In this document: piece after piece, positions 1 through 43,310 of the stretch
Layout of the letters: each line of letters starts with the position of its first letter
Numbering within the stretch: the first letter of the stretch is position 1
Source of the DNA: an uncultured Akkermansia sp.
GTDB taxonomy: Bacteria > Verrucomicrobiota > Verrucomicrobiia > Verrucomicrobiales > V1-33
Direction: 5' to 3'
Assembly (NCBI GenBank): GCA_964605435.1
Contig: CAZSDE010000001.1
Span: 1 to 43,310 of the forward strand
Length of the DNA stretch: 43,310 nucleotides
Program-made: the position numbers and the translations under genes
Notes under the pieces: generated by a model
Seen by the model: the letters and a program-made list of their open reading frames with translations, nothing else
The model's database searches: none
What the model was told of the DNA's origin: nothing

Positions 1-627
1 TGCCAGATCATGGACTGGGCCGACGATACCGCATACTCGCTCAACGACATCGCCGATGGCATCAATGCCGGCTTCCTGACAATGGAATCGCTCGAACGCT
101 GGGGATCCTCGCAATCCCTCGGCAGCGAGGACGCAGATCACCTCGAACGCCTCCTCCGGAGCATCCGCGAACAGCGCGCCGAAGTCCGCCTCCGCAGCCG
201 CATCGGACGCTTCATCGATGCCGTTTCCCTGGCCCTCGATGTCAATTTCATGTCCCCGCACACCAACCGCTACCGCTACCGCCTCGAGATTGAGGACGCG
301 GCCCGCCGGGAAGCCAGGTTCTACAAGCGCATCGCCCTCCACCTCGTGTTCCGCAGCCGCCAGCTCCAGCAGCTGGAACACAAATGCGACCGCATGCTCA
401 CCACCCTCTTCGGCACGCTCGCGGACCGCTACATCACGAGTTCCTCTGCCCAGCAGTTCCGCCTCCTCAGCGAGGCCGAGGAAACCGCCCTCCAGGCAGC
501 TCCAGACGAAGCCTCCCGCGCCAGACTCGTCTGCGATGCCCTCTCCCGCATGACCGACGGTGCCGCCACGCGCACATGGCAACGCCTCTTCGATGCCGAC
601 TTCCGTTCCCTCACGGACTTCTCCTGA
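1..627 (+). CDS. dgt: dGTP triphosphohydrolase-like HD-domain protein, C-terminal part (5' end outside window)
   Basis: Frame 1 is open from base 1 (CQIMDWADDTAYSLNDIADG...). This matches the conserved MDWADD.AYS..D.EDG segment of Dgt-like proteins. Stop TGA at 625-627. Confidence 0.7.
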   Translation, partial: CQIMDWADDTAYSLNDIADGINAGFLTMESLERWGSSQSLGSEDADHLERLLRSIREQRAEVRLRSRIGRFIDAVSLALDVNFMSPHTNRYRYRLEIEDAARREARFYKRIALHLVFRSRQLQQLEHKCDRMLTTLFGTLADRYITSSSAQQFRLLSEAEETALQAAPDEASRARLVCDALSRMTDGAATRTWQRLFDADFRSLTDFS

Positions 628-643
628 ACTTCCGTTCCCTCAC
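599..643. repeat. 16-nt perfect direct repeat ACTTCCGTTCCCTCAC (599-614 and 628-643, period 29 nt)
   Basis: Read directly from the sequence. Copy 1 lies in the last codons of dgt. Copy 2 covers the 12-nt convergent spacer and the stop codon of the aldo/keto reductase gene. Confidence 0.9.
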
Positions 644-1683
644 AGCCTCCGCAGACCGTCCTCGGTCATCGGATTCGGAATGGCTTCATCAATCGCGTCA
701 ATCCGCGCAAGGGTCGCTGCATCCAGCACCAACTCCGCAGCCGCAAGGCTCTCCGCCAGTTGAGCCAGACTCGTCGCCCCCACCAGAGTGGAGGCCACAA
801 AATCATGCTGACGGCTCCATGCGAGCGCCAGCACGGTTACCGATACGCCAAGGTCTGCCGCAATCTCCTCCAGCAGCGCCACAGTCTCAAGGGTGCGCGG
901 ATTGACAAACCGCTGCGCCATCCGCTGCTGCCGGGATGCCTCGGACCGCAGATACGCCGTGAACCTCGCCCGCTCCGGCTGCATGCCCCGGGCATACTTG
1001 CCGGTCAGAACGCCCCCGCCCAGCGGCGAGTACGGCAGCAGCGAAACCCCTTCCCTCCGGCACACCTGCGCCAACTCACTCTCGCAGCGACGGTTTATCA
1101 GCGAAAAATTATTCTGCACACTGTCATACCGCACCAACCCCGCACGCTCACTCGCCCGCAGACTGTTCATCAGGCCCCAGCAAGTCTCGTTGCTGCACCC
1201 CACCACCCGCACCTTCCCACTCCGCACCAGCCCAGTCATCGCTTCCAGCGTCTCTTCCGCCCGCATCCCGTGATCCGGCCAGTGCGTCTGATACAGGTCC
1301 AGATAATCGGTCTGCAGCCGCCGCAGACTGTCTTCGCAGGCCCGCACAATCTGCCGGCGGTCCAATGCCGTCATGCCCCCGCGCACGGGCGGCCGGAACC
1401 ATCCATGCCCCGGCCCAGTCACTTTGCTCGCCAGAATCACCCGTTCCCGTCGCCCCCGCGACTTCATCCAACGACCTACGATCTCCTCGGTCCGCCCAAA
1501 GTGTTCCTCGTCCGGCGGCACCGGATACAGCTCCGCCGTGTCAAAGAAATCCACCCCGCACTCCACCGCATAATCCATCATCGCAAAGGACTCAGCCTCG
1601 TCCGTCTGCAGCCCAAACGTCATCGTTCCCAGCCCGATCTCACTCACCGTCAATCCACTGCGGCCAAGGCGTCTGTATTTCAT
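640..1683 (-). CDS. aldo/keto reductase family NAD(P)H oxidoreductase
   Basis: 347-aa ORF with ATG at 1683. The N-terminus MKYRRLGRSGLTVSEIGLGTMTFG is the classic AKR opening, and later AKR blocks are present (DTAELYP, GCSN). Confidence 0.85.
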   Translation of the reverse strand: MKYRRLGRSGLTVSEIGLGTMTFGLQTDEAESFAMMDYAVECGVDFFDTAELYPVPPDEEHFGRTEEIVGRWMKSRGRRERVILASKVTGPGHGWFRPPVRGGMTALDRRQIVRACEDSLRRLQTDYLDLYQTHWPDHGMRAEETLEAMTGLVRSGKVRVVGCSNETCWGLMNSLRASERAGLVRYDSVQNNFSLINRRCESELAQVCRREGVSLLPYSPLGGGVLTGKYARGMQPERARFTAYLRSEASRQQRMAQRFVNPRTLETVALLEEIAADLGVSVTVLALAWSRQHDFVASTLVGATSLAQLAESLAAAELVLDAATLARIDAIDEAIPNPMTEDGLRRL

Positions 1684-1696
1684 AAATAACTTATTA

Positions 1697-3589
1697 TCAG
1701 AGGGTTACATCGCAATCAGCCGCGGGCCGACCCCGTTCCAGCACAACCGTCAGAATCGCAATGTCCGCCGGCGTCACTCCCTGAATCCTCGCCGCCTGCC
1801 CGAGGGTCCGCGGCCGGATCGACCCCAGCTTCAGCTGCGCCTCCCGCTTCAATCCCCGGACCTCCCCATAATCCAGCCACCCCGGCAATTCCCGGTCCTC
1901 CATCCGCTGGGCCCGGTCCACCATCTCCTGCTGCCGCTCCAGATAGCCCGCGTACTTCACATCGACCTCCAGCAATTCCCAGACTTCCTCCGGAAAACGA
2001 CCCCGCAGCTCCTCCGGGAGCCGACCCCACGAATTCTCCGGACGCCGCATCCACTTCTCCAGCTTCAATCCATCAACCACCGCCTCCCGCGCAACCCGAT
2101 GCGCCGACGCCAGGGCTTCCGCTTTCTGCCGCACCCGCCCCGCCCTCTCCCCATCCACCAGCCCCAACGCCACCGCCTGCGGAGTCAGCCGCAGATCACA
2201 ATTGTCCTGCCGCAGCAGCAAGCGGTACTCGGCCCGACTCGTGAACATCCGGTACGGTTCCATGACGTCCTTCGTCACGAGGTCATCCACCATGACACCA
2301 AGATACGACTCCGACCGCTGCGGGACCCACGCGGCCCGACCCTGCACCTTCAGGGCCGCATTCATTCCCGCCAGCAAACCCTGACCGGCTGCCTCCTCGT
2401 ACCCGGAAGTCCCATTGATCTGCCCGGCGAAATACAGTCCCGAAACCCGCTTGGTCTCAAGGGTTGGATACAGCTGCGTCGGCGGACAGTAATCGTATTC
2501 CACCGCATACCCAGGACGGATGATCTCGGCCTGCGCAAGGCCCGGAACCGACCGGATGAAGGCATACTGCACTTCATAGGGCAGGGAAGTGGATACCCCG
2601 TTCACGTAGTACTCGTTGGTCTGCCGGCCCTCCGGTTCGAGGAACAACTGGTGCTGCGACTTCTCCGCGAAGCGCACCACTTTGTCCTCAATGCTCGGAC
2701 AATAGCGCGGTCCCACGCCCTCGATGATGCCGGCATACATGGGAGACTTGTCCAGATTCGCCCGGATCAGATCGTGCGTCGCGGGCGTTGTGTAGGTAAT
2801 CCAGCAGGGCATTTGTTCCACGTGGAACATCGGGTCGGACCAGCGGTTCAGGGTAAACGGATCGCGCTCATCTCCGCCCAGGGTGTTCCGCAGGTAACTG
2901 AAGGCGGGGGCCGGATCGTCCCCCAGTTGCCGATCGCACTTCCCGAAGTCAATGCTCCGGCCGTTCAACCGGCATGGCGTCCCGGTCTTGAAGCGCCGCA
3001 CTTCGAAGCCAAGCGACCGCAGACTGTCGGAAACCGTGGACACCGCATCCCCCATGCGTCCCCCTGCGGTGTTCCGCAGACCGACATGCAGCAGCCCCCG
3101 CATGAAGGTCCCGGCGCTCAGAACAATCGCCCGGGCTGCCAACCGCATCCCCAGATTGGTCCGCAGACCGCAGACCGCGTCGCCCTCGACCAGCAATTCC
3201 GCCACGTTCCCCTGGTGGAGATCCAGATTCGGAGTGTTCTCGAGCAGCCATTTCATCCGGAACTGATACGCCTTCTTGTCGGCCTGCGCCCGCGGAGCCC
3301 GCACGCTCGGTCCCTTGTTCGCATTGAGCATCCGGAACTGAATCCCCGTGGCATCGGTGTTCAATCCCATGAGACCACCAAGAGCGTCGATCTCCCGCAC
3401 AATGTTCCCCTTGGCCAATCCGCCAATCGCCGGATTGCAGGACATTTGGGAAAGAGTATCCAGATTCTGGGTCAGCAGTGCCACGGAACACCCAAGCCGG
3501 GCAGCCGCGGCGGCTGCCTCCACCCCGGCATGGCCGGCACCAACCACAAGGACATCGTAGGACTTCGGATACAGAAAATCGTTGGGCAT
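1697..3589 (-). CDS. mnmG: tRNA uridine 5-carboxymethylaminomethyl modification enzyme MnmG (GidA)
   Basis: [19 protein letters not shown]-binding fold followed by MnmG blocks throughout ([32 protein letters not shown]). I placed the start at the internal ATG 3589 ([17 protein letters not shown]), giving 630 aa. The longer ORF-track start at 3685 is created by the parS palindrome. Confidence 0.95.
2814..2829. other. parS-type ParB binding site, TGTTCCACGTGGAACA (perfect 16-bp palindrome), inside mnmG
   Basis: Exact palindrome read from the sequence. It matches 14/16 positions of the canonical parS tGTTTCACGTGAAACa, and both arms equal the TGTTCCAC half-site of the B. subtilis spo0J parS. Confidence 0.75.
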
Positions 3590-3668
3590 CGGAAACAAGG
3601 ATTTGCGGACGGGCCGGGAGCATGCCGCAGGCAGGCCACAAGGAAACCGGAAATCAGCGGTCAGCCTT

Positions 3669-3684
3669 TGTTCCACGTGGAACA
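3669..3684. other. parS-type ParB binding site, TGTTCCACGTGGAACA, intergenic upstream of mnmG
   Basis: Second identical copy of the 16-mer, 80 nt upstream of the mnmG ATG. Confidence 0.75.
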
Positions 3685-3729
3685 ATCGGGAACGGCACGA
3701 GCCAACGGCCGCGGCAGCAGGGCAGGGGA

Positions 3730-4569
3730 TCAGTCCCGGTCGAGAATGCCCGTACGACTCCGCGGCAGCAGCTCATCCACGGTGGATTCGAACACCTCAC
3801 CAGCGAGCGTCGCTAGGATCACCTTGAAGGATCCGAACTCGGCCATCACCTGACGGCAGGCACCACACGGCGAAACCGGCAAGCGCGTGTCCGCCACCAC
3901 CGCAATCGCTTCGAACTCCCGGCAGCCTGCCACCACAGCCTGCTGGATGGCATTCCGCTCAGCACAGATGGTCAATCCAAAGCTGAGATTCTCCACGTTG
4001 CAGCCCGGATAAACCTGCCAGCCCTTTCCCAGCAGAGCCGCCCCCACCCGGAACCCGGAGTACGGGGCGTAGGCCCGCAGGCGTGCTTCTTTGGCTGAGT
4101 CGATCAGACTCGCGAATGGATGGGAAATCCTTGGCCCTTCCCAACCCGACGCTTCCGGAGCGCGTGCCTCTCCTTCCGATGGATCGCTTGTTCCTTCGCG
4201 CGGAACGACTGGCAATGCGAGGTCCTCGGCATCTTCCTGCAGTTCCTTTCCGAAGGCCCCCACATACTGCAGTACCTTTCCCGCCTTGTCGGCCGACCAA
4301 CCGAAATGGTTGGCCACTCCCGCAGCATCGAACCCGCGCGATTCCGCCCAGCGCCAGACTTCGGCCATCAGAAGGGAACTTCCCTCGACACCGGCGCGAC
4401 GTCCCGCCCTCGTGTCCAGAAACGAAACCCCGGGAAAAAGACTCTGCCGTCTCGCTTCCTCCAGCAACCTCGCCGCCACCCCACTAAGGCTGCCGCGTCC
4501 CCGATGGAAGCGTTCCAACCATTCCCGGGTTTCCTGGGGCAAGCGCAGGCTGATCGGTTTTGAGTTCAT
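3730..4569 (-). CDS. cdd: cytidine deaminase (tetrameric Cdd type) fused to a ~150-aa N-terminal RHH-like/DUF433-like region
   Basis: The C-terminal ~130 aa carry the Cdd zinc motifs (CAERNAI and PCGACRQV) and [14 protein letters not shown]. The N-terminus begins [18 protein letters not shown]....[11 protein letters not shown], a ribbon-helix-helix-like pattern. There is no in-frame stop and no ATG/GTG between the two parts. ATG at 4569. Confidence 0.8.
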
Positions 4570-4577
4570 GAAATTAC

Positions 4578-4606
4578 AAAGTAATCAAAGTAGCCGAAGT
4601 AAACAA
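4578..4606 (-). promoter_or_regulatory. candidate sigma70-type promoter TTGTTT-17nt-TACTTT, ~8 nt before the cdd-fusion ATG (possible leaderless mRNA)
   Basis: AT-rich 50-nt spacer between the terminator and the ATG. It has no Shine-Dalgarno-like GGAG. Hexamers and spacing were read by eye only. Confidence 0.3.
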
Positions 4607-4619
4607 GCACAGAGACCAT

Positions 4620-4651
4620 AAAAAATCCCGACGGGCAAACACTCCGCCGGG
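4620..4651 (-). terminator. Rho-independent terminator after the CDP-alcohol phosphotransferase gene
   Basis: Minus strand reads CCCGGCGG-AGTGTTTGC-CCGTCGGG-ATTTTTTAT. That is an 8-bp GC-rich stem (one G-U pair), a 9-nt loop and a T6 run, starting 12 nt after the stop at 4664. Confidence 0.7.
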
Positions 4652-4663
4652 ACAGTCCCGTTC

Positions 4664-5395
4664 TCAGGCTTCTCTCTGCCTGAGTTCCCGGAAACTGTTG
4701 ACCGCATAGACCACCAGAAACAGGAAGCACAGACTCTGAAACCCCAGTATAAATTCCCAGTACATCCCAAGGGCCCAACTCAGGGCTATTCCGGTCCGAT
4801 AGGTGATGTCATCGATCACATTCCCCGCCAGGCGACGAACCCGCAGAAAAAACGATGGATTTCGCTGGTCTTCTTCGGTCCGGCGATCGATCTGCGGACT
4901 CAGACTGTCCTTCATCCAGATCAACCCTGTCAGGAGAACCCGTGGACTGAGCGACCACCACAGCAGAAATGGGTGCCACCCGGGAGGCAGCAGTCCGTCG
5001 GCTTTACCGAATGCGGCAATCCCAAGCACGCCGGGCACCACAAGGGATCCGGCAAGGTCGGCACATTTATCCATCAGGAAGCCGGACTGACTGGTCCGCC
5101 CGGTCGCCCGGGCAAGGACACCATCCGCACAGTCGAGGCCATATGCCAGATGAAGGGAACCAAAGAGAAGCACCCCATCGACCACCGGGGAAAACCCGCC
5201 GAAGGCCACGGTGAGCGCCCCGGCCAATCCGGAGAGAAAGGACAGCAGGGTGAGCGTCGCCGGCGACCAGCCCAGACGGTACGCCCCCAGCGCCAGCACG
5301 GCTCCCAGCCGGTACCCGCAATGCAGCGTCAGCCAGAAACTCTGCCGCCCCCGGAAGTGCCAGAAATCCCTGTAGCTCAACTGTCCGCCTTTCAT
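4664..5395 (-). CDS. CDP-alcohol phosphotransferase family membrane protein
   Basis: Perfect D-x2-D-G-x2-A-R-x8-G-x3-D-x3-D motif (DCADGVLARATGRTSQSGFLMDKCAD) with multiple hydrophobic helices. Start taken at ATG 5395 (MKGGQLSY), which forms an ATGA overlap with the upstream stop. Confidence 0.85.
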   Translation of the reverse strand: MKGGQLSYRDFWHFRGRQSFWLTLHCGYRLGAVLALGAYRLGWSPATLTLLSFLSGLAGALTVAFGGFSPVVDGVLLFGSLHLAYGLDCADGVLARATGRTSQSGFLMDKCADLAGSLVVPGVLGIAAFGKADGLLPPGWHPFLLWWSLSPRVLLTGLIWMKDSLSPQIDRRTEEDQRNPSFFLRVRRLAGNVIDDITYRTGIALSWALGMYWEFILGFQSLCFLFLVVYAVNSFRELRQREA

Positions 5396-6138
5396 GGTTG
5401 CTTCGTCGCGCCCCAATCGTCCGGAAACATCCGCAGGGCGGCTTCATAATCTTCCGGGAAATCAATCTCCCGCCACGGCCAGTCCCCCGTATCGAAAACG
5501 GACAGCACCAACTCTCCGTCATCCACCATTTCCTGCAGCGCTGCCTCCACAAAGCACTGGAATTCACCGCGGCCGAGAATCCGCTCAGTGGCCTCTCGCA
5601 GGCAGGGCAGGGTACTTGCCGAAAAGCGAGCCAGCCCAAGGAATTCCCCGGCGGCTTCGCCCGGCGGCATCGTCTTATTGAGACGGTCTACGCTCCCATC
5701 CGCCGCCAGCGTGTACTTCATTTCCTCCTCCCCACAGACCTTGCGGTCGACCGCAAGGACCGCTTCGCCTGCTTCCATGGCTGCCAGACCGGCCAGAATC
5801 TGCGGGGCGAACACGGTATCGGCATGAAGATAAAGAAAGTCCCCGCGCAGAAACGGCAGCGCACACCAGAACGACACCAGCACGTTGCTCGTGCGGTAGA
5901 ATGGATTGAAGACCTGGCGGATTCCGGAATCCGGGAAGTCGGCCGCAAAGCGCTCCCGCTGATGCCCGGTCACGAGGACGATTTCAGAAACCCCGACGTC
6001 CCGCAGGAGACGGATGTTCCGCTCCAGCAGGGTCTCCCCACCAAGCCGCAGGTACGACTTGGGAAGCCCACCGGAAGTTCCCGCAATCCGATTCCCCACT
6101 CCCGCCGCCAGTACGACTGCCTGCTTCGCCTGATTCAT
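5392..6138 (-). CDS. nucleotidyltransferase (LicC/IPCT-like, probable cytidylyltransferase)
   Basis: N-terminal VVLAAGVGNR...LPK P-loop of the NTP_transferase fold and a C-terminal W.EIDFPEDY motif typical of LicC/IPCT-like enzymes. ATGA overlaps with neighbours at both ends. Confidence 0.8.
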   Translation of the reverse strand: MNQAKQAVVLAAGVGNRIAGTSGGLPKSYLRLGGETLLERNIRLLRDVGVSEIVLVTGHQRERFAADFPDSGIRQVFNPFYRTSNVLVSFWCALPFLRGDFLYLHADTVFAPQILAGLAAMEAGEAVLAVDRKVCGEEEMKYTLAADGSVDRLNKTMPPGEAAGEFLGLARFSASTLPCLREATERILGRGEFQCFVEAALQEMVDDGELVLSVFDTGDWPWREIDFPEDYEAALRMFPDDWGATKQP

Positions 6139-7268
6139 TCTGGTTCCTCCATCGATTCAAGATAAAGACTGCTGAGGGCTTCCCGGGAATGATCGCAGGG
6201 ATCCACAGCCAGATTCCCCCGTACGCCGGCCACCAGTCCCGGAACATCACTGTCCTGCACACCTAGACTCCGCAGCCCCCGTGCCAAACCATGGCGCTTC
6301 ATCCATCCGATCAGCGCCTCCGCACCAGCTTCGGCACCATTCACCCCAAGGCACTGGCCAAGAAACCGGAATGGTTCCGGCTCCACCCGTGCAGCCCGCC
6401 GCAGCCACGCCGGATAAAGTGCCGCCAGGCCCGCCGGGTGCGAACGATCCGTCAGCGCACCCACGGGATACTGCAGCCGATGCGGCAGACACGTGGAACT
6501 GCAGGCCAGATTCCAACCCATGAGCGCACTGGCCAGCGCCAGCGCCCGCCGCGGCCCGGGAGCGCCGGAATCCGCCAGCCGCGCAGGCAATTCCCTCACC
6601 ACCACCGCCAGCGCATGACGTGCGTGAATTTCCACCAGCGCCGAACTCCGCCGCGAAACCCACGTCTCAAGGGCATGAGTGAGCACATCAAAGCCTGTTT
6701 CCGCCGCCGTCTCACGCGGCAGGGTCGCACTCAGTTCGGGATCAATCAGCGCCACCCGCGGAGCCAGCCCCGGCCCGCGCAGACCATGCTTCAGCCCCAT
6801 CCCGTCATCACTCAGAATCGCCGCCTCGCTGGTCTCGCTCCCGGTTCCCGCGGTCGTCGGAACGGCAATCACGGGCACGGTCCCGACCCCCACGGACTCG
6901 TCGCGCGCCAGCACACCAGCAACATCCACCCCCGCCAGCGCCGCCGCCACCGCCTTGGCCGCATCCAGCGCACTGCCACCACCCAGCCCAATCACCGCGC
7001 CCACTCCCTCCGACCGCCCCAACGCGGCCGCCGCCAGAACTTCCGCAAGGCGCGGATTCGGGGACACGCCCGCAAAAACCACACAGCGCCGCGGTGCTAC
7101 CGCCCGCGCAAGGCGCTCCACATACCCCTCCCGCACCGCACTCGTGCGCCCAGTCACCACCAGAAACGGCCCCGGAAATGGAATCAGTTCCCCACAGCGG
7201 TCAAGTAATCCATCGCCGCAATGCAGCCGCGTCTCGCTGCGGAACGAAAATGTCCACGGATCCATCAT
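6135..7268 (-). CDS. iron-containing (group III) alcohol dehydrogenase family protein
   Basis: GLGGGSALDAAKA and AVPTTAGTGSETS motifs. Start set at the ATGATG at 7268 (MMDPWTF), 5 nt after the upstream kinase stop. The longer ORF-track N-terminus is G/A-rich and overlaps the kinase gene. Confidence 0.85.
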   Translation of the reverse strand: MMDPWTFSFRSETRLHCGDGLLDRCGELIPFPGPFLVVTGRTSAVREGYVERLARAVAPRRCVVFAGVSPNPRLAEVLAAAALGRSEGVGAVIGLGGGSALDAAKAVAAALAGVDVAGVLARDESVGVGTVPVIAVPTTAGTGSETSEAAILSDDGMGLKHGLRGPGLAPRVALIDPELSATLPRETAAETGFDVLTHALETWVSRRSSALVEIHARHALAVVVRELPARLADSGAPGPRRALALASALMGWNLACSSTCLPHRLQYPVGALTDRSHPAGLAALYPAWLRRAARVEPEPFRFLGQCLGVNGAEAGAEALIGWMKRHGLARGLRSLGVQDSDVPGLVAGVRGNLAVDPCDHSREALSSLYLESMEEPE

Positions 7269-7273
7269 CACAG

Positions 7274-8779
7274 TCACAGATTGCTGACAACGGTTGCTGA
7301 GTCCGCAGGCAGCCGCGCCATCAAGTCCCGTCTTCTCGCGAACAATGGACGGCATGATGCATACAGCTCCTGCTGCAGCGCCATCAGTTCCCGGTACACC
7401 CCCGCAAGTCGCTCCCGGGGCCACACGGTTTCCCGGACCCGGATCAGGCCCGCGGCTTCTTCCGCCGAATCCAGCACCCCCAGCGCCAGCCAACTCAGAA
7501 TCGCGGCCCCCAGCGCCGTGCTCTCGAATTCCTCGTTCACCTCAACGGCCATGCCCAGCACATCCGCCTTCAACTGCGTCACCAGGGGAATGCGCGTCAA
7601 TCCCCCACTCAGCCGGATCCGCTCCACCGTACCCACCGCCGCCTGCAGCGGATCAAACAACGCCGCCGTGGCGAGCGCACATCCCTCCATGACCGCACGC
7701 GCCATCTCCCGCCGGCCATGCCGACGCTCCAGTCCAAAGAAGACTCCCCTCACTTCATCATCCCACAAGGGAGCCCGCTCGCCCATCAGATAGGGAAGAA
7801 AAACCAGTCCGCCCGCCGCCGCCCCGGCCGCCACCGCTTCCCGCTCCATCATCCCATACGCTTCCGTCTCCGCGCCATAAAATCCCTGGCGCAGCCACTC
7901 CACCAATCCCCCGCCCAGGTTGTTCGATCCCCCGACCAGATACCGTCCGGTCGCTCCCTCCCATTGACGCTGAATGCCCCCATCGACAGCACCAACCGAA
8001 GCCACGGCCACCCGCAGCGATGTCACCGTCCCGGAAACATCGCAGACCACCCCCTCCATCCCCCCACCAGTCCCAAAAACTCCGCAGACCGCATCGTAAC
8101 CAGTCACCACCACCGGAACCTCCCGCCCATCCATGCCCACCGCCTCCGCCACGGAAGCCTGTACCGTCCCTGCCACTGTCAGCATCGGAACCACCGGGGT
8201 GAGCCGATCCACACCGAGGCCCAGCGACTCCATCAACCCCTCCGGATATTTCCCGGCGTCGACATCGTAGCCAGCCTTGGCCGCATCCAGCGGATCGGTC
8301 ACCGCCCGCCCCGTCAACCGCCCCACCAGCCAGCCATTGCTCGTCAGAAACCTCCGCGCGGCCCGCCAGCGCTCCGGCTCATTCTCCTGCAGCCACCGCA
8401 ACCGCGGGGCCATCATCGATGCGTCCATCCGCCCAACCCAGCGCTCGCCCCGCCCCAGTTCCTCCGCCTCCCCGGCCGCCCGCTTGTCGGCCACCAGCAT
8501 CGCCCTCCCCAGAACTCCGCCCCGCTCATCCTCACACACCAGATTACAGGCCGATGTCGTCACCGTCACCGCCGACAATCCCCTGCGTGTCCCGTCCACC
8601 GCCATCGCTTCCCGGAACAGGATCACCGCCATCCGCCACCATTCCTCCGGATCCTGCCCCACCTTCTCCCCGTCAAGAAAGGTCTCCACCTCACGCGACG
8701 CCACAAATACCCGTTCCCCGAGACGGTCAAAAACAACCACCCGCAGACTCTTCAATCCAAGATTCAAAACCAGAATCAT
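7274..8779 (-). CDS. FGGY-family carbohydrate/polyol kinase
   Basis: 501 aa with FGGY N- and C-domain patterns (LGLKSLRVVVFD; FLPYLMGERAPLWDDEVRGVFFGL; RIRLSGGLTR...Q..AD). Substrate not identifiable by eye. Confidence 0.85.
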   Translation of the reverse strand: MILVLNLGLKSLRVVVFDRLGERVFVASREVETFLDGEKVGQDPEEWWRMAVILFREAMAVDGTRRGLSAVTVTTSACNLVCEDERGGVLGRAMLVADKRAAGEAEELGRGERWVGRMDASMMAPRLRWLQENEPERWRAARRFLTSNGWLVGRLTGRAVTDPLDAAKAGYDVDAGKYPEGLMESLGLGVDRLTPVVPMLTVAGTVQASVAEAVGMDGREVPVVVTGYDAVCGVFGTGGGMEGVVCDVSGTVTSLRVAVASVGAVDGGIQRQWEGATGRYLVGGSNNLGGGLVEWLRQGFYGAETEAYGMMEREAVAAGAAAGGLVFLPYLMGERAPLWDDEVRGVFFGLERRHGRREMARAVMEGCALATAALFDPLQAAVGTVERIRLSGGLTRIPLVTQLKADVLGMAVEVNEEFESTALGAAILSWLALGVLDSAEEAAGLIRVRETVWPRERLAGVYRELMALQQELYASCRPLFARRRDLMARLPADSATVVSNL

Positions 8780-8792
8780 CGCGTCTGCAGTG

Positions 8793-9611
8793 TCATAGCC
8801 CTCCCAGAAGACGGAGCACCGGAAGCACCGCTTCCCGTACCTCCCGCACGGATCCGTCCAGCCCGGCGGTCACCCGGTAAGGATGCGCCGATGCCAGCTG
8901 CGCCCGCTGCGCTGCCAGCCACCCATCCTTCAAACGGGTGGAAATGTTGACTTTGCGCACGCCACCCCGACGCACCGCCCGCACCACATCAGCTTCCGCA
9001 ATCCCCGTACCTCCATGCAGCACCAAGGGAACCGACGGCCTCTCGGCATGCACCCTTTCCAGCAGATCATGCCGCAGCTCGCACGGCCGGTCCCCATAAT
9101 GCCCATGCCGCGTCCCCACCCCCACCGCCACCATCGCGGCACCACTCTCATCCATGAACCGCAGCACCTCAGCCACCCGCGGCATCACTGCCTCGTCCCC
9201 ATAAACCGCAAACCCATCTTCCTCTCCGCCCACTACCCCGATCTCTCCCTCGACGAGGGCACCATAACGCGCCGCAAGTTCCACCACGGCCCTCGTCTCC
9301 CGGATGTTCTCCTCCAGCGGCAACCCACTCGCATCCATCATCACACTGTCCCACCCAGCCTCCAGACAATCCCGGATCATCCCCACGTCCCCGCAATGAT
9401 CCAAATGCAGCTTCACCCGCCCACGCAATCCCTCCGGCACCAGCGCCCGCACCATCCCTCCAAGCACCCCCGCCGAATAAAACCGCACCGTCGCCGCCGA
9501 CGTCTGCAGAAAACAGCCTCCCCCAGCCTCCTCAACCCCAGCCACCACCCCAAGCACCGTCTCCGCATTGAACACGTTGAAGGCCGCCACCGCTCGATCC
9601 GGAAATTTCAC
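8793..9611 (-). CDS. class II (metal-dependent) ketose-bisphosphate aldolase family protein
   Basis: AFNVFNAE..., HLDHC, GEIG..GGEEDG, THGHY and LVLHGGTG blocks of FBA class II/GatY/KbaY-type aldolases. GTG start at 9611, preceded by a G7 run, with an in-frame TGA just upstream. Confidence 0.8.
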   Translation of the reverse strand: MKFPDRAVAAFNVFNAETVLGVVAGVEEAGGGCFLQTSAATVRFYSAGVLGGMVRALVPEGLRGRVKLHLDHCGDVGMIRDCLEAGWDSVMMDASGLPLEENIRETRAVVELAARYGALVEGEIGVVGGEEDGFAVYGDEAVMPRVAEVLRFMDESGAAMVAVGVGTRHGHYGDRPCELRHDLLERVHAERPSVPLVLHGGTGIAEADVVRAVRRGGVRKVNISTRLKDGWLAAQRAQLASAHPYRVTAGLDGSVREVREAVLPVLRLLGGL

Positions 9612-9690
9612 CCCCCCAACTCACACCCACACACATGAGCCGAACATTAGGAAACGGAGTTCATGAGTTCTCAGTCACAATTTCGTGGCC

Positions 9691-9720
9691 AAAAAAAGGG
9701 AGGTCACCCGAGCCGACCCC
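9691..9720 (-). terminator. possible intrinsic terminator at the end of the long glycan operon
   Basis: Minus strand reads GGGGTC-GGCTCGGGT-GACCTCCC-TTTTTTT. The stem is 6 bp with one bulge, overlaps the TGA stop (9704-9706), and is followed by T7. Confidence 0.4.
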
Positions 9721-10459
9721 AGAATTCCTTCCATGGATGCACCATCCACGCTCCCGCGCGGACCAGTTCATCGATCCCATCCGGCGGTCGACCCGATGGC
9801 TTCACAAAGACTGACTGGTCCGCCAGATTCCGCACCCGGTACCCCAGATGATGCGCAAGGGTCGGAATGATCACCTCGAGATAGAATGCCGCCCCCTCTT
9901 CCACAGCGGCCACCGCTTCAAAGGCATCACGACGCCAGAAAGACACACATCCCAGCATCGCCAGCGCCACCCCACCCTCAGCACGCACACTGACCCGACC
10001 CACCAGCCCGCGAAACCCCGCGTCTGCCTCATGGTACAGAAAATGAGGATGATTCGTCCCGTCAATCCGCTCCACCCCGCACCCCAGCACATCCGCTTCC
10101 TCCGCTGCCATCCGCTCCCGCAGCAGTTCCACCAGATCCCGGCGCAGCGGAATGCAGTCGAACTCCGCAAACAAGACCGTCTCATACTGCTCCCGACTCG
10201 CGAGCCAGCCACGGATGGCCCGGAACACCCCATGAAATGACTGCCTCTCCCGCTGGTGATCACTCGTCCGCAGCCGGCCATCCACCACCAGCACCGCCTC
10301 GCTCACTCCCACCCCAGCCAATTCCGCAAAGGCTGCCTCCGACCCACCATACACCACAAGGACATCGCTGCCCCCGCAGAAATCGCGCCACCACGCCACC
10401 ATCCGACCCACCTCAGCGGGAGTCTGATGCGTCAGGATCGCTGTGAGATGACGGTTCAT
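9704..10459 (-). CDS. hypothetical protein, last gene of the glycan operon (possibly GT-A-like; function unknown)
   Basis: Coding-like G/C-ending codon usage. Start set at ATG 10459 (MNRHLTAILTHQTPAEV). I could not recognise any family signature with confidence. Confidence 0.55.
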   Translation of the reverse strand: MNRHLTAILTHQTPAEVGRMVAWWRDFCGGSDVLVVYGGSEAAFAELAGVGVSEAVLVVDGRLRTSDHQRERQSFHGVFRAIRGWLASREQYETVLFAEFDCIPLRRDLVELLRERMAAEEADVLGCGVERIDGTNHPHFLYHEADAGFRGLVGRVSVRAEGGVALAMLGCVSFWRRDAFEAVAAVEEGAAFYLEVIIPTLAHHLGYRVRNLADQSVFVKPSGRPPDGIDELVRAGAWMVHPWKEFWGRLG

Positions 10460-10730
10460 GCGGAAAATCCGGCTCGGGATGGGAAGAAAATCCCAGTTCC
10501 TGACGCCAGTACGTGAGCCGCTCCTGCGGCAGAAAATGCGGCCGCAGCCTTGCCTCCTCCAACCCAATCACATGCAGCCGACCACGCCACGGCAGCACTA
10601 GGGCCTTGCCCGCACAGCGCCCTGTCCGCTGATCCGTGATCCGCGCCCCGAAAACACCCACCGCCAGACGAAGCACCACCTTGCCCAGCCGCTTCAGCAA
10701 TCTAGCCATAAAATAAAGTCGTCCCCGCAT
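10413..10730 (-). CDS. small hypothetical protein (uncertain)
   Basis: 105-aa ORF (alternative ATG at 10709, MARLLKRLGK...) with host-like G-ending codon bias. It fills the gap after the Wzy-like gene. Its 3' end overlaps the next gene by 47 nt in another frame. Confidence 0.35.
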   Translation of the reverse strand: MRGRLYFMARLLKRLGKVVLRLAVGVFGARITDQRTGRCAGKALVLPWRGRLHVIGLEEARLRPHFLPQERLTYWRQELGFSSHPEPDFPHEPSSHSDPDASDSR

Positions 10731-10771
10731 TCCCAGCCCTCAGCGGGAATCTCTGGAGAACCGAGTTCCAT

Positions 10772-12355
10772 TCACACCCGCGCCGGAGCCCCCATGCCAG
10801 CCGGCCGCGGCCGCCGCGCCACCGGTTCCGGCCGCGCCGCCTCAGGCTCGCGCTCCGGAATCGCCAGCCGCGCCAGTTCCTCCTCCTCGCGGCGATAGAT
10901 CATCAGCGCCCCCACCACGCTGAACATGAACCAGATGAAGAAATTCACAGGGTACGTCGACAGCTGCGCCCCATTGGCCAGACCACCTGCGGTGACACTC
11001 AAGGCCGCCGCCAGACACCCCGCCGCCATGTCCCGAACCAACCCTGGTGGTTCCTCGAAAATAAACCGATGCATCCGGCTCAGCATCCATCCGGCCATCC
11101 CCAGCGCCACGAAGATCGGCACATACCCATACCGCAGCAGCGTGTCCGTGAAAAGGTCGTGCGACTCCACCTGCGACAGCACCGCCTTCTCATTGTATGA
11201 ACTGAACCGCAATCCCAGCGGCGTCCACACCTTCGAATTGGTCACCAGCGCGTTGAAGCCCTCCAGACGGTCGTTGAGCGTGGAGATATTCGTGGTCTGA
11301 CTCCACTCGTCCGTCCGCTTCTGACTGTAGATGTCCTCACTGATCTTGTTCAGAATCTTATGACGCAGCAGATACGGCGAGGCGAGCACAATCGCCACCA
11401 CCGCCGCCAGCGAAAGCGCATAGCCCGCCACCGTCAGAAAGCGTCGCTTGAAAAACCACACGGCCACAATCGCCACCACGCAACTCACCCAGCCCATCCG
11501 GCTGAACGTTCCATACATCGCCACCCCGATCGGAATGATGAGCAGAAACCGGCTCACCGGATTGCTCTGCCGCTCATAGGGCGGATCACTCCGGTATTTC
11601 CATACCCCGGAACAGATCAAGGCCAGCATCAGTCCGAAAACCGATGACGCATTCGCCGCCGAATTCATCGTCCCGAAAAACCGGAACTGCCGCTCCATGA
11701 GCTGGCGGATCTCCCCAGTCAGGCCGCTCTTCAGATAGTCCATCTCCCAATCGAACACACTCCCCCGGAAGAAGTGGATCAGCAGGTAGATGATCGCCGG
11801 AATGTAAATGATGATGCAGGCCTTGAGCAGCTTCTTCAGCTCTCCGGGCGTCTGAAACAAAGCCGGCACCGTGAAGAGCAGCAGCAGATAAATTGCCGCA
11901 TTGACCCCATCGCCCAGACTCCGGAATCCCCCACGGTTGCCCGTCAGCGACAGCACCAGCAGCAAAGCCGACGCCCCCACACTCACAAAGGTCAGCAGCA
12001 ATTGGCCCGGACGCGGCACCGTCCTTCCGATGAACTGCTGGTAGATCACACTCACCGCAATCCCCACGAGCGTGCATGGCGCAATTCCCAGCACATAATA
12101 CAGATCCAACCGGCTCAGACCCGAATCGAAAATCATGAGCCGCTTGAAGTAATCAAGGTAGGCCGTCAGAAACAGCAGCACGTAAAACGCCTTCCGGGGA
12201 TTCAGCAGGCCATACACCCCGCTCGCCACCATCATGTACATGTACGACCGCGCCACGGCGTTGCCGCCCGACGTGAAAATGTCAAAGGCCACCCACAAGG
12301 CCGCAAAAAGCAGCGCAAACGTGGCGAAGATCCGGACAATGGCGTTGCTGTTCAT
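10772..12355 (-). CDS. O-antigen polymerase/ligase-like (Wzy-type) polytopic membrane protein
   Basis: About 10 or more hydrophobic segments. The central FSRMGWVSCVVAIVAVWFF resembles the Wzy_C/O-antigen ligase block. Proline/arginine-rich cytoplasmic tail. ATG at 12355 (the ORF-track start at 12367 is TTG). Confidence 0.65.
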   Translation of the reverse strand: MNSNAIVRIFATFALLFAALWVAFDIFTSGGNAVARSYMYMMVASGVYGLLNPRKAFYVLLFLTAYLDYFKRLMIFDSGLSRLDLYYVLGIAPCTLVGIAVSVIYQQFIGRTVPRPGQLLLTFVSVGASALLLVLSLTGNRGGFRSLGDGVNAAIYLLLLFTVPALFQTPGELKKLLKACIIIYIPAIIYLLIHFFRGSVFDWEMDYLKSGLTGEIRQLMERQFRFFGTMNSAANASSVFGLMLALICSGVWKYRSDPPYERQSNPVSRFLLIIPIGVAMYGTFSRMGWVSCVVAIVAVWFFKRRFLTVAGYALSLAAVVAIVLASPYLLRHKILNKISEDIYSQKRTDEWSQTTNISTLNDRLEGFNALVTNSKVWTPLGLRFSSYNEKAVLSQVESHDLFTDTLLRYGYVPIFVALGMAGWMLSRMHRFIFEEPPGLVRDMAAGCLAAALSVTAGGLANGAQLSTYPVNFFIWFMFSVVGALMIYRREEEELARLAIPEREPEAARPEPVARRPRPAGMGAPARV

Positions 12356-12438
12356 ATCAAGGGGCAACCCGGATCACGGCTCCGGATCAGTCGCCTCATT
12401 AACGGAAATTCCCGCGGCTTCCAACCGCAAATCCTCGC

Positions 12439-14355
12439 TCAGATCCGGATCCCGGGAGACAACTGCAGCCACCGCAGGAAACACAGCGTCCGCCAGAAAC
12501 TGTGGTCGTTCCCCGTCCGGCCTGCGAGCGTCCGCTCCCACAGCCTCCGCAGCCCCGCCGGATCAATCACCGCGGCAGCCTCCGCGGGAACCGACCCCAG
12601 AATCTCCTCCACCCACGGCCGCGCCTCGGCCAGCATGAGATTCCCGGGCGTATGAAACCCAATCTTGTCGCGCCGATCCAGAATCGCATCAGGGACAAGT
12701 CCCCGCATGGCTTCCCGGAACACCCGCTTCATGGTCCCATCTCCCCCTACAAGGTATTCCTCGGGCAACGAGAGCGCAAACTCGGCAAAGTCGACATGCA
12801 GAAACGGGACCCGGCTCTCCACAGACCACGCCATCGAATTCCGGTCCTCGAAATGCAGCAGCTGCGGAATGATGGTCCGGCTCAGTGTGTCCGCGAGCAC
12901 CCCCCGCATCCCATGGCCGTCCAGTTCGGCCTCGAGCCGACCCGTCCGCACTCCCGCAAAATACTCCCGCCGCATCCACGACGGCAGCAGTTCCTTCCCC
13001 ACCAGATGCCGCCCGGCATCGGCCACCCACCGGGGCAGCACATGACCCGCAGCCTGAAACCACGCACTCATGTGACCGCCTCCCGCATTCCGCCGCGACC
13101 CCCACAGCCTCGCCACCGCGCCCCACTCTCCTCTCCGCATCATCCCAGCCAGCCTCGCGGCAAAATAAATCGAATACCCCGCGAGCGTCTCGTCCCCACC
13201 CTGGCCATCCAGCACCACCGGAATCCCCACCTCCCGCACCTTCCGGAAAATCCGGTACTGCGCATAAATGCTCGTGCTCCCAAACGGTTCACCCTGCACC
13301 CGGATCAGCTCGTCAAGGTCCGCGGCCAGCTCAGCCGCCGTGAAATCGACGGTGTGCAGCTGCACCCGCGCACGATCCGCTGCCATCCTCGCCCAGCGTT
13401 CCTCACTCAGCGCAAAACCCTCGGGAACATAACTGAAGGCATGAATCTCCGCATCGGGCTCCAGCTTGCGCATGCACGCCACAATCGCCGACGAATCAAT
13501 CCCCCCGGATAAGGCCGCCCCCACCGGCACATCACTCCGCAGATGCAGCCGCACGCTCTCCAGAAACCGTTCCCGGATTCCCTCGGCCGCCTCCGCAAAG
13601 GAAATGCGCTGCGGCTCCGCAAGGGCAGGGGACCAGTACCGCACCGGTTCCCCAATCTTCGCCGCATCGATTTTCACCTTCACCCAATGACCCGGCGGCA
13701 GCTGCATCACCCCGCGGTGGAAGGTCGTCCGCCCGTCGTCGGATACCCCGAACCGCAGAAACTGATACACCACCTGAGGATCCAGTGGACCCCCGTCGAC
13801 TCCCAGACTCCGCAGGGTCTGCAGCTCGGACGCAAAAACGACCCCGCCGCCCGACTCCGCAAGATACAACGGCTTGATCCCGAAAGGATCCCGCCCCAGC
13901 AGGACCTCGCCGGCTTCCACATCCAGAAACGCAAAGGCAAACATCCCGCGCAGCAGCGGCAAGGCCGCCGCCCCACGCTGCCTCAGCAGCTCCAGCAGCA
14001 CTTCCGTGTCGGTCTCGGTCCGGAAAACTACCCCACCGGCTTCCAGCCCGGCCCGCAGTTCACGGTAATTGTAGATCTCTCCATTGAAACAAACGGCATG
14101 CTTCCCGTCCACCGTCAGCATCGGCTGGCGCCCCCGCGGCGAAAGATCCAGAATCGATAGCCTCCGGTGCGCCATCACCACCGATCCATCCCCAGACGGC
14201 ACCTCCGCACTCACCTCCGGCCGACCGCCCGGCCGCCAGACCAGAAACGCCCCGTCATCCGGCCCACGATGCCGCATGCCGGACGCCGCCGCCCCCAGCC
14301 GCTCCCTCACAGCAACGCTGCCGTTGCCCCCGATGACTCCCGCAATCCCGCACAT
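12439..14355 (-). CDS. asnB: asparagine synthase (glutamine-hydrolysing) family amidotransferase, paralog 1
   Basis: MCGIAG N-terminal nucleophile, GATase-II domain, and the SGGIDSS PP-loop of the AsnB synthetase domain. Confidence 0.9.
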   Translation of the reverse strand: MCGIAGVIGGNGSVAVRERLGAAASGMRHRGPDDGAFLVWRPGGRPEVSAEVPSGDGSVVMAHRRLSILDLSPRGRQPMLTVDGKHAVCFNGEIYNYRELRAGLEAGGVVFRTETDTEVLLELLRQRGAAALPLLRGMFAFAFLDVEAGEVLLGRDPFGIKPLYLAESGGGVVFASELQTLRSLGVDGGPLDPQVVYQFLRFGVSDDGRTTFHRGVMQLPPGHWVKVKIDAAKIGEPVRYWSPALAEPQRISFAEAAEGIRERFLESVRLHLRSDVPVGAALSGGIDSSAIVACMRKLEPDAEIHAFSYVPEGFALSEERWARMAADRARVQLHTVDFTAAELAADLDELIRVQGEPFGSTSIYAQYRIFRKVREVGIPVVLDGQGGDETLAGYSIYFAARLAGMMRRGEWGAVARLWGSRRNAGGGHMSAWFQAAGHVLPRWVADAGRHLVGKELLPSWMRREYFAGVRTGRLEAELDGHGMRGVLADTLSRTIIPQLLHFEDRNSMAWSVESRVPFLHVDFAEFALSLPEEYLVGGDGTMKRVFREAMRGLVPDAILDRRDKIGFHTPGNLMLAEARPWVEEILGSVPAEAAAVIDPAGLRRLWERTLAGRTGNDHSFWRTLCFLRWLQLSPGIRI

Positions 14356-14369
14356 GACAATGAAACCAA

Positions 14370-15524
14370 TTAATCCGTGCTACCAAACCCCGCAGGACCA
14401 CGACGGGCCACCGCCAGTTCCATGACCCGACCCAGCACCAGCTCACTGCGCCATGGCGCAATCGACGCCCGCACCGCTTCCCGCCGAGGTGCCCGCCCCA
14501 TCAGCCTGCGCACGGCTTCGCTCAGTTCCCCAAAATCCCCGAATTCCTCGGAATTCCCTCCCGGCGACAGAATGTGACCAGCCGGCTGCCCGCGCCGCAG
14601 CACCACCGGACACCCACACGCAAGGGCCTGCTGAATCCCAATCGACACCAGCGTAAACACCGCGGCCGCCGCCACTCCGAAGACTCCCTTCACTTCCTCA
14701 GCCTCCAGCACTGGCAATACCACCATCCGATCCGCCCAAGGACTCGCCGCCACCTGCCGCCGCAGCGCTCCACCACAATCATCCTCTCCCACCCCGGCCA
14801 GCACAAACCCCGCTCCCTCATCCTCACGCAGCACTTCCTCCGCCGCCGCAACCACCCGGTCCAGTTCCTTGGAAGGACTTGCCTTCGTCACCGTGCAGAA
14901 AATCCGGGGACACCTCGCCCGCAGCGCCACCACCGCCTCAGGACACCGCCCCCCGTCCGCTGCAAATACCTCCCCGTCATAACTCAAACCTGTCATCACC
15001 AGCTTCCCCTCCAGCAAGTCTCCACCAACCCCGCGCAGCATGGCTGCAGTATCCTCCGTCACCGCCGCCACCACATCCGCCCGCCGGAAAACTTCCCGCA
15101 GCCACGGGCGCTTCACCAGATGCCACAGCACCCGCGAACTCCGATGCCACGGCAGATCACTGATGAACGCCACCACCCGGCACGATTCCGGCAGCCGCCG
15201 CATCAGACTCACCCCCACCCCTCCAGCCGGCGCAAACAGAAAGGCCCAGTCAGGCCGGAAATCCCGCAGCCGAGCCACCATGCCGGCATCCCGCGGCACC
15301 ACCGTGTTCCGCCACCGCCAGTAACGACCCGTCCGCACCACCGCAAACGGACACCCCGCATCCACCGCCGCCCAGTTCCGTTCGTCGCGCACAATCGCCG
15401 CGTCGGTCGTAAACACCCGCACCTCATGCCCAGCCCGGTGCAGCGTCCGCGCGGTCACACTCTCCTGGTAGTTCAACCGATGATCAAAGGCCGACGCAAT
15501 CACCGCTATCTTCTCTGCTTTCAT
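14370..15524 (-). CDS. GT-B fold glycosyltransferase (GT4-like)
   Basis: Start at ATG 15524 (MKAEKIAVIAS...). Two Rossmann-like halves typical of group 1 glycosyltransferases, with a C-terminal half ending ..QQALACGCPVV. Family call by pattern only. Confidence 0.65.
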   Translation of the reverse strand: MKAEKIAVIASAFDHRLNYQESVTARTLHRAGHEVRVFTTDAAIVRDERNWAAVDAGCPFAVVRTGRYWRWRNTVVPRDAGMVARLRDFRPDWAFLFAPAGGVGVSLMRRLPESCRVVAFISDLPWHRSSRVLWHLVKRPWLREVFRRADVVAAVTEDTAAMLRGVGGDLLEGKLVMTGLSYDGEVFAADGGRCPEAVVALRARCPRIFCTVTKASPSKELDRVVAAAEEVLREDEGAGFVLAGVGEDDCGGALRRQVAASPWADRMVVLPVLEAEEVKGVFGVAAAAVFTLVSIGIQQALACGCPVVLRRGQPAGHILSPGGNSEEFGDFGELSEAVRRLMGRAPRREAVRASIAPWRSELVLGRVMELAVARRGPAGFGSTD

Positions 15525-15559
15525 CCAGATTTCCCCCAGACTCGGATTCTCCCGTCCCT

Positions 15560-16996
15560 TCAGGCCCGCCGCAGCCGGCCCAGCACCCGGCTCCGGAACC
15601 ACTCCCGCTCCATCTCCCCAGTCCACAGCAGCACCAGCGCCAAGGACCCCAGCAGCACCGCTTTAGCCAACACAAGGGCAGGGGAGATCTCCGCCGGCAG
15701 CCACGCCCCGGCCACCGTCACCACCAGCCCAGCCAGCACCACCGCCGCCACCCGGCCCCATTCGTGCGGCACCGGATACATCGCCTGACTCACCACCATC
15801 GAGAGCACAAAGTGCAGCAACGCAGCCAGCAGCGTCGCCGCCGCCGCCCCCATCAGCCCGAACCGCGGCACCAGCAGCCAATTCAGCAGAAGCGCCACCA
15901 CCGCAATCAGCACGTTCGTCCCCGCCACCCACCACATCCTCCGCCGGATCCACGCACCAGGCGCAAATATGTACATCTGAATCAGCAGAAACGCAGGACT
16001 CAGCCACACGAGCAAAGGCACCACCGGTCCGTAGTCGGCCCGCGTCAGCACCCGCACCACCTCGGGCGCAAACAACGAAAGCCCAGCCGTCCCCACCACC
16101 GCAAGTGAAACGAAAATCCGGAAAATCCTCGCCAGATGACCAGGCGTCTCCGGATCGTCCTGCCGCGCATACACCAAGGGCGTCAGCGCACTCCCGAACC
16201 CCAGCATCACCAACCCCGCCAACCCCGCCAGCCGCGTCCCCACCCCGAAAAGACCCACCGCGTCCCGGCCCATCTCCCACTCAATCACATACCGCGAAAT
16301 ATACTGATTCACAATCACTGCCAGACTCGATGGCACAATGGGAACACAGAAACGCAGCATCCGCCGCAGACAGCCCCAGTCGAACCGGAACCCGAACTCC
16401 CCTCCAGCTGCCAGCAGGGTAAACCCAATGCCCAGCGCCGAACCCGCCGCCATCCCATAAAGTACACCCGCCGCCCCCATGCCATATCGCCCCGTCAGCA
16501 CAACGGTCACAAGCAGCGAGAGCGCTGTCGTGGCCACGCTGACCAGACCGAATCTTCCCGGCCGCAGCATCCAGCGCAGCTGCTGCACCGCCACCACATA
16601 CACCCCACCCACCGCCATGCTCACCGCGGCGGCCCGCGCCGCTCCCACCCCCGGTGCGCCCCCCAGAAACCGCCGGGCCAGCAGCTCCGCTCCAAACCAG
16701 CCCACCAGTGCCGCCATCCCGAACACCACCGCCGTGAACCACAGACAGGTCGACGAATACCGGCAGCGCAGCTCCGCATCCCGCGTGTCCGCATACTCCC
16801 GCGCCAACCCATTGCTCATATCCAGTCCCACCAGCAGAGTCAGCACAGCCATCGCCCCCAGCAGCAGATCCAATAGCCCAATCTCCCCACGGCTCATGTA
16901 CGCCGTATAGACTGGCACCAGCAGCACCGTCAGACCCTTCGCAAGGACCGTGGCCACCCCGTACAAAGCGGAGTCCCTGAAAAATCGACCTACCAT
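15560..16996 (-). CDS. wzx: Wzx-type oligosaccharide flippase (MOP superfamily polysaccharide biosynthesis protein)
   Basis: 478 aa with about 12-14 TM helices. The N-terminus FRDSALYGVATVLAKGLTVLLVPVYT is typical of polysaccharide flippases. Confidence 0.75.
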   Translation of the reverse strand: MVGRFFRDSALYGVATVLAKGLTVLLVPVYTAYMSRGEIGLLDLLLGAMAVLTLLVGLDMSNGLAREYADTRDAELRCRYSSTCLWFTAVVFGMAALVGWFGAELLARRFLGGAPGVGAARAAAVSMAVGGVYVVAVQQLRWMLRPGRFGLVSVATTALSLLVTVVLTGRYGMGAAGVLYGMAAGSALGIGFTLLAAGGEFGFRFDWGCLRRMLRFCVPIVPSSLAVIVNQYISRYVIEWEMGRDAVGLFGVGTRLAGLAGLVMLGFGSALTPLVYARQDDPETPGHLARIFRIFVSLAVVGTAGLSLFAPEVVRVLTRADYGPVVPLLVWLSPAFLLIQMYIFAPGAWIRRRMWWVAGTNVLIAVVALLLNWLLVPRFGLMGAAAATLLAALLHFVLSMVVSQAMYPVPHEWGRVAAVVLAGLVVTVAGAWLPAEISPALVLAKAVLLGSLALVLLWTGEMEREWFRSRVLGRLRRA

Positions 16997-17028
16997 GATG
17001 ACAGGGAAGGGATTGGCTCCTCAAGGAT

Positions 17029-18198
17029 TCAGCGGCCACCGCCCGCCGCCCGTTCCGCCCGCCGCTTCGCCAGCGCCGCTTCGTAATCCGCCTTCACCGT
17101 CCCCACAATCAATTCAGGCCCGTGCCACCGCTCCACATAGGCCCGACCCCGCCTCCCACGCTCGGCCAGCCATTCCCGGCTCTTCCCCAGAACTTCCCGC
17201 AGCACGGCCGTCACCGACTCCGGATCAGCCCGGATCACCGGAACCTCACCAGCCATCCCCTCGGGAAGATACCCCAGGTCCTCATCCCGCAGGTAACAGA
17301 CCACCGGCTTCCCCAGCGCCATCAGCTCGGCCGACAAACCCCCATACCAGCCACACAGCAGCTGATCAATCAGCAGATCCGCCGATTCATAAATCTTCCG
17401 CGCCTCCCGCTGCGGCATCCCCTCGACCCTCGTGTACGAAAACGAAAAACCTTCTCCACGCAGCACCTCCAGCGCCGCTTCAATATACCGTGTCCCCTTC
17501 ACCAGCGCATTGCTCGGCGCATGCACAATCCGCAGCGGCCGATCCGTCCCGGTCTCCACTCCCACAAAGGACCATTCCCTGATATCCGGCTGCGCATACG
17601 GAAAAAACCGGGTCCGCGCCGGCAGCACATGCATCAGATCCGGATTCAATGCATAAATGATGTCCGCATAGCGATCCCACACCGCAATCCTCTTCCGGAT
17701 CCCTTCGTCCTGCTCACGCCGACGGTACTCAGGCTCCACCTCGGTCGCATGCGTGAAACGGAAATGCTCCCGGCAGTAATTCCACTGCCGCGCATCATCC
17801 CCCTGCCACGTCACCGCAATCACCCTGCCAGCCCTCCGCAGCACCGGCAGATCCCGAAGCTCCGCCCGCGCCGCATACAGATTGTACACCCGCTTCAATC
17901 CCCGCAGCAGGGCACTCCGCTTCTGAAAAAGAAGCCGGTCCGGATGCGGCGTCAGCGAGGACCCGAAATTGAAATGCACCACATCATAGTCCCGGCAAGC
18001 CTCGCGCAGCAAAGACCACCTCCGCCACTCAGCCACCAGAAACCGCCAGCCCCCGCGCCGCACCACCTCATCCGCCACATACCCAAACGGCGGATCCCCG
18101 AAAACCACACTCCAGCTGTCCAGACCAGCCGCCCGCTCCATCCTCGCAAGCGCCTGCGGATGGCTTCCCACCGCGGTAGGACAATGCAGTACACGCAT
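17029..18198 (-). CDS. GT-B fold glycosyltransferase-like protein
   Basis: Start at ATG 18198 (MRVLHCP...). The C-terminal half (RIVHAPSN...KGT......YESADLLIDQL..GWYGGLSAELMALGKPVV) resembles the nucleotide-sugar binding domain of GT-B enzymes. Confidence 0.6.
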   Translation of the reverse strand: MRVLHCPTAVGSHPQALARMERAAGLDSWSVVFGDPPFGYVADEVVRRGGWRFLVAEWRRWSLLREACRDYDVVHFNFGSSLTPHPDRLLFQKRSALLRGLKRVYNLYAARAELRDLPVLRRAGRVIAVTWQGDDARQWNYCREHFRFTHATEVEPEYRRREQDEGIRKRIAVWDRYADIIYALNPDLMHVLPARTRFFPYAQPDIREWSFVGVETGTDRPLRIVHAPSNALVKGTRYIEAALEVLRGEGFSFSYTRVEGMPQREARKIYESADLLIDQLLCGWYGGLSAELMALGKPVVCYLRDEDLGYLPEGMAGEVPVIRADPESVTAVLREVLGKSREWLAERGRRGRAYVERWHGPELIVGTVKADYEAALAKRRAERAAGGGR

Positions 18199-18237
18199 GA
18201 TCAATCCAGATTTCGAAAGCCCATCACCCACCCCACC

Positions 18238-20106
18238 CTACAGCCCGAACCGCCGCATCATCCACTCGACATTGAGCAGCGACCAGATCAGCAGCCGCCG
18301 GTTCTCACGGCCGTCCAGATGCTCCTGCACCAGCGACAGAGCCGTTCCGCGGTCCAGCACCTGCCAGATGCGCGCATCTCCTCCCATCAGCTCTTTCCTC
18401 ACGTAGTCAATGCTCTCGCCCTTGAACCAAGCCGCATCCGGAGCCGAAAAGCCCTGCTTCTCCCCACCCGAAATCTCATCCGGCACATACCGCTTCATGA
18501 TCTCGCGCAGCGCCAGCTTCCCATCGCTCGTCCGCTGAAAATACCGCACCGCCTTGGCCCCAGTCTCGTTCTCGTTGATCCTCGTCACCTCGCCAAGGTT
18601 CCGCAGCTTCATCGCCACCGGCAGGCGCTGCGCAAAATCCACCAGATCATTGTCCAGAAACGGAACCCGCGTCTCCAGACTGTGCGCCATGCTCAGCTTG
18701 TCCTCCACCACCAGCAGACCATGCAGAAAAGTCTTCGCTTCAAAATACAGCGAGTGATTGATGTAATCCTCAGGCCGCCGCAGCTCACTCGCATGCGTCG
18801 CAAATACCCCGCGGAAAATATCCCGCGTGCTCACCCCACGCACCTTCTCCCACACCGGTCCAAAGAATGATGCCGTCAGCCGCGACGGAATCAGCCGCTG
18901 CCAGTAGCTGTAATACTTGTCGATGTAATCCTCGAATCCCGTATTCACCGCCGCACGGTAATACCGCCACGGATACCCACCGAACAATTCATCCCCGCCA
19001 GCACCGGAAAGACATACCTTCACAAACCGGCTCGCCAGATACGCCGCATAGAAATTCGGATAGCTCTGCCCCACCCGCGGCTCTTCCAGATGCCACGCAA
19101 ACCGCGGCATGATCCGCTCCATGTCCCCGCTCTTCAGCACCATCTCGTAATGCTCCGTCCGGAACAGATACGACATGTGCTCAGCCCGCGCCCGTTCATC
19201 AAAACTCAGCTCGATCCCCGATGCCGATCGAAGATCAAACCCGCACGTGAACGTCCGCAGCAAAGGTACCTGCTGCGCCGCCAGCGCACTGATCGACCCC
19301 GAATCCATCCCCCCGCTCAGATAGGATCCAATGTCCACATCACTCACCATCTGACGCGAAACCGCCTGACGGAACAGACGGTCAAGTTCCTCAATGGCCT
19401 CAGGCCCGCTCAGCGACGGGTCTTCCGTGAACTGAAAATCCCAGAACCTCCGCAGCACCGGTGCCGACCCCGCCCGCACCGTCAGCAGGCAGCCAGCCGG
19501 GAGTAGCTTCACCCCGCGGAACATGGTCCGGTCCGTGAAGAAATTCTGAAAGGTGAAGTACTCCAGCAACCCTTCCTCATCAAGAACCGCCCGCGCCGCA
19601 GGATGCGCCAGCACCGCCTTGATCTCGCTCCCGAACAGAAACACCCCGCCCCATTCCCCATAATACAACGGCTTCACCCCATAACGGTCCCTCGCCAGCA
19701 GCAGCGTTCCCTTCCGCCCATCCCATACCGCAAATCCAAACATCCCATTGAGCCGACCCACCACCGCTTCCCCCCACTCCACATACCCACGCAGCAGCAC
19801 CTCCGTATCACTCCGCGACCGGAAGACATGACCACAACGCTCCAGTTCATCCCGCAGCTCCCGGAAATTGTAGATCTCCCCATTGTACGAAAGCACCACC
19901 TGACCGTCCTCGGTCGCCATCGGCTGACTGCCCGCCTCCGTCAGATCAATGATCGCCAGCCGGCGGTGACCCAAGCCCACCGGCCCGCTCACCCACTGTC
20001 CCTCCCCATCCGGACCACGGTGAGCGATGGCATCAGTCATGCCACGCAAGGCGTCCCGGGAAGCGGGCGCACTATCATTATGAAGGATTCCTGCAATGCC
20101 GCACAT
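18238..20106 (-). CDS. asnB: asparagine synthase (glutamine-hydrolysing) family amidotransferase, paralog 2
   Basis: MCGIAG start, GATase-II domain, and the LSGGMDSGS PP-loop. Confidence 0.9.
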   Translation of the reverse strand: MCGIAGILHNDSAPASRDALRGMTDAIAHRGPDGEGQWVSGPVGLGHRRLAIIDLTEAGSQPMATEDGQVVLSYNGEIYNFRELRDELERCGHVFRSRSDTEVLLRGYVEWGEAVVGRLNGMFGFAVWDGRKGTLLLARDRYGVKPLYYGEWGGVFLFGSEIKAVLAHPAARAVLDEEGLLEYFTFQNFFTDRTMFRGVKLLPAGCLLTVRAGSAPVLRRFWDFQFTEDPSLSGPEAIEELDRLFRQAVSRQMVSDVDIGSYLSGGMDSGSISALAAQQVPLLRTFTCGFDLRSASGIELSFDERARAEHMSYLFRTEHYEMVLKSGDMERIMPRFAWHLEEPRVGQSYPNFYAAYLASRFVKVCLSGAGGDELFGGYPWRYYRAAVNTGFEDYIDKYYSYWQRLIPSRLTASFFGPVWEKVRGVSTRDIFRGVFATHASELRRPEDYINHSLYFEAKTFLHGLLVVEDKLSMAHSLETRVPFLDNDLVDFAQRLPVAMKLRNLGEVTRINENETGAKAVRYFQRTSDGKLALREIMKRYVPDEISGGEKQGFSAPDAAWFKGESIDYVRKELMGGDARIWQVLDRGTALSLVQEHLDGRENRRLLIWSLLNVEWMMRRFGL

Positions 20107-20136
20107 GATGATTGATTCGCTGAATTCGCCAAACCC

Positions 20137-20994
20137 TCAGTTCCCGCCACACACCGTGGCCAGACCTTCCTCCACAGACACGGGAATCACCCCGGTCAGC
20201 TCCGTCATCTTCGCACAACTCGCCGCAATCCCGCCATCCAGCGGAACCTCGTGTTCCCCGAAAACAGGCTCGCGCCCAAGCAGCCGACCCGCCACCTCCG
20301 CAATCTCCCGGATCCCCGTCGCCTCAGGCCCGCAGACATTGAATGTCTCGGATCCCTCCGATCCAAGCCGCGCCAGCACCACCCGCACCACATCCCCCAC
20401 CAGTACCGGACTCAGACCCGGCATCCCATTCGCCCGCACAAGGACGGGCCTACCCTCCCGCACCCGCGACACAATGTCCGGTATCAGCCGGAATCCCTGC
20501 TGCCCCAGCCCATACGGACTGAAAATGCGCAGCAGATCGACCGCCAGTCTGCCTCGGAATTCACCCAGCAAGGCCTCGGCCGCCAGCTTCGTCTGCGCAT
20601 AATATCCAGTCCCCGCCAGCGCATGCGACTCGGTAATCACTTCCCGCGCAAATCCATACACGGACCCGGAGGAAGCATAGATCATCCGGCGGGCCCCGCA
20701 GCGCACCCCATGCACCGCCATGGCCACGGCACTGCCGCAGTTCACCGCCAGCAGCTCCCGGGCATGCTCCGGAAAACTGAGATTCGCCTGCGCCAGATGA
20801 ATGAGCACGTCCGCCACCGGCAGACCATCCGCCGGAAGGTTCCCAAGATCCATCGGCACAGCGGTAGCCCCCGCCGCTACCCGGCCCTCCCCACCCGGCC
20901 GCACCAGCACCGCCACGTCATGCCCCGCCGCCACCAGCGCAGGCACCAGATGCGACCCAATGAAACCTGTGCCGCCAGCAACAAGAATTCTCAT
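20137..20994 (-). CDS. NAD-dependent epimerase/dehydratase (extended SDR)
   Basis: MRILVAGGTGFIGSHL Rossmann motif and YAQTK catalytic YxxxK. Confidence 0.8.
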   Translation of the reverse strand: MRILVAGGTGFIGSHLVPALVAAGHDVAVLVRPGGEGRVAAGATAVPMDLGNLPADGLPVADVLIHLAQANLSFPEHARELLAVNCGSAVAMAVHGVRCGARRMIYASSGSVYGFAREVITESHALAGTGYYAQTKLAAEALLGEFRGRLAVDLLRIFSPYGLGQQGFRLIPDIVSRVREGRPVLVRANGMPGLSPVLVGDVVRVVLARLGSEGSETFNVCGPEATGIREIAEVAGRLLGREPVFGEHEVPLDGGIAASCAKMTELTGVIPVSVEEGLATVCGGN

Positions 20995-21038
20995 GACCTC
21001 AACAGGGAAGGGGACTTTGCAGGATCGCTCGACACAGA

Positions 21039-22025
21039 TCAGCTCCGCTGCTTGCGCGCCTCCAGCTCGGCAATGTAGCTCCGCCGCCAGTCAATGAGCC
21101 GCTGCATCCCATCCTCCAGCCCAATCGTCCACTGGAAACCCAGATCACGCTCGGCCGCCTCCGTCGAACCAATCCGGTTGGTCACAAACGTCAGCCCGGC
21201 CGGCAGATACTCGATCTCGGCCTCCTTCCCGGAAAGCCGGATCAGCAGTTCGGTCAGTTCCTTGATGCTCGTCCCGATGCCCCGGCCCACATTATAGCTC
21301 TTGCCGGTCGCCTCGGACTTCATCGCACAGATGTTGGCCCGCGCCACATCCTCCACCGCCACGAAATCATACTGCTGCGACCCATCCCCGTAAACCTGCG
21401 GCCGCCCGCCCGACTCCAGACGGTCGAGAATCTTGTGCATCACAGCAATGTACGCCCCTTTGTAATCCTGCCGCGGACCATACACATTCATGTACCGCAA
21501 CCCCACCCACGGAAGCTGATACCGCTTCCCCAGCGACAGAAACATGTGCTCGCCCGCAATCTTCGTCGCCCCATAGAAGGTGTCGTTGTTGTACGGATGC
21601 TCCTCCGTCATCGGAATCTCCACGGCATTCCCATACACCGAAGCCGACGACGAATACACCACCCGCTGCACCTTGCTCCGGATCGCCGCCATGATCACGT
21701 TGAACGTCCCCTCCACATTCACACGGAACGCACTCTCCGGGAATTCATGACAGTGCAGCAGCCACAGCGCCGCCAGATGAAATACCCCGTCAATCCCCTC
21801 CATCGCCTTCTCCAGAATGTCCCGCTGCGTGATGTCCCCCCCAATCTCAAAGACCCGGCACCGCGGATCCTTGAGCGCTTCCCGCAGGTTGTCCTCCCGT
21901 CCACGCGTGAAATTGTCGTAAATCAGAACCTCCTTCACCGGTTCCTTCAGAAGCTGATCGACCACATGCGACCCAATCAGGCCAGCACCGCCAATCACCA
22001 GTATGCGTTTTCCATTGAGATCCAT
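21039..22025 (-). CDS. NAD-dependent nucleotide-sugar epimerase/dehydratase (extended SDR)
   Basis: ILVIGGAGLIGSH Rossmann motif and YGATK YxxxK. 328 aa, GalE/WbpP-like length. Confidence 0.8.
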   Translation of the reverse strand: MDLNGKRILVIGGAGLIGSHVVDQLLKEPVKEVLIYDNFTRGREDNLREALKDPRCRVFEIGGDITQRDILEKAMEGIDGVFHLAALWLLHCHEFPESAFRVNVEGTFNVIMAAIRSKVQRVVYSSSASVYGNAVEIPMTEEHPYNNDTFYGATKIAGEHMFLSLGKRYQLPWVGLRYMNVYGPRQDYKGAYIAVMHKILDRLESGGRPQVYGDGSQQYDFVAVEDVARANICAMKSEATGKSYNVGRGIGTSIKELTELLIRLSGKEAEIEYLPAGLTFVTNRIGSTEAAERDLGFQWTIGLEDGMQRLIDWRRSYIAELEARKQRS

Positions 22026-22093
22026 AATGCAGAGTTTGGTTGAGTTGTGTTAGGAATGAATTTGGTGAGGGAAGGGAACCGGAAACGGCCGCG

Positions 22094-23293
22094 TCAGCCC
22101 GCCTGCGCGCTGATGAGCGAAACCAGGTACCGGCCAATCGCGAGCGAAGCAGTGGCTCCCGGCGACGGCGCATTGAGAAGATGCAGCTGCCCAGGAACCT
22201 GACTGATCGTGAAATCCATGAGCAGAGAACCATCGCGGTGAATGGCCTGCGCGCGCACCCCGCTGCCTCCCTCCGGAGCCAGATCATCCATCGTGATCTC
22301 CGGGATAAGCCGCTGCAGATTGCGCAGAAAGACCTCCCGGCTGAAAGAGTTCCGCAGCTCGGCCCACGTGGTCCCCGGATAGTTCTTCACAAACCGGTAG
22401 AGCCCGGGAAAGGTCAGGCTCTCCCACGTGTCGCGCAGCGAAAAGTCGGTCCGGCGATATCCTTCACGCCGGAACGCCAGCACCGCATTCGGCCCCGCTT
22501 CAATCCCGCCACCAATCATCCTCGTGAAATGCACACCCAGAAACGGCAGGGTCGGATCCGGCACCGGATAAATCAGATGCCGCACCAGCCGCTCACCCCG
22601 CGCAGACAGCTTCCAGTAGTCCCCCCGGAACGGCACAATCCGGCAGTCAGGCCGCAAGCCCGCACTGCGCGCCACCCGGTCGCACTGCAGCCCCGCACAG
22701 TTCACCACATAATCCCCACGGAAATCACCAGCCGTACTGTGCACAATCTGCCCGCCACCATCAGTCGTGACTCCGCTCACCGCGGCCCCCGTCCGTACCT
22801 CATGACCCGCAGCCTCCAGCCTCCGCACCATCGCCCGCATCACCGCCGGGTAGTCGACAATCCCTTCCTCGGGAACCTGCAGCGCAGCCACCCCACGCGC
22901 ATGCGGCTCAATCCCGCGGAGCTGTTCCTGATCCAGCCACCGCAGCCCACGCAGCCCATTGGCGGTCCCGCGCTCGAGCAGGGCCCGCAGCCTCACGGCT
23001 TCGGCCTCATCCACAGCCAGGACAATCTTCCCGCAGATCTCATAGGGAACCTGCTCCTCCGCACAGAAGGCAGTCATCTCCCGGATCCCCTCAACCGCCA
23101 GCCGCGCCTTGAGCGAACCCGGCTGATAGTACAAACCACAGTGCAGGACCCCGGAATTGTGACTGCTCTGATGCTGGCCAGCCGCGGACTCCTTCTCAAG
23201 AACCGTGATCCGTTCCGCGAGCCTCGCCTCAGCCGCACGCACGGCCGTGGCCAGCCCAACGATTCCCCCTCCGATGATGATGAGATGCTTCAT
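22094..23293 (-). CDS. lhgO: L-2-hydroxyglutarate oxidase/dehydrogenase (FAD-dependent)
   Basis: IIGGGIVGLATA FAD fold followed by blocks I recognise from E. coli LhgO/YgaF: LEKES..HQSSHNSGVLH.GLYY.PGSLKA, HLIYPVPDP.LPFLGVH.TRMI, GPNAVLAFRREGY, NAPSPGATAS. Its ATG overlaps the upstream stop (ATGA at 23290-23293). Confidence 0.85.
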   Translation of the reverse strand: MKHLIIIGGGIVGLATAVRAAEARLAERITVLEKESAAGQHQSSHNSGVLHCGLYYQPGSLKARLAVEGIREMTAFCAEEQVPYEICGKIVLAVDEAEAVRLRALLERGTANGLRGLRWLDQEQLRGIEPHARGVAALQVPEEGIVDYPAVMRAMVRRLEAAGHEVRTGAAVSGVTTDGGGQIVHSTAGDFRGDYVVNCAGLQCDRVARSAGLRPDCRIVPFRGDYWKLSARGERLVRHLIYPVPDPTLPFLGVHFTRMIGGGIEAGPNAVLAFRREGYRRTDFSLRDTWESLTFPGLYRFVKNYPGTTWAELRNSFSREVFLRNLQRLIPEITMDDLAPEGGSGVRAQAIHRDGSLLMDFTISQVPGQLHLLNAPSPGATASLAIGRYLVSLISAQAG

Positions 23294-24114
23294 GGCTGCT
23301 CTTTCTTCCGAACCAACGTTCCCAGCGCCGCCGCCAGCCGCGCCCCGGATTCGGCCGCGAGATGCACCGAATCCGTATACACCAGCTGCCGATCCAGCGT
23401 CGGCTTCAGATCAAGCAGCGGAATCCCCGCCGCAGCACTGACCTGCCGCGCGATGCGGTACTCCCGCTCCCGCTCGCGCCCCTGATCGGGCAGCATCACC
23501 AGAATTACCCGCGCTCCCAGCATCCGGATCCGCACCACCCGCTCCAGCAGAGCCGCCGCAATCGGATCATTCCCGCCATCCGCCACAGCGACCTCCATGC
23601 CCGGCAACTCCACGGCTCCTCCCCCATCCTCGCCCGACTTCACCCGGCTATGCAGCCGCGAATAAATCAGATCCACAGGCCGCTCCCGATACCGCAGCAA
23701 GGGTACAGCTTCCCGGATCCGATGACCCATCCCCCCAGCCGCCGCGGCGACGGCACGCGCATTCTCCGGCGCCACCGACCCCGCCGCATTCACCTCCACA
23801 AAAACCGTGAGCGGCCGCAGTCCCGACTCCAGCAGAAAATCCAGAGCCTCGACCGGTCCACAGCCATCCAATCCAAGATTCACAAAGGGCACCCCAGCCG
23901 CCGCGGCCGCCGCCCCGGCATCAAGCCGCCCGGTCATGCTCGACCCCGCCAGCACATGACCGGGCCTCGTCTCGGCCCGCAGATCGCTGATCCGGATGCA
24001 GTTCGTGATGATATTGGAAGTCGAAAGCTCCACTTTCCGCCCCGGCACAGTGACCCCCACGGCATGCACCGCCAGCAGCCCCGCCGTCACCATCAGCTCA
24101 TGTGGCATCCTCAT
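23290..24114 (-). CDS. SGNH/GDSL-like hypothetical protein, probable partner of the adjacent MBOAT
   Basis: N-terminal hydrophobic anchor (LMVTAGLLAVHAVGV), a GSS block early and a C-terminal DSVH (DxxH) block as in SGNH hydrolases. It begins 4 nt after the MBOAT stop. Start taken at ATG 24114. Confidence 0.55.
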   Translation of the reverse strand: MRMPHELMVTAGLLAVHAVGVTVPGRKVELSTSNIITNCIRISDLRAETRPGHVLAGSSMTGRLDAGAAAAAAGVPFVNLGLDGCGPVEALDFLLESGLRPLTVFVEVNAAGSVAPENARAVAAAAGGMGHRIREAVPLLRYRERPVDLIYSRLHSRVKSGEDGGGAVELPGMEVAVADGGNDPIAAALLERVVRIRMLGARVILVMLPDQGREREREYRIARQVSAAAGIPLLDLKPTLDRQLVYTDSVHLAAESGARLAAALGTLVRKKEQP

Positions 24115-24118
24115 CGGC

Positions 24119-25582
24119 TCAGAACTGAAAATAGATGAAGGATCCACCCACCCCGGCATTCACCAGCGTCAAATACAGCATCAGCCCGAACACCACCGGT
24201 TCAGCCACACGCCGCCACCGCGCCCCGCCCGCCACCACCGGCCGGAAATATCCCCACAGATGATAGAGCACGACCGGCAGGCCATACACCACCACAAGGA
24301 AAGTCGCCCGACCCCGCATTCCCATGGGCGCATCCCGCAGCGCCCCCAGATACCTCTGGAGCGATTCCAGATCAGGCATCGCAAACAACAGCCACACAAG
24401 GGACACCAGATGAAAGGTCAGGATGATCCTCCCGAATTGCCGCCACGACCGCTGCACCGCGGAACTCTCGCCGGCCTGCACCCCAAGGAGCCGCTCCACT
24501 GCCAGCAGCACACCATGCGCCGCGCCCCACAGCGCAAACCGCCACGCCGCCCCATGCCACAGACCACCCAGCAGCATCACCAGAAACAGATTGAAATAGG
24601 TCCGGCCTGATCCCTTCCGGTTCCCACCCAGCGGAAAATAAAGATAGTCACGCAGCCAGTTGCTCAGCGATATGTGCCACCGCCGCCAGAACTCGGTCAC
24701 AGAGGCCGACACATACGGATAATTGAAGTTCACCGGCAGCCGGTACCCGCACAAGGCCGCCAGCCCGAGCGCAATCAGCGAATACCCCGCGAAATCCGCG
24801 AAGATCCGGAAGGAATACCCATAAAGCATCCCCACCAGATCCAGCTTCTTCATCCACAGCACATTCGTCGTCCCAATGAGATCGGTGTGCTCCCGCAGAT
24901 TGTCGGCCACCACCATCTTCAGAAAAAATCCCGTGATCAGATAACGCAGCGCCACCCGCCACGGAATGTCCCGCAACTCCCGCGGCCCAATCTGCGGAAG
25001 AAACTCCCGCGCCTTCATGATCGGTCCCGCCACCAGCTGTGGAAAGAAGTTGATGTACAAGGCCAGCTTGCCCAGTGGCCGCAGCAGCCCCCGGCCAGCC
25101 AGTTCTTCCACAAACGGCAACAGCTTCGGCTCGCTCCCGCCCGCCCGCGACAGATCCACGAGGAACGAGATTGCGTGAAACGTATAGAAGGAAATCCCCA
25201 CAGGCAGCGGAATGGCATGAAGCGATGCCCTCAGCTCCGCCCGCCCCTCCCCGGGAAACAAAAGCTCGCCAAGCAGGCCGGCATACTTGAAGGCCGCCAG
25301 CAGTACCAGATTCGCCGCGACCCCAAACGCCAGCAGCCCCCGCGGAACAGATCCGCCATCCGCCAGCTTCCGAGCCATGGCCCGCCCGACCCCGAAATTG
25401 AAAAGAATACTCCCGCACAGCAGAATCAGCAGCTTCGGATCATCCCACGCATAAAAGACAAAACTCGCCACCGCGAGCACGCCCCACTGCCACGCCCCCA
25501 GCACCCGGGCCACCGGCGGCAGCCAGTACAACCCAAGGACCACCGCCAGAAAGACGGCAAATTCGACGGAATTGAAAAGCAT
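24119..25582 (-). CDS. MBOAT family membrane-bound O-acyltransferase (AlgI/DltB-like)
   Basis: MLFNSVEFAVFLAVVL opening typical of AlgI/DltB, polytopic, with WRRWHISLS..L+DY.Y..LGG and GLWHGA blocks carrying the conserved His. Confidence 0.9.
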   Translation of the reverse strand: MLFNSVEFAVFLAVVLGLYWLPPVARVLGAWQWGVLAVASFVFYAWDDPKLLILLCGSILFNFGVGRAMARKLADGGSVPRGLLAFGVAANLVLLAAFKYAGLLGELLFPGEGRAELRASLHAIPLPVGISFYTFHAISFLVDLSRAGGSEPKLLPFVEELAGRGLLRPLGKLALYINFFPQLVAGPIMKAREFLPQIGPRELRDIPWRVALRYLITGFFLKMVVADNLREHTDLIGTTNVLWMKKLDLVGMLYGYSFRIFADFAGYSLIALGLAALCGYRLPVNFNYPYVSASVTEFWRRWHISLSNWLRDYLYFPLGGNRKGSGRTYFNLFLVMLLGGLWHGAAWRFALWGAAHGVLLAVERLLGVQAGESSAVQRSWRQFGRIILTFHLVSLVWLLFAMPDLESLQRYLGALRDAPMGMRGRATFLVVVYGLPVVLYHLWGYFRPVVAGGARWRRVAEPVVFGLMLYLTLVNAGVGGSFIYFQF

Positions 25583-25645
25583 CGGAATAGCCGACTATCA
25601 TTCCATTCGCTCCCTGCCCGCAGCCCTGCCGCGGTCTTCCTTCCC

Positions 25646-26833
25646 TCACAGCCACCCCGCAATCGCCGCAATGACCGCTTCGCGCTGCTCAACCGTCAGC
25701 TCGGGGAAAATCGGAATGCTGATGACTTCGGAGGCCAGCCGATGCGCGGTGGCACAGCCGGATCGCGCAAAGTCACTCGTGTACGCAAAGCATTCCTGCT
25801 GATCCATGGTCACCGGATAGTAGATCTCACAGCCGATCCCGCTCTTCGTGAGATGCTCGCGGAAGGCGTCACGCCGGCCTTCCCCGATGATCCGCAGGGT
25901 ATACTGATTCCAGATGTGCTCGTTGTGGGCATACGCCACCGGCAGCACGATCTTCGCACCGGTCTCCCGCAGCCACGCATCCTGAGCTTCGCGGCACTTG
26001 CAGTGCGATGGATCAGCCGTCACCACCCCGGGCAATTCCGCAAGCACCGCACTGTAATGCGCAGCATTGGCCTGCCGCTTCACCGTGTAATCCCCATACC
26101 GGGCCAGCTTCACCCGCAGCAGGGCCGCCTGCAGATGGTCCAGCCGGAAATTCCCGCCCACGAACTTGTGATAGTACTTTGGCTTGGACCCATGCGTCCG
26201 CAGCAGCCTCGCCCGCTCCGCCAAGCCATCATCCTGACACACCAGTAGCCCGCCATCCCCAAAGCCACCAAGATTCTTCGACGGGAAAAAACTGTACGTC
26301 CCGAAGTCCCCGATCGATCCCACCGGACGCCCGCGGTACTTCGCTCCAATCGCCTGCGCCCCATCCTCAATGACCGCCAGCCCATGCGACTTCGCCAGCC
26401 CCATGACCGCATCCATGTCGGCGGACTGGCCGAACAGATGCACCGGAATGATCGCTTTGGTCCTTTCCGTTACCTTTCCCGCGGCACTGGCCGCGTCGAC
26501 ATTGAAGCACACCGGACAGGCATCCACAAACACCGGCGTCGCCCCCACCCGCGTAACGCAGCCAGCCGTCGCAAAGAAGGTAAACGTCGGCACCAGAACC
26601 TCGTCGCCCGGTCCAATCCCCAGCGCCATGAGCGCCAGCAGAATCGCATCCGTCCCGGAGGAACAGCCAATCCCATGCTTCGCCTCCACCATGGCCGCAC
26701 ATTCCCGCTCCAGCGCTTCCACCTCGGGTCCCATGATGAACTGACCGCTCCGCAGCACACCAGTGAAGGCTGCCGTCAGCTCGGCCTCGAGCGGAAGGTT
26801 CTGAGCATTGACATCAAGAAGCGGTACTTTCAC
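25646..26833 (-). CDS. DegT/DnrJ/EryC1-family PLP sugar aminotransferase (WbpE/WlbC-like)
   Basis: GQFIMGPEV, SSGTDAILLAL and SFFPSKNLGGFGDGG (PLP lysine block). GTG start at 26833 gives (M)KVPLLDV. Confidence 0.85.
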   Translation of the reverse strand: MKVPLLDVNAQNLPLEAELTAAFTGVLRSGQFIMGPEVEALERECAAMVEAKHGIGCSSGTDAILLALMALGIGPGDEVLVPTFTFFATAGCVTRVGATPVFVDACPVCFNVDAASAAGKVTERTKAIIPVHLFGQSADMDAVMGLAKSHGLAVIEDGAQAIGAKYRGRPVGSIGDFGTYSFFPSKNLGGFGDGGLLVCQDDGLAERARLLRTHGSKPKYYHKFVGGNFRLDHLQAALLRVKLARYGDYTVKRQANAAHYSAVLAELPGVVTADPSHCKCREAQDAWLRETGAKIVLPVAYAHNEHIWNQYTLRIIGEGRRDAFREHLTKSGIGCEIYYPVTMDQQECFAYTSDFARSGCATAHRLASEVISIPIFPELTVEQREAVIAAIAGWL

Positions 26834-26878
26834 GGCAGTGGAATGGTCAGGGATGTTTTACAGGGAAGAAAGGGCCAG

Positions 26879-27529
26879 TCAGCGGGCCGCCGACTTGAAT
26901 TCGTCGTATGAAAGTGTTCCCGCCGCAAGCTCGGGGGGCAGGGGATCGTCTTCCCCAAGGGTGAGACACCGGACCACGCCGTCCCGCAGTTCATAGACAA
27001 AGCCCGATTCCGGACAACGGGCCTGCCCGTCCGACCCGAACTGCAGCCGATGCCCATGCCGGCTCATCCATCCACTCAGCCGCCCCGGCACTCCCATCAC
27101 GAAACCATAGTCGGGCACGTCCTTGGCCACCACCGCCCCGGCCGCCACAAAGCTGTACCGCCCCAGGGTGATCCCGCATACAATGGTCGCATTCGCTCCC
27201 ACGGTCGTCCCCCGCCGGATCAGGGTCCTTTCATAAAGACTGTGCCGCTTCACCTGACTCCTCGGGTTGGTGACATTGGTAAGCACACACGAAGGCCCAA
27301 GGAAGACGTCGTCCTCCACCACGGTCCCGGTGTAGATGGCCACATTGTTCTGCACCTTCACATTGGAACCAATCACGACGTCGTTCGCCACCATCGTGTT
27401 CTGACCAAAGATGCAGTTCTCCCCGATGCGGGCTCCAGGACAGATGTGCGCAAAATGCCAGATCTTCGTCCCCTCGCCAATGGTGACCGGAGCATCGATG
27501 ACGGCAGTCGGATGGGCATAGTATGGCAT
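26879..27529 (-). CDS. wbpD: left-handed beta-helix N-acetyltransferase, WbpD/WlbB-like (UDP-2-acetamido-3-amino-2,3-dideoxy-glucuronate N-acetyltransferase)
   Basis: MPYYAHPTAVID...IWHFAHI..GARIG...NPRS...GANATIVCG...GVPGR..GWMS..G..L is collinear with the WbpD/WlbB sequences I recall, including the distinctive C-terminal tail. ATG at 27529. Confidence 0.8.
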   Translation of the reverse strand: MPYYAHPTAVIDAPVTIGEGTKIWHFAHICPGARIGENCIFGQNTMVANDVVIGSNVKVQNNVAIYTGTVVEDDVFLGPSCVLTNVTNPRSQVKRHSLYERTLIRRGTTVGANATIVCGITLGRYSFVAAGAVVAKDVPDYGFVMGVPGRLSGWMSRHGHRLQFGSDGQARCPESGFVYELRDGVVRCLTLGEDDPLPPELAAGTLSYDEFKSAAR

Positions 27530-27542
27530 GGCTGAGAGAAAT

Positions 27543-29180
27543 TCAGGGACCAATGATTCGAAACAACCGCAGATCCGAGGAGGATCCAGCCTCCGCAAGG
27601 GCGTCGGCGGGCAAGCCCAGATGCAAGCCTACCGTGGCCGCAGGAAACCCAGAGGGCACCGCCACGACCACCCGGCCAGACGGCAACCGGTCCCGCAGCC
27701 CAGCCACCAGGGGCCGCAACTGCCCGGAATCAGCCGCTCCAGTGACACACCGGTCCAGTTCCCACGGTGCCGTCACACTCATGGCATGCCAACCAACGAG
27801 GATGTCTCCGGAAGTGGTTGCCGACTGCAGAAAATCCCGGTGATCCCGCAGCCATGCATGCGTCTTCCCCCGGTTCTCAATGCCCCGCGCCGCCAGTTCC
27901 GGAAGAGACAGGGCGACCGCCTGCTTGACCACGGTCCTCACCAAAGAGGACCCGGACACCTCACTGGTCACCGGCAACGCCGACACTTGCTCCACCGGAC
28001 CCTGAAAACCAGGCTCGAGACGGTCCAGCAGGGGACTCGTCACCATGCGGTCAGGCAGCAAGTCTTCCCCAGCCACGGCCAGCCCGGTCAGCATGGCCAC
28101 ACCCGCCGCCATGCCGGTCCGCAGCATTCTTCCACCCGCCATCCACACAGCCAGAAATGCCAGCGCGAGAAATGGCACAAAGAGCCGCCCATGGAAAATA
28201 TGCGTCGGTACCCCGGTCTCCCCACTGAGCCCCACCGAGAAACCCACAGCTGTCAGCAGCAGCGCCAGCAGCGCCACGGCCTGCTCGCGCGACATCATCT
28301 CCCGCACCCTCCCGCGCACCCACCACGCCAGCGGGACCACCACCAGCCCGCCCGCCACCAGAAACCGCACAACACCGAAGAACAGGGAGCCCGCCATCCC
28401 CCGGATCCCCGGCAGAACCCGCAGCCGGATCCGGTCTGCCAAACCCGCGCCAGGCACCGTCAGGACCGCCGGATCCCGCAGCACCCAGAGCTGCAGCACC
28501 AGCAGCACCAGCAACCCAGCCGCAAGGCCCGCCGCACAGCCGGCCAGCCACCAGCGCAGCCCCAGCGGCCACGGTCCACGCCAGCCAACCACGAGACCCC
28601 GCGAAATCAGCAGCGCTGGCATCACGAAAAATGCCACCCAGTGACACCATGCTCCCGCCAGACCAGCACCCAGTCCCCAGCCGAGCGCCGCCCGACGGGT
28701 CCACGGCCCACTCAGCACGCAGGATGCCGACCACAGCATTCCCGTCATCACAGCCACCGTGAAGATGTGAGGAAAGGCCATCGTCCCCGTCAGCCAGGAA
28801 GCCGGACTCAGCAGCACAAAGCCAACGGCCGGCCAGCCCCGTCCCCAGCCCAGCCGCCGACACAGACCATGCATGAACCATCCGCCCGCGAGCAGAATCA
28901 CCGCATTCCACAGCTGCACCGCCAGCGCATAGGAAAGTCCGGCCTTCCCCAGCAACCCCAGCCCGAACGCATATCCCGGTGGCCAGCTGCCGTACGCCAT
29001 CACCGCATCAGGATGCTGCAGACGATCCATCGAAATCAGACAGCGCCAGCCACCAGCCACCGACTCCGCAAAGCAGGGATAGAATTCGATATCGATCTCA
29101 TTCCGCGGAAACCGGGCGAACACCACGGCACTCAGCACGGCCACCGCGGCCAGCAGCATCCATGAAGGCAATGATTTCAT
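27543..29180 (-). CDS. GT-C-like (ArnT/PMT-like) polytopic membrane protein with a ~170-aa C-terminal soluble domain
   Basis: Start at ATG 29180 (MKSLPSWMLLAAVAVL), forming an ATGA overlap with the upstream stop. About 11-12 TM helices and a PPGYAFGL loop reminiscent of GT39/GT83. Family call is tentative. Confidence 0.5.
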   Translation of the reverse strand: MKSLPSWMLLAAVAVLSAVVFARFPRNEIDIEFYPCFAESVAGGWRCLISMDRLQHPDAVMAYGSWPPGYAFGLGLLGKAGLSYALAVQLWNAVILLAGGWFMHGLCRRLGWGRGWPAVGFVLLSPASWLTGTMAFPHIFTVAVMTGMLWSASCVLSGPWTRRAALGWGLGAGLAGAWCHWVAFFVMPALLISRGLVVGWRGPWPLGLRWWLAGCAAGLAAGLLVLLVLQLWVLRDPAVLTVPGAGLADRIRLRVLPGIRGMAGSLFFGVVRFLVAGGLVVVPLAWWVRGRVREMMSREQAVALLALLLTAVGFSVGLSGETGVPTHIFHGRLFVPFLALAFLAVWMAGGRMLRTGMAAGVAMLTGLAVAGEDLLPDRMVTSPLLDRLEPGFQGPVEQVSALPVTSEVSGSSLVRTVVKQAVALSLPELAARGIENRGKTHAWLRDHRDFLQSATTSGDILVGWHAMSVTAPWELDRCVTGAADSGQLRPLVAGLRDRLPSGRVVVAVPSGFPAATVGLHLGLPADALAEAGSSSDLRLFRIIGP

Positions 29181-30235
29181 GGCCTCGACTCCATCACCCG
29201 CCGGCACCACCGCAGCAGCGGCTTCTCCACCAGCAGACTGGCCACCACCCCGGCAGCCAGCGAAAGCAAACCCACCACCACCGTCACCGGCAGCGCCCAC
29301 CCCGACGCGCGCCCAGACCAGTGCCCCGCATTCATGAACAGCCATTCCTGCACTGGCATGTGCACAAGGTACACCCCATACGAACAGGACCCCAGCAAGC
29401 CCAGCCATCCCGGCACCGTCTGACCCTGCTGCTCCCACCCGACCAGCCCAGCCACCATCAGTGACGCCGCCAATCCATGAAGCAGCCAGCGCCACGAACC
29501 CGCCGCCGCCCCATGACGGACTTCCAGCCAGCCTCCCGCCGCCAGCAGCAGCATGCCACCCGCCAGAACCCAGCGCGCCCGGCCACGAAACCATCCCCTC
29601 CCCACAAGGACCGCCACCCCCACCCCGGCCAGAAACTCCAGCGAACGCAGCGACAGCATCTGCTGCAGCCATGGCGACCGCAGCCCCGCTCCACTCCATG
29701 CCGACCCGATTGCCAGCAGCCCCAGCACAATCCACACGGCCCAGCCAAGCCTCCGCTGCACCAGAAAGGGAATGAACAGAAGATAGAACATCACTTCAAA
29801 TCGCAGCGTCCACGCCACCCCCAGCAGCGGATCCCTCTCCCCCGGCAGCAGCAGCAGACTGCTCACCGCCTCACCCCACCCAAATCCCTCCATCCCATTC
29901 GCCTTTCTCAGCAGATAATGCGCCGGGAAATACAGCGCACAGACCACCCAGTAAAAAGGATAGATCCGGCAGAAGCGCCGCACCGCATAATTCCAGATGT
30001 CCCCGCCGCCGCATCCCTCCCGCGGATTGGTCCACGCCATCAGAAACCCACTCAGCACAAAGAATACATCCACCCCCAGCTGCCCAGCCAGCGACACATT
30101 GCCCAGAAACGTCTTCCCATAATGCCACGGCAGACTGGCCATGCCAAAAGCATGATGAATGACCACTCCCAGCGCCGCGATGCCCCGCAGCGCCTCAAGA
30201 CTCCGCAGCACCGGCCTCCGCAGCGCGGAATTCAT
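29177..30235 (-). CDS. acyltransferase family 3 (AT3/OafA-like) membrane O-acyltransferase
   Basis: SLEALRGIAALGVVIHH opening diagnostic of AT3 proteins, about 10 TM helices. ATGA overlaps with neighbours at both ends. Confidence 0.85.
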   Translation of the reverse strand: MNSALRRPVLRSLEALRGIAALGVVIHHAFGMASLPWHYGKTFLGNVSLAGQLGVDVFFVLSGFLMAWTNPREGCGGGDIWNYAVRRFCRIYPFYWVVCALYFPAHYLLRKANGMEGFGWGEAVSSLLLLPGERDPLLGVAWTLRFEVMFYLLFIPFLVQRRLGWAVWIVLGLLAIGSAWSGAGLRSPWLQQMLSLRSLEFLAGVGVAVLVGRGWFRGRARWVLAGGMLLLAAGGWLEVRHGAAAGSWRWLLHGLAASLMVAGLVGWEQQGQTVPGWLGLLGSCSYGVYLVHMPVQEWLFMNAGHWSGRASGWALPVTVVVGLLSLAAGVVASLLVEKPLLRWCRRVMESRP

Positions 30236-31176
30236 CGGCTCCCGCCCGCCCGCTCAAGAATCCGTACGACTTCCAACCCGTTCCTCCCGCACGACCGCGG
30301 CACGCCCCGGCTCTCGACACATTCCAGAAAATGCCTCAGTTCCGCCTCGAGGGCCTGATGCCCGGCCGGAGCCGTAAAAAGCACTTCCGTGCCGCCATCC
30401 ACATTCGCCAGAGCCCGGTCGATCGTCTTCCGCACCAGCGTCACGGTCTCGCTCTTCTCATCATAACAAAGCATCCCGCGCTCCCCGATGATCCGCAGCC
30501 CCCGCCGGTCCTCCGGCCACAGCCACGAATTATGCAGATGCGCCACCGCCCCATCCGCAAAGGTCAGATGCAGATAGGTGTCATCCTCGATCCCAGCCTG
30601 CAATCCACAGTGACCACTGAAACTCACGCCCGTCACCACCGACCCCGCCAGATGCAGCAGGGCGGCCACATCATGAACCCCCAGACTCCACAGCGCATTC
30701 TCCACCGCCCTCGCCTTGCCATGCTTCATCCGTTCCTGATGAAAGGTGAAGACCCGGCCAAGCTGCCCCGCGGCAAGGTACTCCTTCAGAAAAATCACGG
30801 CCGGCTTGTACAGCAGCAGATGCCCGGTCATAAGAATCCTCCCGCCGCGCTCCGCCGCTTCCACAAGGTCCTCCGCTTCCACCGAGGTCAGCGCGATCGG
30901 CTTCTCCACAAAGACGTCCTTGCCAGCCAGCAGACAGGTCTTCGCTACCCGGTGATGCGTCGGAGCCGGGGTCGCCACAGCCACACTCCCCACCGTGCCA
31001 TCACCCAGCAGTTCCCCATAGTCAGCAAGTACCGTGACCCCCGGAAAATCCCCGGCAAGCATCCCGCGAACCTTCGGGTCGGCTTCCACCACGGAATGAA
31101 GGGCCCCCATGCCATGCAGGGTCTTGACAATATTGCGACCCCACGGGCCGGCTCCGATGACAGCGGTCTTCTTCAC
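30232..31176 (-). CDS. Gfo/Idh/MocA-family NAD-dependent oxidoreductase (WbpB/WlbA-like 3-dehydrogenase by context)
   Basis: (M)KKTAVIGAGPWG Rossmann start and VFVEKP motif. The role assignment rests on co-occurrence with WbpA/E/D-like genes. GTG start at 31176. Confidence 0.65.
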   Translation of the reverse strand: MKKTAVIGAGPWGRNIVKTLHGMGALHSVVEADPKVRGMLAGDFPGVTVLADYGELLGDGTVGSVAVATPAPTHHRVAKTCLLAGKDVFVEKPIALTSVEAEDLVEAAERGGRILMTGHLLLYKPAVIFLKEYLAAGQLGRVFTFHQERMKHGKARAVENALWSLGVHDVAALLHLAGSVVTGVSFSGHCGLQAGIEDDTYLHLTFADGAVAHLHNSWLWPEDRRGLRIIGERGMLCYDEKSETVTLVRKTIDRALANVDGGTEVLFTAPAGHQALEAELRHFLECVESRGVPRSCGRNGLEVVRILERAGGSR

Positions 31177-31205
31177 GGATTACAGGAGTTTACAGGGAAA
31201 GCCAG

Positions 31206-31925
31206 TCACGTCCCCGGCGTGGCCGCCACCATGAGAGGATAGCCGCCCAGAACCCGGACCGTGAAGTCCGGAGCCAGCGCAAACAATACCTTCCGCGGCA
31301 GCTTCATGAGGCGGAACTTCCAGTTCGCATACGAACTCGTGCTGCTGTCCGTATAGAACCACCGGTCCACCACGTAACCAGTGTCACGCAGCGTCGCGAG
31401 CGCCGTCTCCTTGCAGAAATAATGAAGGTGACCCACCTCGCGCCGCACCCGCACAATGGGCTCGAGCCGGAAAACCATCTGCGCATTCATATCCAGCGGA
31501 ATGTGGAAAATGAAATGCCGCGCCAGCCCGCGCAGACTCCGCAGAAATCCCATGTAGTCCTCCACATGCTCGAAGACATCCAGACAGAGCGCCACATCAA
31601 ACGGCTTCTCGAGAACCTTGCCCGCTGGCGATTCATGCAGAAACTCCAGACGGCCCCCGGCCCGCGTCCGGCACACGGCATATGCCTCAGGCATCGGTTC
31701 ATACCCGGTGAACTGCGTGTCCGGAAGATGCTTCGCGAGTTCCACAAGGATCCCACCCCCGCCGCAGCCAATCTCGCAGACCCGCGAGGCAGACCAACCC
31801 TGCGCCGCCAGCATCCGGCGCACCCCGGCAGCCTTCCACGCCGCATTGTCGTCACCAAACGACGAATTCTTCGCCGCATAGGTGCCATCCAGATAGATCG
31901 AGGCTACGGAGTCTCCGGGTTTCAT
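31206..31925 (-). CDS. class I SAM-dependent methyltransferase
   Basis: VCEIGCGGGGIL (motif I) and LCLDVFEHV (motif II/III region). Confidence 0.8.
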   Translation of the reverse strand: MKPGDSVASIYLDGTYAAKNSSFGDDNAAWKAAGVRRMLAAQGWSASRVCEIGCGGGGILVELAKHLPDTQFTGYEPMPEAYAVCRTRAGGRLEFLHESPAGKVLEKPFDVALCLDVFEHVEDYMGFLRSLRGLARHFIFHIPLDMNAQMVFRLEPIVRVRREVGHLHYFCKETALATLRDTGYVVDRWFYTDSSTSSYANWKFRLMKLPRKVLFALAPDFTVRVLGGYPLMVAATPGT

Positions 31926-31940
31926 GACCGTAGAACGGTG

Positions 31941-33257
31941 TCAGGCTTTGGTCACCTGTCCAGGAGACGTGCGCACCTTCGCCATGGCATTGCGCGTGTC
32001 CACAATGCACGGAGCCCACGCCGCCAGTTCCTCGAGATCCACCGCCGCATGATGCGTGGAAATCAGCACCAGATCAAACGAACCCACCGTTTCCCGGTCC
32101 CACGCAATGCTCTTCATGCCAGTGTACTCAGCATGCTCCCGCGTCGGAGTAACCACCGGAATGTGCGGATCGTGATACGCAATCTCCGCACCCTGCGCCT
32201 TCAGCAGATCAAAGAGATGGAAGGTCGGACTCTCCCGCATGTCATCGACATTCGCCTTGTACGCCAGCCCCATCACCAGAATCCGGCTGCCGTTGAGGGC
32301 CTTGCGGTCCCGGTTAAGCCGCTCCGCCACCCTCCTCACCACATAGCCAGGCATCCCCTCATTGATCTCCCCAGCCAGCTCAATGAAGCGGGTGTGAATT
32401 CCGAACTCCCGCGCCTTCCACGTGAGATAGAAGGGATCAATCGGAATGCAGTGCCCGCCCAGACCCGGCCCGGGGTAGAAAGCCGTGAACCCAAACGGCT
32501 TAGTCTTCGCGGCGTCAATCACTTCCCAGATGTCGATGCCCATGGCGTCGGCCACGGTCTTCATCTCGTTCACAAGTCCAATGTTCACTGCCCGGAAAAT
32601 GTTCTCCAGTAGCTTCACCATCTCAGCCACCCGCGTCGAAGTCACCGGCACCACCTTTCCGTAAATCGCCCCATACACCGCCACCCCCTGCTCAAGACAG
32701 GCGGCTGTGTGCCCGCCCACCACCTTCGGAATCCCTGTGCCGTGAAACTCAGGATTGCCCGGATCCTCACGCTCCGGCGAGAAGACAAGGAAGTAGTCCT
32801 TCCCCAGCGTAAAGCCCCGGCCCTCGATCTGCCCGAGAAATTCCTCCTCGGTAGTTCCCGGATACGTCGTGCTCTCCAGACACACCAGCTGCCCAGCCCG
32901 CAGATGCGGCAGAATGGTGTCACGCGTGGCCCGCACATAGCTCAGGTCCGGCTCATGATGACGGTCCAGCGGCGTCGGCACACAGATGATGATCACATCC
33001 ACTTCCGGAATCCGCGCGAAATCAGAGGTCGCACTGAGCAGTCCCGCCTGCACCGACGATCCCACCCGCCCGGCACTGATGTGCTGAATGTAACTGGTCC
33101 CCGCATTGAGCGCGTCCACTTTCCGCTGGTCCACATCGAATCCAATCACCCGGATTCCCTTCTCCGCAAAGCCCAGCACCAGCGGCAGCCCTACATAGCC
33201 AAGACCAAGAACGCCGATCACCGCAGTGCCGGCCGACAGTTTTTCTTTGGGTGTCAT
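31941..33257 (-). CDS. UDP-N-acetyl-D-hexosamine 6-dehydrogenase (WbpA/WecC/TviB-like nucleotide-sugar dehydrogenase)
   Basis: VIGVLGLGYVGLPL NAD fold, a GGHCIP catalytic Cys block, and 438 aa length typical of the UDP-GlcNAc/ManNAc dehydrogenase subgroup. Confidence 0.85.
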   Translation of the reverse strand: MTPKEKLSAGTAVIGVLGLGYVGLPLVLGFAEKGIRVIGFDVDQRKVDALNAGTSYIQHISAGRVGSSVQAGLLSATSDFARIPEVDVIIICVPTPLDRHHEPDLSYVRATRDTILPHLRAGQLVCLESTTYPGTTEEEFLGQIEGRGFTLGKDYFLVFSPEREDPGNPEFHGTGIPKVVGGHTAACLEQGVAVYGAIYGKVVPVTSTRVAEMVKLLENIFRAVNIGLVNEMKTVADAMGIDIWEVIDAAKTKPFGFTAFYPGPGLGGHCIPIDPFYLTWKAREFGIHTRFIELAGEINEGMPGYVVRRVAERLNRDRKALNGSRILVMGLAYKANVDDMRESPTFHLFDLLKAQGAEIAYHDPHIPVVTPTREHAEYTGMKSIAWDRETVGSFDLVLISTHHAAVDLEELAAWAPCIVDTRNAMAKVRTSPGQVTKA

Positions 33258-33297
33258 AAAGGTAGATTATGGGTTGATGTTGCAATGATAATGAAAT

Positions 33298-34542
33298 TCA
33301 CGGTCCTCCCGTCCGCTCCCGCAGCCCCGCAAACGGCCCGCCCTCGGAAGTGAGGCGGTCGAATTCATGCAGCGCCATTCCGGTGACCTGATCCATGTTG
33401 TAGTACTGATAGGTCGCCAGCCGGCCGCAGAATGTCACCCCGCTCTCGCCCTGCGAGAGGGACTTGTAGCGCGCATAAAGCGCCCGGGCATCCGGTGCAG
33501 GGACCGGATAATACGGCTCCCGGCCCGGCGCATCGGCCAGTGGATACTCCCTCACAATGTTCGTGTGCGGCGTCGCCTGACCAGTCGCATGCTTGATCTC
33601 CACAATCCGCGTGAACTCATGATCGTTCGGATAGTTCACCTGCAGGGCCGGCTGCCAGAAACCAGGCCGTCCGGACACCGCTTCCCGTCCAGCCCGCTCC
33701 AGTTCCCCGCCAGTGAATGATTCCGCTTCAAACCGCAGCGACCGCCAGGGAAGCCGGCCATGCGAATAGCCGAAATACGCATCCACCGGACCAGTGTAGA
33801 TCGTGTGCCGCGCCTCGAAGTGCCGCCGCACCTCCAGAAAATCGGTGTCGAGATGCACCTGCAGCCCAGGCGATGCGTCAATCATGCGCTCGAACATCCG
33901 CGTGTATCCCTCCGAGGGCAGTGCCTGAAATTCCTCCCGCAGATAGCGGTCGTCCCGCGCCGTCCGGATCGGAATGCGCGCACAAACCGATGCATCAAGC
34001 TCCCGCGGCTCCCGACCCCACTGCTTCCGCGTGTACCCGCGGAAAAAGCGTTCGTACAGTTCCGGCCCAGCCACGGAAAGGATGAATTCTTCGCTGTTCG
34101 CAGGTGCGTCACACGGAATCCGCACCGCGTCCAGCCACGCCGCAAATTCCGCTGCGGTCCCCGACCGTCCCTGCAGCTGCTCCCACGTCGCCAGATTCAC
34201 CGGAAAACTCCAGTACCGTCCATGCGTCCAGCTCTGGATCCGATACGTCACCCGCTGCCATTCCGTGAACCGGCTCAGATACTCCCTCACCCTCCGGCTG
34301 TTCGTCCGGAAATAGTGCGGGCCATACACATGATACAGCACCCCATTGGCATCGGTCCGGTCCCACGCATTCCCCCCGATGTGCCCGCGCCTCTCCACCA
34401 CAGCCACCCGCAGGCCGTGCGCCGCAAAACGCTCAGCCAGCACCAGCCCGGAAAATCCAGCGCCGGCAATCAGTACATCAACCCGCTCCTTCACTGCCTT
34501 GTAAACATGCTGCCGCCCCCGGCCAGAGGTGGAATCATCCAC
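33298..34542 (-). CDS. glf: UDP-galactopyranose mutase
   Basis: VDVLIAGAGFSGLVLAERF FAD fold, then GGN.WD, Y.HVYGPHYF.T and YY.M blocks characteristic of Glf. The start is uncertain: GTG at 34542 or in-frame GTG at 34494 giving (M)KERVDVLIAGAG. Confidence 0.85.
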   Translation of the reverse strand: MDDSTSGRGRQHVYKAVKERVDVLIAGAGFSGLVLAERFAAHGLRVAVVERRGHIGGNAWDRTDANGVLYHVYGPHYFRTNSRRVREYLSRFTEWQRVTYRIQSWTHGRYWSFPVNLATWEQLQGRSGTAAEFAAWLDAVRIPCDAPANSEEFILSVAGPELYERFFRGYTRKQWGREPRELDASVCARIPIRTARDDRYLREEFQALPSEGYTRMFERMIDASPGLQVHLDTDFLEVRRHFEARHTIYTGPVDAYFGYSHGRLPWRSLRFEAESFTGGELERAGREAVSGRPGFWQPALQVNYPNDHEFTRIVEIKHATGQATPHTNIVREYPLADAPGREPYYPVPAPDARALYARYKSLSQGESGVTFCGRLATYQYYNMDQVTGMALHEFDRLTSEGGPFAGLRERTGGP

Positions 34543-34569
34543 TCCAGCCGCACGGCAGAAAAAAAGAAA

Positions 34570-34593
34570 AGAGACAACAGAGACAACAGAGAC
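34570..34593 (-). repeat. 9-nt tandem repeat (plus strand GAGACAACA x 2.7; transcript UGUUGUCUC) in the nusG-paralog/glf spacer
   Basis: Read directly from the sequence. It is flanked by A6/A4 runs (T6/T4 on the transcribed strand). The 37 nt from 34557 to 34593 contain no T on the plus strand. Confidence 0.9.
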
Positions 34594-34679
34594 ATAGAAT
34601 CACCGTCGCAGATGGCTCGAGAGGGCGGAACCTCCATCCCCACAGGGACAGCCGTTCCTATGACTCCACACAAGGCCCG

Positions 34680-35219
34680 TCAGAAAACGGCCTCACGCGG
34701 ATTCCGCTCGTTCAGTACAGAAAGAATCGACATCTCCACCTCATGCTGGTTCCCAAGGAACTCCAGCAGCACCCGCACCCGCTGCGCCCCCGGCAGCACC
34801 CGCGTCACCTTCGCCTCCTGCCCACGCAGCGGTCCCTCCACCACTTCCACCACCTCCCCAGCCTCAATCGTCAGCGGCACCGTGATACTGTCCTTCTCAT
34901 CCACCACTTCACGCAAATCCCGGATCACCGCATCAGGCACCGCCCCGAAATCCTCCATGAAGGTCAGTACCTGCGAAACAAAGGGCGTCGCCTGCACATG
35001 CCGCACCCCCTCAGGCCGGAACCGCGCAAACAAATACCCCGGAAACAAAGCCTCCACATACCATACCTTCCCACGCACCGTCTTCTTCTGATGCCGCAGC
35101 CGCGGACAGAATGCCTCGTACCCAGCGGCCGCCAGATGCTGCGCCGCCAGATGCTCCCCCTTCGGCTTGCCGCGGATGCAGCGCCACCGAAGGTCGTCTG
35201 GTTGTGTTTGTGTTGCCAT
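34680..35219 (-). CDS. NusG-paralog transcription antiterminator (RfaH/UpxY/LoaP-like)
   Basis: NGN-like W.C....PK.E..A...L...G.E.F.P......K...GK.......LFPGYLFARF and a KOW motif GEVVEVVEGPLRGQEAKVTRV. First gene of the glycan operon. ATG at 35219 (alternative GTG at 35249). Confidence 0.8.
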   Translation of the reverse strand: MATQTQPDDLRWRCIRGKPKGEHLAAQHLAAAGYEAFCPRLRHQKKTVRGKVWYVEALFPGYLFARFRPEGVRHVQATPFVSQVLTFMEDFGAVPDAVIRDLREVVDEKDSITVPLTIEAGEVVEVVEGPLRGQEAKVTRVLPGAQRVRVLLEFLGNQHEVEMSILSVLNERNPREAVF

Positions 35220-35250
35220 GAGTTCGGGTAAATTCCTCTGCGCTCCCACC

Positions 35251-35769
35251 TCAGTCCAGCAACCCCGTCAGCAGCGGCAGCACCGCCTGACCCCGCGCAT
35301 GCCACTGACTCAGCTTGCCCACTCGCGCCCGGTAAAATTCCACCAGCCCTTCCTCCGCACCATCCGCCGCCGCCCGCAACTGCTCCAGCCGCTCCCCTCC
35401 CTCCTCCAGCCGCGGACTCACCTCCTCACGGATAAATCCCGCCACCAGCTTCTTCAGTTCAGTCTCCGCCGCATAGTGATCCCGCCGATCCCCCCCCACA
35501 TACACCTGCTTCACCGCCCCAAGCCCCCGCAGCACCTTCAATCCCTGACTCGCCGACCCCTTGCTGATCCCCAGCCGCACCACCAACGCATCAAGCGGCA
35601 GCGGCTCCGGCGTAATAAACAGCAACCCATAAATCTCCCCCACCGAACGCGGCATCCCCAAAAGCTTCACCGCATTCACAAACACCCCAATCACATCCAT
35701 CTCAATGGACGTCAGCCCATTGCTCCGACCCATTCCGGTCTCTCGATCTCTGATCACTGCGGATGACAT
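35251..35769 (-). CDS. GbsR/MarR-family winged-helix transcriptional regulator
   Basis: GMPRSVGEIYGLLFITPEPLPLDALVVRLGISKGSASQGLKVLRGLGAV....GDRRDHYAAE follows the GbsR/OpuAR-type wHTH pattern. Confidence 0.7.
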   Translation of the reverse strand: MSSAVIRDRETGMGRSNGLTSIEMDVIGVFVNAVKLLGMPRSVGEIYGLLFITPEPLPLDALVVRLGISKGSASQGLKVLRGLGAVKQVYVGGDRRDHYAAETELKKLVAGFIREEVSPRLEEGGERLEQLRAAADGAEEGLVEFYRARVGKLSQWHARGQAVLPLLTGLLD

Positions 35770-35853
35770 GAAGAACGCAGAAAACCAGAATCTTTGGAAT
35801 GTTCAAGAAAAAATGAACGGATTGTTGCGGTGAGGCAATAAGCTGCCGCCGTC

Positions 35854-36561
35854 CTAGCTCCCGAGGGCCTGCTTCACGGCCGCGATTTCTTCATCAAACA
35901 TGGCCGGATGGCGCAGCGTCCGCCTCACTTCGTCTTCGAGACGTTTGCTGATCCTGCCACGGAGTCTTTTGAGCGCCACCCGCAGGGCCGGAGCACTGAT
36001 TCCCAGAACCGCGGCCACGTCCTCCTGCCGGGGACCCTTCTCGGGAACCAGCGGCAGCAGCGCCTCAAACAAGGCCTCGCGCTCCTTGCGGATGAAATCA
36101 CGCCGGGCTGCCTCCACCGCGAGATTCATCAGATGAACCGCCCATTCGCGGTCAAAAGCCGCATCCGGCCCAGCCCCGGGATCGGTCAGCACCACGGACC
36201 CACCAACACCATCGGCCCCATCCCCGCCATCAAGCTGTACATGCTGCATCCCGCCACCGCGCTTCCCCGCTGTCACCGCCCGGTGCCGCGAAACCAGAAA
36301 ATGATCCAGAGCCGACCCTAGATAGCTGCGCAGCCGGCCTTTCGTCCGGTCGACCTGCGCCAGAAATCCACGACCAATCACCGCGGTCGCAAAGAAATCC
36401 TGACAGGCGTCCTCCGCATCCTGCTCCGGGAGACGCCGCCGCAGATAGCCCAGCACCGCCGGACGATACGTCTCGCAGAACCATTCACAGCACTGCGGCG
36501 AACGGCTGTCCTGCTCAATCCACGTCCAGATCGTATCGGGAAAATCCAAGGCGGGTGACAT
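35854..36561 (-). CDS. ECF-type RNA polymerase sigma factor (Sigma70_ECF, PVC-style)
   Basis: Region 2-like Y...V..YL.RR.....AED..QDFF and a region 4 HTH (QEDVAAVLGISAPALRVALKRLRGRI). Confidence 0.7.
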   Translation of the reverse strand: MSPALDFPDTIWTWIEQDSRSPQCCEWFCETYRPAVLGYLRRRLPEQDAEDACQDFFATAVIGRGFLAQVDRTKGRLRSYLGSALDHFLVSRHRAVTAGKRGGGMQHVQLDGGDGADGVGGSVVLTDPGAGPDAAFDREWAVHLMNLAVEAARRDFIRKEREALFEALLPLVPEKGPRQEDVAAVLGISAPALRVALKRLRGRISKRLEDEVRRTLRHPAMFDEEIAAVKQALGS

Positions 36562-36643
36562 TGCGGGTTTGTCAGGAAATCAGAGATTACTAACGGAAAA
36601 ATACTGGATCGGGACCGGACCACCGCCAATGGAATTGCTTCCC

Positions 36644-37718
36644 TCATTCGCGGAGCCGGAAAAACCGCCGCGGCTCGTCACCCCGGACAGCCACCGGCAG
36701 CAGCCAGTCGCCCCCGGTCAGGCTCCGTCCCTCCATCCCGACCGATTCCCACGGTCCACCCGGTGCCGCCGCCGCTTCCAGCACCGCAAACCGCTGCGCT
36801 GGCCAGCGCAGCATCCCCACCAGACCCGCGCGAGCTCCGGCCGCATCCCACGCCAGCCGCAGCGCCGGTACTTCCGCCATGACGACGCTCTCATAGCTGA
36901 ACCCCACCCGTAGCTCGTCGAGCACATAGACATCCCCATTGTCGAGTGCCGATGCGCGCAGCAGCAGCCGGCTCAGCACAGCAGGTCCACTGGCGGCTTC
37001 CGAAACTGCGGAAGGCACGGGCGGTTCCTGCCACGACCCCGGATTCACATGCAGCTCCACCCGGTTGTGAAAGAACCCATTGTTCCGGATGCACCCCACC
37101 AGCAGGTACGTTGTGCCTGCAGCCACGCCGGCCGAATCATCAAAGACAGTCGCCGCCGTCGCCGTGTCGGCACGCGCAAAGAAACGGAACGGCTGCGACG
37201 GAGGAAATACCGTGCCGGTCGTGTTCAAACCGACGCTGAGCCGGGGATTGCCGGGCACCGGCATCGCTTCCTCGTCAAAACCCAGCTGCAGAAAGTCCTG
37301 ATTCGCCAGCGGATCCGCATTGTTCGTCCGGAACAGAAAGCTGAACCACACACTGACACCGGCCACCGCCGGTAGTTCGCGCCCCAGCCTCCGCAGCACA
37401 ACCGGCGTCCCATTCGCATTGTCCCAAAGCCGCAGCGCCCGCACCCCCCCATGGATCCGGACCTCCCCGTTCTCATAAACCACCGGACTGCTGGACCGGT
37501 TCTCGGCCTTCACGAGCGACTTGATCGCATTGTTCACATCGTAGCCTCCTGACCAGCCGAACCCCCCCCGCCAAACCCGTACCCGCCGAGCCATTGGAGC
37601 CACTCTCAAGCTGAGCACCGGCCGCGTATTCCTCAAAACCATCATGCCCGAAAATCTGCGCGCGGCCCCAGCCAGCCCCAGCCAGAAGTGCCGCCGAGGC
37701 AAGCCACGAAATTCTCAT
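36644..37718 (-). pseudogene. secreted jelly-roll/LamG-like hypothetical protein gene interrupted by a +1 frameshift in a G8 tract
   Basis: ORF 37473-37823 supplies a signal peptide and start (MRISWLASAALLAGAGWGRAQIFGHDGFEEY...GTGLAGG). ORF 36644-37702 continues as FGWSGGYDVNN... in the adjacent frame. Deleting one G of the run (37562-37569) joins them seamlessly. Confidence 0.65.
37562..37569 (-). repeat. C8 (plus strand) / G8 (coding strand) homopolymer at the frameshift point
   Basis: Counted directly: a-cccccccc-g at 37561-37570. Confidence 0.95.
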
Positions 37719-37883
37719 CAGCCGGGTTGCAGGCATGTGGCCAGTGTCAGCATGCCACGGCCCACCGTCCACTACGCACCGCCGGAAGCGGCCCCCCCAG
37801 CCCGAATGCATAAGCGCCCCCACCGCATTTCATGGCAGGACAGACGTTGCGGAATGCGCCTCACCTGCCGCATGCTCGCAGTC

Positions 37884-39446
37884 ATGAAGCGTCCCGCCAC
37901 TGCCGCCCTCGTCCTCGCCGCCGCCCTCGGCACCTCCCACGCCGAGCTCCGTCTGCCCAGCTTCTTCACGGATCACGCAGTCCTCCAGCGCGGCCAGCCG
38001 CTCCGCATCTGGGGCTGGTCCTCTCAGGGCGAAACCATCCGGGTTTCCCTCGGATCTGAAACGTCCACCGCCACCGCAGGAACGGACGGACGCTGGATCG
38101 CCACGCTCGCACCCCAGCCGCTCTCCACCAAACCCCTCACCCTCACCATCAGCTCACCCACGGAAACCATCTCCCGCACGGACATCCTCCTCGGAGACGT
38201 CTGGCTCTGCAGCGGACAGTCAAACATGGACTGGTCCCTCGGTGCCTGCAAGGCACCGGAAGACGTCGCCAGCGCCAACTTCCCAACCATCCGCCACTTC
38301 CGCACGGAATACCACTTCGCCAGCACCCCGCAGGACGACGTCCGCGGCCAATGGCAAACCTGCTCCCCGGCCACCGCCCACAGCTTCAGCGCCGCCGGAT
38401 TCTACTTCGCCCGCCGCATCCAGTCCGCCACCGGCGTCCCCATCGGCCTCATCACCAATGCCGTCGGCGGCACCAACATCGAACTCTGGATGTCCCAGGA
38501 AACCCTCCTCCATACTCCATCACTCGAACCCTACGCGCGCGTCATGCGCGACTCGCTCGCCCAGTACCAGCGTGAACTCGCCGCCGCCCTCGCCCCCATG
38601 CAGTCGTGGATCGATCAGGCCCGCGCCGCCCAGTCGGCCGCCACCCCCATCCCGCTGCCGCCTTCCTTCCCGGAATTCCCCTTCGGCGAAAAAGCCCACC
38701 GCCCACGCTGCACCACCCTCCACAACGGCCACGTCGCCCCGTTCATTCCCATGAGCCTCCACGGCGTCCTCTGGTACCAGGGCGAAAACAATGCCGACGC
38801 CAGCCTCTACCTCGAAAAGAAAACCGCCATGATCACCGCATGGCGCTCGTGGTTCCAGAACCCGGAAATGCCCTTCTACTTCGTCCAGCTCGCCGCATGG
38901 CAGAAACCCAATCCGGATCCAGCCGGCGGGGAATGGGGCCCCATCCGCGACGTCCAGCGCCAGTGCCTCCAGATCCCCCACACAGGCATGGCCTGCGCCA
39001 TCGACATCGGTGACGCCGAAGACATCCACCCAGCCAATAAGGCCGATGTCGGCGAACGCCTCGCCCTCTGGGCCCTCGCCAGAAACTACGGGAAAACAGA
39101 CCTTACCGTCAGCGGCCCCCTCTTCCGCCAACTCACCATCGAAGGCCAAACCGCCCGCATCCACTTCGACCACACCGATCAAGGCCTCATCACCGCCACC
39201 AAATCCGGCCGCCTGCCCGCCACGGAAACCAAAGGAGCCAGACTGGAACGCTTCGCCATCGCCGGAAACGACCGCCAATGGCACTGGGCCAACGCCACCA
39301 TCGACGGCCACACCGTCACGGTCTCGTCCCCGCAAGTGCCCGCACCCGTGGCCGTCCGCTACGCCTTCTCCAGCAACCCAGCCGGAGCCAACCTCTACAA
39401 CCGCGCCGGCCTCCCCGCCTCCCCCTTCCGCACCGATTCATGGTGA
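37884..39446 (+). CDS. sialate O-acetylesterase-like SGNH carbohydrate esterase (DUF303 type)
   Basis: Signal peptide MKRPATAALVLAAALGTSHA, then LPSFFTDHAVLQR, WLCSGQSNM (catalytic Ser block), and WYQGE.N. Start chosen at ATG 37884; ATGs at 37854 and 37872 are also possible. Confidence 0.8.
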   Translation: MKRPATAALVLAAALGTSHAELRLPSFFTDHAVLQRGQPLRIWGWSSQGETIRVSLGSETSTATAGTDGRWIATLAPQPLSTKPLTLTISSPTETISRTDILLGDVWLCSGQSNMDWSLGACKAPEDVASANFPTIRHFRTEYHFASTPQDDVRGQWQTCSPATAHSFSAAGFYFARRIQSATGVPIGLITNAVGGTNIELWMSQETLLHTPSLEPYARVMRDSLAQYQRELAAALAPMQSWIDQARAAQSAATPIPLPPSFPEFPFGEKAHRPRCTTLHNGHVAPFIPMSLHGVLWYQGENNADASLYLEKKTAMITAWRSWFQNPEMPFYFVQLAAWQKPNPDPAGGEWGPIRDVQRQCLQIPHTGMACAIDIGDAEDIHPANKADVGERLALWALARNYGKTDLTVSGPLFRQLTIEGQTARIHFDHTDQGLITATKSGRLPATETKGARLERFAIAGNDRQWHWANATIDGHTVTVSSPQVPAPVAVRYAFSSNPAGANLYNRAGLPASPFRTDSW

Positions 39447-40619
39447 TCCCGCCGGGGCCACGCGGATCCTCGGCGCCGGCCCCACCGACCGACCCGGAAC
39501 CCAGCGACCAGGCAGCATGACCTTAGGAGCCCTGCCGCCCTCCAGCGCCGGCGGCCTCAGCACCCAGCCAGCAAGGACTTCCGACAACTCGTCCTCGCTA
39601 TGCTCAAACCGCGTCGGCTCAGGAACCATCCATGTCGACGTGGGATCAGTCACCAGCGATACCATCGACACATCCTGAGGCACCCGTATCCTCCGGTTCG
39701 CCAGCCACCCGCTCGCTGCCAGGTACTCGTACCACGACACCAGAATCAGCGCCGTCGGTGCAGGCCGCTGCCATAGCTTCTCCAGACAGGCCAGCATCGC
39801 CTCCCGCGAAAACGAACCACCCAGCGGCGTCTGCAGGCTGATCCCCACCCCCATCTCCCGGCACACCGCCTCCGCATCCCGCCGGAAACCACGCACAAAC
39901 GACTGCGGCCTCCCCATCATCGGCATCGCCACAGAGCGATGTCCCAGCAGAATCAGCTCCCGGATCGCCTTCTGCATGATTTCCCCCCCATCATAACCCA
40001 CCACCGGCACCGGAAACCCTCCCTCGTTCCCGCTGAAGAAAAACGTCGGCACCCCGCAGCTGCGCGACCAGTCCGCCAGCCACGGCGTTCCCCGCGCCAC
40101 AATCAAGGCCTGCGGCTGCTCCACCTGCAGCAGCGCATCCCACGGTGCCCGGTTCCGCTTGTCATGCCCGTAATCCACCGAGTGCACCCGCATCGTCCAG
40201 CCATGCGGCGTCAGCCTCTCGGCAAGACTCGTCATCAGTTTCCAGAAAGGCTCATGCGGCGTCGCCGCCAGATCCCGCGGCGTGAAAACCACCAGATGCC
40301 GCGTCCCCTCATCCCCAGCAGCCTCCGCCGCCACCCCACGCGCCACCACCTCCCCCCGCACCACAAACCGCGTCCGCTGCCCCCGGCTCTCAATCCACCC
40401 GTCCGCCCGCAGCCGCTGCAGTGCTTCCGACACCGTCGGCACCCCCACCCCCAGCGCCTCCGCCAGAAACCTCACCCCAGGCAGCACCTCCGGAAACCGC
40501 CCCTCCACAATCAGCTTCCGCAACGCTTCCTCCGCCATATCGGCCCGGCTCTTCCTCACCAGCGACACCGCCCCCACCGACCGCACCACGGCTCCTCTGC
40601 GACTCGCATCTTTGTTCAT
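39438..40619 (-). CDS. GntR-type HTH regulator with a LacI/periplasmic-binding-protein-like ligand domain
   Basis: LPGVRFLAEALGVGVPTVSEALQRLRADGWIESRGQRTRFVV is a GntR-type wHTH, followed by about 300 aa with an alternating beta-alpha sugar-binding-like pattern. ATG at 40619 (the ORF-track start 40640 is GTG). The 3' end overlaps the esterase 3' end by 9 nt. Confidence 0.65.
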   Translation of the reverse strand: MNKDASRRGAVVRSVGAVSLVRKSRADMAEEALRKLIVEGRFPEVLPGVRFLAEALGVGVPTVSEALQRLRADGWIESRGQRTRFVVRGEVVARGVAAEAAGDEGTRHLVVFTPRDLAATPHEPFWKLMTSLAERLTPHGWTMRVHSVDYGHDKRNRAPWDALLQVEQPQALIVARGTPWLADWSRSCGVPTFFFSGNEGGFPVPVVGYDGGEIMQKAIRELILLGHRSVAMPMMGRPQSFVRGFRRDAEAVCREMGVGISLQTPLGGSFSREAMLACLEKLWQRPAPTALILVSWYEYLAASGWLANRRIRVPQDVSMVSLVTDPTSTWMVPEPTRFEHSEDELSEVLAGWVLRPPALEGGRAPKVMLPGRWVPGRSVGPAPRIRVAPAGSP

Positions 40620-40678
40620 CCAAAACCGCTCAGCCACCACCCCCAGCCACGCAAGTCCCCGAAAACGGAGAAATAAGG

Positions 40679-40709
40679 TAGGATGAAAATCCCAAAATTA
40701 GGATTCCTA
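40679..40709. promoter_or_regulatory. candidate operator: TAGGAT direct repeat 20 bp apart, the second copy within the palindrome TAGGA-T-TCCTA
   Basis: TAGGAT at 40679-40684 and 40699-40704. GGATgaaaATCC at 40681-40692. The 11-bp palindrome is at 40699-40709. All lie in the AT-rich region 60-90 nt upstream of the regulator gene. Confidence 0.3.
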
Positions 40710-40920
40710 GCTTATGGTAAATTACTAATTATCAAAATGCTAACAAAAGCAGTGCCCGCACTCTGTTCACAAAGCAGACACAGACACTGCGGTAACTCCG
40801 CGGCGGACGGACCTTCCAGCAGCCAACTCGCGCACAAATCCAGACGGCATGGGCCGATCCAGCCACCGCAGCAAACGATACATCCTCATAACCAGCGAAT
40901 AACTAAAATATCTAACAACT

Positions 40921-40964
40921 GCTGTGTTTTTAAAAAAAACAGCAATAGGAATTTGTTATTGCTG
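40921..40964 (+). other. two mutually exclusive hairpins sharing the segment ACAGC
   Basis: Hairpin A pairs GCTGTgTTTT (40921-40930) with AAAAACAGC (40935-43). Hairpin B pairs CAGCAATA (40940-47) with TATTGCTG (40957-64) around a 9-nt loop. They lie about 145-185 nt upstream of the PEP-CTERM gene. Confidence 0.35.
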
Positions 40965-41106
40965 CGCTCCTGGCCCAAAAGGTCCCCCCTCTCAACAAAT
41001 GCCCTAACGCCTGAAACCGGAGCCCCGGGGATCATTTTCCACCCCCGCAGGCCCGGCTCGGGCTCCCCGATTCCCTCAGCACCAACCAACTTCCTCAACT
41101 ACAGCC

Positions 41107-41790
41107 ATGATCCCGAAACGCGCCCTGTCGCGCCACTCCGCTTCCTTCCTGCTGGCCCTCGCCAGCTGCACCACCACCTACGGCGACATCTCCATCTTCT
41201 GGGGTGGCGAAGCCGGAGCCTCGGGCTACGCCAGCGACGGCACCACCCTCTGGGACTCCAGCTACATCGTCGAACTCGGATGGTTCGACGGCGGATTTCA
41301 GCCCACCAGCAGCAATCTCGACCTCTGGGCCGCCGCATGGAAACCCGTCGATCTCGCCACCTGGACGACCTCCCCCACAACCTACTTCTCCGGCACCGTT
41401 GTCCTCACCGACAACCTCACCGTCCCCGCCGGAGAGGCCGCGTACATGTGGGTCCGCAACGCGACCTCCATCGGTGCCGCCACGGAATGGCTGCTCGCCA
41501 CCAACGAGACATGGCTCTTCCCCGACACCACGGGATCGGATCAGACCACCGCGCCGCTCTTCTGGGACCTCGTCAGCACTCCCAATTTCCACGACGTCCC
41601 CTTCGGCGGCATCGGCGACGAAACCGACGCCCAGGGTGGCGAATGGACGCCCGTCCCCGGCGGCACCTACGGCTACCAGACCCACAGCGTCCCCGAACCC
41701 TCGGGCACCCTCGCCCTCGCCATCCCCACGGCCTTCGCCATCTCCACCGCCACCCGCCGCCGCCGCACCACCCCGACCCACTCGGCCTGA
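41107..41790 (+). CDS. PEP-CTERM sorting-domain protein (exosortase substrate)
   Basis: The C-terminus VPEPSGTLALAIPTAFAISTATRRRR has the PEP motif, a hydrophobic helix and an Arg cluster. The N-terminal signal peptide has a lipobox-like LASC. Confidence 0.85.
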   Translation: MIPKRALSRHSASFLLALASCTTTYGDISIFWGGEAGASGYASDGTTLWDSSYIVELGWFDGGFQPTSSNLDLWAAAWKPVDLATWTTSPTTYFSGTVVLTDNLTVPAGEAAYMWVRNATSIGAATEWLLATNETWLFPDTTGSDQTTAPLFWDLVSTPNFHDVPFGGIGDETDAQGGEWTPVPGGTYGYQTHSVPEPSGTLALAIPTAFAISTATRRRRTTPTHSA

Positions 41791-41827
41791 CCCCACACTT
41801 CCCCATTCCCAACCGATTTCCCAAGGC

Positions 41828-43310
41828 ATGAACTTCCCGAATCTCTGCTTCTCTCTGCCCAAACGGTGGCGCTCCCTGCGCAACCTCGCCCTCGCCACCA
41901 TAGCGGCAGCTTCCATTCCGGCCGCATCGGCTCAGTCCGTCTCCGATGGTCCGCTCAAGATGGAGATCATCACGGCCTACAACTTCGTGGTCGACTCCAA
42001 CGTGGAAAGTCCCTCCACCAAGGGCCCAGCCGCCGCCCACCTCGCGGTCCGCATCACCAATACCGGTGCCACCCCCCTCTCCAACGTGCTCGTCAATCTT
42101 GGCGATTACGACGCAGGCACCTCGACCGGATCCCCCGGCATCTTTCCCTCCCGCACCGTCAGCCTTTCCGGCTCCGGCGGCTACGCGGGAACCTTCCAGC
42201 TCGTCATGCCGGGCGGTGCCATCGACGCCGTCCGCAGCATCGCCTCCCTGCCACCAGGCGCTTCCTCGGTCCAGTACTTCTTCGTGACGTATCCCCAGAA
42301 GGATTCGCTCGGCCGCGCCGTCACCGGCCAGGCACCCGTCGTCACCGATGACCTCTGGCTCAACTACGACGCCTGGGCCTCCGCACAGTCCGGAGCCGGT
42401 ACCCACAGCACCAACGTGACCGCCAAGGTGACCATGCGGAACGAAATCGCCGCCATGGCGAACAAGATCAATCCGAACACCACCTCCAAGGTCCCCCCGG
42501 AGTACCTCGCCGCCATCGAGGCCAGCCTCGGTTGGCGTCCAGCCTCGGGCTCTTCCCGCATCCCCGGAGCCATTGTCACCGAAGGGATCTGGTACGACCT
42601 CGGCACCGTCGGAGCCGGATTCGACAACAACGGCGACCTCCTTCCCGACAGAAACGCATGGATGCAGCCCGTCGGCGACCCCGGCCAGTACAGCCCTCTG
42701 AACTTCCGCCTCGTCAAGTGCTACGGCATCGTGGTGGTCAAGCTCAACGACGGCACGGAGCGACTCATGCCCTTCGAGGACCGTCTCTACTTCGAGAACC
42801 TTCCCCCCAACAACACCGGGGCCATCGGACTCGTGTACTACGAATTCATGCCGCTCACCACGGGTTCCGTCGCCAGTACCTCCCCCTACCAGGAAGTAGC
42901 GTCCGGCTACGATAATGAGAAGTTCAATGCAGACTACGGTGCTGGCGGTACCTACATGACCGCAGCCGCTCCGGCCCTCACCCTCGACAAGACGGCTCCG
43001 GTGTCGGTCTCGCCAAACTCCACGGTTCCCTTCAGCATAACTGCCACCAATACCGGAGCTTCGACCATCGGCGATCCCAATTACGGCGTGCCCTTCGCCA
43101 TCGAAGACGACGTTCCCGCCGGCGTAACGTACCAGGCGGGCTCAGCTGTGGCCACGACGGTCCCGACCGGCAACACCGTCACCATTTCCTACGCCACGGG
43201 ATCTCCCTACACATGGAGCACCACGGAACCTGCGGATCCCACCACCGTCAGAGCCGTCCGCTGGACCCTCACCAGCGCAGGTCTCAAGGCCGCCGAAAGC
43301 TTCACGGTCG
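41828..43310 (+). CDS. large secreted surface protein with DUF11-like repeat domain(s), 5' part (runs off window end; absent from the ORF track)
   Basis: I translated frame 2 by eye from ATG 41828 to 43310 and found no stop. It starts with a signal peptide (..LALATIAAASIPAASAQS). Later, LTLDKTAPVSVSPNSTVPFSITATNTG... matches the DUF11 conserved repeat domain pattern. Confidence 0.75.
   Translation, partial: MNFPNLCFSLPKRWRSLRNLALATIAAASIPAASAQSVSDGPLKMEIITAYNFVVDSNVESPSTKGPAAAHLAVRITNTGATPLSNVLVNLGDYDAGTSTGSPGIFPSRTVSLSGSGGYAGTFQLVMPGGAIDAVRSIASLPPGASSVQYFFVTYPQKDSLGRAVTGQAPVVTDDLWLNYDAWASAQSGAGTHSTNVTAKVTMRNEIAAMANKINPNTTSKVPPEYLAAIEASLGWRPASGSSRIPGAIVTEGIWYDLGTVGAGFDNNGDLLPDRNAWMQPVGDPGQYSPLNFRLVKCYGIVVVKLNDGTERLMPFEDRLYFENLPPNNTGAIGLVYYEFMPLTTGSVASTSPYQEVASGYDNEKFNADYGAGGTYMTAAAPALTLDKTAPVSVSPNSTVPFSITATNTGASTIGDPNYGVPFAIEDDVPAGVTYQAGSAVATTVPTGNTVTISYATGSPYTWSTTEPADPTTVRAVRWTLTSAGLKAAESFTV

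Follow-up and report, generated by a model that had tools for sequence, protein, structure and literature searches.

A conserved seven-gene block in Verrucomicrobiales and its possible role in CDP-polyol synthesis and glycan decoration

Gene content of the locus

The window (i.e., the whole stretch of DNA analysed, 43,310 nucleotides) carries a polysaccharide locus of 30 kb that shares its strand with a cassette of five genes. ORF coordinates, Pfam gathering cut-offs and a direct reading of the junctions agreed with the original prediction on the layout of this cassette: five minus-strand ORFs (8793-9611, 7274-8779, 6135-7268, 5392-6138 and 4664-5395), with gaps of 13 nt (8780-8792) and 5 nt (7269-7273) according to the ORF coordinates, and ATGA start/stop overlaps at 6135-6138 and 5392-5395 as read directly in the sequence. 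All five products scored above the Pfam gathering cut-offs (PF01116, PF00370 plus PF02782, PF00465, PF12804 and PF01066), and none reached an NCBIfam equivalog cut-off, so that no substrate is assigned by homology.

The first gene (8793..9611, minus strand) encodes a class II metal-dependent ketose-phosphate aldolase of 272 aa (PF01116, 217 bits), for which the nearest structure is KbaY (8q57) and in which the catalytic motifs LHLDH, EGEIG, GGEEDG, GTRHG, LVLHGGTG and KVNIST are present. In FBP aldolases, a conserved C-terminal arginine (R331 in E. coli FbaA) binds the distal phosphate; this C-terminal “DPR” arginine is not conserved in the cassette aldolases, which fits a ketose-1-phosphate substrate. 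The second gene (7274..8779, minus strand) encodes a 501-aa FGGY-family kinase (PF00370, 102 bits; PF02782, 118 bits) that belongs to a distinct subfamily carrying LVLNLGLKSxR as its N-terminal motif. It fell under the cut-offs of the NCBIfam XylB, GntK and GlpK models, with higher scores for the xylulokinase and gluconokinase models than for glycerol kinase. The third product, a group-III iron-type alcohol dehydrogenase (Fe-ADH) of 377 aa (6135..7268, minus strand, ATG at 7268; PF00465, 129.5 bits; PF25137, 76.6 bits), has conserved metal ligands (D-x3-H, H-x13-H) and a conserved GGGS motif. The arginine adjoining its metal-binding histidine (LPHRLQYP) is invariant throughout the cassette family, which suggests an anionic, already phosphorylated substrate. 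Were this substrate a phosphorylated triose, the kinase would be hard to explain, since GAP and DHAP are central metabolites.

The fourth gene (5392..6138, minus strand) encodes a LicC/IPCT/PntC-type nucleotidyltransferase of 248 aa (PF12804, 58.9 bits). Its best PDB matches (PntC 6pd1, 4jd0, LicC 1jyk and IPCT 2xme) are cytidylyltransferases, in line with its earlier assignment to the LicC/IPCT type, and every one of these closest solved structures belongs to an enzyme whose product is a small head group linked to CMP or CDP; the protein is a putative polyol-phosphate cytidylyltransferase. The last product (4664..5395, minus strand) is an integral membrane CDP-alcohol phosphotransferase of 243 aa (PF01066, 31.2 bits), in which the predicted family motif is intact (D88-x2-D91-G92-x2-A95-R96-x8-G105-x3-D109-x3-D113) and all eight of its residues are invariant in 15 relatives. 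Its AF2 model is all-helical (pLDDT 85) and closest to IPCT-DIPPS (4mnd) and AF2299 (4o6m), with TM scores of 0.58-0.65; both of these enzymes use soluble acceptors rather than diacylglycerol (DAG), and the donor of IPCT-DIPPS is a small soluble CDP-alcohol. Two PIP synthases, 5d92 and 6h59, are likewise neighbors, by structure as well as by sequence.

The unit closes, as claimed, with a strong intrinsic terminator on the minus strand 12 nt past the last stop (4620..4653), which combines a 12-pair stem (4625-4653) and a U6 run (4620-4625), with a folding energy of -25.3 kcal/mol (z = -3.66; 1 of 200 shuffled sequences was as stable). A simple pattern scan missed this element.

A seven-gene block conserved in Verrucomicrobiales

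The five genes belong to a conserved seven-gene module, in the order Wzy-like protein, GT-A-fold protein, aldolase, FGGY kinase, Fe-ADH, nucleotidyltransferase and CDP-alcohol phosphotransferase. The same order, at ~50-60% identity and with differing flanks, was found on independent Verrucomicrobiales contigs (L001, L004, L012, L015 and L016), and L017 retains the block with the GT-A gene missing. The Wzy-like membrane protein accompanies the five genes in every sufficiently long Verrucomicrobiales relative, and the GT-A-fold protein does so in all of them except L017, such that the expected co-conservation of the cassette in relatives was borne out. No large polysaccharide locus is visible around the block in L001 and L004, and a GDPD glycerophosphodiesterase gene follows the CDP-alcohol phosphotransferase gene in L004 and L006. 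No isomerase, epimerase or transporter that would handle an unusual ketose is conserved with the block.

The outermost partner (10772..12367, minus strand) is a polytopic membrane protein of 531 aa with about 9 or more hydrophobic segments (hydropathy) and a Pfam Wzy_C match of 26.1 bits, under the 31.7 cut-off. Its orthologues (54-98% identity) lie directly 5' of the block in L001, L004, L010-L012, L015 and L016, the L017 counterpart being a 28% relative, and we consider it a putative glycan polymerase or ligase. The other partner (9704..10459, minus strand; ~251 aa from M37, with the ORF open to 10567) has no fitting Pfam family beyond a weak PF12804 match, and its 129 homologues are all unnamed or “hypothetical”, the few with an organism name coming from Verrucomicrobiota. 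Its AF2 model (pLDDT 93) matched GT-A glycosyltransferases in Foldseek, with GT31 B3GalT5 and B3GNT2 on top (TM 0.57-0.62), and E99-x-D101 is invariant among its homologues. The protein is probably a glycosyltransferase of a Verrucomicrobiota-specific family.

The five genes had been described as a self-contained operon, set apart from the upstream glycan operon by that operon's own stop and T-run; neither part of this description was confirmed. A T7 run is indeed present on the minus strand at 9700..9720, where a pattern scan placed a weak hairpin overlapping the GT-A gene stop codon, but this hairpin (-10.5 kcal/mol, z = +1.18) was matched or exceeded in stability by 183 of 200 shuffled sequences, which makes the element doubtful as a terminator. 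In L001 and L004, moreover, the GT-A gene stops 4 nt 5' of the aldolase gene. The five genes thus form the distal part of two larger units, the seven-gene block conserved in relatives and an extensive polysaccharide locus, and with a NusG-like gene (34680-35249) at the head of the entire minus-strand polysaccharide locus, read-through into them from upstream is plausible.

The cassette outside Verrucomicrobiales

Beyond this order, we read seven contexts (a Vibrio, a Pseudomonadales MAG, a Lachnospiraceae contig and four unassigned metagenome contigs), all of them polysaccharide or glycopolymer loci, and all seven keep the trio of FGGY kinase, Fe-ADH and nucleotidyltransferase. The FGGY relatives (37-42% identity) always adjoin the other two genes. 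The Vibrio breoganii strain of L029 is one isolate that bears the cassette. The transferase varies, being PF04464 TagF-like in five loci and a CDP-alcohol phosphotransferase in one, and the aldolase is present in three of the seven, with a second count giving it as “absent in 3 of 7”. The aldolase is therefore an optional accessory of the cassette and the transferase is swappable: the proposed operon membership of the aldolase stands at this locus and does not extend to some of the outside loci. In one relative (P0097) the kinase and the dehydrogenase are fused, with a nucleotidyltransferase and a CDP-alcohol phosphotransferase downstream, which suggests that they act on consecutive steps. More distant pairs of CDP-alcohol phosphotransferase and nucleotidyltransferase likewise occur in loci of the polysaccharide or exosortase type, where their neighbors include Wzy, flippase and glycosyltransferase genes. 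We found no paper describing the trio, and no assignment of the cluster to a known route.

Nucleotidyltransferase orthologues (34-57% identity) occur in every cassette locus, and the fusions of this family bear on the polyol. Among members of about 34-40% identity, P0345 (BLASTP 34% identity across the whole domain, E = 2e-39) is fused to the glycerol-3-P dehydrogenase GpsA (NF000942, 392 bits), in three others the fusion partner is a TagF-like domain, and the family is also found fused to an ABC ATPase. In Micromonosporaceae, relatives of the nucleotidyltransferase and of the CDP-alcohol phosphotransferase flank a glycerol-1-P-dehydrogenase-like gene (NF002022, 267 bits). The original prediction held that the substrate could not be named from sequence, which stands as far as homology is concerned; these fusions and neighborhoods nevertheless narrow it towards glycerol phosphate, with the proviso that the relatives in question are only about 30-35% identical and could differ in substrate.

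A putative CDP-polyol pathway for glycan decoration

Taken at the level of sequence and gene context, the best reading is that the module activates a small polyol phosphate with CDP and links it to a glycan of the cell surface (probability about 0.6), as a phospho-polyol decoration rather than as part of a new phospholipid. Within a module that builds a glycan, the five genes would be the arm responsible for donor synthesis and transfer. The Fe-ADH would reduce and the FGGY kinase phosphorylate a small carbonyl compound in consecutive steps, in either order, to give a polyol phosphate. This is most likely an isomer of glycerol phosphate not directly available from central metabolism (glycerol-2-P or sn-glycerol-1-P). 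The nucleotidyltransferase would join this to CTP to give a CDP-polyol, from which the CDP-alcohol phosphotransferase may transfer the polyol-phosphate onto a hydroxyl, most likely of a lipid-linked glycan unit, at the cytoplasmic membrane face with release of CMP. The aldolase could be an optional feeder, providing a carbonyl precursor (triose or short aldehyde) or a ketose-1-phosphate from DHAP, and the GT-A-fold and Wzy-like proteins would contribute the sugar part and its polymerisation or ligation. All contexts, fusions and motifs found agree with the predicted general logic, in which a kinase and then a nucleotidyltransferase provide a CDP-activated polyol for transfer of the phospho-alcohol.

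With the same pathway logic, the activated alcohol might instead be a C4-C6 alditol phosphate (tetritol, pentitol, hexitol or deoxy-alditol), which we see as possible, if clearly less probable. Here the kinase would phosphorylate a free ketose, or the aldolase would build a ketose-1-phosphate from DHAP and an aldehyde, and the Fe-ADH would reduce the keto group on the way to a CDP-alditol. The kinase's preference for xylulokinase and gluconokinase models, the missing distal-phosphate arginine of the aldolases and the invariant Fe-ADH arginine, which fits a phosphorylated keto substrate (i.e., kinase before reductase), all agree with this, and an optional aldolase would suit de novo versus salvage supply of one ketose-1-phosphate. 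TagF-like enzymes use CDP-ribitol too. CDP-ribitol, CDP-arabinitol and CDP-glucitol offer precedents (PMC1391919). However, the fusion and neighbor partners of the nucleotidyltransferase family form glycerol phosphate, a GDPD gene adjoins the transferase in L004, and the block has no conserved ketose isomerase, epimerase or transporter.

The alternatives to glycan decoration concern the transferase. CDP-alcohol phosphotransferases are classically lipid-synthesis enzymes, as are nearly all characterised PF01066 members, and we know of none characterised that decorates a glycan; with motif and fold intact, the protein might move the phospho-polyol onto DAG in a Kennedy-type reaction, and the new head-group lipid might then act extracellularly as a donor or anchor. 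The L001 and L004 blocks, outside any obvious large polysaccharide locus, and a Wzy/WaaL-like protein that could take a lipid-linked donor are compatible with this option, which the original prediction had also offered. We regard it as rather unlikely, because the trio pairs elsewhere with soluble or peripheral TagF-like glycerophosphotransferases in polysaccharide loci; the block itself includes GT-A and Wzy-like proteins, the distant pairs lie in polysaccharide and exosortase loci, and the closest folds have soluble acceptors. Those same IPCT/DIPPS and AF2299 neighbors, best in both NCBIfam and structure, and the IPCT-DIPPS-like pairing of the last two genes could point to a compatible solute (of the DIP, diglycerol-phosphate or glycerophospho-inositol type), formed as a phosphodiester osmolyte from a CDP-polyol and a second polyol phosphate. 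This appears highly improbable given the consistent linkage to Wzy-like, glycosyltransferase and flippase genes, hosts that are mesophilic freshwater or soil Verrucomicrobiales, and a window and conserved block that hold neither an inositol-phosphate synthase nor a dedicated phosphatase. The PIP synthase neighbors, finally, would allow a PgsA/PIP-synthase-like reaction, with the polyol phosphate from aldolase, kinase and dehydrogenase as acceptor for CDP-diacylglycerol and a separate role for the nucleotidyltransferase. Such an arrangement is very unlikely: the nucleotidyltransferase is the tightest conserved partner of the kinase and dehydrogenase, it stays even with a TagF-like transferase, which needs a CDP-polyol donor, and its gene is translationally coupled to that of the CDP-alcohol phosphotransferase through the ATGA overlap.

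Gene content and conservation of the cassette

All five minus-strand genes were recovered with the family assignments of the original prediction, and each protein scored above its Pfam gathering cut-off: a class II aldolase (8793-9611, 272 aa with a GTG start; PF01116, 217 bits), an FGGY kinase (7274-8779, 501 aa; FGGY_N PF00370, 102 bits, and FGGY_C PF02782, 118 bits), a group-III Fe-ADH (6135-7268, 377 aa from the ATG at 7268; PF00465, 129.5 bits, and ADH_Fe_C PF25137, 76.6 bits), an NTP transferase (5392-6138, 248 aa; NTP_transf_3 PF12804, 58.9 bits for a cut-off of 27), and a CDP-alcohol phosphotransferase (CDP-OH PT; 4664-5395, 243 aa; CDP-OH_P_transf PF01066, 31.2 bits for a cut-off of 22). 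The gaps of 13 and 5 nt predicted at the first two junctions agree with the ORF coordinates, and the two ATGA overlaps were seen by direct reading of the sequence.

The description of these genes as a self-contained unit did not hold, as a larger block is conserved, in the order Wzy-like membrane protein (10772-12367 in the window, minus strand), ~250-aa protein (9704-10459, minus strand), aldolase, FGGY kinase, Fe-ADH, NTP transferase and CDP-OH PT. Conservation of the gene neighbourhood was found across relatives, with this block in one order in every Verrucomicrobiales contig of sufficient length (genome scan and tblastn synteny table). It is near-identical to that of the window in two loci (L010, L011), and in others it is about 50-60% identical and flanked by other genes (L001, which is on the same contig as L014; L004, L012, L015 and L016). 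In a further locus (L017) the block is retained, its Wzy-like gene is divergent, and a second Wzy/TPR-type membrane protein takes the place of the ~250-aa gene, which is missing. L017 also carries an inserted ORF between the aldolase and FGGY genes (5718-6449), with the glycine-rich EFGSGSG motif of SAM-dependent methyltransferases, a methyltransferase-like call made by eye from the translation.

The ~250-aa protein belongs to no Pfam family, and its homologues are all unnamed or hypothetical, the few with an organism name being from Verrucomicrobiota. Its structural model (pLDDT 93) has the GT-A fold, with GT31 glycosyltransferases as the nearest structures (TM about 0.6), its E-x-D motif is invariant, and its gene stops 4 nt ahead of the aldolase gene in L001 and L004.

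More broadly, the window represents a roughly 30-kb minus-strand polysaccharide locus, which includes a NusG-like gene at its head, Glf, Ugd, WbpB/E/D-like proteins, acyltransferases, an MBOAT protein, two AsnB-like proteins, a Wzx flippase, a GT4 and the Wzy-like protein. The AsnB-like amidotransferases (12439-14355 and 18238-20106, minus strand), along with a GFO/IDH/MocA oxidoreductase, a DegT aminotransferase and a hexapeptide acetyltransferase (25646-31176, minus strand), supply the genes for making 2,3-diacetamido-uronic acids and for amidating them. An Acyl_transf_3 protein also accompanies the MBOAT protein in this locus, and one AsnB gene adjoins the Wzy-like gene in L010, L011 and L015-L017 as well.

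Transcript ends

The predicted closing terminator is well supported by folding against shuffles: a 12-pair stem (4625-4653) precedes a U6 run, with a free energy of -25.3 kcal/mol (z = -3.66). A terminator had likewise been proposed for the upstream operon (9700-9720), where a T7 run is present, but the hairpin (-10.5 kcal/mol, z = +1.18) is no better than shuffles. Taken together, this weak hairpin, the strong terminator at 4620-4653 and the NusG-like gene at the head of the locus suggest that the cassette may be transcribed by read-through from upstream. No riboswitch or leader was detected at E <= 1 (Rfam scan of 4400-11000), and a promoter scan of 3500-11500 returned no sigma-70 match. GC content is uniform over the whole window (0.59-0.68), and this composition gives no sign of recent acquisition.

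The NusG-like gene is a NusG/KOW paralogue (34680-35249, minus strand), next to a weak MarR-like match (35251-35769, minus strand; 25.9 bits, just below the 27-bit Pfam cut-off), an arrangement that resembles the RfaH/UpxY-type antitermination of long glycan operons. Further down the locus, a 312-nt non-coding gap (10460-10771) separates the Wzy-like gene from the probable true start of the GT-A gene (M37, at 10459); the GT-A ORF stays open upstream to 10567, and its homologues begin at the M37 position. The promoter of a six-gene unit could lie in this gap.

Protein families and specificity

None of the five cassette proteins reached an NCBIfam equivalog cut-off. The aldolase scored 177.9 bits against the FBP aldolase equivalog (cut-off 343), the NTP transferase 52 bits against IPCT/DIPPS (cut-off 580), and the CDP-OH PT 27 bits against archaetidylinositol-phosphate synthase (cut-off 180). 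The Fe-ADH was matched by ErcA (160 bits, cut-off 550) and by the phosphonate-cluster alcohol dehydrogenase TIGR03405 (147 bits, cut-off 424). For the FGGY kinase, XylB was best (189 bits, cut-off 380), followed by GntK (169 bits) and GlpK (129 bits), and no named specificity scored above its cut-off (XylB, GlpK, GntK, FucK, AraB, LsrK). All five are clear family members with intact catalytic residues.

The CDP-OH PT motif D-x2-D-G-x2-A-R-x8-G-x3-D-x3-D stood up to alignment, with D88, D91, G92, A95, R96, G105, D109 and D113 invariant in 15 sequences. The AF2 model is all-helical (pLDDT 85) and its top Foldseek matches are all CDP-OH PTs (TM 0.5-0.65), the closest being Archaeoglobus fulgidus IPCT-DIPPS and AF2299 (TM 0.58-0.65), ahead of CDP-DAG-dependent PIP synthases. 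The donor of IPCT-DIPPS is a small soluble CDP-alcohol.

A LicC/IPCT-type fold had also been proposed for the NTP transferase, and the evidence agrees: in the alignment of cassette members the N-terminal (L/I)xAAGxGxR loop and a Lys are conserved (VLAAGVGNR...PK), and PF12804 scores above cut-off. A PDB search gave PntC (6pd1, best), 4jd0, LicC (1jyk) and IPCT (2xme) as nearest solved relatives, each of which loads small phospho- or phosphono-head groups onto CMP. Cluster-member names among the NTP transferase relatives were generic only. We infer CTP as its probable nucleotide solely from the CDP-needing partner enzymes (PF01066, PF04464) and these nearest relatives.

In the aldolases, motifs LHLDH, EGEIG, GGEEDG, GTRHG and LVLHGG are conserved (the Asp-His pair, further His ligands and the Glu loop), and the C-terminal "DPR" Arg, which binds the distal phosphate in FBP aldolases, is not conserved in the cassette members. 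In the Fe-ADH, the GGGS NAD(P) motif (GGGSALD) and the four metal ligands (D-x3-H, H-x13-H) are conserved, and an Arg adjoining a metal-binding His is invariant. The FGGY kinase has both FGGY domains and the catalytic Asp, with conserved YDAIC and SGGL motifs. Its first phosphate motif reads LVLN(L/M)G(L/M)KSxR in all cassette kinases (7274-8779 of the window, L004, L012, L015, L017 and L029-L035), such that N-L-G-L-K-S replaces D-x-G-T-x-S, with an Asn where a Mg-binding Asp is usual. This motif recalls the N-terminus of acetate kinases, and marks a distinct FGGY subfamily.

A kinase, reductase and NTP transferase core outside Verrucomicrobiales

There are many FGGY relatives in the 37-42% identity range, and we examined seven of their contexts outside Verrucomicrobiales (Vibrio, a Pseudomonadales MAG, a Lachnospiraceae contig and four unassigned metagenome contigs). 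In all seven, the kinase gene is adjoined by an Fe-ADH and an orthologous NTP transferase gene (34-57% identity), in loci carrying polysaccharide or glycopolymer genes; kinase, reductase and NTP transferase thus form the core of the cassette. The order is aldolase-FGGY-ADH-NTP in Vibrio breoganii (L029, where the contig then ends), the same followed by PF04464 in the Pseudomonadales MAG (L031), and FGGY-ADH-NTP-PF04464 in Lachnospiraceae (L030), where a 338-aa protein at the aldolase position matched no family. Two metagenome contigs (L033, L034) have FGGY-ADH-NTP with PF04464 close by and without the aldolase, and a third (L035) has PF04464-FGGY-NTP-aldolase-ADH. Finally, a marine metagenome contig (L032) encodes an FGGY::Fe-ADH fusion (P0097, 816 aa, 286-2736), followed by NTP transferase, CDP-OH PT and PfkB genes. 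The 3.9-kb Vibrio cassette had no match among 5,426 E. coli genomes, and the FGGY protein of the window had no plasmid match at E <= 1e-40.

Since the aldolase is missing from some of these contexts, it is accessory, and the fusion of FGGY kinase and Fe-ADH points to consecutive kinase and reductase steps. The partner phosphotransferase is interchangeable, being a TagF-like enzyme (PF04464) in some loci and a CDP-alcohol phosphotransferase (PF01066) in others. As both families need a CDP-linked polyol-type donor, this provides the best available argument that the NTP transferase makes an activated alcohol, CDP-X.

More distant pairs of CDP-OH PT and NTP transferase are found in polysaccharide or exosortase loci as well (L007, and L027 from Rubritalea). 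In the latter (uncultured Rubritalea, 4739-14688), exosortase EpsH, DUF3485 and a Wzy_C protein are immediately preceded by a weak choline-kinase-like gene together with GTs, a methyltransferase, AsnB, the NTP transferase and the CDP-OH PT, an arrangement that ties a Kennedy-like triad to an EPS locus of the PEP-CTERM/exosortase type.

Comparison with known pathways

Phospho-polyol side groups such as glycerol phosphate and ribitol phosphate shape the charge and antigenicity of surface glycans, as well as their recognition by phages and the immune system. To our knowledge, pathways to their donors are few: TagD, TarIJ, Gtp1-3 and a few others. Our data indicate a distinct donor cassette, composed of an FGGY kinase, an Fe-ADH and a LicC-like NTP transferase, with the class II aldolase optional. 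By sequence and context the cassette would fall within the nucleotide-activated polyol-phosphate decoration of glycans; what is unusual is that the donor would be reached through FGGY and Fe-ADH enzymes, and that a PF01066 enzyme occupies the normal position of a TagF-like enzyme. A full-text literature search, with most subscription journals outside its coverage, retrieved no paper on this set of genes.

In logic, the known system nearest to the cassette is that of pneumococcal Gtp1-3 and WchX, compared here by logic and annotation rather than by sequence. Its CDP-2-glycerol pathway (Gtp1/Gtp2/Gtp3) is reportedly the subject of a 2010 paper by Wang et al. (J Bacteriol 192:5506). Like the cassette, it pairs a reductase, a kinase and a cytidylyltransferase toward a non-standard CDP-glycerol, with an adjoining phosphotransferase gene in a polysaccharide locus, and its product is a polyol phosphate borne as a side group of the repeat unit. 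Roles of the Gtp1-3 and WchX genes are listed in three papers (PMC1391919, PMC3493582, PMC5581491), with Gtp annotations that include "glycerol-2-phosphate dehydrogenase" and "phosphotransferase" (PMC3493582), and WchX being a putative glycerol phosphotransferase by annotation only (PMC3493582). These annotations suggest families other than the PF00465 and FGGY of the cassette; the Gtp set also has no aldolase, and WchX is not described as a CDP-alcohol phosphotransferase.

Teichoic-acid-type pathways (TarI/TarJ, TagD, TagF/TarL) likewise transfer a CDP-activated polyol phosphate to a glycopolymer, and share the PF04464 TagF-like enzyme with five other cassette loci. The cassette differs in its reductase, a group-III Fe-ADH rather than a TarJ-type MDR, in the added kinase and often aldolase, and in the PF01066 transferase of the window. 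The canonical TagD route to CDP-glycerol and TarIJ route to CDP-ribitol were ruled out from their missing domains: the Pfam scan of window ORFs detected neither TagD-type PF01467 nor PF04464, the latter occurring only in the other cassette loci. IPCT/DIPPS and AF2299 of Archaeoglobus (with CDP-inositol or CDP-glycerol donors) provide the best structural and NCBIfam matches, and combine, as here, a LicC-like cytidylyltransferase with a CDP-alcohol phosphotransferase, although the cassette has separate genes rather than a fusion, in a glycan rather than an osmolyte context. An inositol-phosphate synthase had been noted as lacking, and Pfam scans of the window agree (no MIPS domain); with scores also far below cut-off, the di-myo-inositol-phosphate route was ruled out.

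The sequence of kinase, cytidylyltransferase and phospho-alcohol transfer is shared with Kennedy and Lic pathways (LicA-LicC-LicD; choline kinase, CCT, CPT), whereas the cassette kinase is of the FGGY type instead of the choline-kinase/APH fold, its reductase is obligatory, and its head group would be a polyol, where those pathways use an amino alcohol. A phosphonate pathway, to which PntC as best PDB match and the TIGR03405 score of the Fe-ADH might point, was excluded, as all scores are below cut-off and neither PEP mutase nor (phosphonopyruvate) decarboxylase was found in any scanned window ORF. Kinase, aldolase and Fe-ADH also sit side by side in FucK/FucA/FucO, yet the FucA aldolase is from another family (PF00596, vs. 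PF01116 here), and pure sugar catabolism of this kind was ruled out because the kinase and ADH are tied to the NTP transferase and glycan genes, and never to transporters or isomerases, in the seven contexts.

Identity of the activated alcohol

An exhaustive HMMER search placed the NTP transferase in a family of 114 clusters (50% identity, E <= 1e-30), in which one member (P0345) is fused to a GpsA glycerol-3-phosphate dehydrogenase (NF000942, 392 bits, above cut-off), its NTP transferase domain being 34% identical full-length (E = 2e-39). The gene that lies between relatives of the NTP transferase and of the CDP-OH PT in Micromonosporaceae best matches glycerol-1-phosphate dehydrogenase (NF002022, 267 bits). 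The family is thus coupled to glycerol-phosphate-forming enzymes in two independent ways, as seen in relatives about 30-35% identical. A GDPD glycerophosphodiesterase gene follows the CDP-OH PT in L004 and L006, and lends weak further support to glycerol phosphate in the case of L004. Other fusions join the NTP transferase domain to TagF-like domains (P0348, P0391, P0413) or to an ABC ATPase (P0408). The Micromonosporaceae triad (L024, 7946-10624; also L019, L021, L025 and L026) suggests a CDP-sn-1-glycerol route in actinomycetes.

If X is a glycerol phosphate, sn-glycerol-3-P is already a central metabolite and requires neither kinase nor ADH, so that the cassette most plausibly makes another isomer. 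Candidates are glycerol-2-P, by analogy with the pneumococcal reductase/kinase/cytidylyltransferase route, and sn-glycerol-1-P, the isomer given by D-glyceraldehyde-3-P reduction on stereochemical reasoning. A C4-C6 alditol phosphate is a serious alternative to all of these: the FGGY kinase is nearer to xylulo- and gluconokinases than to GlpK, the invariant Arg by the metal-binding His of the Fe-ADH suggests an already phosphorylated substrate, and aldolases without the conserved C-terminal Arg fit ketose-1-phosphates.

Proposed pathway

Drawing on sequence, structure prediction and gene context, we infer the following scheme. Where present, the aldolase would supply a short carbonyl precursor or a ketose-1-phosphate, which the Fe-ADH and FGGY kinase would convert to a polyol phosphate; the NTP transferase would then add CMP from CTP. 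The membrane CDP-OH PT is predicted to transfer the polyol phosphate to an acceptor hydroxyl at the inner membrane face, and the GT-A and Wzy-like proteins may build the glycan and then polymerise or ligate it. It is tempting to speculate, at a probability of only about 15%, that the trio makes a previously undescribed nucleotide-activated polyol (e.g., CDP-sn-1-glycerol via glyceraldehyde-3-P reduction, CDP-tetritol or CDP-deoxyalditol), from which the Verrucomicrobiales CDP-OH PT, working with the new GT-A enzyme and a Wzy-like partner, would assemble or prime a teichoic-acid-like polymer of glycosyl-polyol-phosphate in a diderm.

The CDP-alcohol phosphotransferase family has been associated chiefly with the synthesis of phospholipids and of archaeal osmolytes (DIP), and the loci described here suggest that its members can replace TagF-like enzymes in glycan decoration. 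If true, this would widen the functional range of PF01066, provide a new enzymatic CDP-polyol route for chemo-enzymatic glycan synthesis, and improve the annotation of the cassette proteins, at present entered as "xylulokinase", "alcohol dehydrogenase" or "phosphocholine cytidylyltransferase family protein".

Sequences beyond the terminator

Just beyond the cassette terminator, a minus-strand gene (3730-4569) encodes a cytidine/deoxycytidylate deaminase domain (residues 155-253) after a 150-aa N-terminal extension without an assigned role, and is kept as a neighbour only in the close relatives L010 and L011. CMP would be the by-product of the CDP-OH PT reaction, and a link to this gene is probably coincidental. 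A perfect 16-nt palindrome, TGTTCCACGTGGAACA, occurs twice, within the mnmG/gidA coding region (2814-2829) and at the mnmG/gidA 5' end (3669-3684), for 0.01 occurrences expected from shuffles. Its flanks are conserved only to about 19 nt, and it accounts for the "MFHVEQ" peptide that recurs in spurious ORFs. The palindrome may be a short dispersed repeat or the binding site of a protein.

Follow-up and report, generated by a model that had tools for sequence, protein, structure and literature searches.

A predicted L-2-hydroxyglutarate dehydrogenase/oxidase embedded in a glycan operon of an uncultured Akkermansia sp., with an adjoining SDR as its candidate partner

Introduction

Why should a polysaccharide operon carry a gene for the oxidation of 2-hydroxyglutarate (2-HG)? 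The question is raised by a contig of an uncultured Akkermansia sp. (the whole 43,310-nucleotide stretch analysed here is referred to as the window), in which an lhgO-like gene sits among genes for sugar-nucleotide synthesis and glycan assembly. To our knowledge, NAD(H)-holding sugar-nucleotide dehydrogenases that use alpha-ketoglutarate (alpha-KG) as a sacrificial oxidant are limited to two cases, WbpB, which yields D-2-HG, and Cj1427, which yields L-2-HG. Such dehydrogenases are hard to recognise from sequence, and the purified enzymes seem inactive until alpha-KG is added. L-2-HG itself inhibits alpha-KG-dependent enzymes.

The original prediction paired the oxidase with a WbpB-like dehydrogenase and regarded this salvage of 2-HG as undescribed. 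It has, however, already been published for P. aeruginosa, where WbpB makes D-2-HG, D2HGDH (PA0317) restores alpha-KG and loss of D2HGDH lowers O-antigen (PMC8651671, Xiao et al. 2021). Here we examine the identity of the gene, its setting in this and other loci, and which enzyme of the operon is its probable partner.

Results and discussion

Identity and active site of LhgO

The gene encodes 399 aa from an ATG start and was matched by the NCBIfam equivalog NF008726 (“L-2-hydroxyglutarate oxidase”) at 499.9 bits against a cutoff of 299, with residues 4-391 spanning model positions 3-388 of 389. The Pfam DAO domain (PF01266) scored 208.7 bits, and the N-terminus, MKHLIIIGGGIVGLA, has the GxGxxG pattern of a DAO-type FAD-binding fold. 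The closest solved relative was Drosophila L2HGDH (PDB 8W75; 304 bits, end-to-end alignment). In this enzyme (dmL2HGDH) 2-OG/L-2-HG is bound by S88, H92, Y289, L299, H302 and R393, and D-2-HG is not a substrate (PMC10726252). All six residues are kept in the window protein, as S47, H51, Y242, L252, H255 and R347, and were invariant in an alignment of 165 LhgO homologs; they contact the C2 oxygen of 2-OG and its two carboxylates, with R347 at the C5 carboxylate. The original assignment to the LhgO/YgaF-type FAD oxidases is borne out, and from its sequence the gene is predicted to be a genuine L-2-hydroxyglutarate dehydrogenase/oxidase with an intact L-2-HG site. E. coli LhgO (YgaF) and eukaryotic L2HGDH share with it the equivalog family, the FAD fold and the substrate-binding residues. 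Unlike E. coli lhgO, the window gene lies outside a csiD-lhgO-gabDTP or glutarate/lysine catabolic context and is embedded, and translationally coupled, in a polysaccharide operon.

LhgO within a long glycan operon

The operon runs on one strand and its genes are given below from the operon head onwards.

34680..35249 (-): NusG-like paralog at the operon head, with NusG and KOW domains
31941..33257 (-): UDP-sugar 6-dehydrogenase (WbpA-like), with UDPG_MGDP_dh N, central and C domains; TIGR03026 418.6 bits
30232..31176 (-): GFO/IDH/MocA oxidoreductase (GFO enzyme), with Pfam GFO_IDH_MocA N and C domains
26879..27598 (-): hexapeptide-repeat N-acetyltransferase (WbpD-like role); Hexapep 87.9 bits, NeuD/PglB/VioB subfamily 97 bits
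25646..26833 (-): DegT aminotransferase of C3 type (WbpE-like); PF01041 369.8 bits
24119..25582 (-): MBOAT family O-acyltransferase; PF03062 98.7 bits, DltB-like 151 bits, which is under the cutoff of that model
23290..24159 (-): SGNH-like partner of the MBOAT protein, by motif blocks only; comes after the MBOAT gene
22094..23293 (-): LhgO, predicted FAD-dependent L-2-hydroxyglutarate dehydrogenase/oxidase; NF008726, Pfam DAO, PDB 8W75
21039..22025 (-): SDR328, an extended SDR, GalE/WbpP-like by sequence; Pfam Epimerase 180 bits; 68 nt downstream of LhgO
20137..20994 (-): SDR285, a second extended SDR and proposed C4-keto reductase; Pfam Epimerase 87 bits
18238..20106 (-): AsnB622, glutamine-dependent amidotransferase of the asparagine-synthase family, with Asn_synthase and GATase domains
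17029..18231 (-): conserved protein of 400 aa
15560-16996 (-): flippase, an assembly gene (Pfam)
14370-15626 (-): GT4 glycosyltransferase, an assembly gene (Pfam)
12439-14355 (-): second AsnB (Pfam), within the assembly block 10772..16996
10772-12367 (-): Wzy-like polymerase, an assembly gene (Pfam)

The start codon of LhgO (ATG, 23293-23291) overlaps the stop codon of the upstream ORF (TGA, 23292-23290), confirming the ATGA overlap described at 23290-23293, and no terminator-like sites were found between LhgO and its two neighbours. The upstream ORF had no Pfam or NCBIfam match, but it does have SGNH-like blocks in the order GSS / GLDG / N / DSVH, which are kept in the homolog of locus L168. 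Its earlier description as SGNH-like is plausible at the level of these motifs, and its true start is probably near 24114. Pfam gave no match for the 289-aa, 400-aa and 540-aa ORFs.

The NusG-like paralog, a probable operon-specific antiterminator by its domains, also heads the operon in two related loci (L003 and L169), and the flippase, GT4, AsnB and Wzy-like assembly set is found in L001 as well. The closest PDB entries to the DegT at 25646..26833 were DesV, QdtB and WbpE (8e-73), all C3 aminotransferases. Downstream of LhgO, SDR285 was matched best by MoeE5 (1.5e-18), and PDB searches gave no assignment of its function; orthologs with 39-79% identity occupy the same position in L001, L002, L003, L007 and L171. 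AsnB622, which probably forms a uronamide or amidino group, has counterparts that always come after an SDR pair or an SDR-DegT pair in related loci, those of Bacteroidota included. In L001 and L171 a homolog of the 400-aa protein comes after AsnB, as does a weaker match in L169, while unannotated genes of 367-431 aa occur after AsnB in L002, L003 and L168 and further downstream in L006.

Conservation of the LhgO-SDR328 arrangement

The adjacency of lhgO to these genes is not unique to this genome, as related metagenomic and MAG contigs share the window gene order, their LhgO being 63-97% identical. Nine related loci were grouped as type 1 (T1; the window, L001, L002, L003, L006, L007, L168, L169 and L171). 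LhgO (63-91% identical) was directly upstream of an SDR328 ortholog (84-98% identical) in all nine, inserts in the interval being limited to a methyltransferase or restriction-modification gene, and this adjacency persists while the surrounding genes reshuffle. The position of LhgO in the operon is conserved, and the gene is not a stray insertion.

Two kinds of gene alternate in the slot after SDR328. A second SDR was present in the window, L001, L002, L003, L007 and L171, and a C4-type DegT aminotransferase in L006, L168, L169, L172 and L173, the closest solved relatives of the latter being C4 aminotransferases (perosamine synthetase, 8e-79; ArnB, 2e-76). In T1 loci AsnB comes next after either. 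Locus L169 keeps the order LhgO-SDR-DegT(C4)-AsnB, and no GFO, hexapeptide transferase or 6-dehydrogenase was detected there from the operon head to +10 kb. This synteny, with L169 lacking a GFO in its operon, ties LhgO to the adjoining downstream SDR and not to the GFO/DegT genes. Members of the SDR328 family from Verrucomicrobiota, Bacteroidota and Lentisphaerae show 73-98% conservation. The Bacteroidota loci L172 and L173 carry the SDR328-DegT(C4)-AsnB triad at 75-79% identity, with no LhgO in the flanks (10 kb on each side of L173; 1.2 kb upstream only for L172).

LhgO in other nucleotide-sugar operons

A census of neighbours placed PF01370 (“Epimerase”) as the commonest family directly downstream of LhgO (18/127 loci; the next family reached 4). 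Counted by homology, SDRs occupied the +1 position in 17/134 loci, compared with a 2.3% share at the other positions of these loci (binomial p ~1e-8), and the -1 position in 3/141 (Fisher p 8e-4 versus +1). These +1 SDRs belong to three subfamilies in three operon architectures, and LhgO is translationally coupled to its sugar-gene neighbours or lies a few nt from them. The metagenome matches listed are a scattered sample (49-63% identity) and served only as a background sample.

In the second type of operon (T2; L104, L117, L118, L133 and L139) the best solved relative of the LhgO-adjacent SDR was Cj1427 (1.2e-23), and this SDR is followed by an RmlC-like epimerase and another SDR. In the third (T3), LhgO adjoins a true Cj1427 ortholog in seven loci (L022, L047, L048, L052, L064, L066 and L085; 10 kb flanks), with 51-58% identity to Cj1427 (E 1e-116 to 1e-139). 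T3 loci come from at least two phyla, the records being Verrucomicrobiota, Gemmatimonadota and other, possibly mislabelled, taxa. Cj1427, a C4-dehydrogenase of the SDR type, keeps a tight hold on its NADH; alpha-KG serves to re-oxidise this cofactor and is itself turned into L-2-hydroxyglutarate (PMC10680097). Furthermore, the 58.7 kb plasmid pDMC1 of Solidesulfovibrio magneticus encodes a Cj1427 ortholog (65% identity), and ~5 kb away on the same strand of this cluster lies an lhgO, annotated by PGAP, that is 34% identical to the window LhgO and belongs to a distant lineage. No LhgO was found within 20 kb of the Cj1427 orthologs on Azospirillum and Sinorhizobium plasmids, so that one of the three plasmid genera has LhgO near the ortholog.

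LhgO genes are, then, recurrently embedded in nucleotide-sugar operons, and a recurrent LhgO salvage step in glycan operons is plausible. Together with the conserved operon position, this agrees with the original view that the gene is not a stray insertion. Literature searches for a link between lhgO and O-antigen, polysaccharide or heptose clusters gave no relevant result.

LhgO as a metabolite-repair enzyme

The placement could nevertheless reflect inherited synteny, with LhgO a housekeeping metabolite-repair enzyme that has no specific link to the glycan and clears L-2-HG formed by promiscuous malate/lactate dehydrogenases or by lysine/glutarate catabolism. We consider this doubtful, though several observations favour it. 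The protein is unremarkable and fully conserved; ~75-85% of sampled LhgO homologs are without a sugar gene as neighbour; and two close relatives (L005 and L170, 71-72% identical) adjoin recBCD, outside any glycan cluster. T1 loci form a single clade in the LhgO tree, hence the nine are not independent events. A search of GTDB genomes gave the window-type operon in one representative genome among the matches listed (L008, which is the L003 region), and no second LhgO copy was present in it among the best 80 matches (>=54% identity, that is at least 54%); the operon copy may be the only one in that genome. Against this stand the persistence of the adjacency amid reshuffled genes at 63-91% LhgO identity, the close coupling to sugar genes, and a choice of +1 SDRs that is far above background in three subfamilies and three architectures. 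No SDR other than Cj1427, which represents one of these subfamilies, is known to produce L-2-HG, and a distant LhgO lineage accompanies its ortholog on pDMC1.

The GFO enzyme and a WbpB-type partner

Under the original prediction, the WbpB-like GFO enzyme (30232-31176) would re-oxidise its NADH with alpha-KG supplied by the WbpE-like aminotransferase, and LhgO would recycle the resulting 2-HG. Much of the WbpA/B/D/E-like set on which this was based is present: a 6-dehydrogenase, a GFO, a hexapeptide transferase and a C3-type DegT all lie in the operon, the last two ~2.6 and 3.4 kb downstream of the GFO, past an acyltransferase and an unknown gene. In L003, L006 and L171, moreover, the SGNH-like gene is missing and LhgO directly follows DegT. 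P. aeruginosa WbpB and T. thermophilus WlbA are established ping-pong enzymes that use alpha-KG, but WlbA enzymes of other organisms work without alpha-KG (PMC10622841).

The part of the set that did not hold is the WbpB class of the GFO. BLASTP with PAO1 WbpB (query sequence checked against PDB 3OA2) aligned 71 aa at 27% identity (E 0.002). The GFO enzyme had 56 PDB matches at E<1e-5, of which 3C1A was the closest; 3OA2 and 3O9Z were both absent from them. Its best NCBIfam match was the archaeal UDP-GlcNAc 3-dehydrogenase, at 127 bits, under the model cutoff. Judged by these comparisons, the enzyme is a probable sugar-nucleotide 3-dehydrogenase and falls outside the alpha-KG ping-pong class of WbpB and T. 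thermophilus WlbA. The enantiomer also speaks against it, if the GFO behaves like WbpB: the PAO1 enzyme yields D-2-HG, which is recycled by D2HGDH (PMC8651671), whereas the site here is predicted to be L-specific, and dmL2HGDH is inactive on D-2-HG (PMC10726252). Gene content points the same way, as the L169 operon is without a GFO, the GFO of L007 is a different one and lies 8 kb away, and T2 loci L133 and L139 lack both GFO and DegT. A WbpB-type partner was rejected on its negligible similarity to the GFO and on the D-2-HG product of WbpB (PMC8651671), and we regard the GFO-DegT pairing as unlikely; the general logic, in which a dedicated step recovers alpha-KG from 2-HG for a dehydrogenase with alpha-KG as its oxidant, remains biochemically sound.

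That the protein acts on some other substrate of the glycan pathway, such as a sugar-linked or free 2-hydroxy acid (an N-acyl substituent, for example), is very improbable: DAO relatives have diverse substrates, a type 2 glycerol-3-phosphate oxidase model reached 117 bits and O-antigens containing 2-hydroxyglutarate exist, but the six 2-OG-binding residues are invariant, R347 included, the full-length equivalog score is far over its cutoff, and operon-embedded and free-standing copies have not diverged in sequence in the LhgO tree.

SDR328 as epimerase or net C4-dehydrogenase

SDR328 is an extended SDR with the Ser/Tyr/Lys residues in the motifs SSSASVYG...YGATK, which are GalE-like rather than RmlB-like. 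Its closest PDB entries were 4-epimerases (6DNT, 5e-41; WbpP, 3e-32), and WbmF and WbmG were also among the matches (2PZJ and 2PZK). In sequence SDR328 resembles a standard UDP-HexNAc(A) 4-epimerase, an enzyme that would work without an external oxidant, and this counts against the SDR as partner. Its alignment with Cj1427 (PDB 6VO6) covers 254 aa at 26% identity (E 4e-9), and it is not an ortholog. A 4,6-dehydratase, which would likewise need no oxidant, was considered and rejected, as the TDE motif of these enzymes is absent and the GalE-like motif is present.

Gene order suggests a different activity. Because the next slot alternates between a second SDR and a C4-type DegT, SDR328 may release a 4-keto sugar; without the TDE acid/base residues, such an oxidation would be net and would need an oxidant. 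We infer that SDR328 may be a net dehydrogenase that uses alpha-KG and leaves L-2-HG as by-product.

Proposed recycling of L-2-hydroxyglutarate

The SDR, not the GFO, is the probable partner of LhgO because of the conserved LhgO-SDR adjacency and the adjacency of Cj1427 orthologs to LhgO elsewhere. We accordingly favour, with the balance of the case standing about level, the view that LhgO is kept in the operon as a step recycling L-2-HG to alpha-KG, with the SDR at 21039-22025 as the most likely partner. A nucleotide-sugar dehydrogenase of the operon would hold NAD(H) tightly and regenerate NAD+ by reducing alpha-KG to L-2-hydroxyglutarate in a ping-pong reaction like that of C. jejuni Cj1427, and LhgO would oxidise L-2-HG back to alpha-KG, passing the electrons to quinone or O2. 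This prediction is strongest for T3 pairs such as LhgO and the Cj1427 ortholog of L047 or of pDMC1. The likeliest source of L-2-HG would be SDR328, acting as a net C4-dehydrogenase on a UDP-diacetamido-uronic acid supplied by the upstream genes. In the window SDR285 (20137-20994), in the slot of the sister-locus C4 aminotransferase, would reduce the 4-keto product of SDR328; in the sister loci that aminotransferase would transaminate it, with amidation by AsnB last. The glycan residue is accordingly predicted to be of the 2,3-diacetamido-galacturonamide type in the window and a 2,3,4-triamino uronamide in L006, L168 and L169.

A broader and more tentative proposal is that the SDR328 family as a whole comprises unrecognised ping-pong C4-dehydrogenases that depend on alpha-KG and have UDP-(di)acetamido-hexuronic acids as substrates, with an operon-encoded cosubstrate loop and an adjacent lhgO as general marker. 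Such enzymes would feed C4 aminotransferases or reductases toward 2,3,4-triamino- or galacto-configured uronamides. In the Verrucomicrobiota loop, AsnB would convert Gln to Glu, DegT would form alpha-KG from Glu, the SDR would reduce alpha-KG to L-2-HG, and LhgO would return L-2-HG to alpha-KG.

If adjacent lhgO does mark such enzymes, it offers an easy way to spot further examples in genomes. It would in that case also explain how a build-up of L-2-HG is avoided during heavy glycan synthesis, and 4-amino and 4-epimeric uronic acids would be predicted to arise by a new route of C4 oxidation. A probably wrong pairing would be corrected too, in which an L-specific oxidase serves a WbpB-type enzyme although the characterised enzyme of that type gives the D enantiomer.

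Comparison with known systems

A near precedent is C. jejuni Cj1427, the GDP-D-glycero-D-manno-heptose C4-dehydrogenase (PDB 6VO6), which works with Cj1430 and Cj1428; there an extended SDR is followed by consumers of a 4-keto sugar, as is proposed for the window. Its product, L-2-HG, is the enantiomer that the window LhgO should oxidise. True Cj1427 orthologs adjoin LhgO in other loci, whereas the window SDR has only 26% identity to Cj1427 and a GalE/WbpP-like sequence. The substrates differ as well, GDP-heptose for Cj1427 as opposed to the UDP-diacetamido-uronic acid proposed for SDR328. We know of no LhgO in the C. jejuni capsule locus.

The WbpB-D2HGDH system of P. aeruginosa follows the same logic as our proposal, in that a sugar-nucleotide dehydrogenase converts alpha-KG to 2-HG and a flavoenzyme restores alpha-KG. 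It differs in the enantiomer, which is D, in the recycler, as D2HGDH is unrelated to the DAO-family LhgO, and in the dehydrogenase, a WbpB-class GFO, to which class the window GFO does not belong. The D2HGDH gene PA0317 lies far from the wbp O-antigen cluster and is not known to share an operon with it.

In gene content, the window and its sister loci resemble the Bordetella wbm-type O-antigen loci for 2,3-diacetamido- and 2,3,4-triamino-uronamide sugars, where no LhgO is known to us. Common to both are the GFO/DegT/acetyltransferase triad, several extended SDRs, AsnB amidotransferases, formyltransferases and a WbmS-like protein.

An intact L-2-hydroxyglutarate oxidase in a glycan operon

The open reading frame (ORF) at 22094–23293 (minus strand, 399 amino acids) was confirmed, and proved to be the LhgO-type FAD oxidase of the original prediction, matching the Pfam family DAO (208.7 bits) and, end to end, the NCBIfam equivalog NF008726 "L-2-hydroxyglutarate oxidase" (499.9 bits, cutoff 299). 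The nearest solved structure is Drosophila L2HGDH (PDB 8W75, 304 bits), which binds 2-oxoglutarate/L-2-hydroxyglutarate (L-2-HG) through Ser88, His92, Tyr289, Leu299, His302 and Arg393 and does not accept D-2-HG as a substrate (PMC10726252). All six residues are kept in the window LhgO (S47, H51, Y242, L252, H255, R347) and are invariant across 165 homologs extracted from the fetched loci. Judged by these residues, the L-2-HG site is intact. The enzyme in itself is an ordinary LhgO, the unusual part being its operon context.

Homologs at 97% identity carry verrucomicrobial names, which places the source organism in the Verrucomicrobiota. Almost all window genes lie on the minus strand. As predicted, the LhgO ATG (23293–23291) overlaps the stop codon of the upstream ORF (TGA, 23292–23290), and no terminator-like site was found between LhgO and either neighbour. 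The description of this upstream gene as SGNH-like holds in part: SGNH-like blocks are present and it lies directly after the MBOAT gene, but it gave no family match.

Genes of the glycan operon in the window (all minus strand)
34680–35249, minus: NusG-like paralog
33298–34542, minus: Glf
31941–33257, minus: UDP-sugar 6-dehydrogenase
31206–31925, minus: methyltransferase
30232–31176, minus: GFO/IDH/MocA oxidoreductase (GFO)
29177–30235, minus: acyltransferase-3
27543–29165, minus: 540-aa protein, no family match
26879–27598, minus: hexapeptide acetyltransferase
25646–26833, minus: DegT, nearest to the C3 aminotransferases DesV, QdtB and WbpE
24119–25582, minus: MBOAT
23290–24159, minus: SGNH-like ORF (motif blocks)
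22094–23293, minus: LhgO (NF008726, DAO)
21039–22025, minus: SDR328, extended SDR
20137–20994, minus: SDR285, second SDR
18238–20106, minus: AsnB, amidotransferase
17029–18231, minus: ORF without assigned function
15560–16996, minus: flippase
14370–15626, minus: GT4 glycosyltransferase
12439–14355, minus: second AsnB
10772–12367, minus: Wzy-like polymerase

LhgO genes are followed by SDRs in three operon types

Contexts were fetched for LhgO homologs at 63–91% identity, and window proteins were mapped onto them (loci carry L numbers). One arrangement (T1) was common to nine lineages (the window, L001, L002, L003, L006, L007, L168, L169 and L171), and in 9/9 the SDR328 ortholog comes right after LhgO, the sole insertions being a methyltransferase in L002 and L003 and an MmeI restriction-modification gene in L007. 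In the latter, a Verrucomicrobiaceae genome, the MmeI-family type IIL gene (L007:11275–14325) lies exactly between the two, hence the pair is separable without loss of either gene. SDR328 is unusually conserved in T1 (84–98% identity) compared with LhgO (63–91%) and neighbouring genes (39–93%). It is followed by a second SDR (window, L001, L002, L003, L007, L171) or by a DegT (L006, L168, L169) nearest to C4 aminotransferases (perosamine synthetase, 8e-79; ArnB, 2e-76), with AsnB next in either case. Two homologs 71–72% identical to the window LhgO (L005, L170) lie outside glycan clusters.

SDR328 orthologs of Verrucomicrobiota also share 73–80% identity with those of Bacteroidota or Lentisphaerae, and two Bacteroidota loci (L172:1224–9268, L173:10001–14050) keep the triad SDR328, C4-type DegT and AsnB. 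Such cross-phylum conservation, unusually high for an "epimerase", suggests horizontal transfer or strong constraint.

A wider census drew on GTDB genome and metagenome scans, which gave at least 160 further LhgO loci (49–74% identity, mostly Verrucomicrobiota and Acidobacteriota). When the genes directly downstream of LhgO were searched against Pfam for 127 loci, the top family was PF01370 "Epimerase" (18/127), every other unrelated family reaching at most 4; 16 of these 18 were identified locally, all 16 on the LhgO strand. Among upstream neighbours, too, sugar-nucleotide families ranked first, though with smaller counts (Epimerase 5, NTP_transferase 4, DegT 3, PGM/PMM 3). In a separate local count, based on homology to six SDR seed proteins, extended SDRs occupied position +1 in 17/134 loci versus position −1 in 3/141 (Fisher p 8e-4, kinship among loci ignored), and 2.3% of the remaining gene positions of these loci (binomial p ~1e-8 for +1, kinship again ignored). 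The adjoining SDRs belong to three unrelated subfamilies in three architectures. The adjacency is not confined to one genome.

Operon types with an SDR next to LhgO
T1: LhgO, SDR328, then SDR or DegT, AsnB; nine lineages including the window
T2: NTP-transferase, LhgO, SDR331, (DegT), RmlC-like epimerase, SDR303; L104, L117, L118, L133, L139
T3: LhgO, SDR310, NTP-transferase; L022, L047, L048, L052, L064, L066, L085

T3 loci are scattered over the LhgO tree and over phyla, with variants in L047 (GHMP kinase next) and L109 (different order). T2 LhgOs form their own clade; in this type (for example L133:9154–13633 and L118:1505–7494) the last SDR is a reductase, and the optional DegT, where present, is a 470-aa protein. 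Neither DegT nor GFO genes were found in the T2 loci L133 and L139.

The likely partner of LhgO

The T3 SDR310 is an ortholog of Campylobacter jejuni Cj1427 (PDB 6VO6; E 5.5e-109; 51–58% identity, seven loci). Cj1427 also heads the solved relatives found for the T2 SDR (1.2e-23). In gene order T2 parallels the Cj1427/Cj1430/Cj1428 trio of C. jejuni (dehydrogenase, epimerase, reductase), and it looks like a pathway of this style with a built-in LhgO. No recycling enzyme is known for Cj1427. PMC10680097 describes Cj1427 as a C4-dehydrogenase with tightly bound NADH which NAD+ cannot displace, and which is re-oxidised with alpha-ketoglutarate (alpha-KG) to give L-2-HG, the enantiomer that LhgO oxidises. 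In T1, LhgO is fixed next to SDR328, and in other loci it adjoins the only SDR type for which L-2-HG formation is known. A small reverse sample agrees with this, but with exceptions. Among seven plasmids with Cj1427 orthologs, Solidesulfovibrio magneticus pDMC1 (58.7 kb) carried the ortholog and a PGAP-annotated lhgO in a one-strand cluster, this lhgO being of a distant lineage (34% identity to the window LhgO); no LhgO was found within 20 kb of the orthologs on the two Azospirillum plasmids and the Sinorhizobium plasmid covered.

We hold with moderate confidence that LhgO is coupled with the SDR as its partner. SDR328 would then be no self-contained epimerase but a net C4-dehydrogenase, regenerating NAD+ with alpha-KG to yield L-2-HG, which LhgO would return to alpha-KG. 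SDR285, which takes the place after SDR328 in the window, would reduce the 4-keto sugar, for a net C4 inversion, and AsnB would amidate the product. Net oxidation is suggested by gene order: in five lineages (L006, L168, L169 and the Bacteroidota L172 and L173) SDR328 is followed by a C4-type aminotransferase, an enzyme that depends on the release of a 4-keto sugar. SDR328 itself carries SSSASVYG...YGATK and lacks the TDE acid/base of 4,6-dehydratases. This putative chemistry is read from sequence and gene order, and it has serious weaknesses: SDR328 resembles GalE/WbpP and shares only 26% identity with Cj1427, T1 is a single clade, and no LhgO was found near the Bacteroidota triads (L172 covered only 1.2 kb upstream).

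The GFO enzyme, the WbpB-like partner of the original prediction, may also supply the L-2-HG but is less likely to do so. Purified P. aeruginosa WbpB holds NADH tightly and reduces alpha-KG to D-2-HG (Xiao et al. 2021, PMC8651671), hence a GFO acting like WbpB would make the wrong enantiomer for LhgO. Use of alpha-KG is limited to some WbpB/WlbA enzymes; the B. pertussis and C. violaceum enzymes follow sequential mechanisms without it (JBC 2023, PMC10622841). Against PAO1 WbpB (query identical to PDB 3OA2 over all 316 residues), the window GFO showed 27% identity over only 71 residues (E 0.002). Neither 3OA2 nor 3O9Z was among its 56 PDB matches, and its best family match was an archaeal UDP-GlcNAc 3-dehydrogenase model, scoring under the model cutoff; homology therefore gives no ground to expect alpha-KG use. 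The triad of GFO, hexapeptide transferase and C3-type DegT occurs in most T1 loci, but not all: in L169, the stretch that begins at the NusG-like operon head, passes LhgO and ends at +10 kb contained none of GFO, hexapeptide transferase and 6-dehydrogenase, and the GFO of L007 is a different one at a distance of 8 kb, hence LhgO tracks the SDR and not the WbpB-like gene. The predicted salvage of 2-HG by LhgO remains plausible and recurrent, while its proposed WbpB-like partner is probably wrong.

Part of the salvage idea has been described before, in a case that concerns D-2-HG and an unrelated flavoenzyme. In P. aeruginosa D-2-HG is recycled by D2HGDH (PA0317), whose mutant has reduced O-antigen (PMC8651671), and so a role for 2-HG salvage in sustaining the Wbp pathway is on record. 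WbpB–D2HGDH is the closest system by logic, differing in enantiomer and enzyme families, and Cj1427 the closest by chemistry. Our literature search found no report tying lhgO to polysaccharide, O-antigen or heptose clusters. It seems that a known repair/catabolic enzyme was taken into service for sugar-nucleotide oxidation, as a dedicated step that recycles the cosubstrate, and lhgO adjacency as a flag for ping-pong dehydrogenases is a likely by-product.

Accessory features of the loci

The Cj1427-ortholog clusters of L047 (1029–13047) and L174 (pDMC1 24676–39596) both carry a kinase (GHMP kinase in L047), a DegT, a split transketolase-like E1 pair and a radical SAM protein (B12-binding in L047), which suggests that a pathway to a branched or aminated heptose is conserved. 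L047 also encodes a D-2-hydroxyacid dehydrogenase and adjoins a flagellin gene, so the heptose possibly serves flagellin glycosylation.

The NusG-like head of the window operon, also seen in L003 and L169, probably reflects operon-specific antitermination (cf. UpxY or RfaH); a MarR-like gene (35251–35769) and a sigma-70 region 2 gene (35854–36561) lie just upstream. Relative to L003 and L171, two sister loci, the window contains two insertions, modules which probably add O-acyl decorations: MBOAT with the SGNH-like ORF (within 23290–25582; also in L001 and L168), and acyltransferase-3 with the 540-aa protein (within 27543–30235; also in L001). The region 4664–9611, which lies downstream of the glycan genes and on their strand, encodes a class II fructose-bisphosphate aldolase, FGGY kinase, Fe-alcohol dehydrogenase, IspD/MobA-like cytidylyltransferase and CDP-alcohol phosphatidyltransferase, and may make and transfer a CDP-activated polyol or alcohol phosphate. 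The few plus-strand ORFs include 37644–39446, which is flanked by a GntR/periplasmic-binding regulator and the regulatory genes of the operon and whose 600-aa product has a SASA (sialate O-acetylesterase-like) domain. All 1 kb bins of the window (1–43310) show a negative GC skew, which with the minus-strand genes is consistent with co-directional transcription on one replichore.
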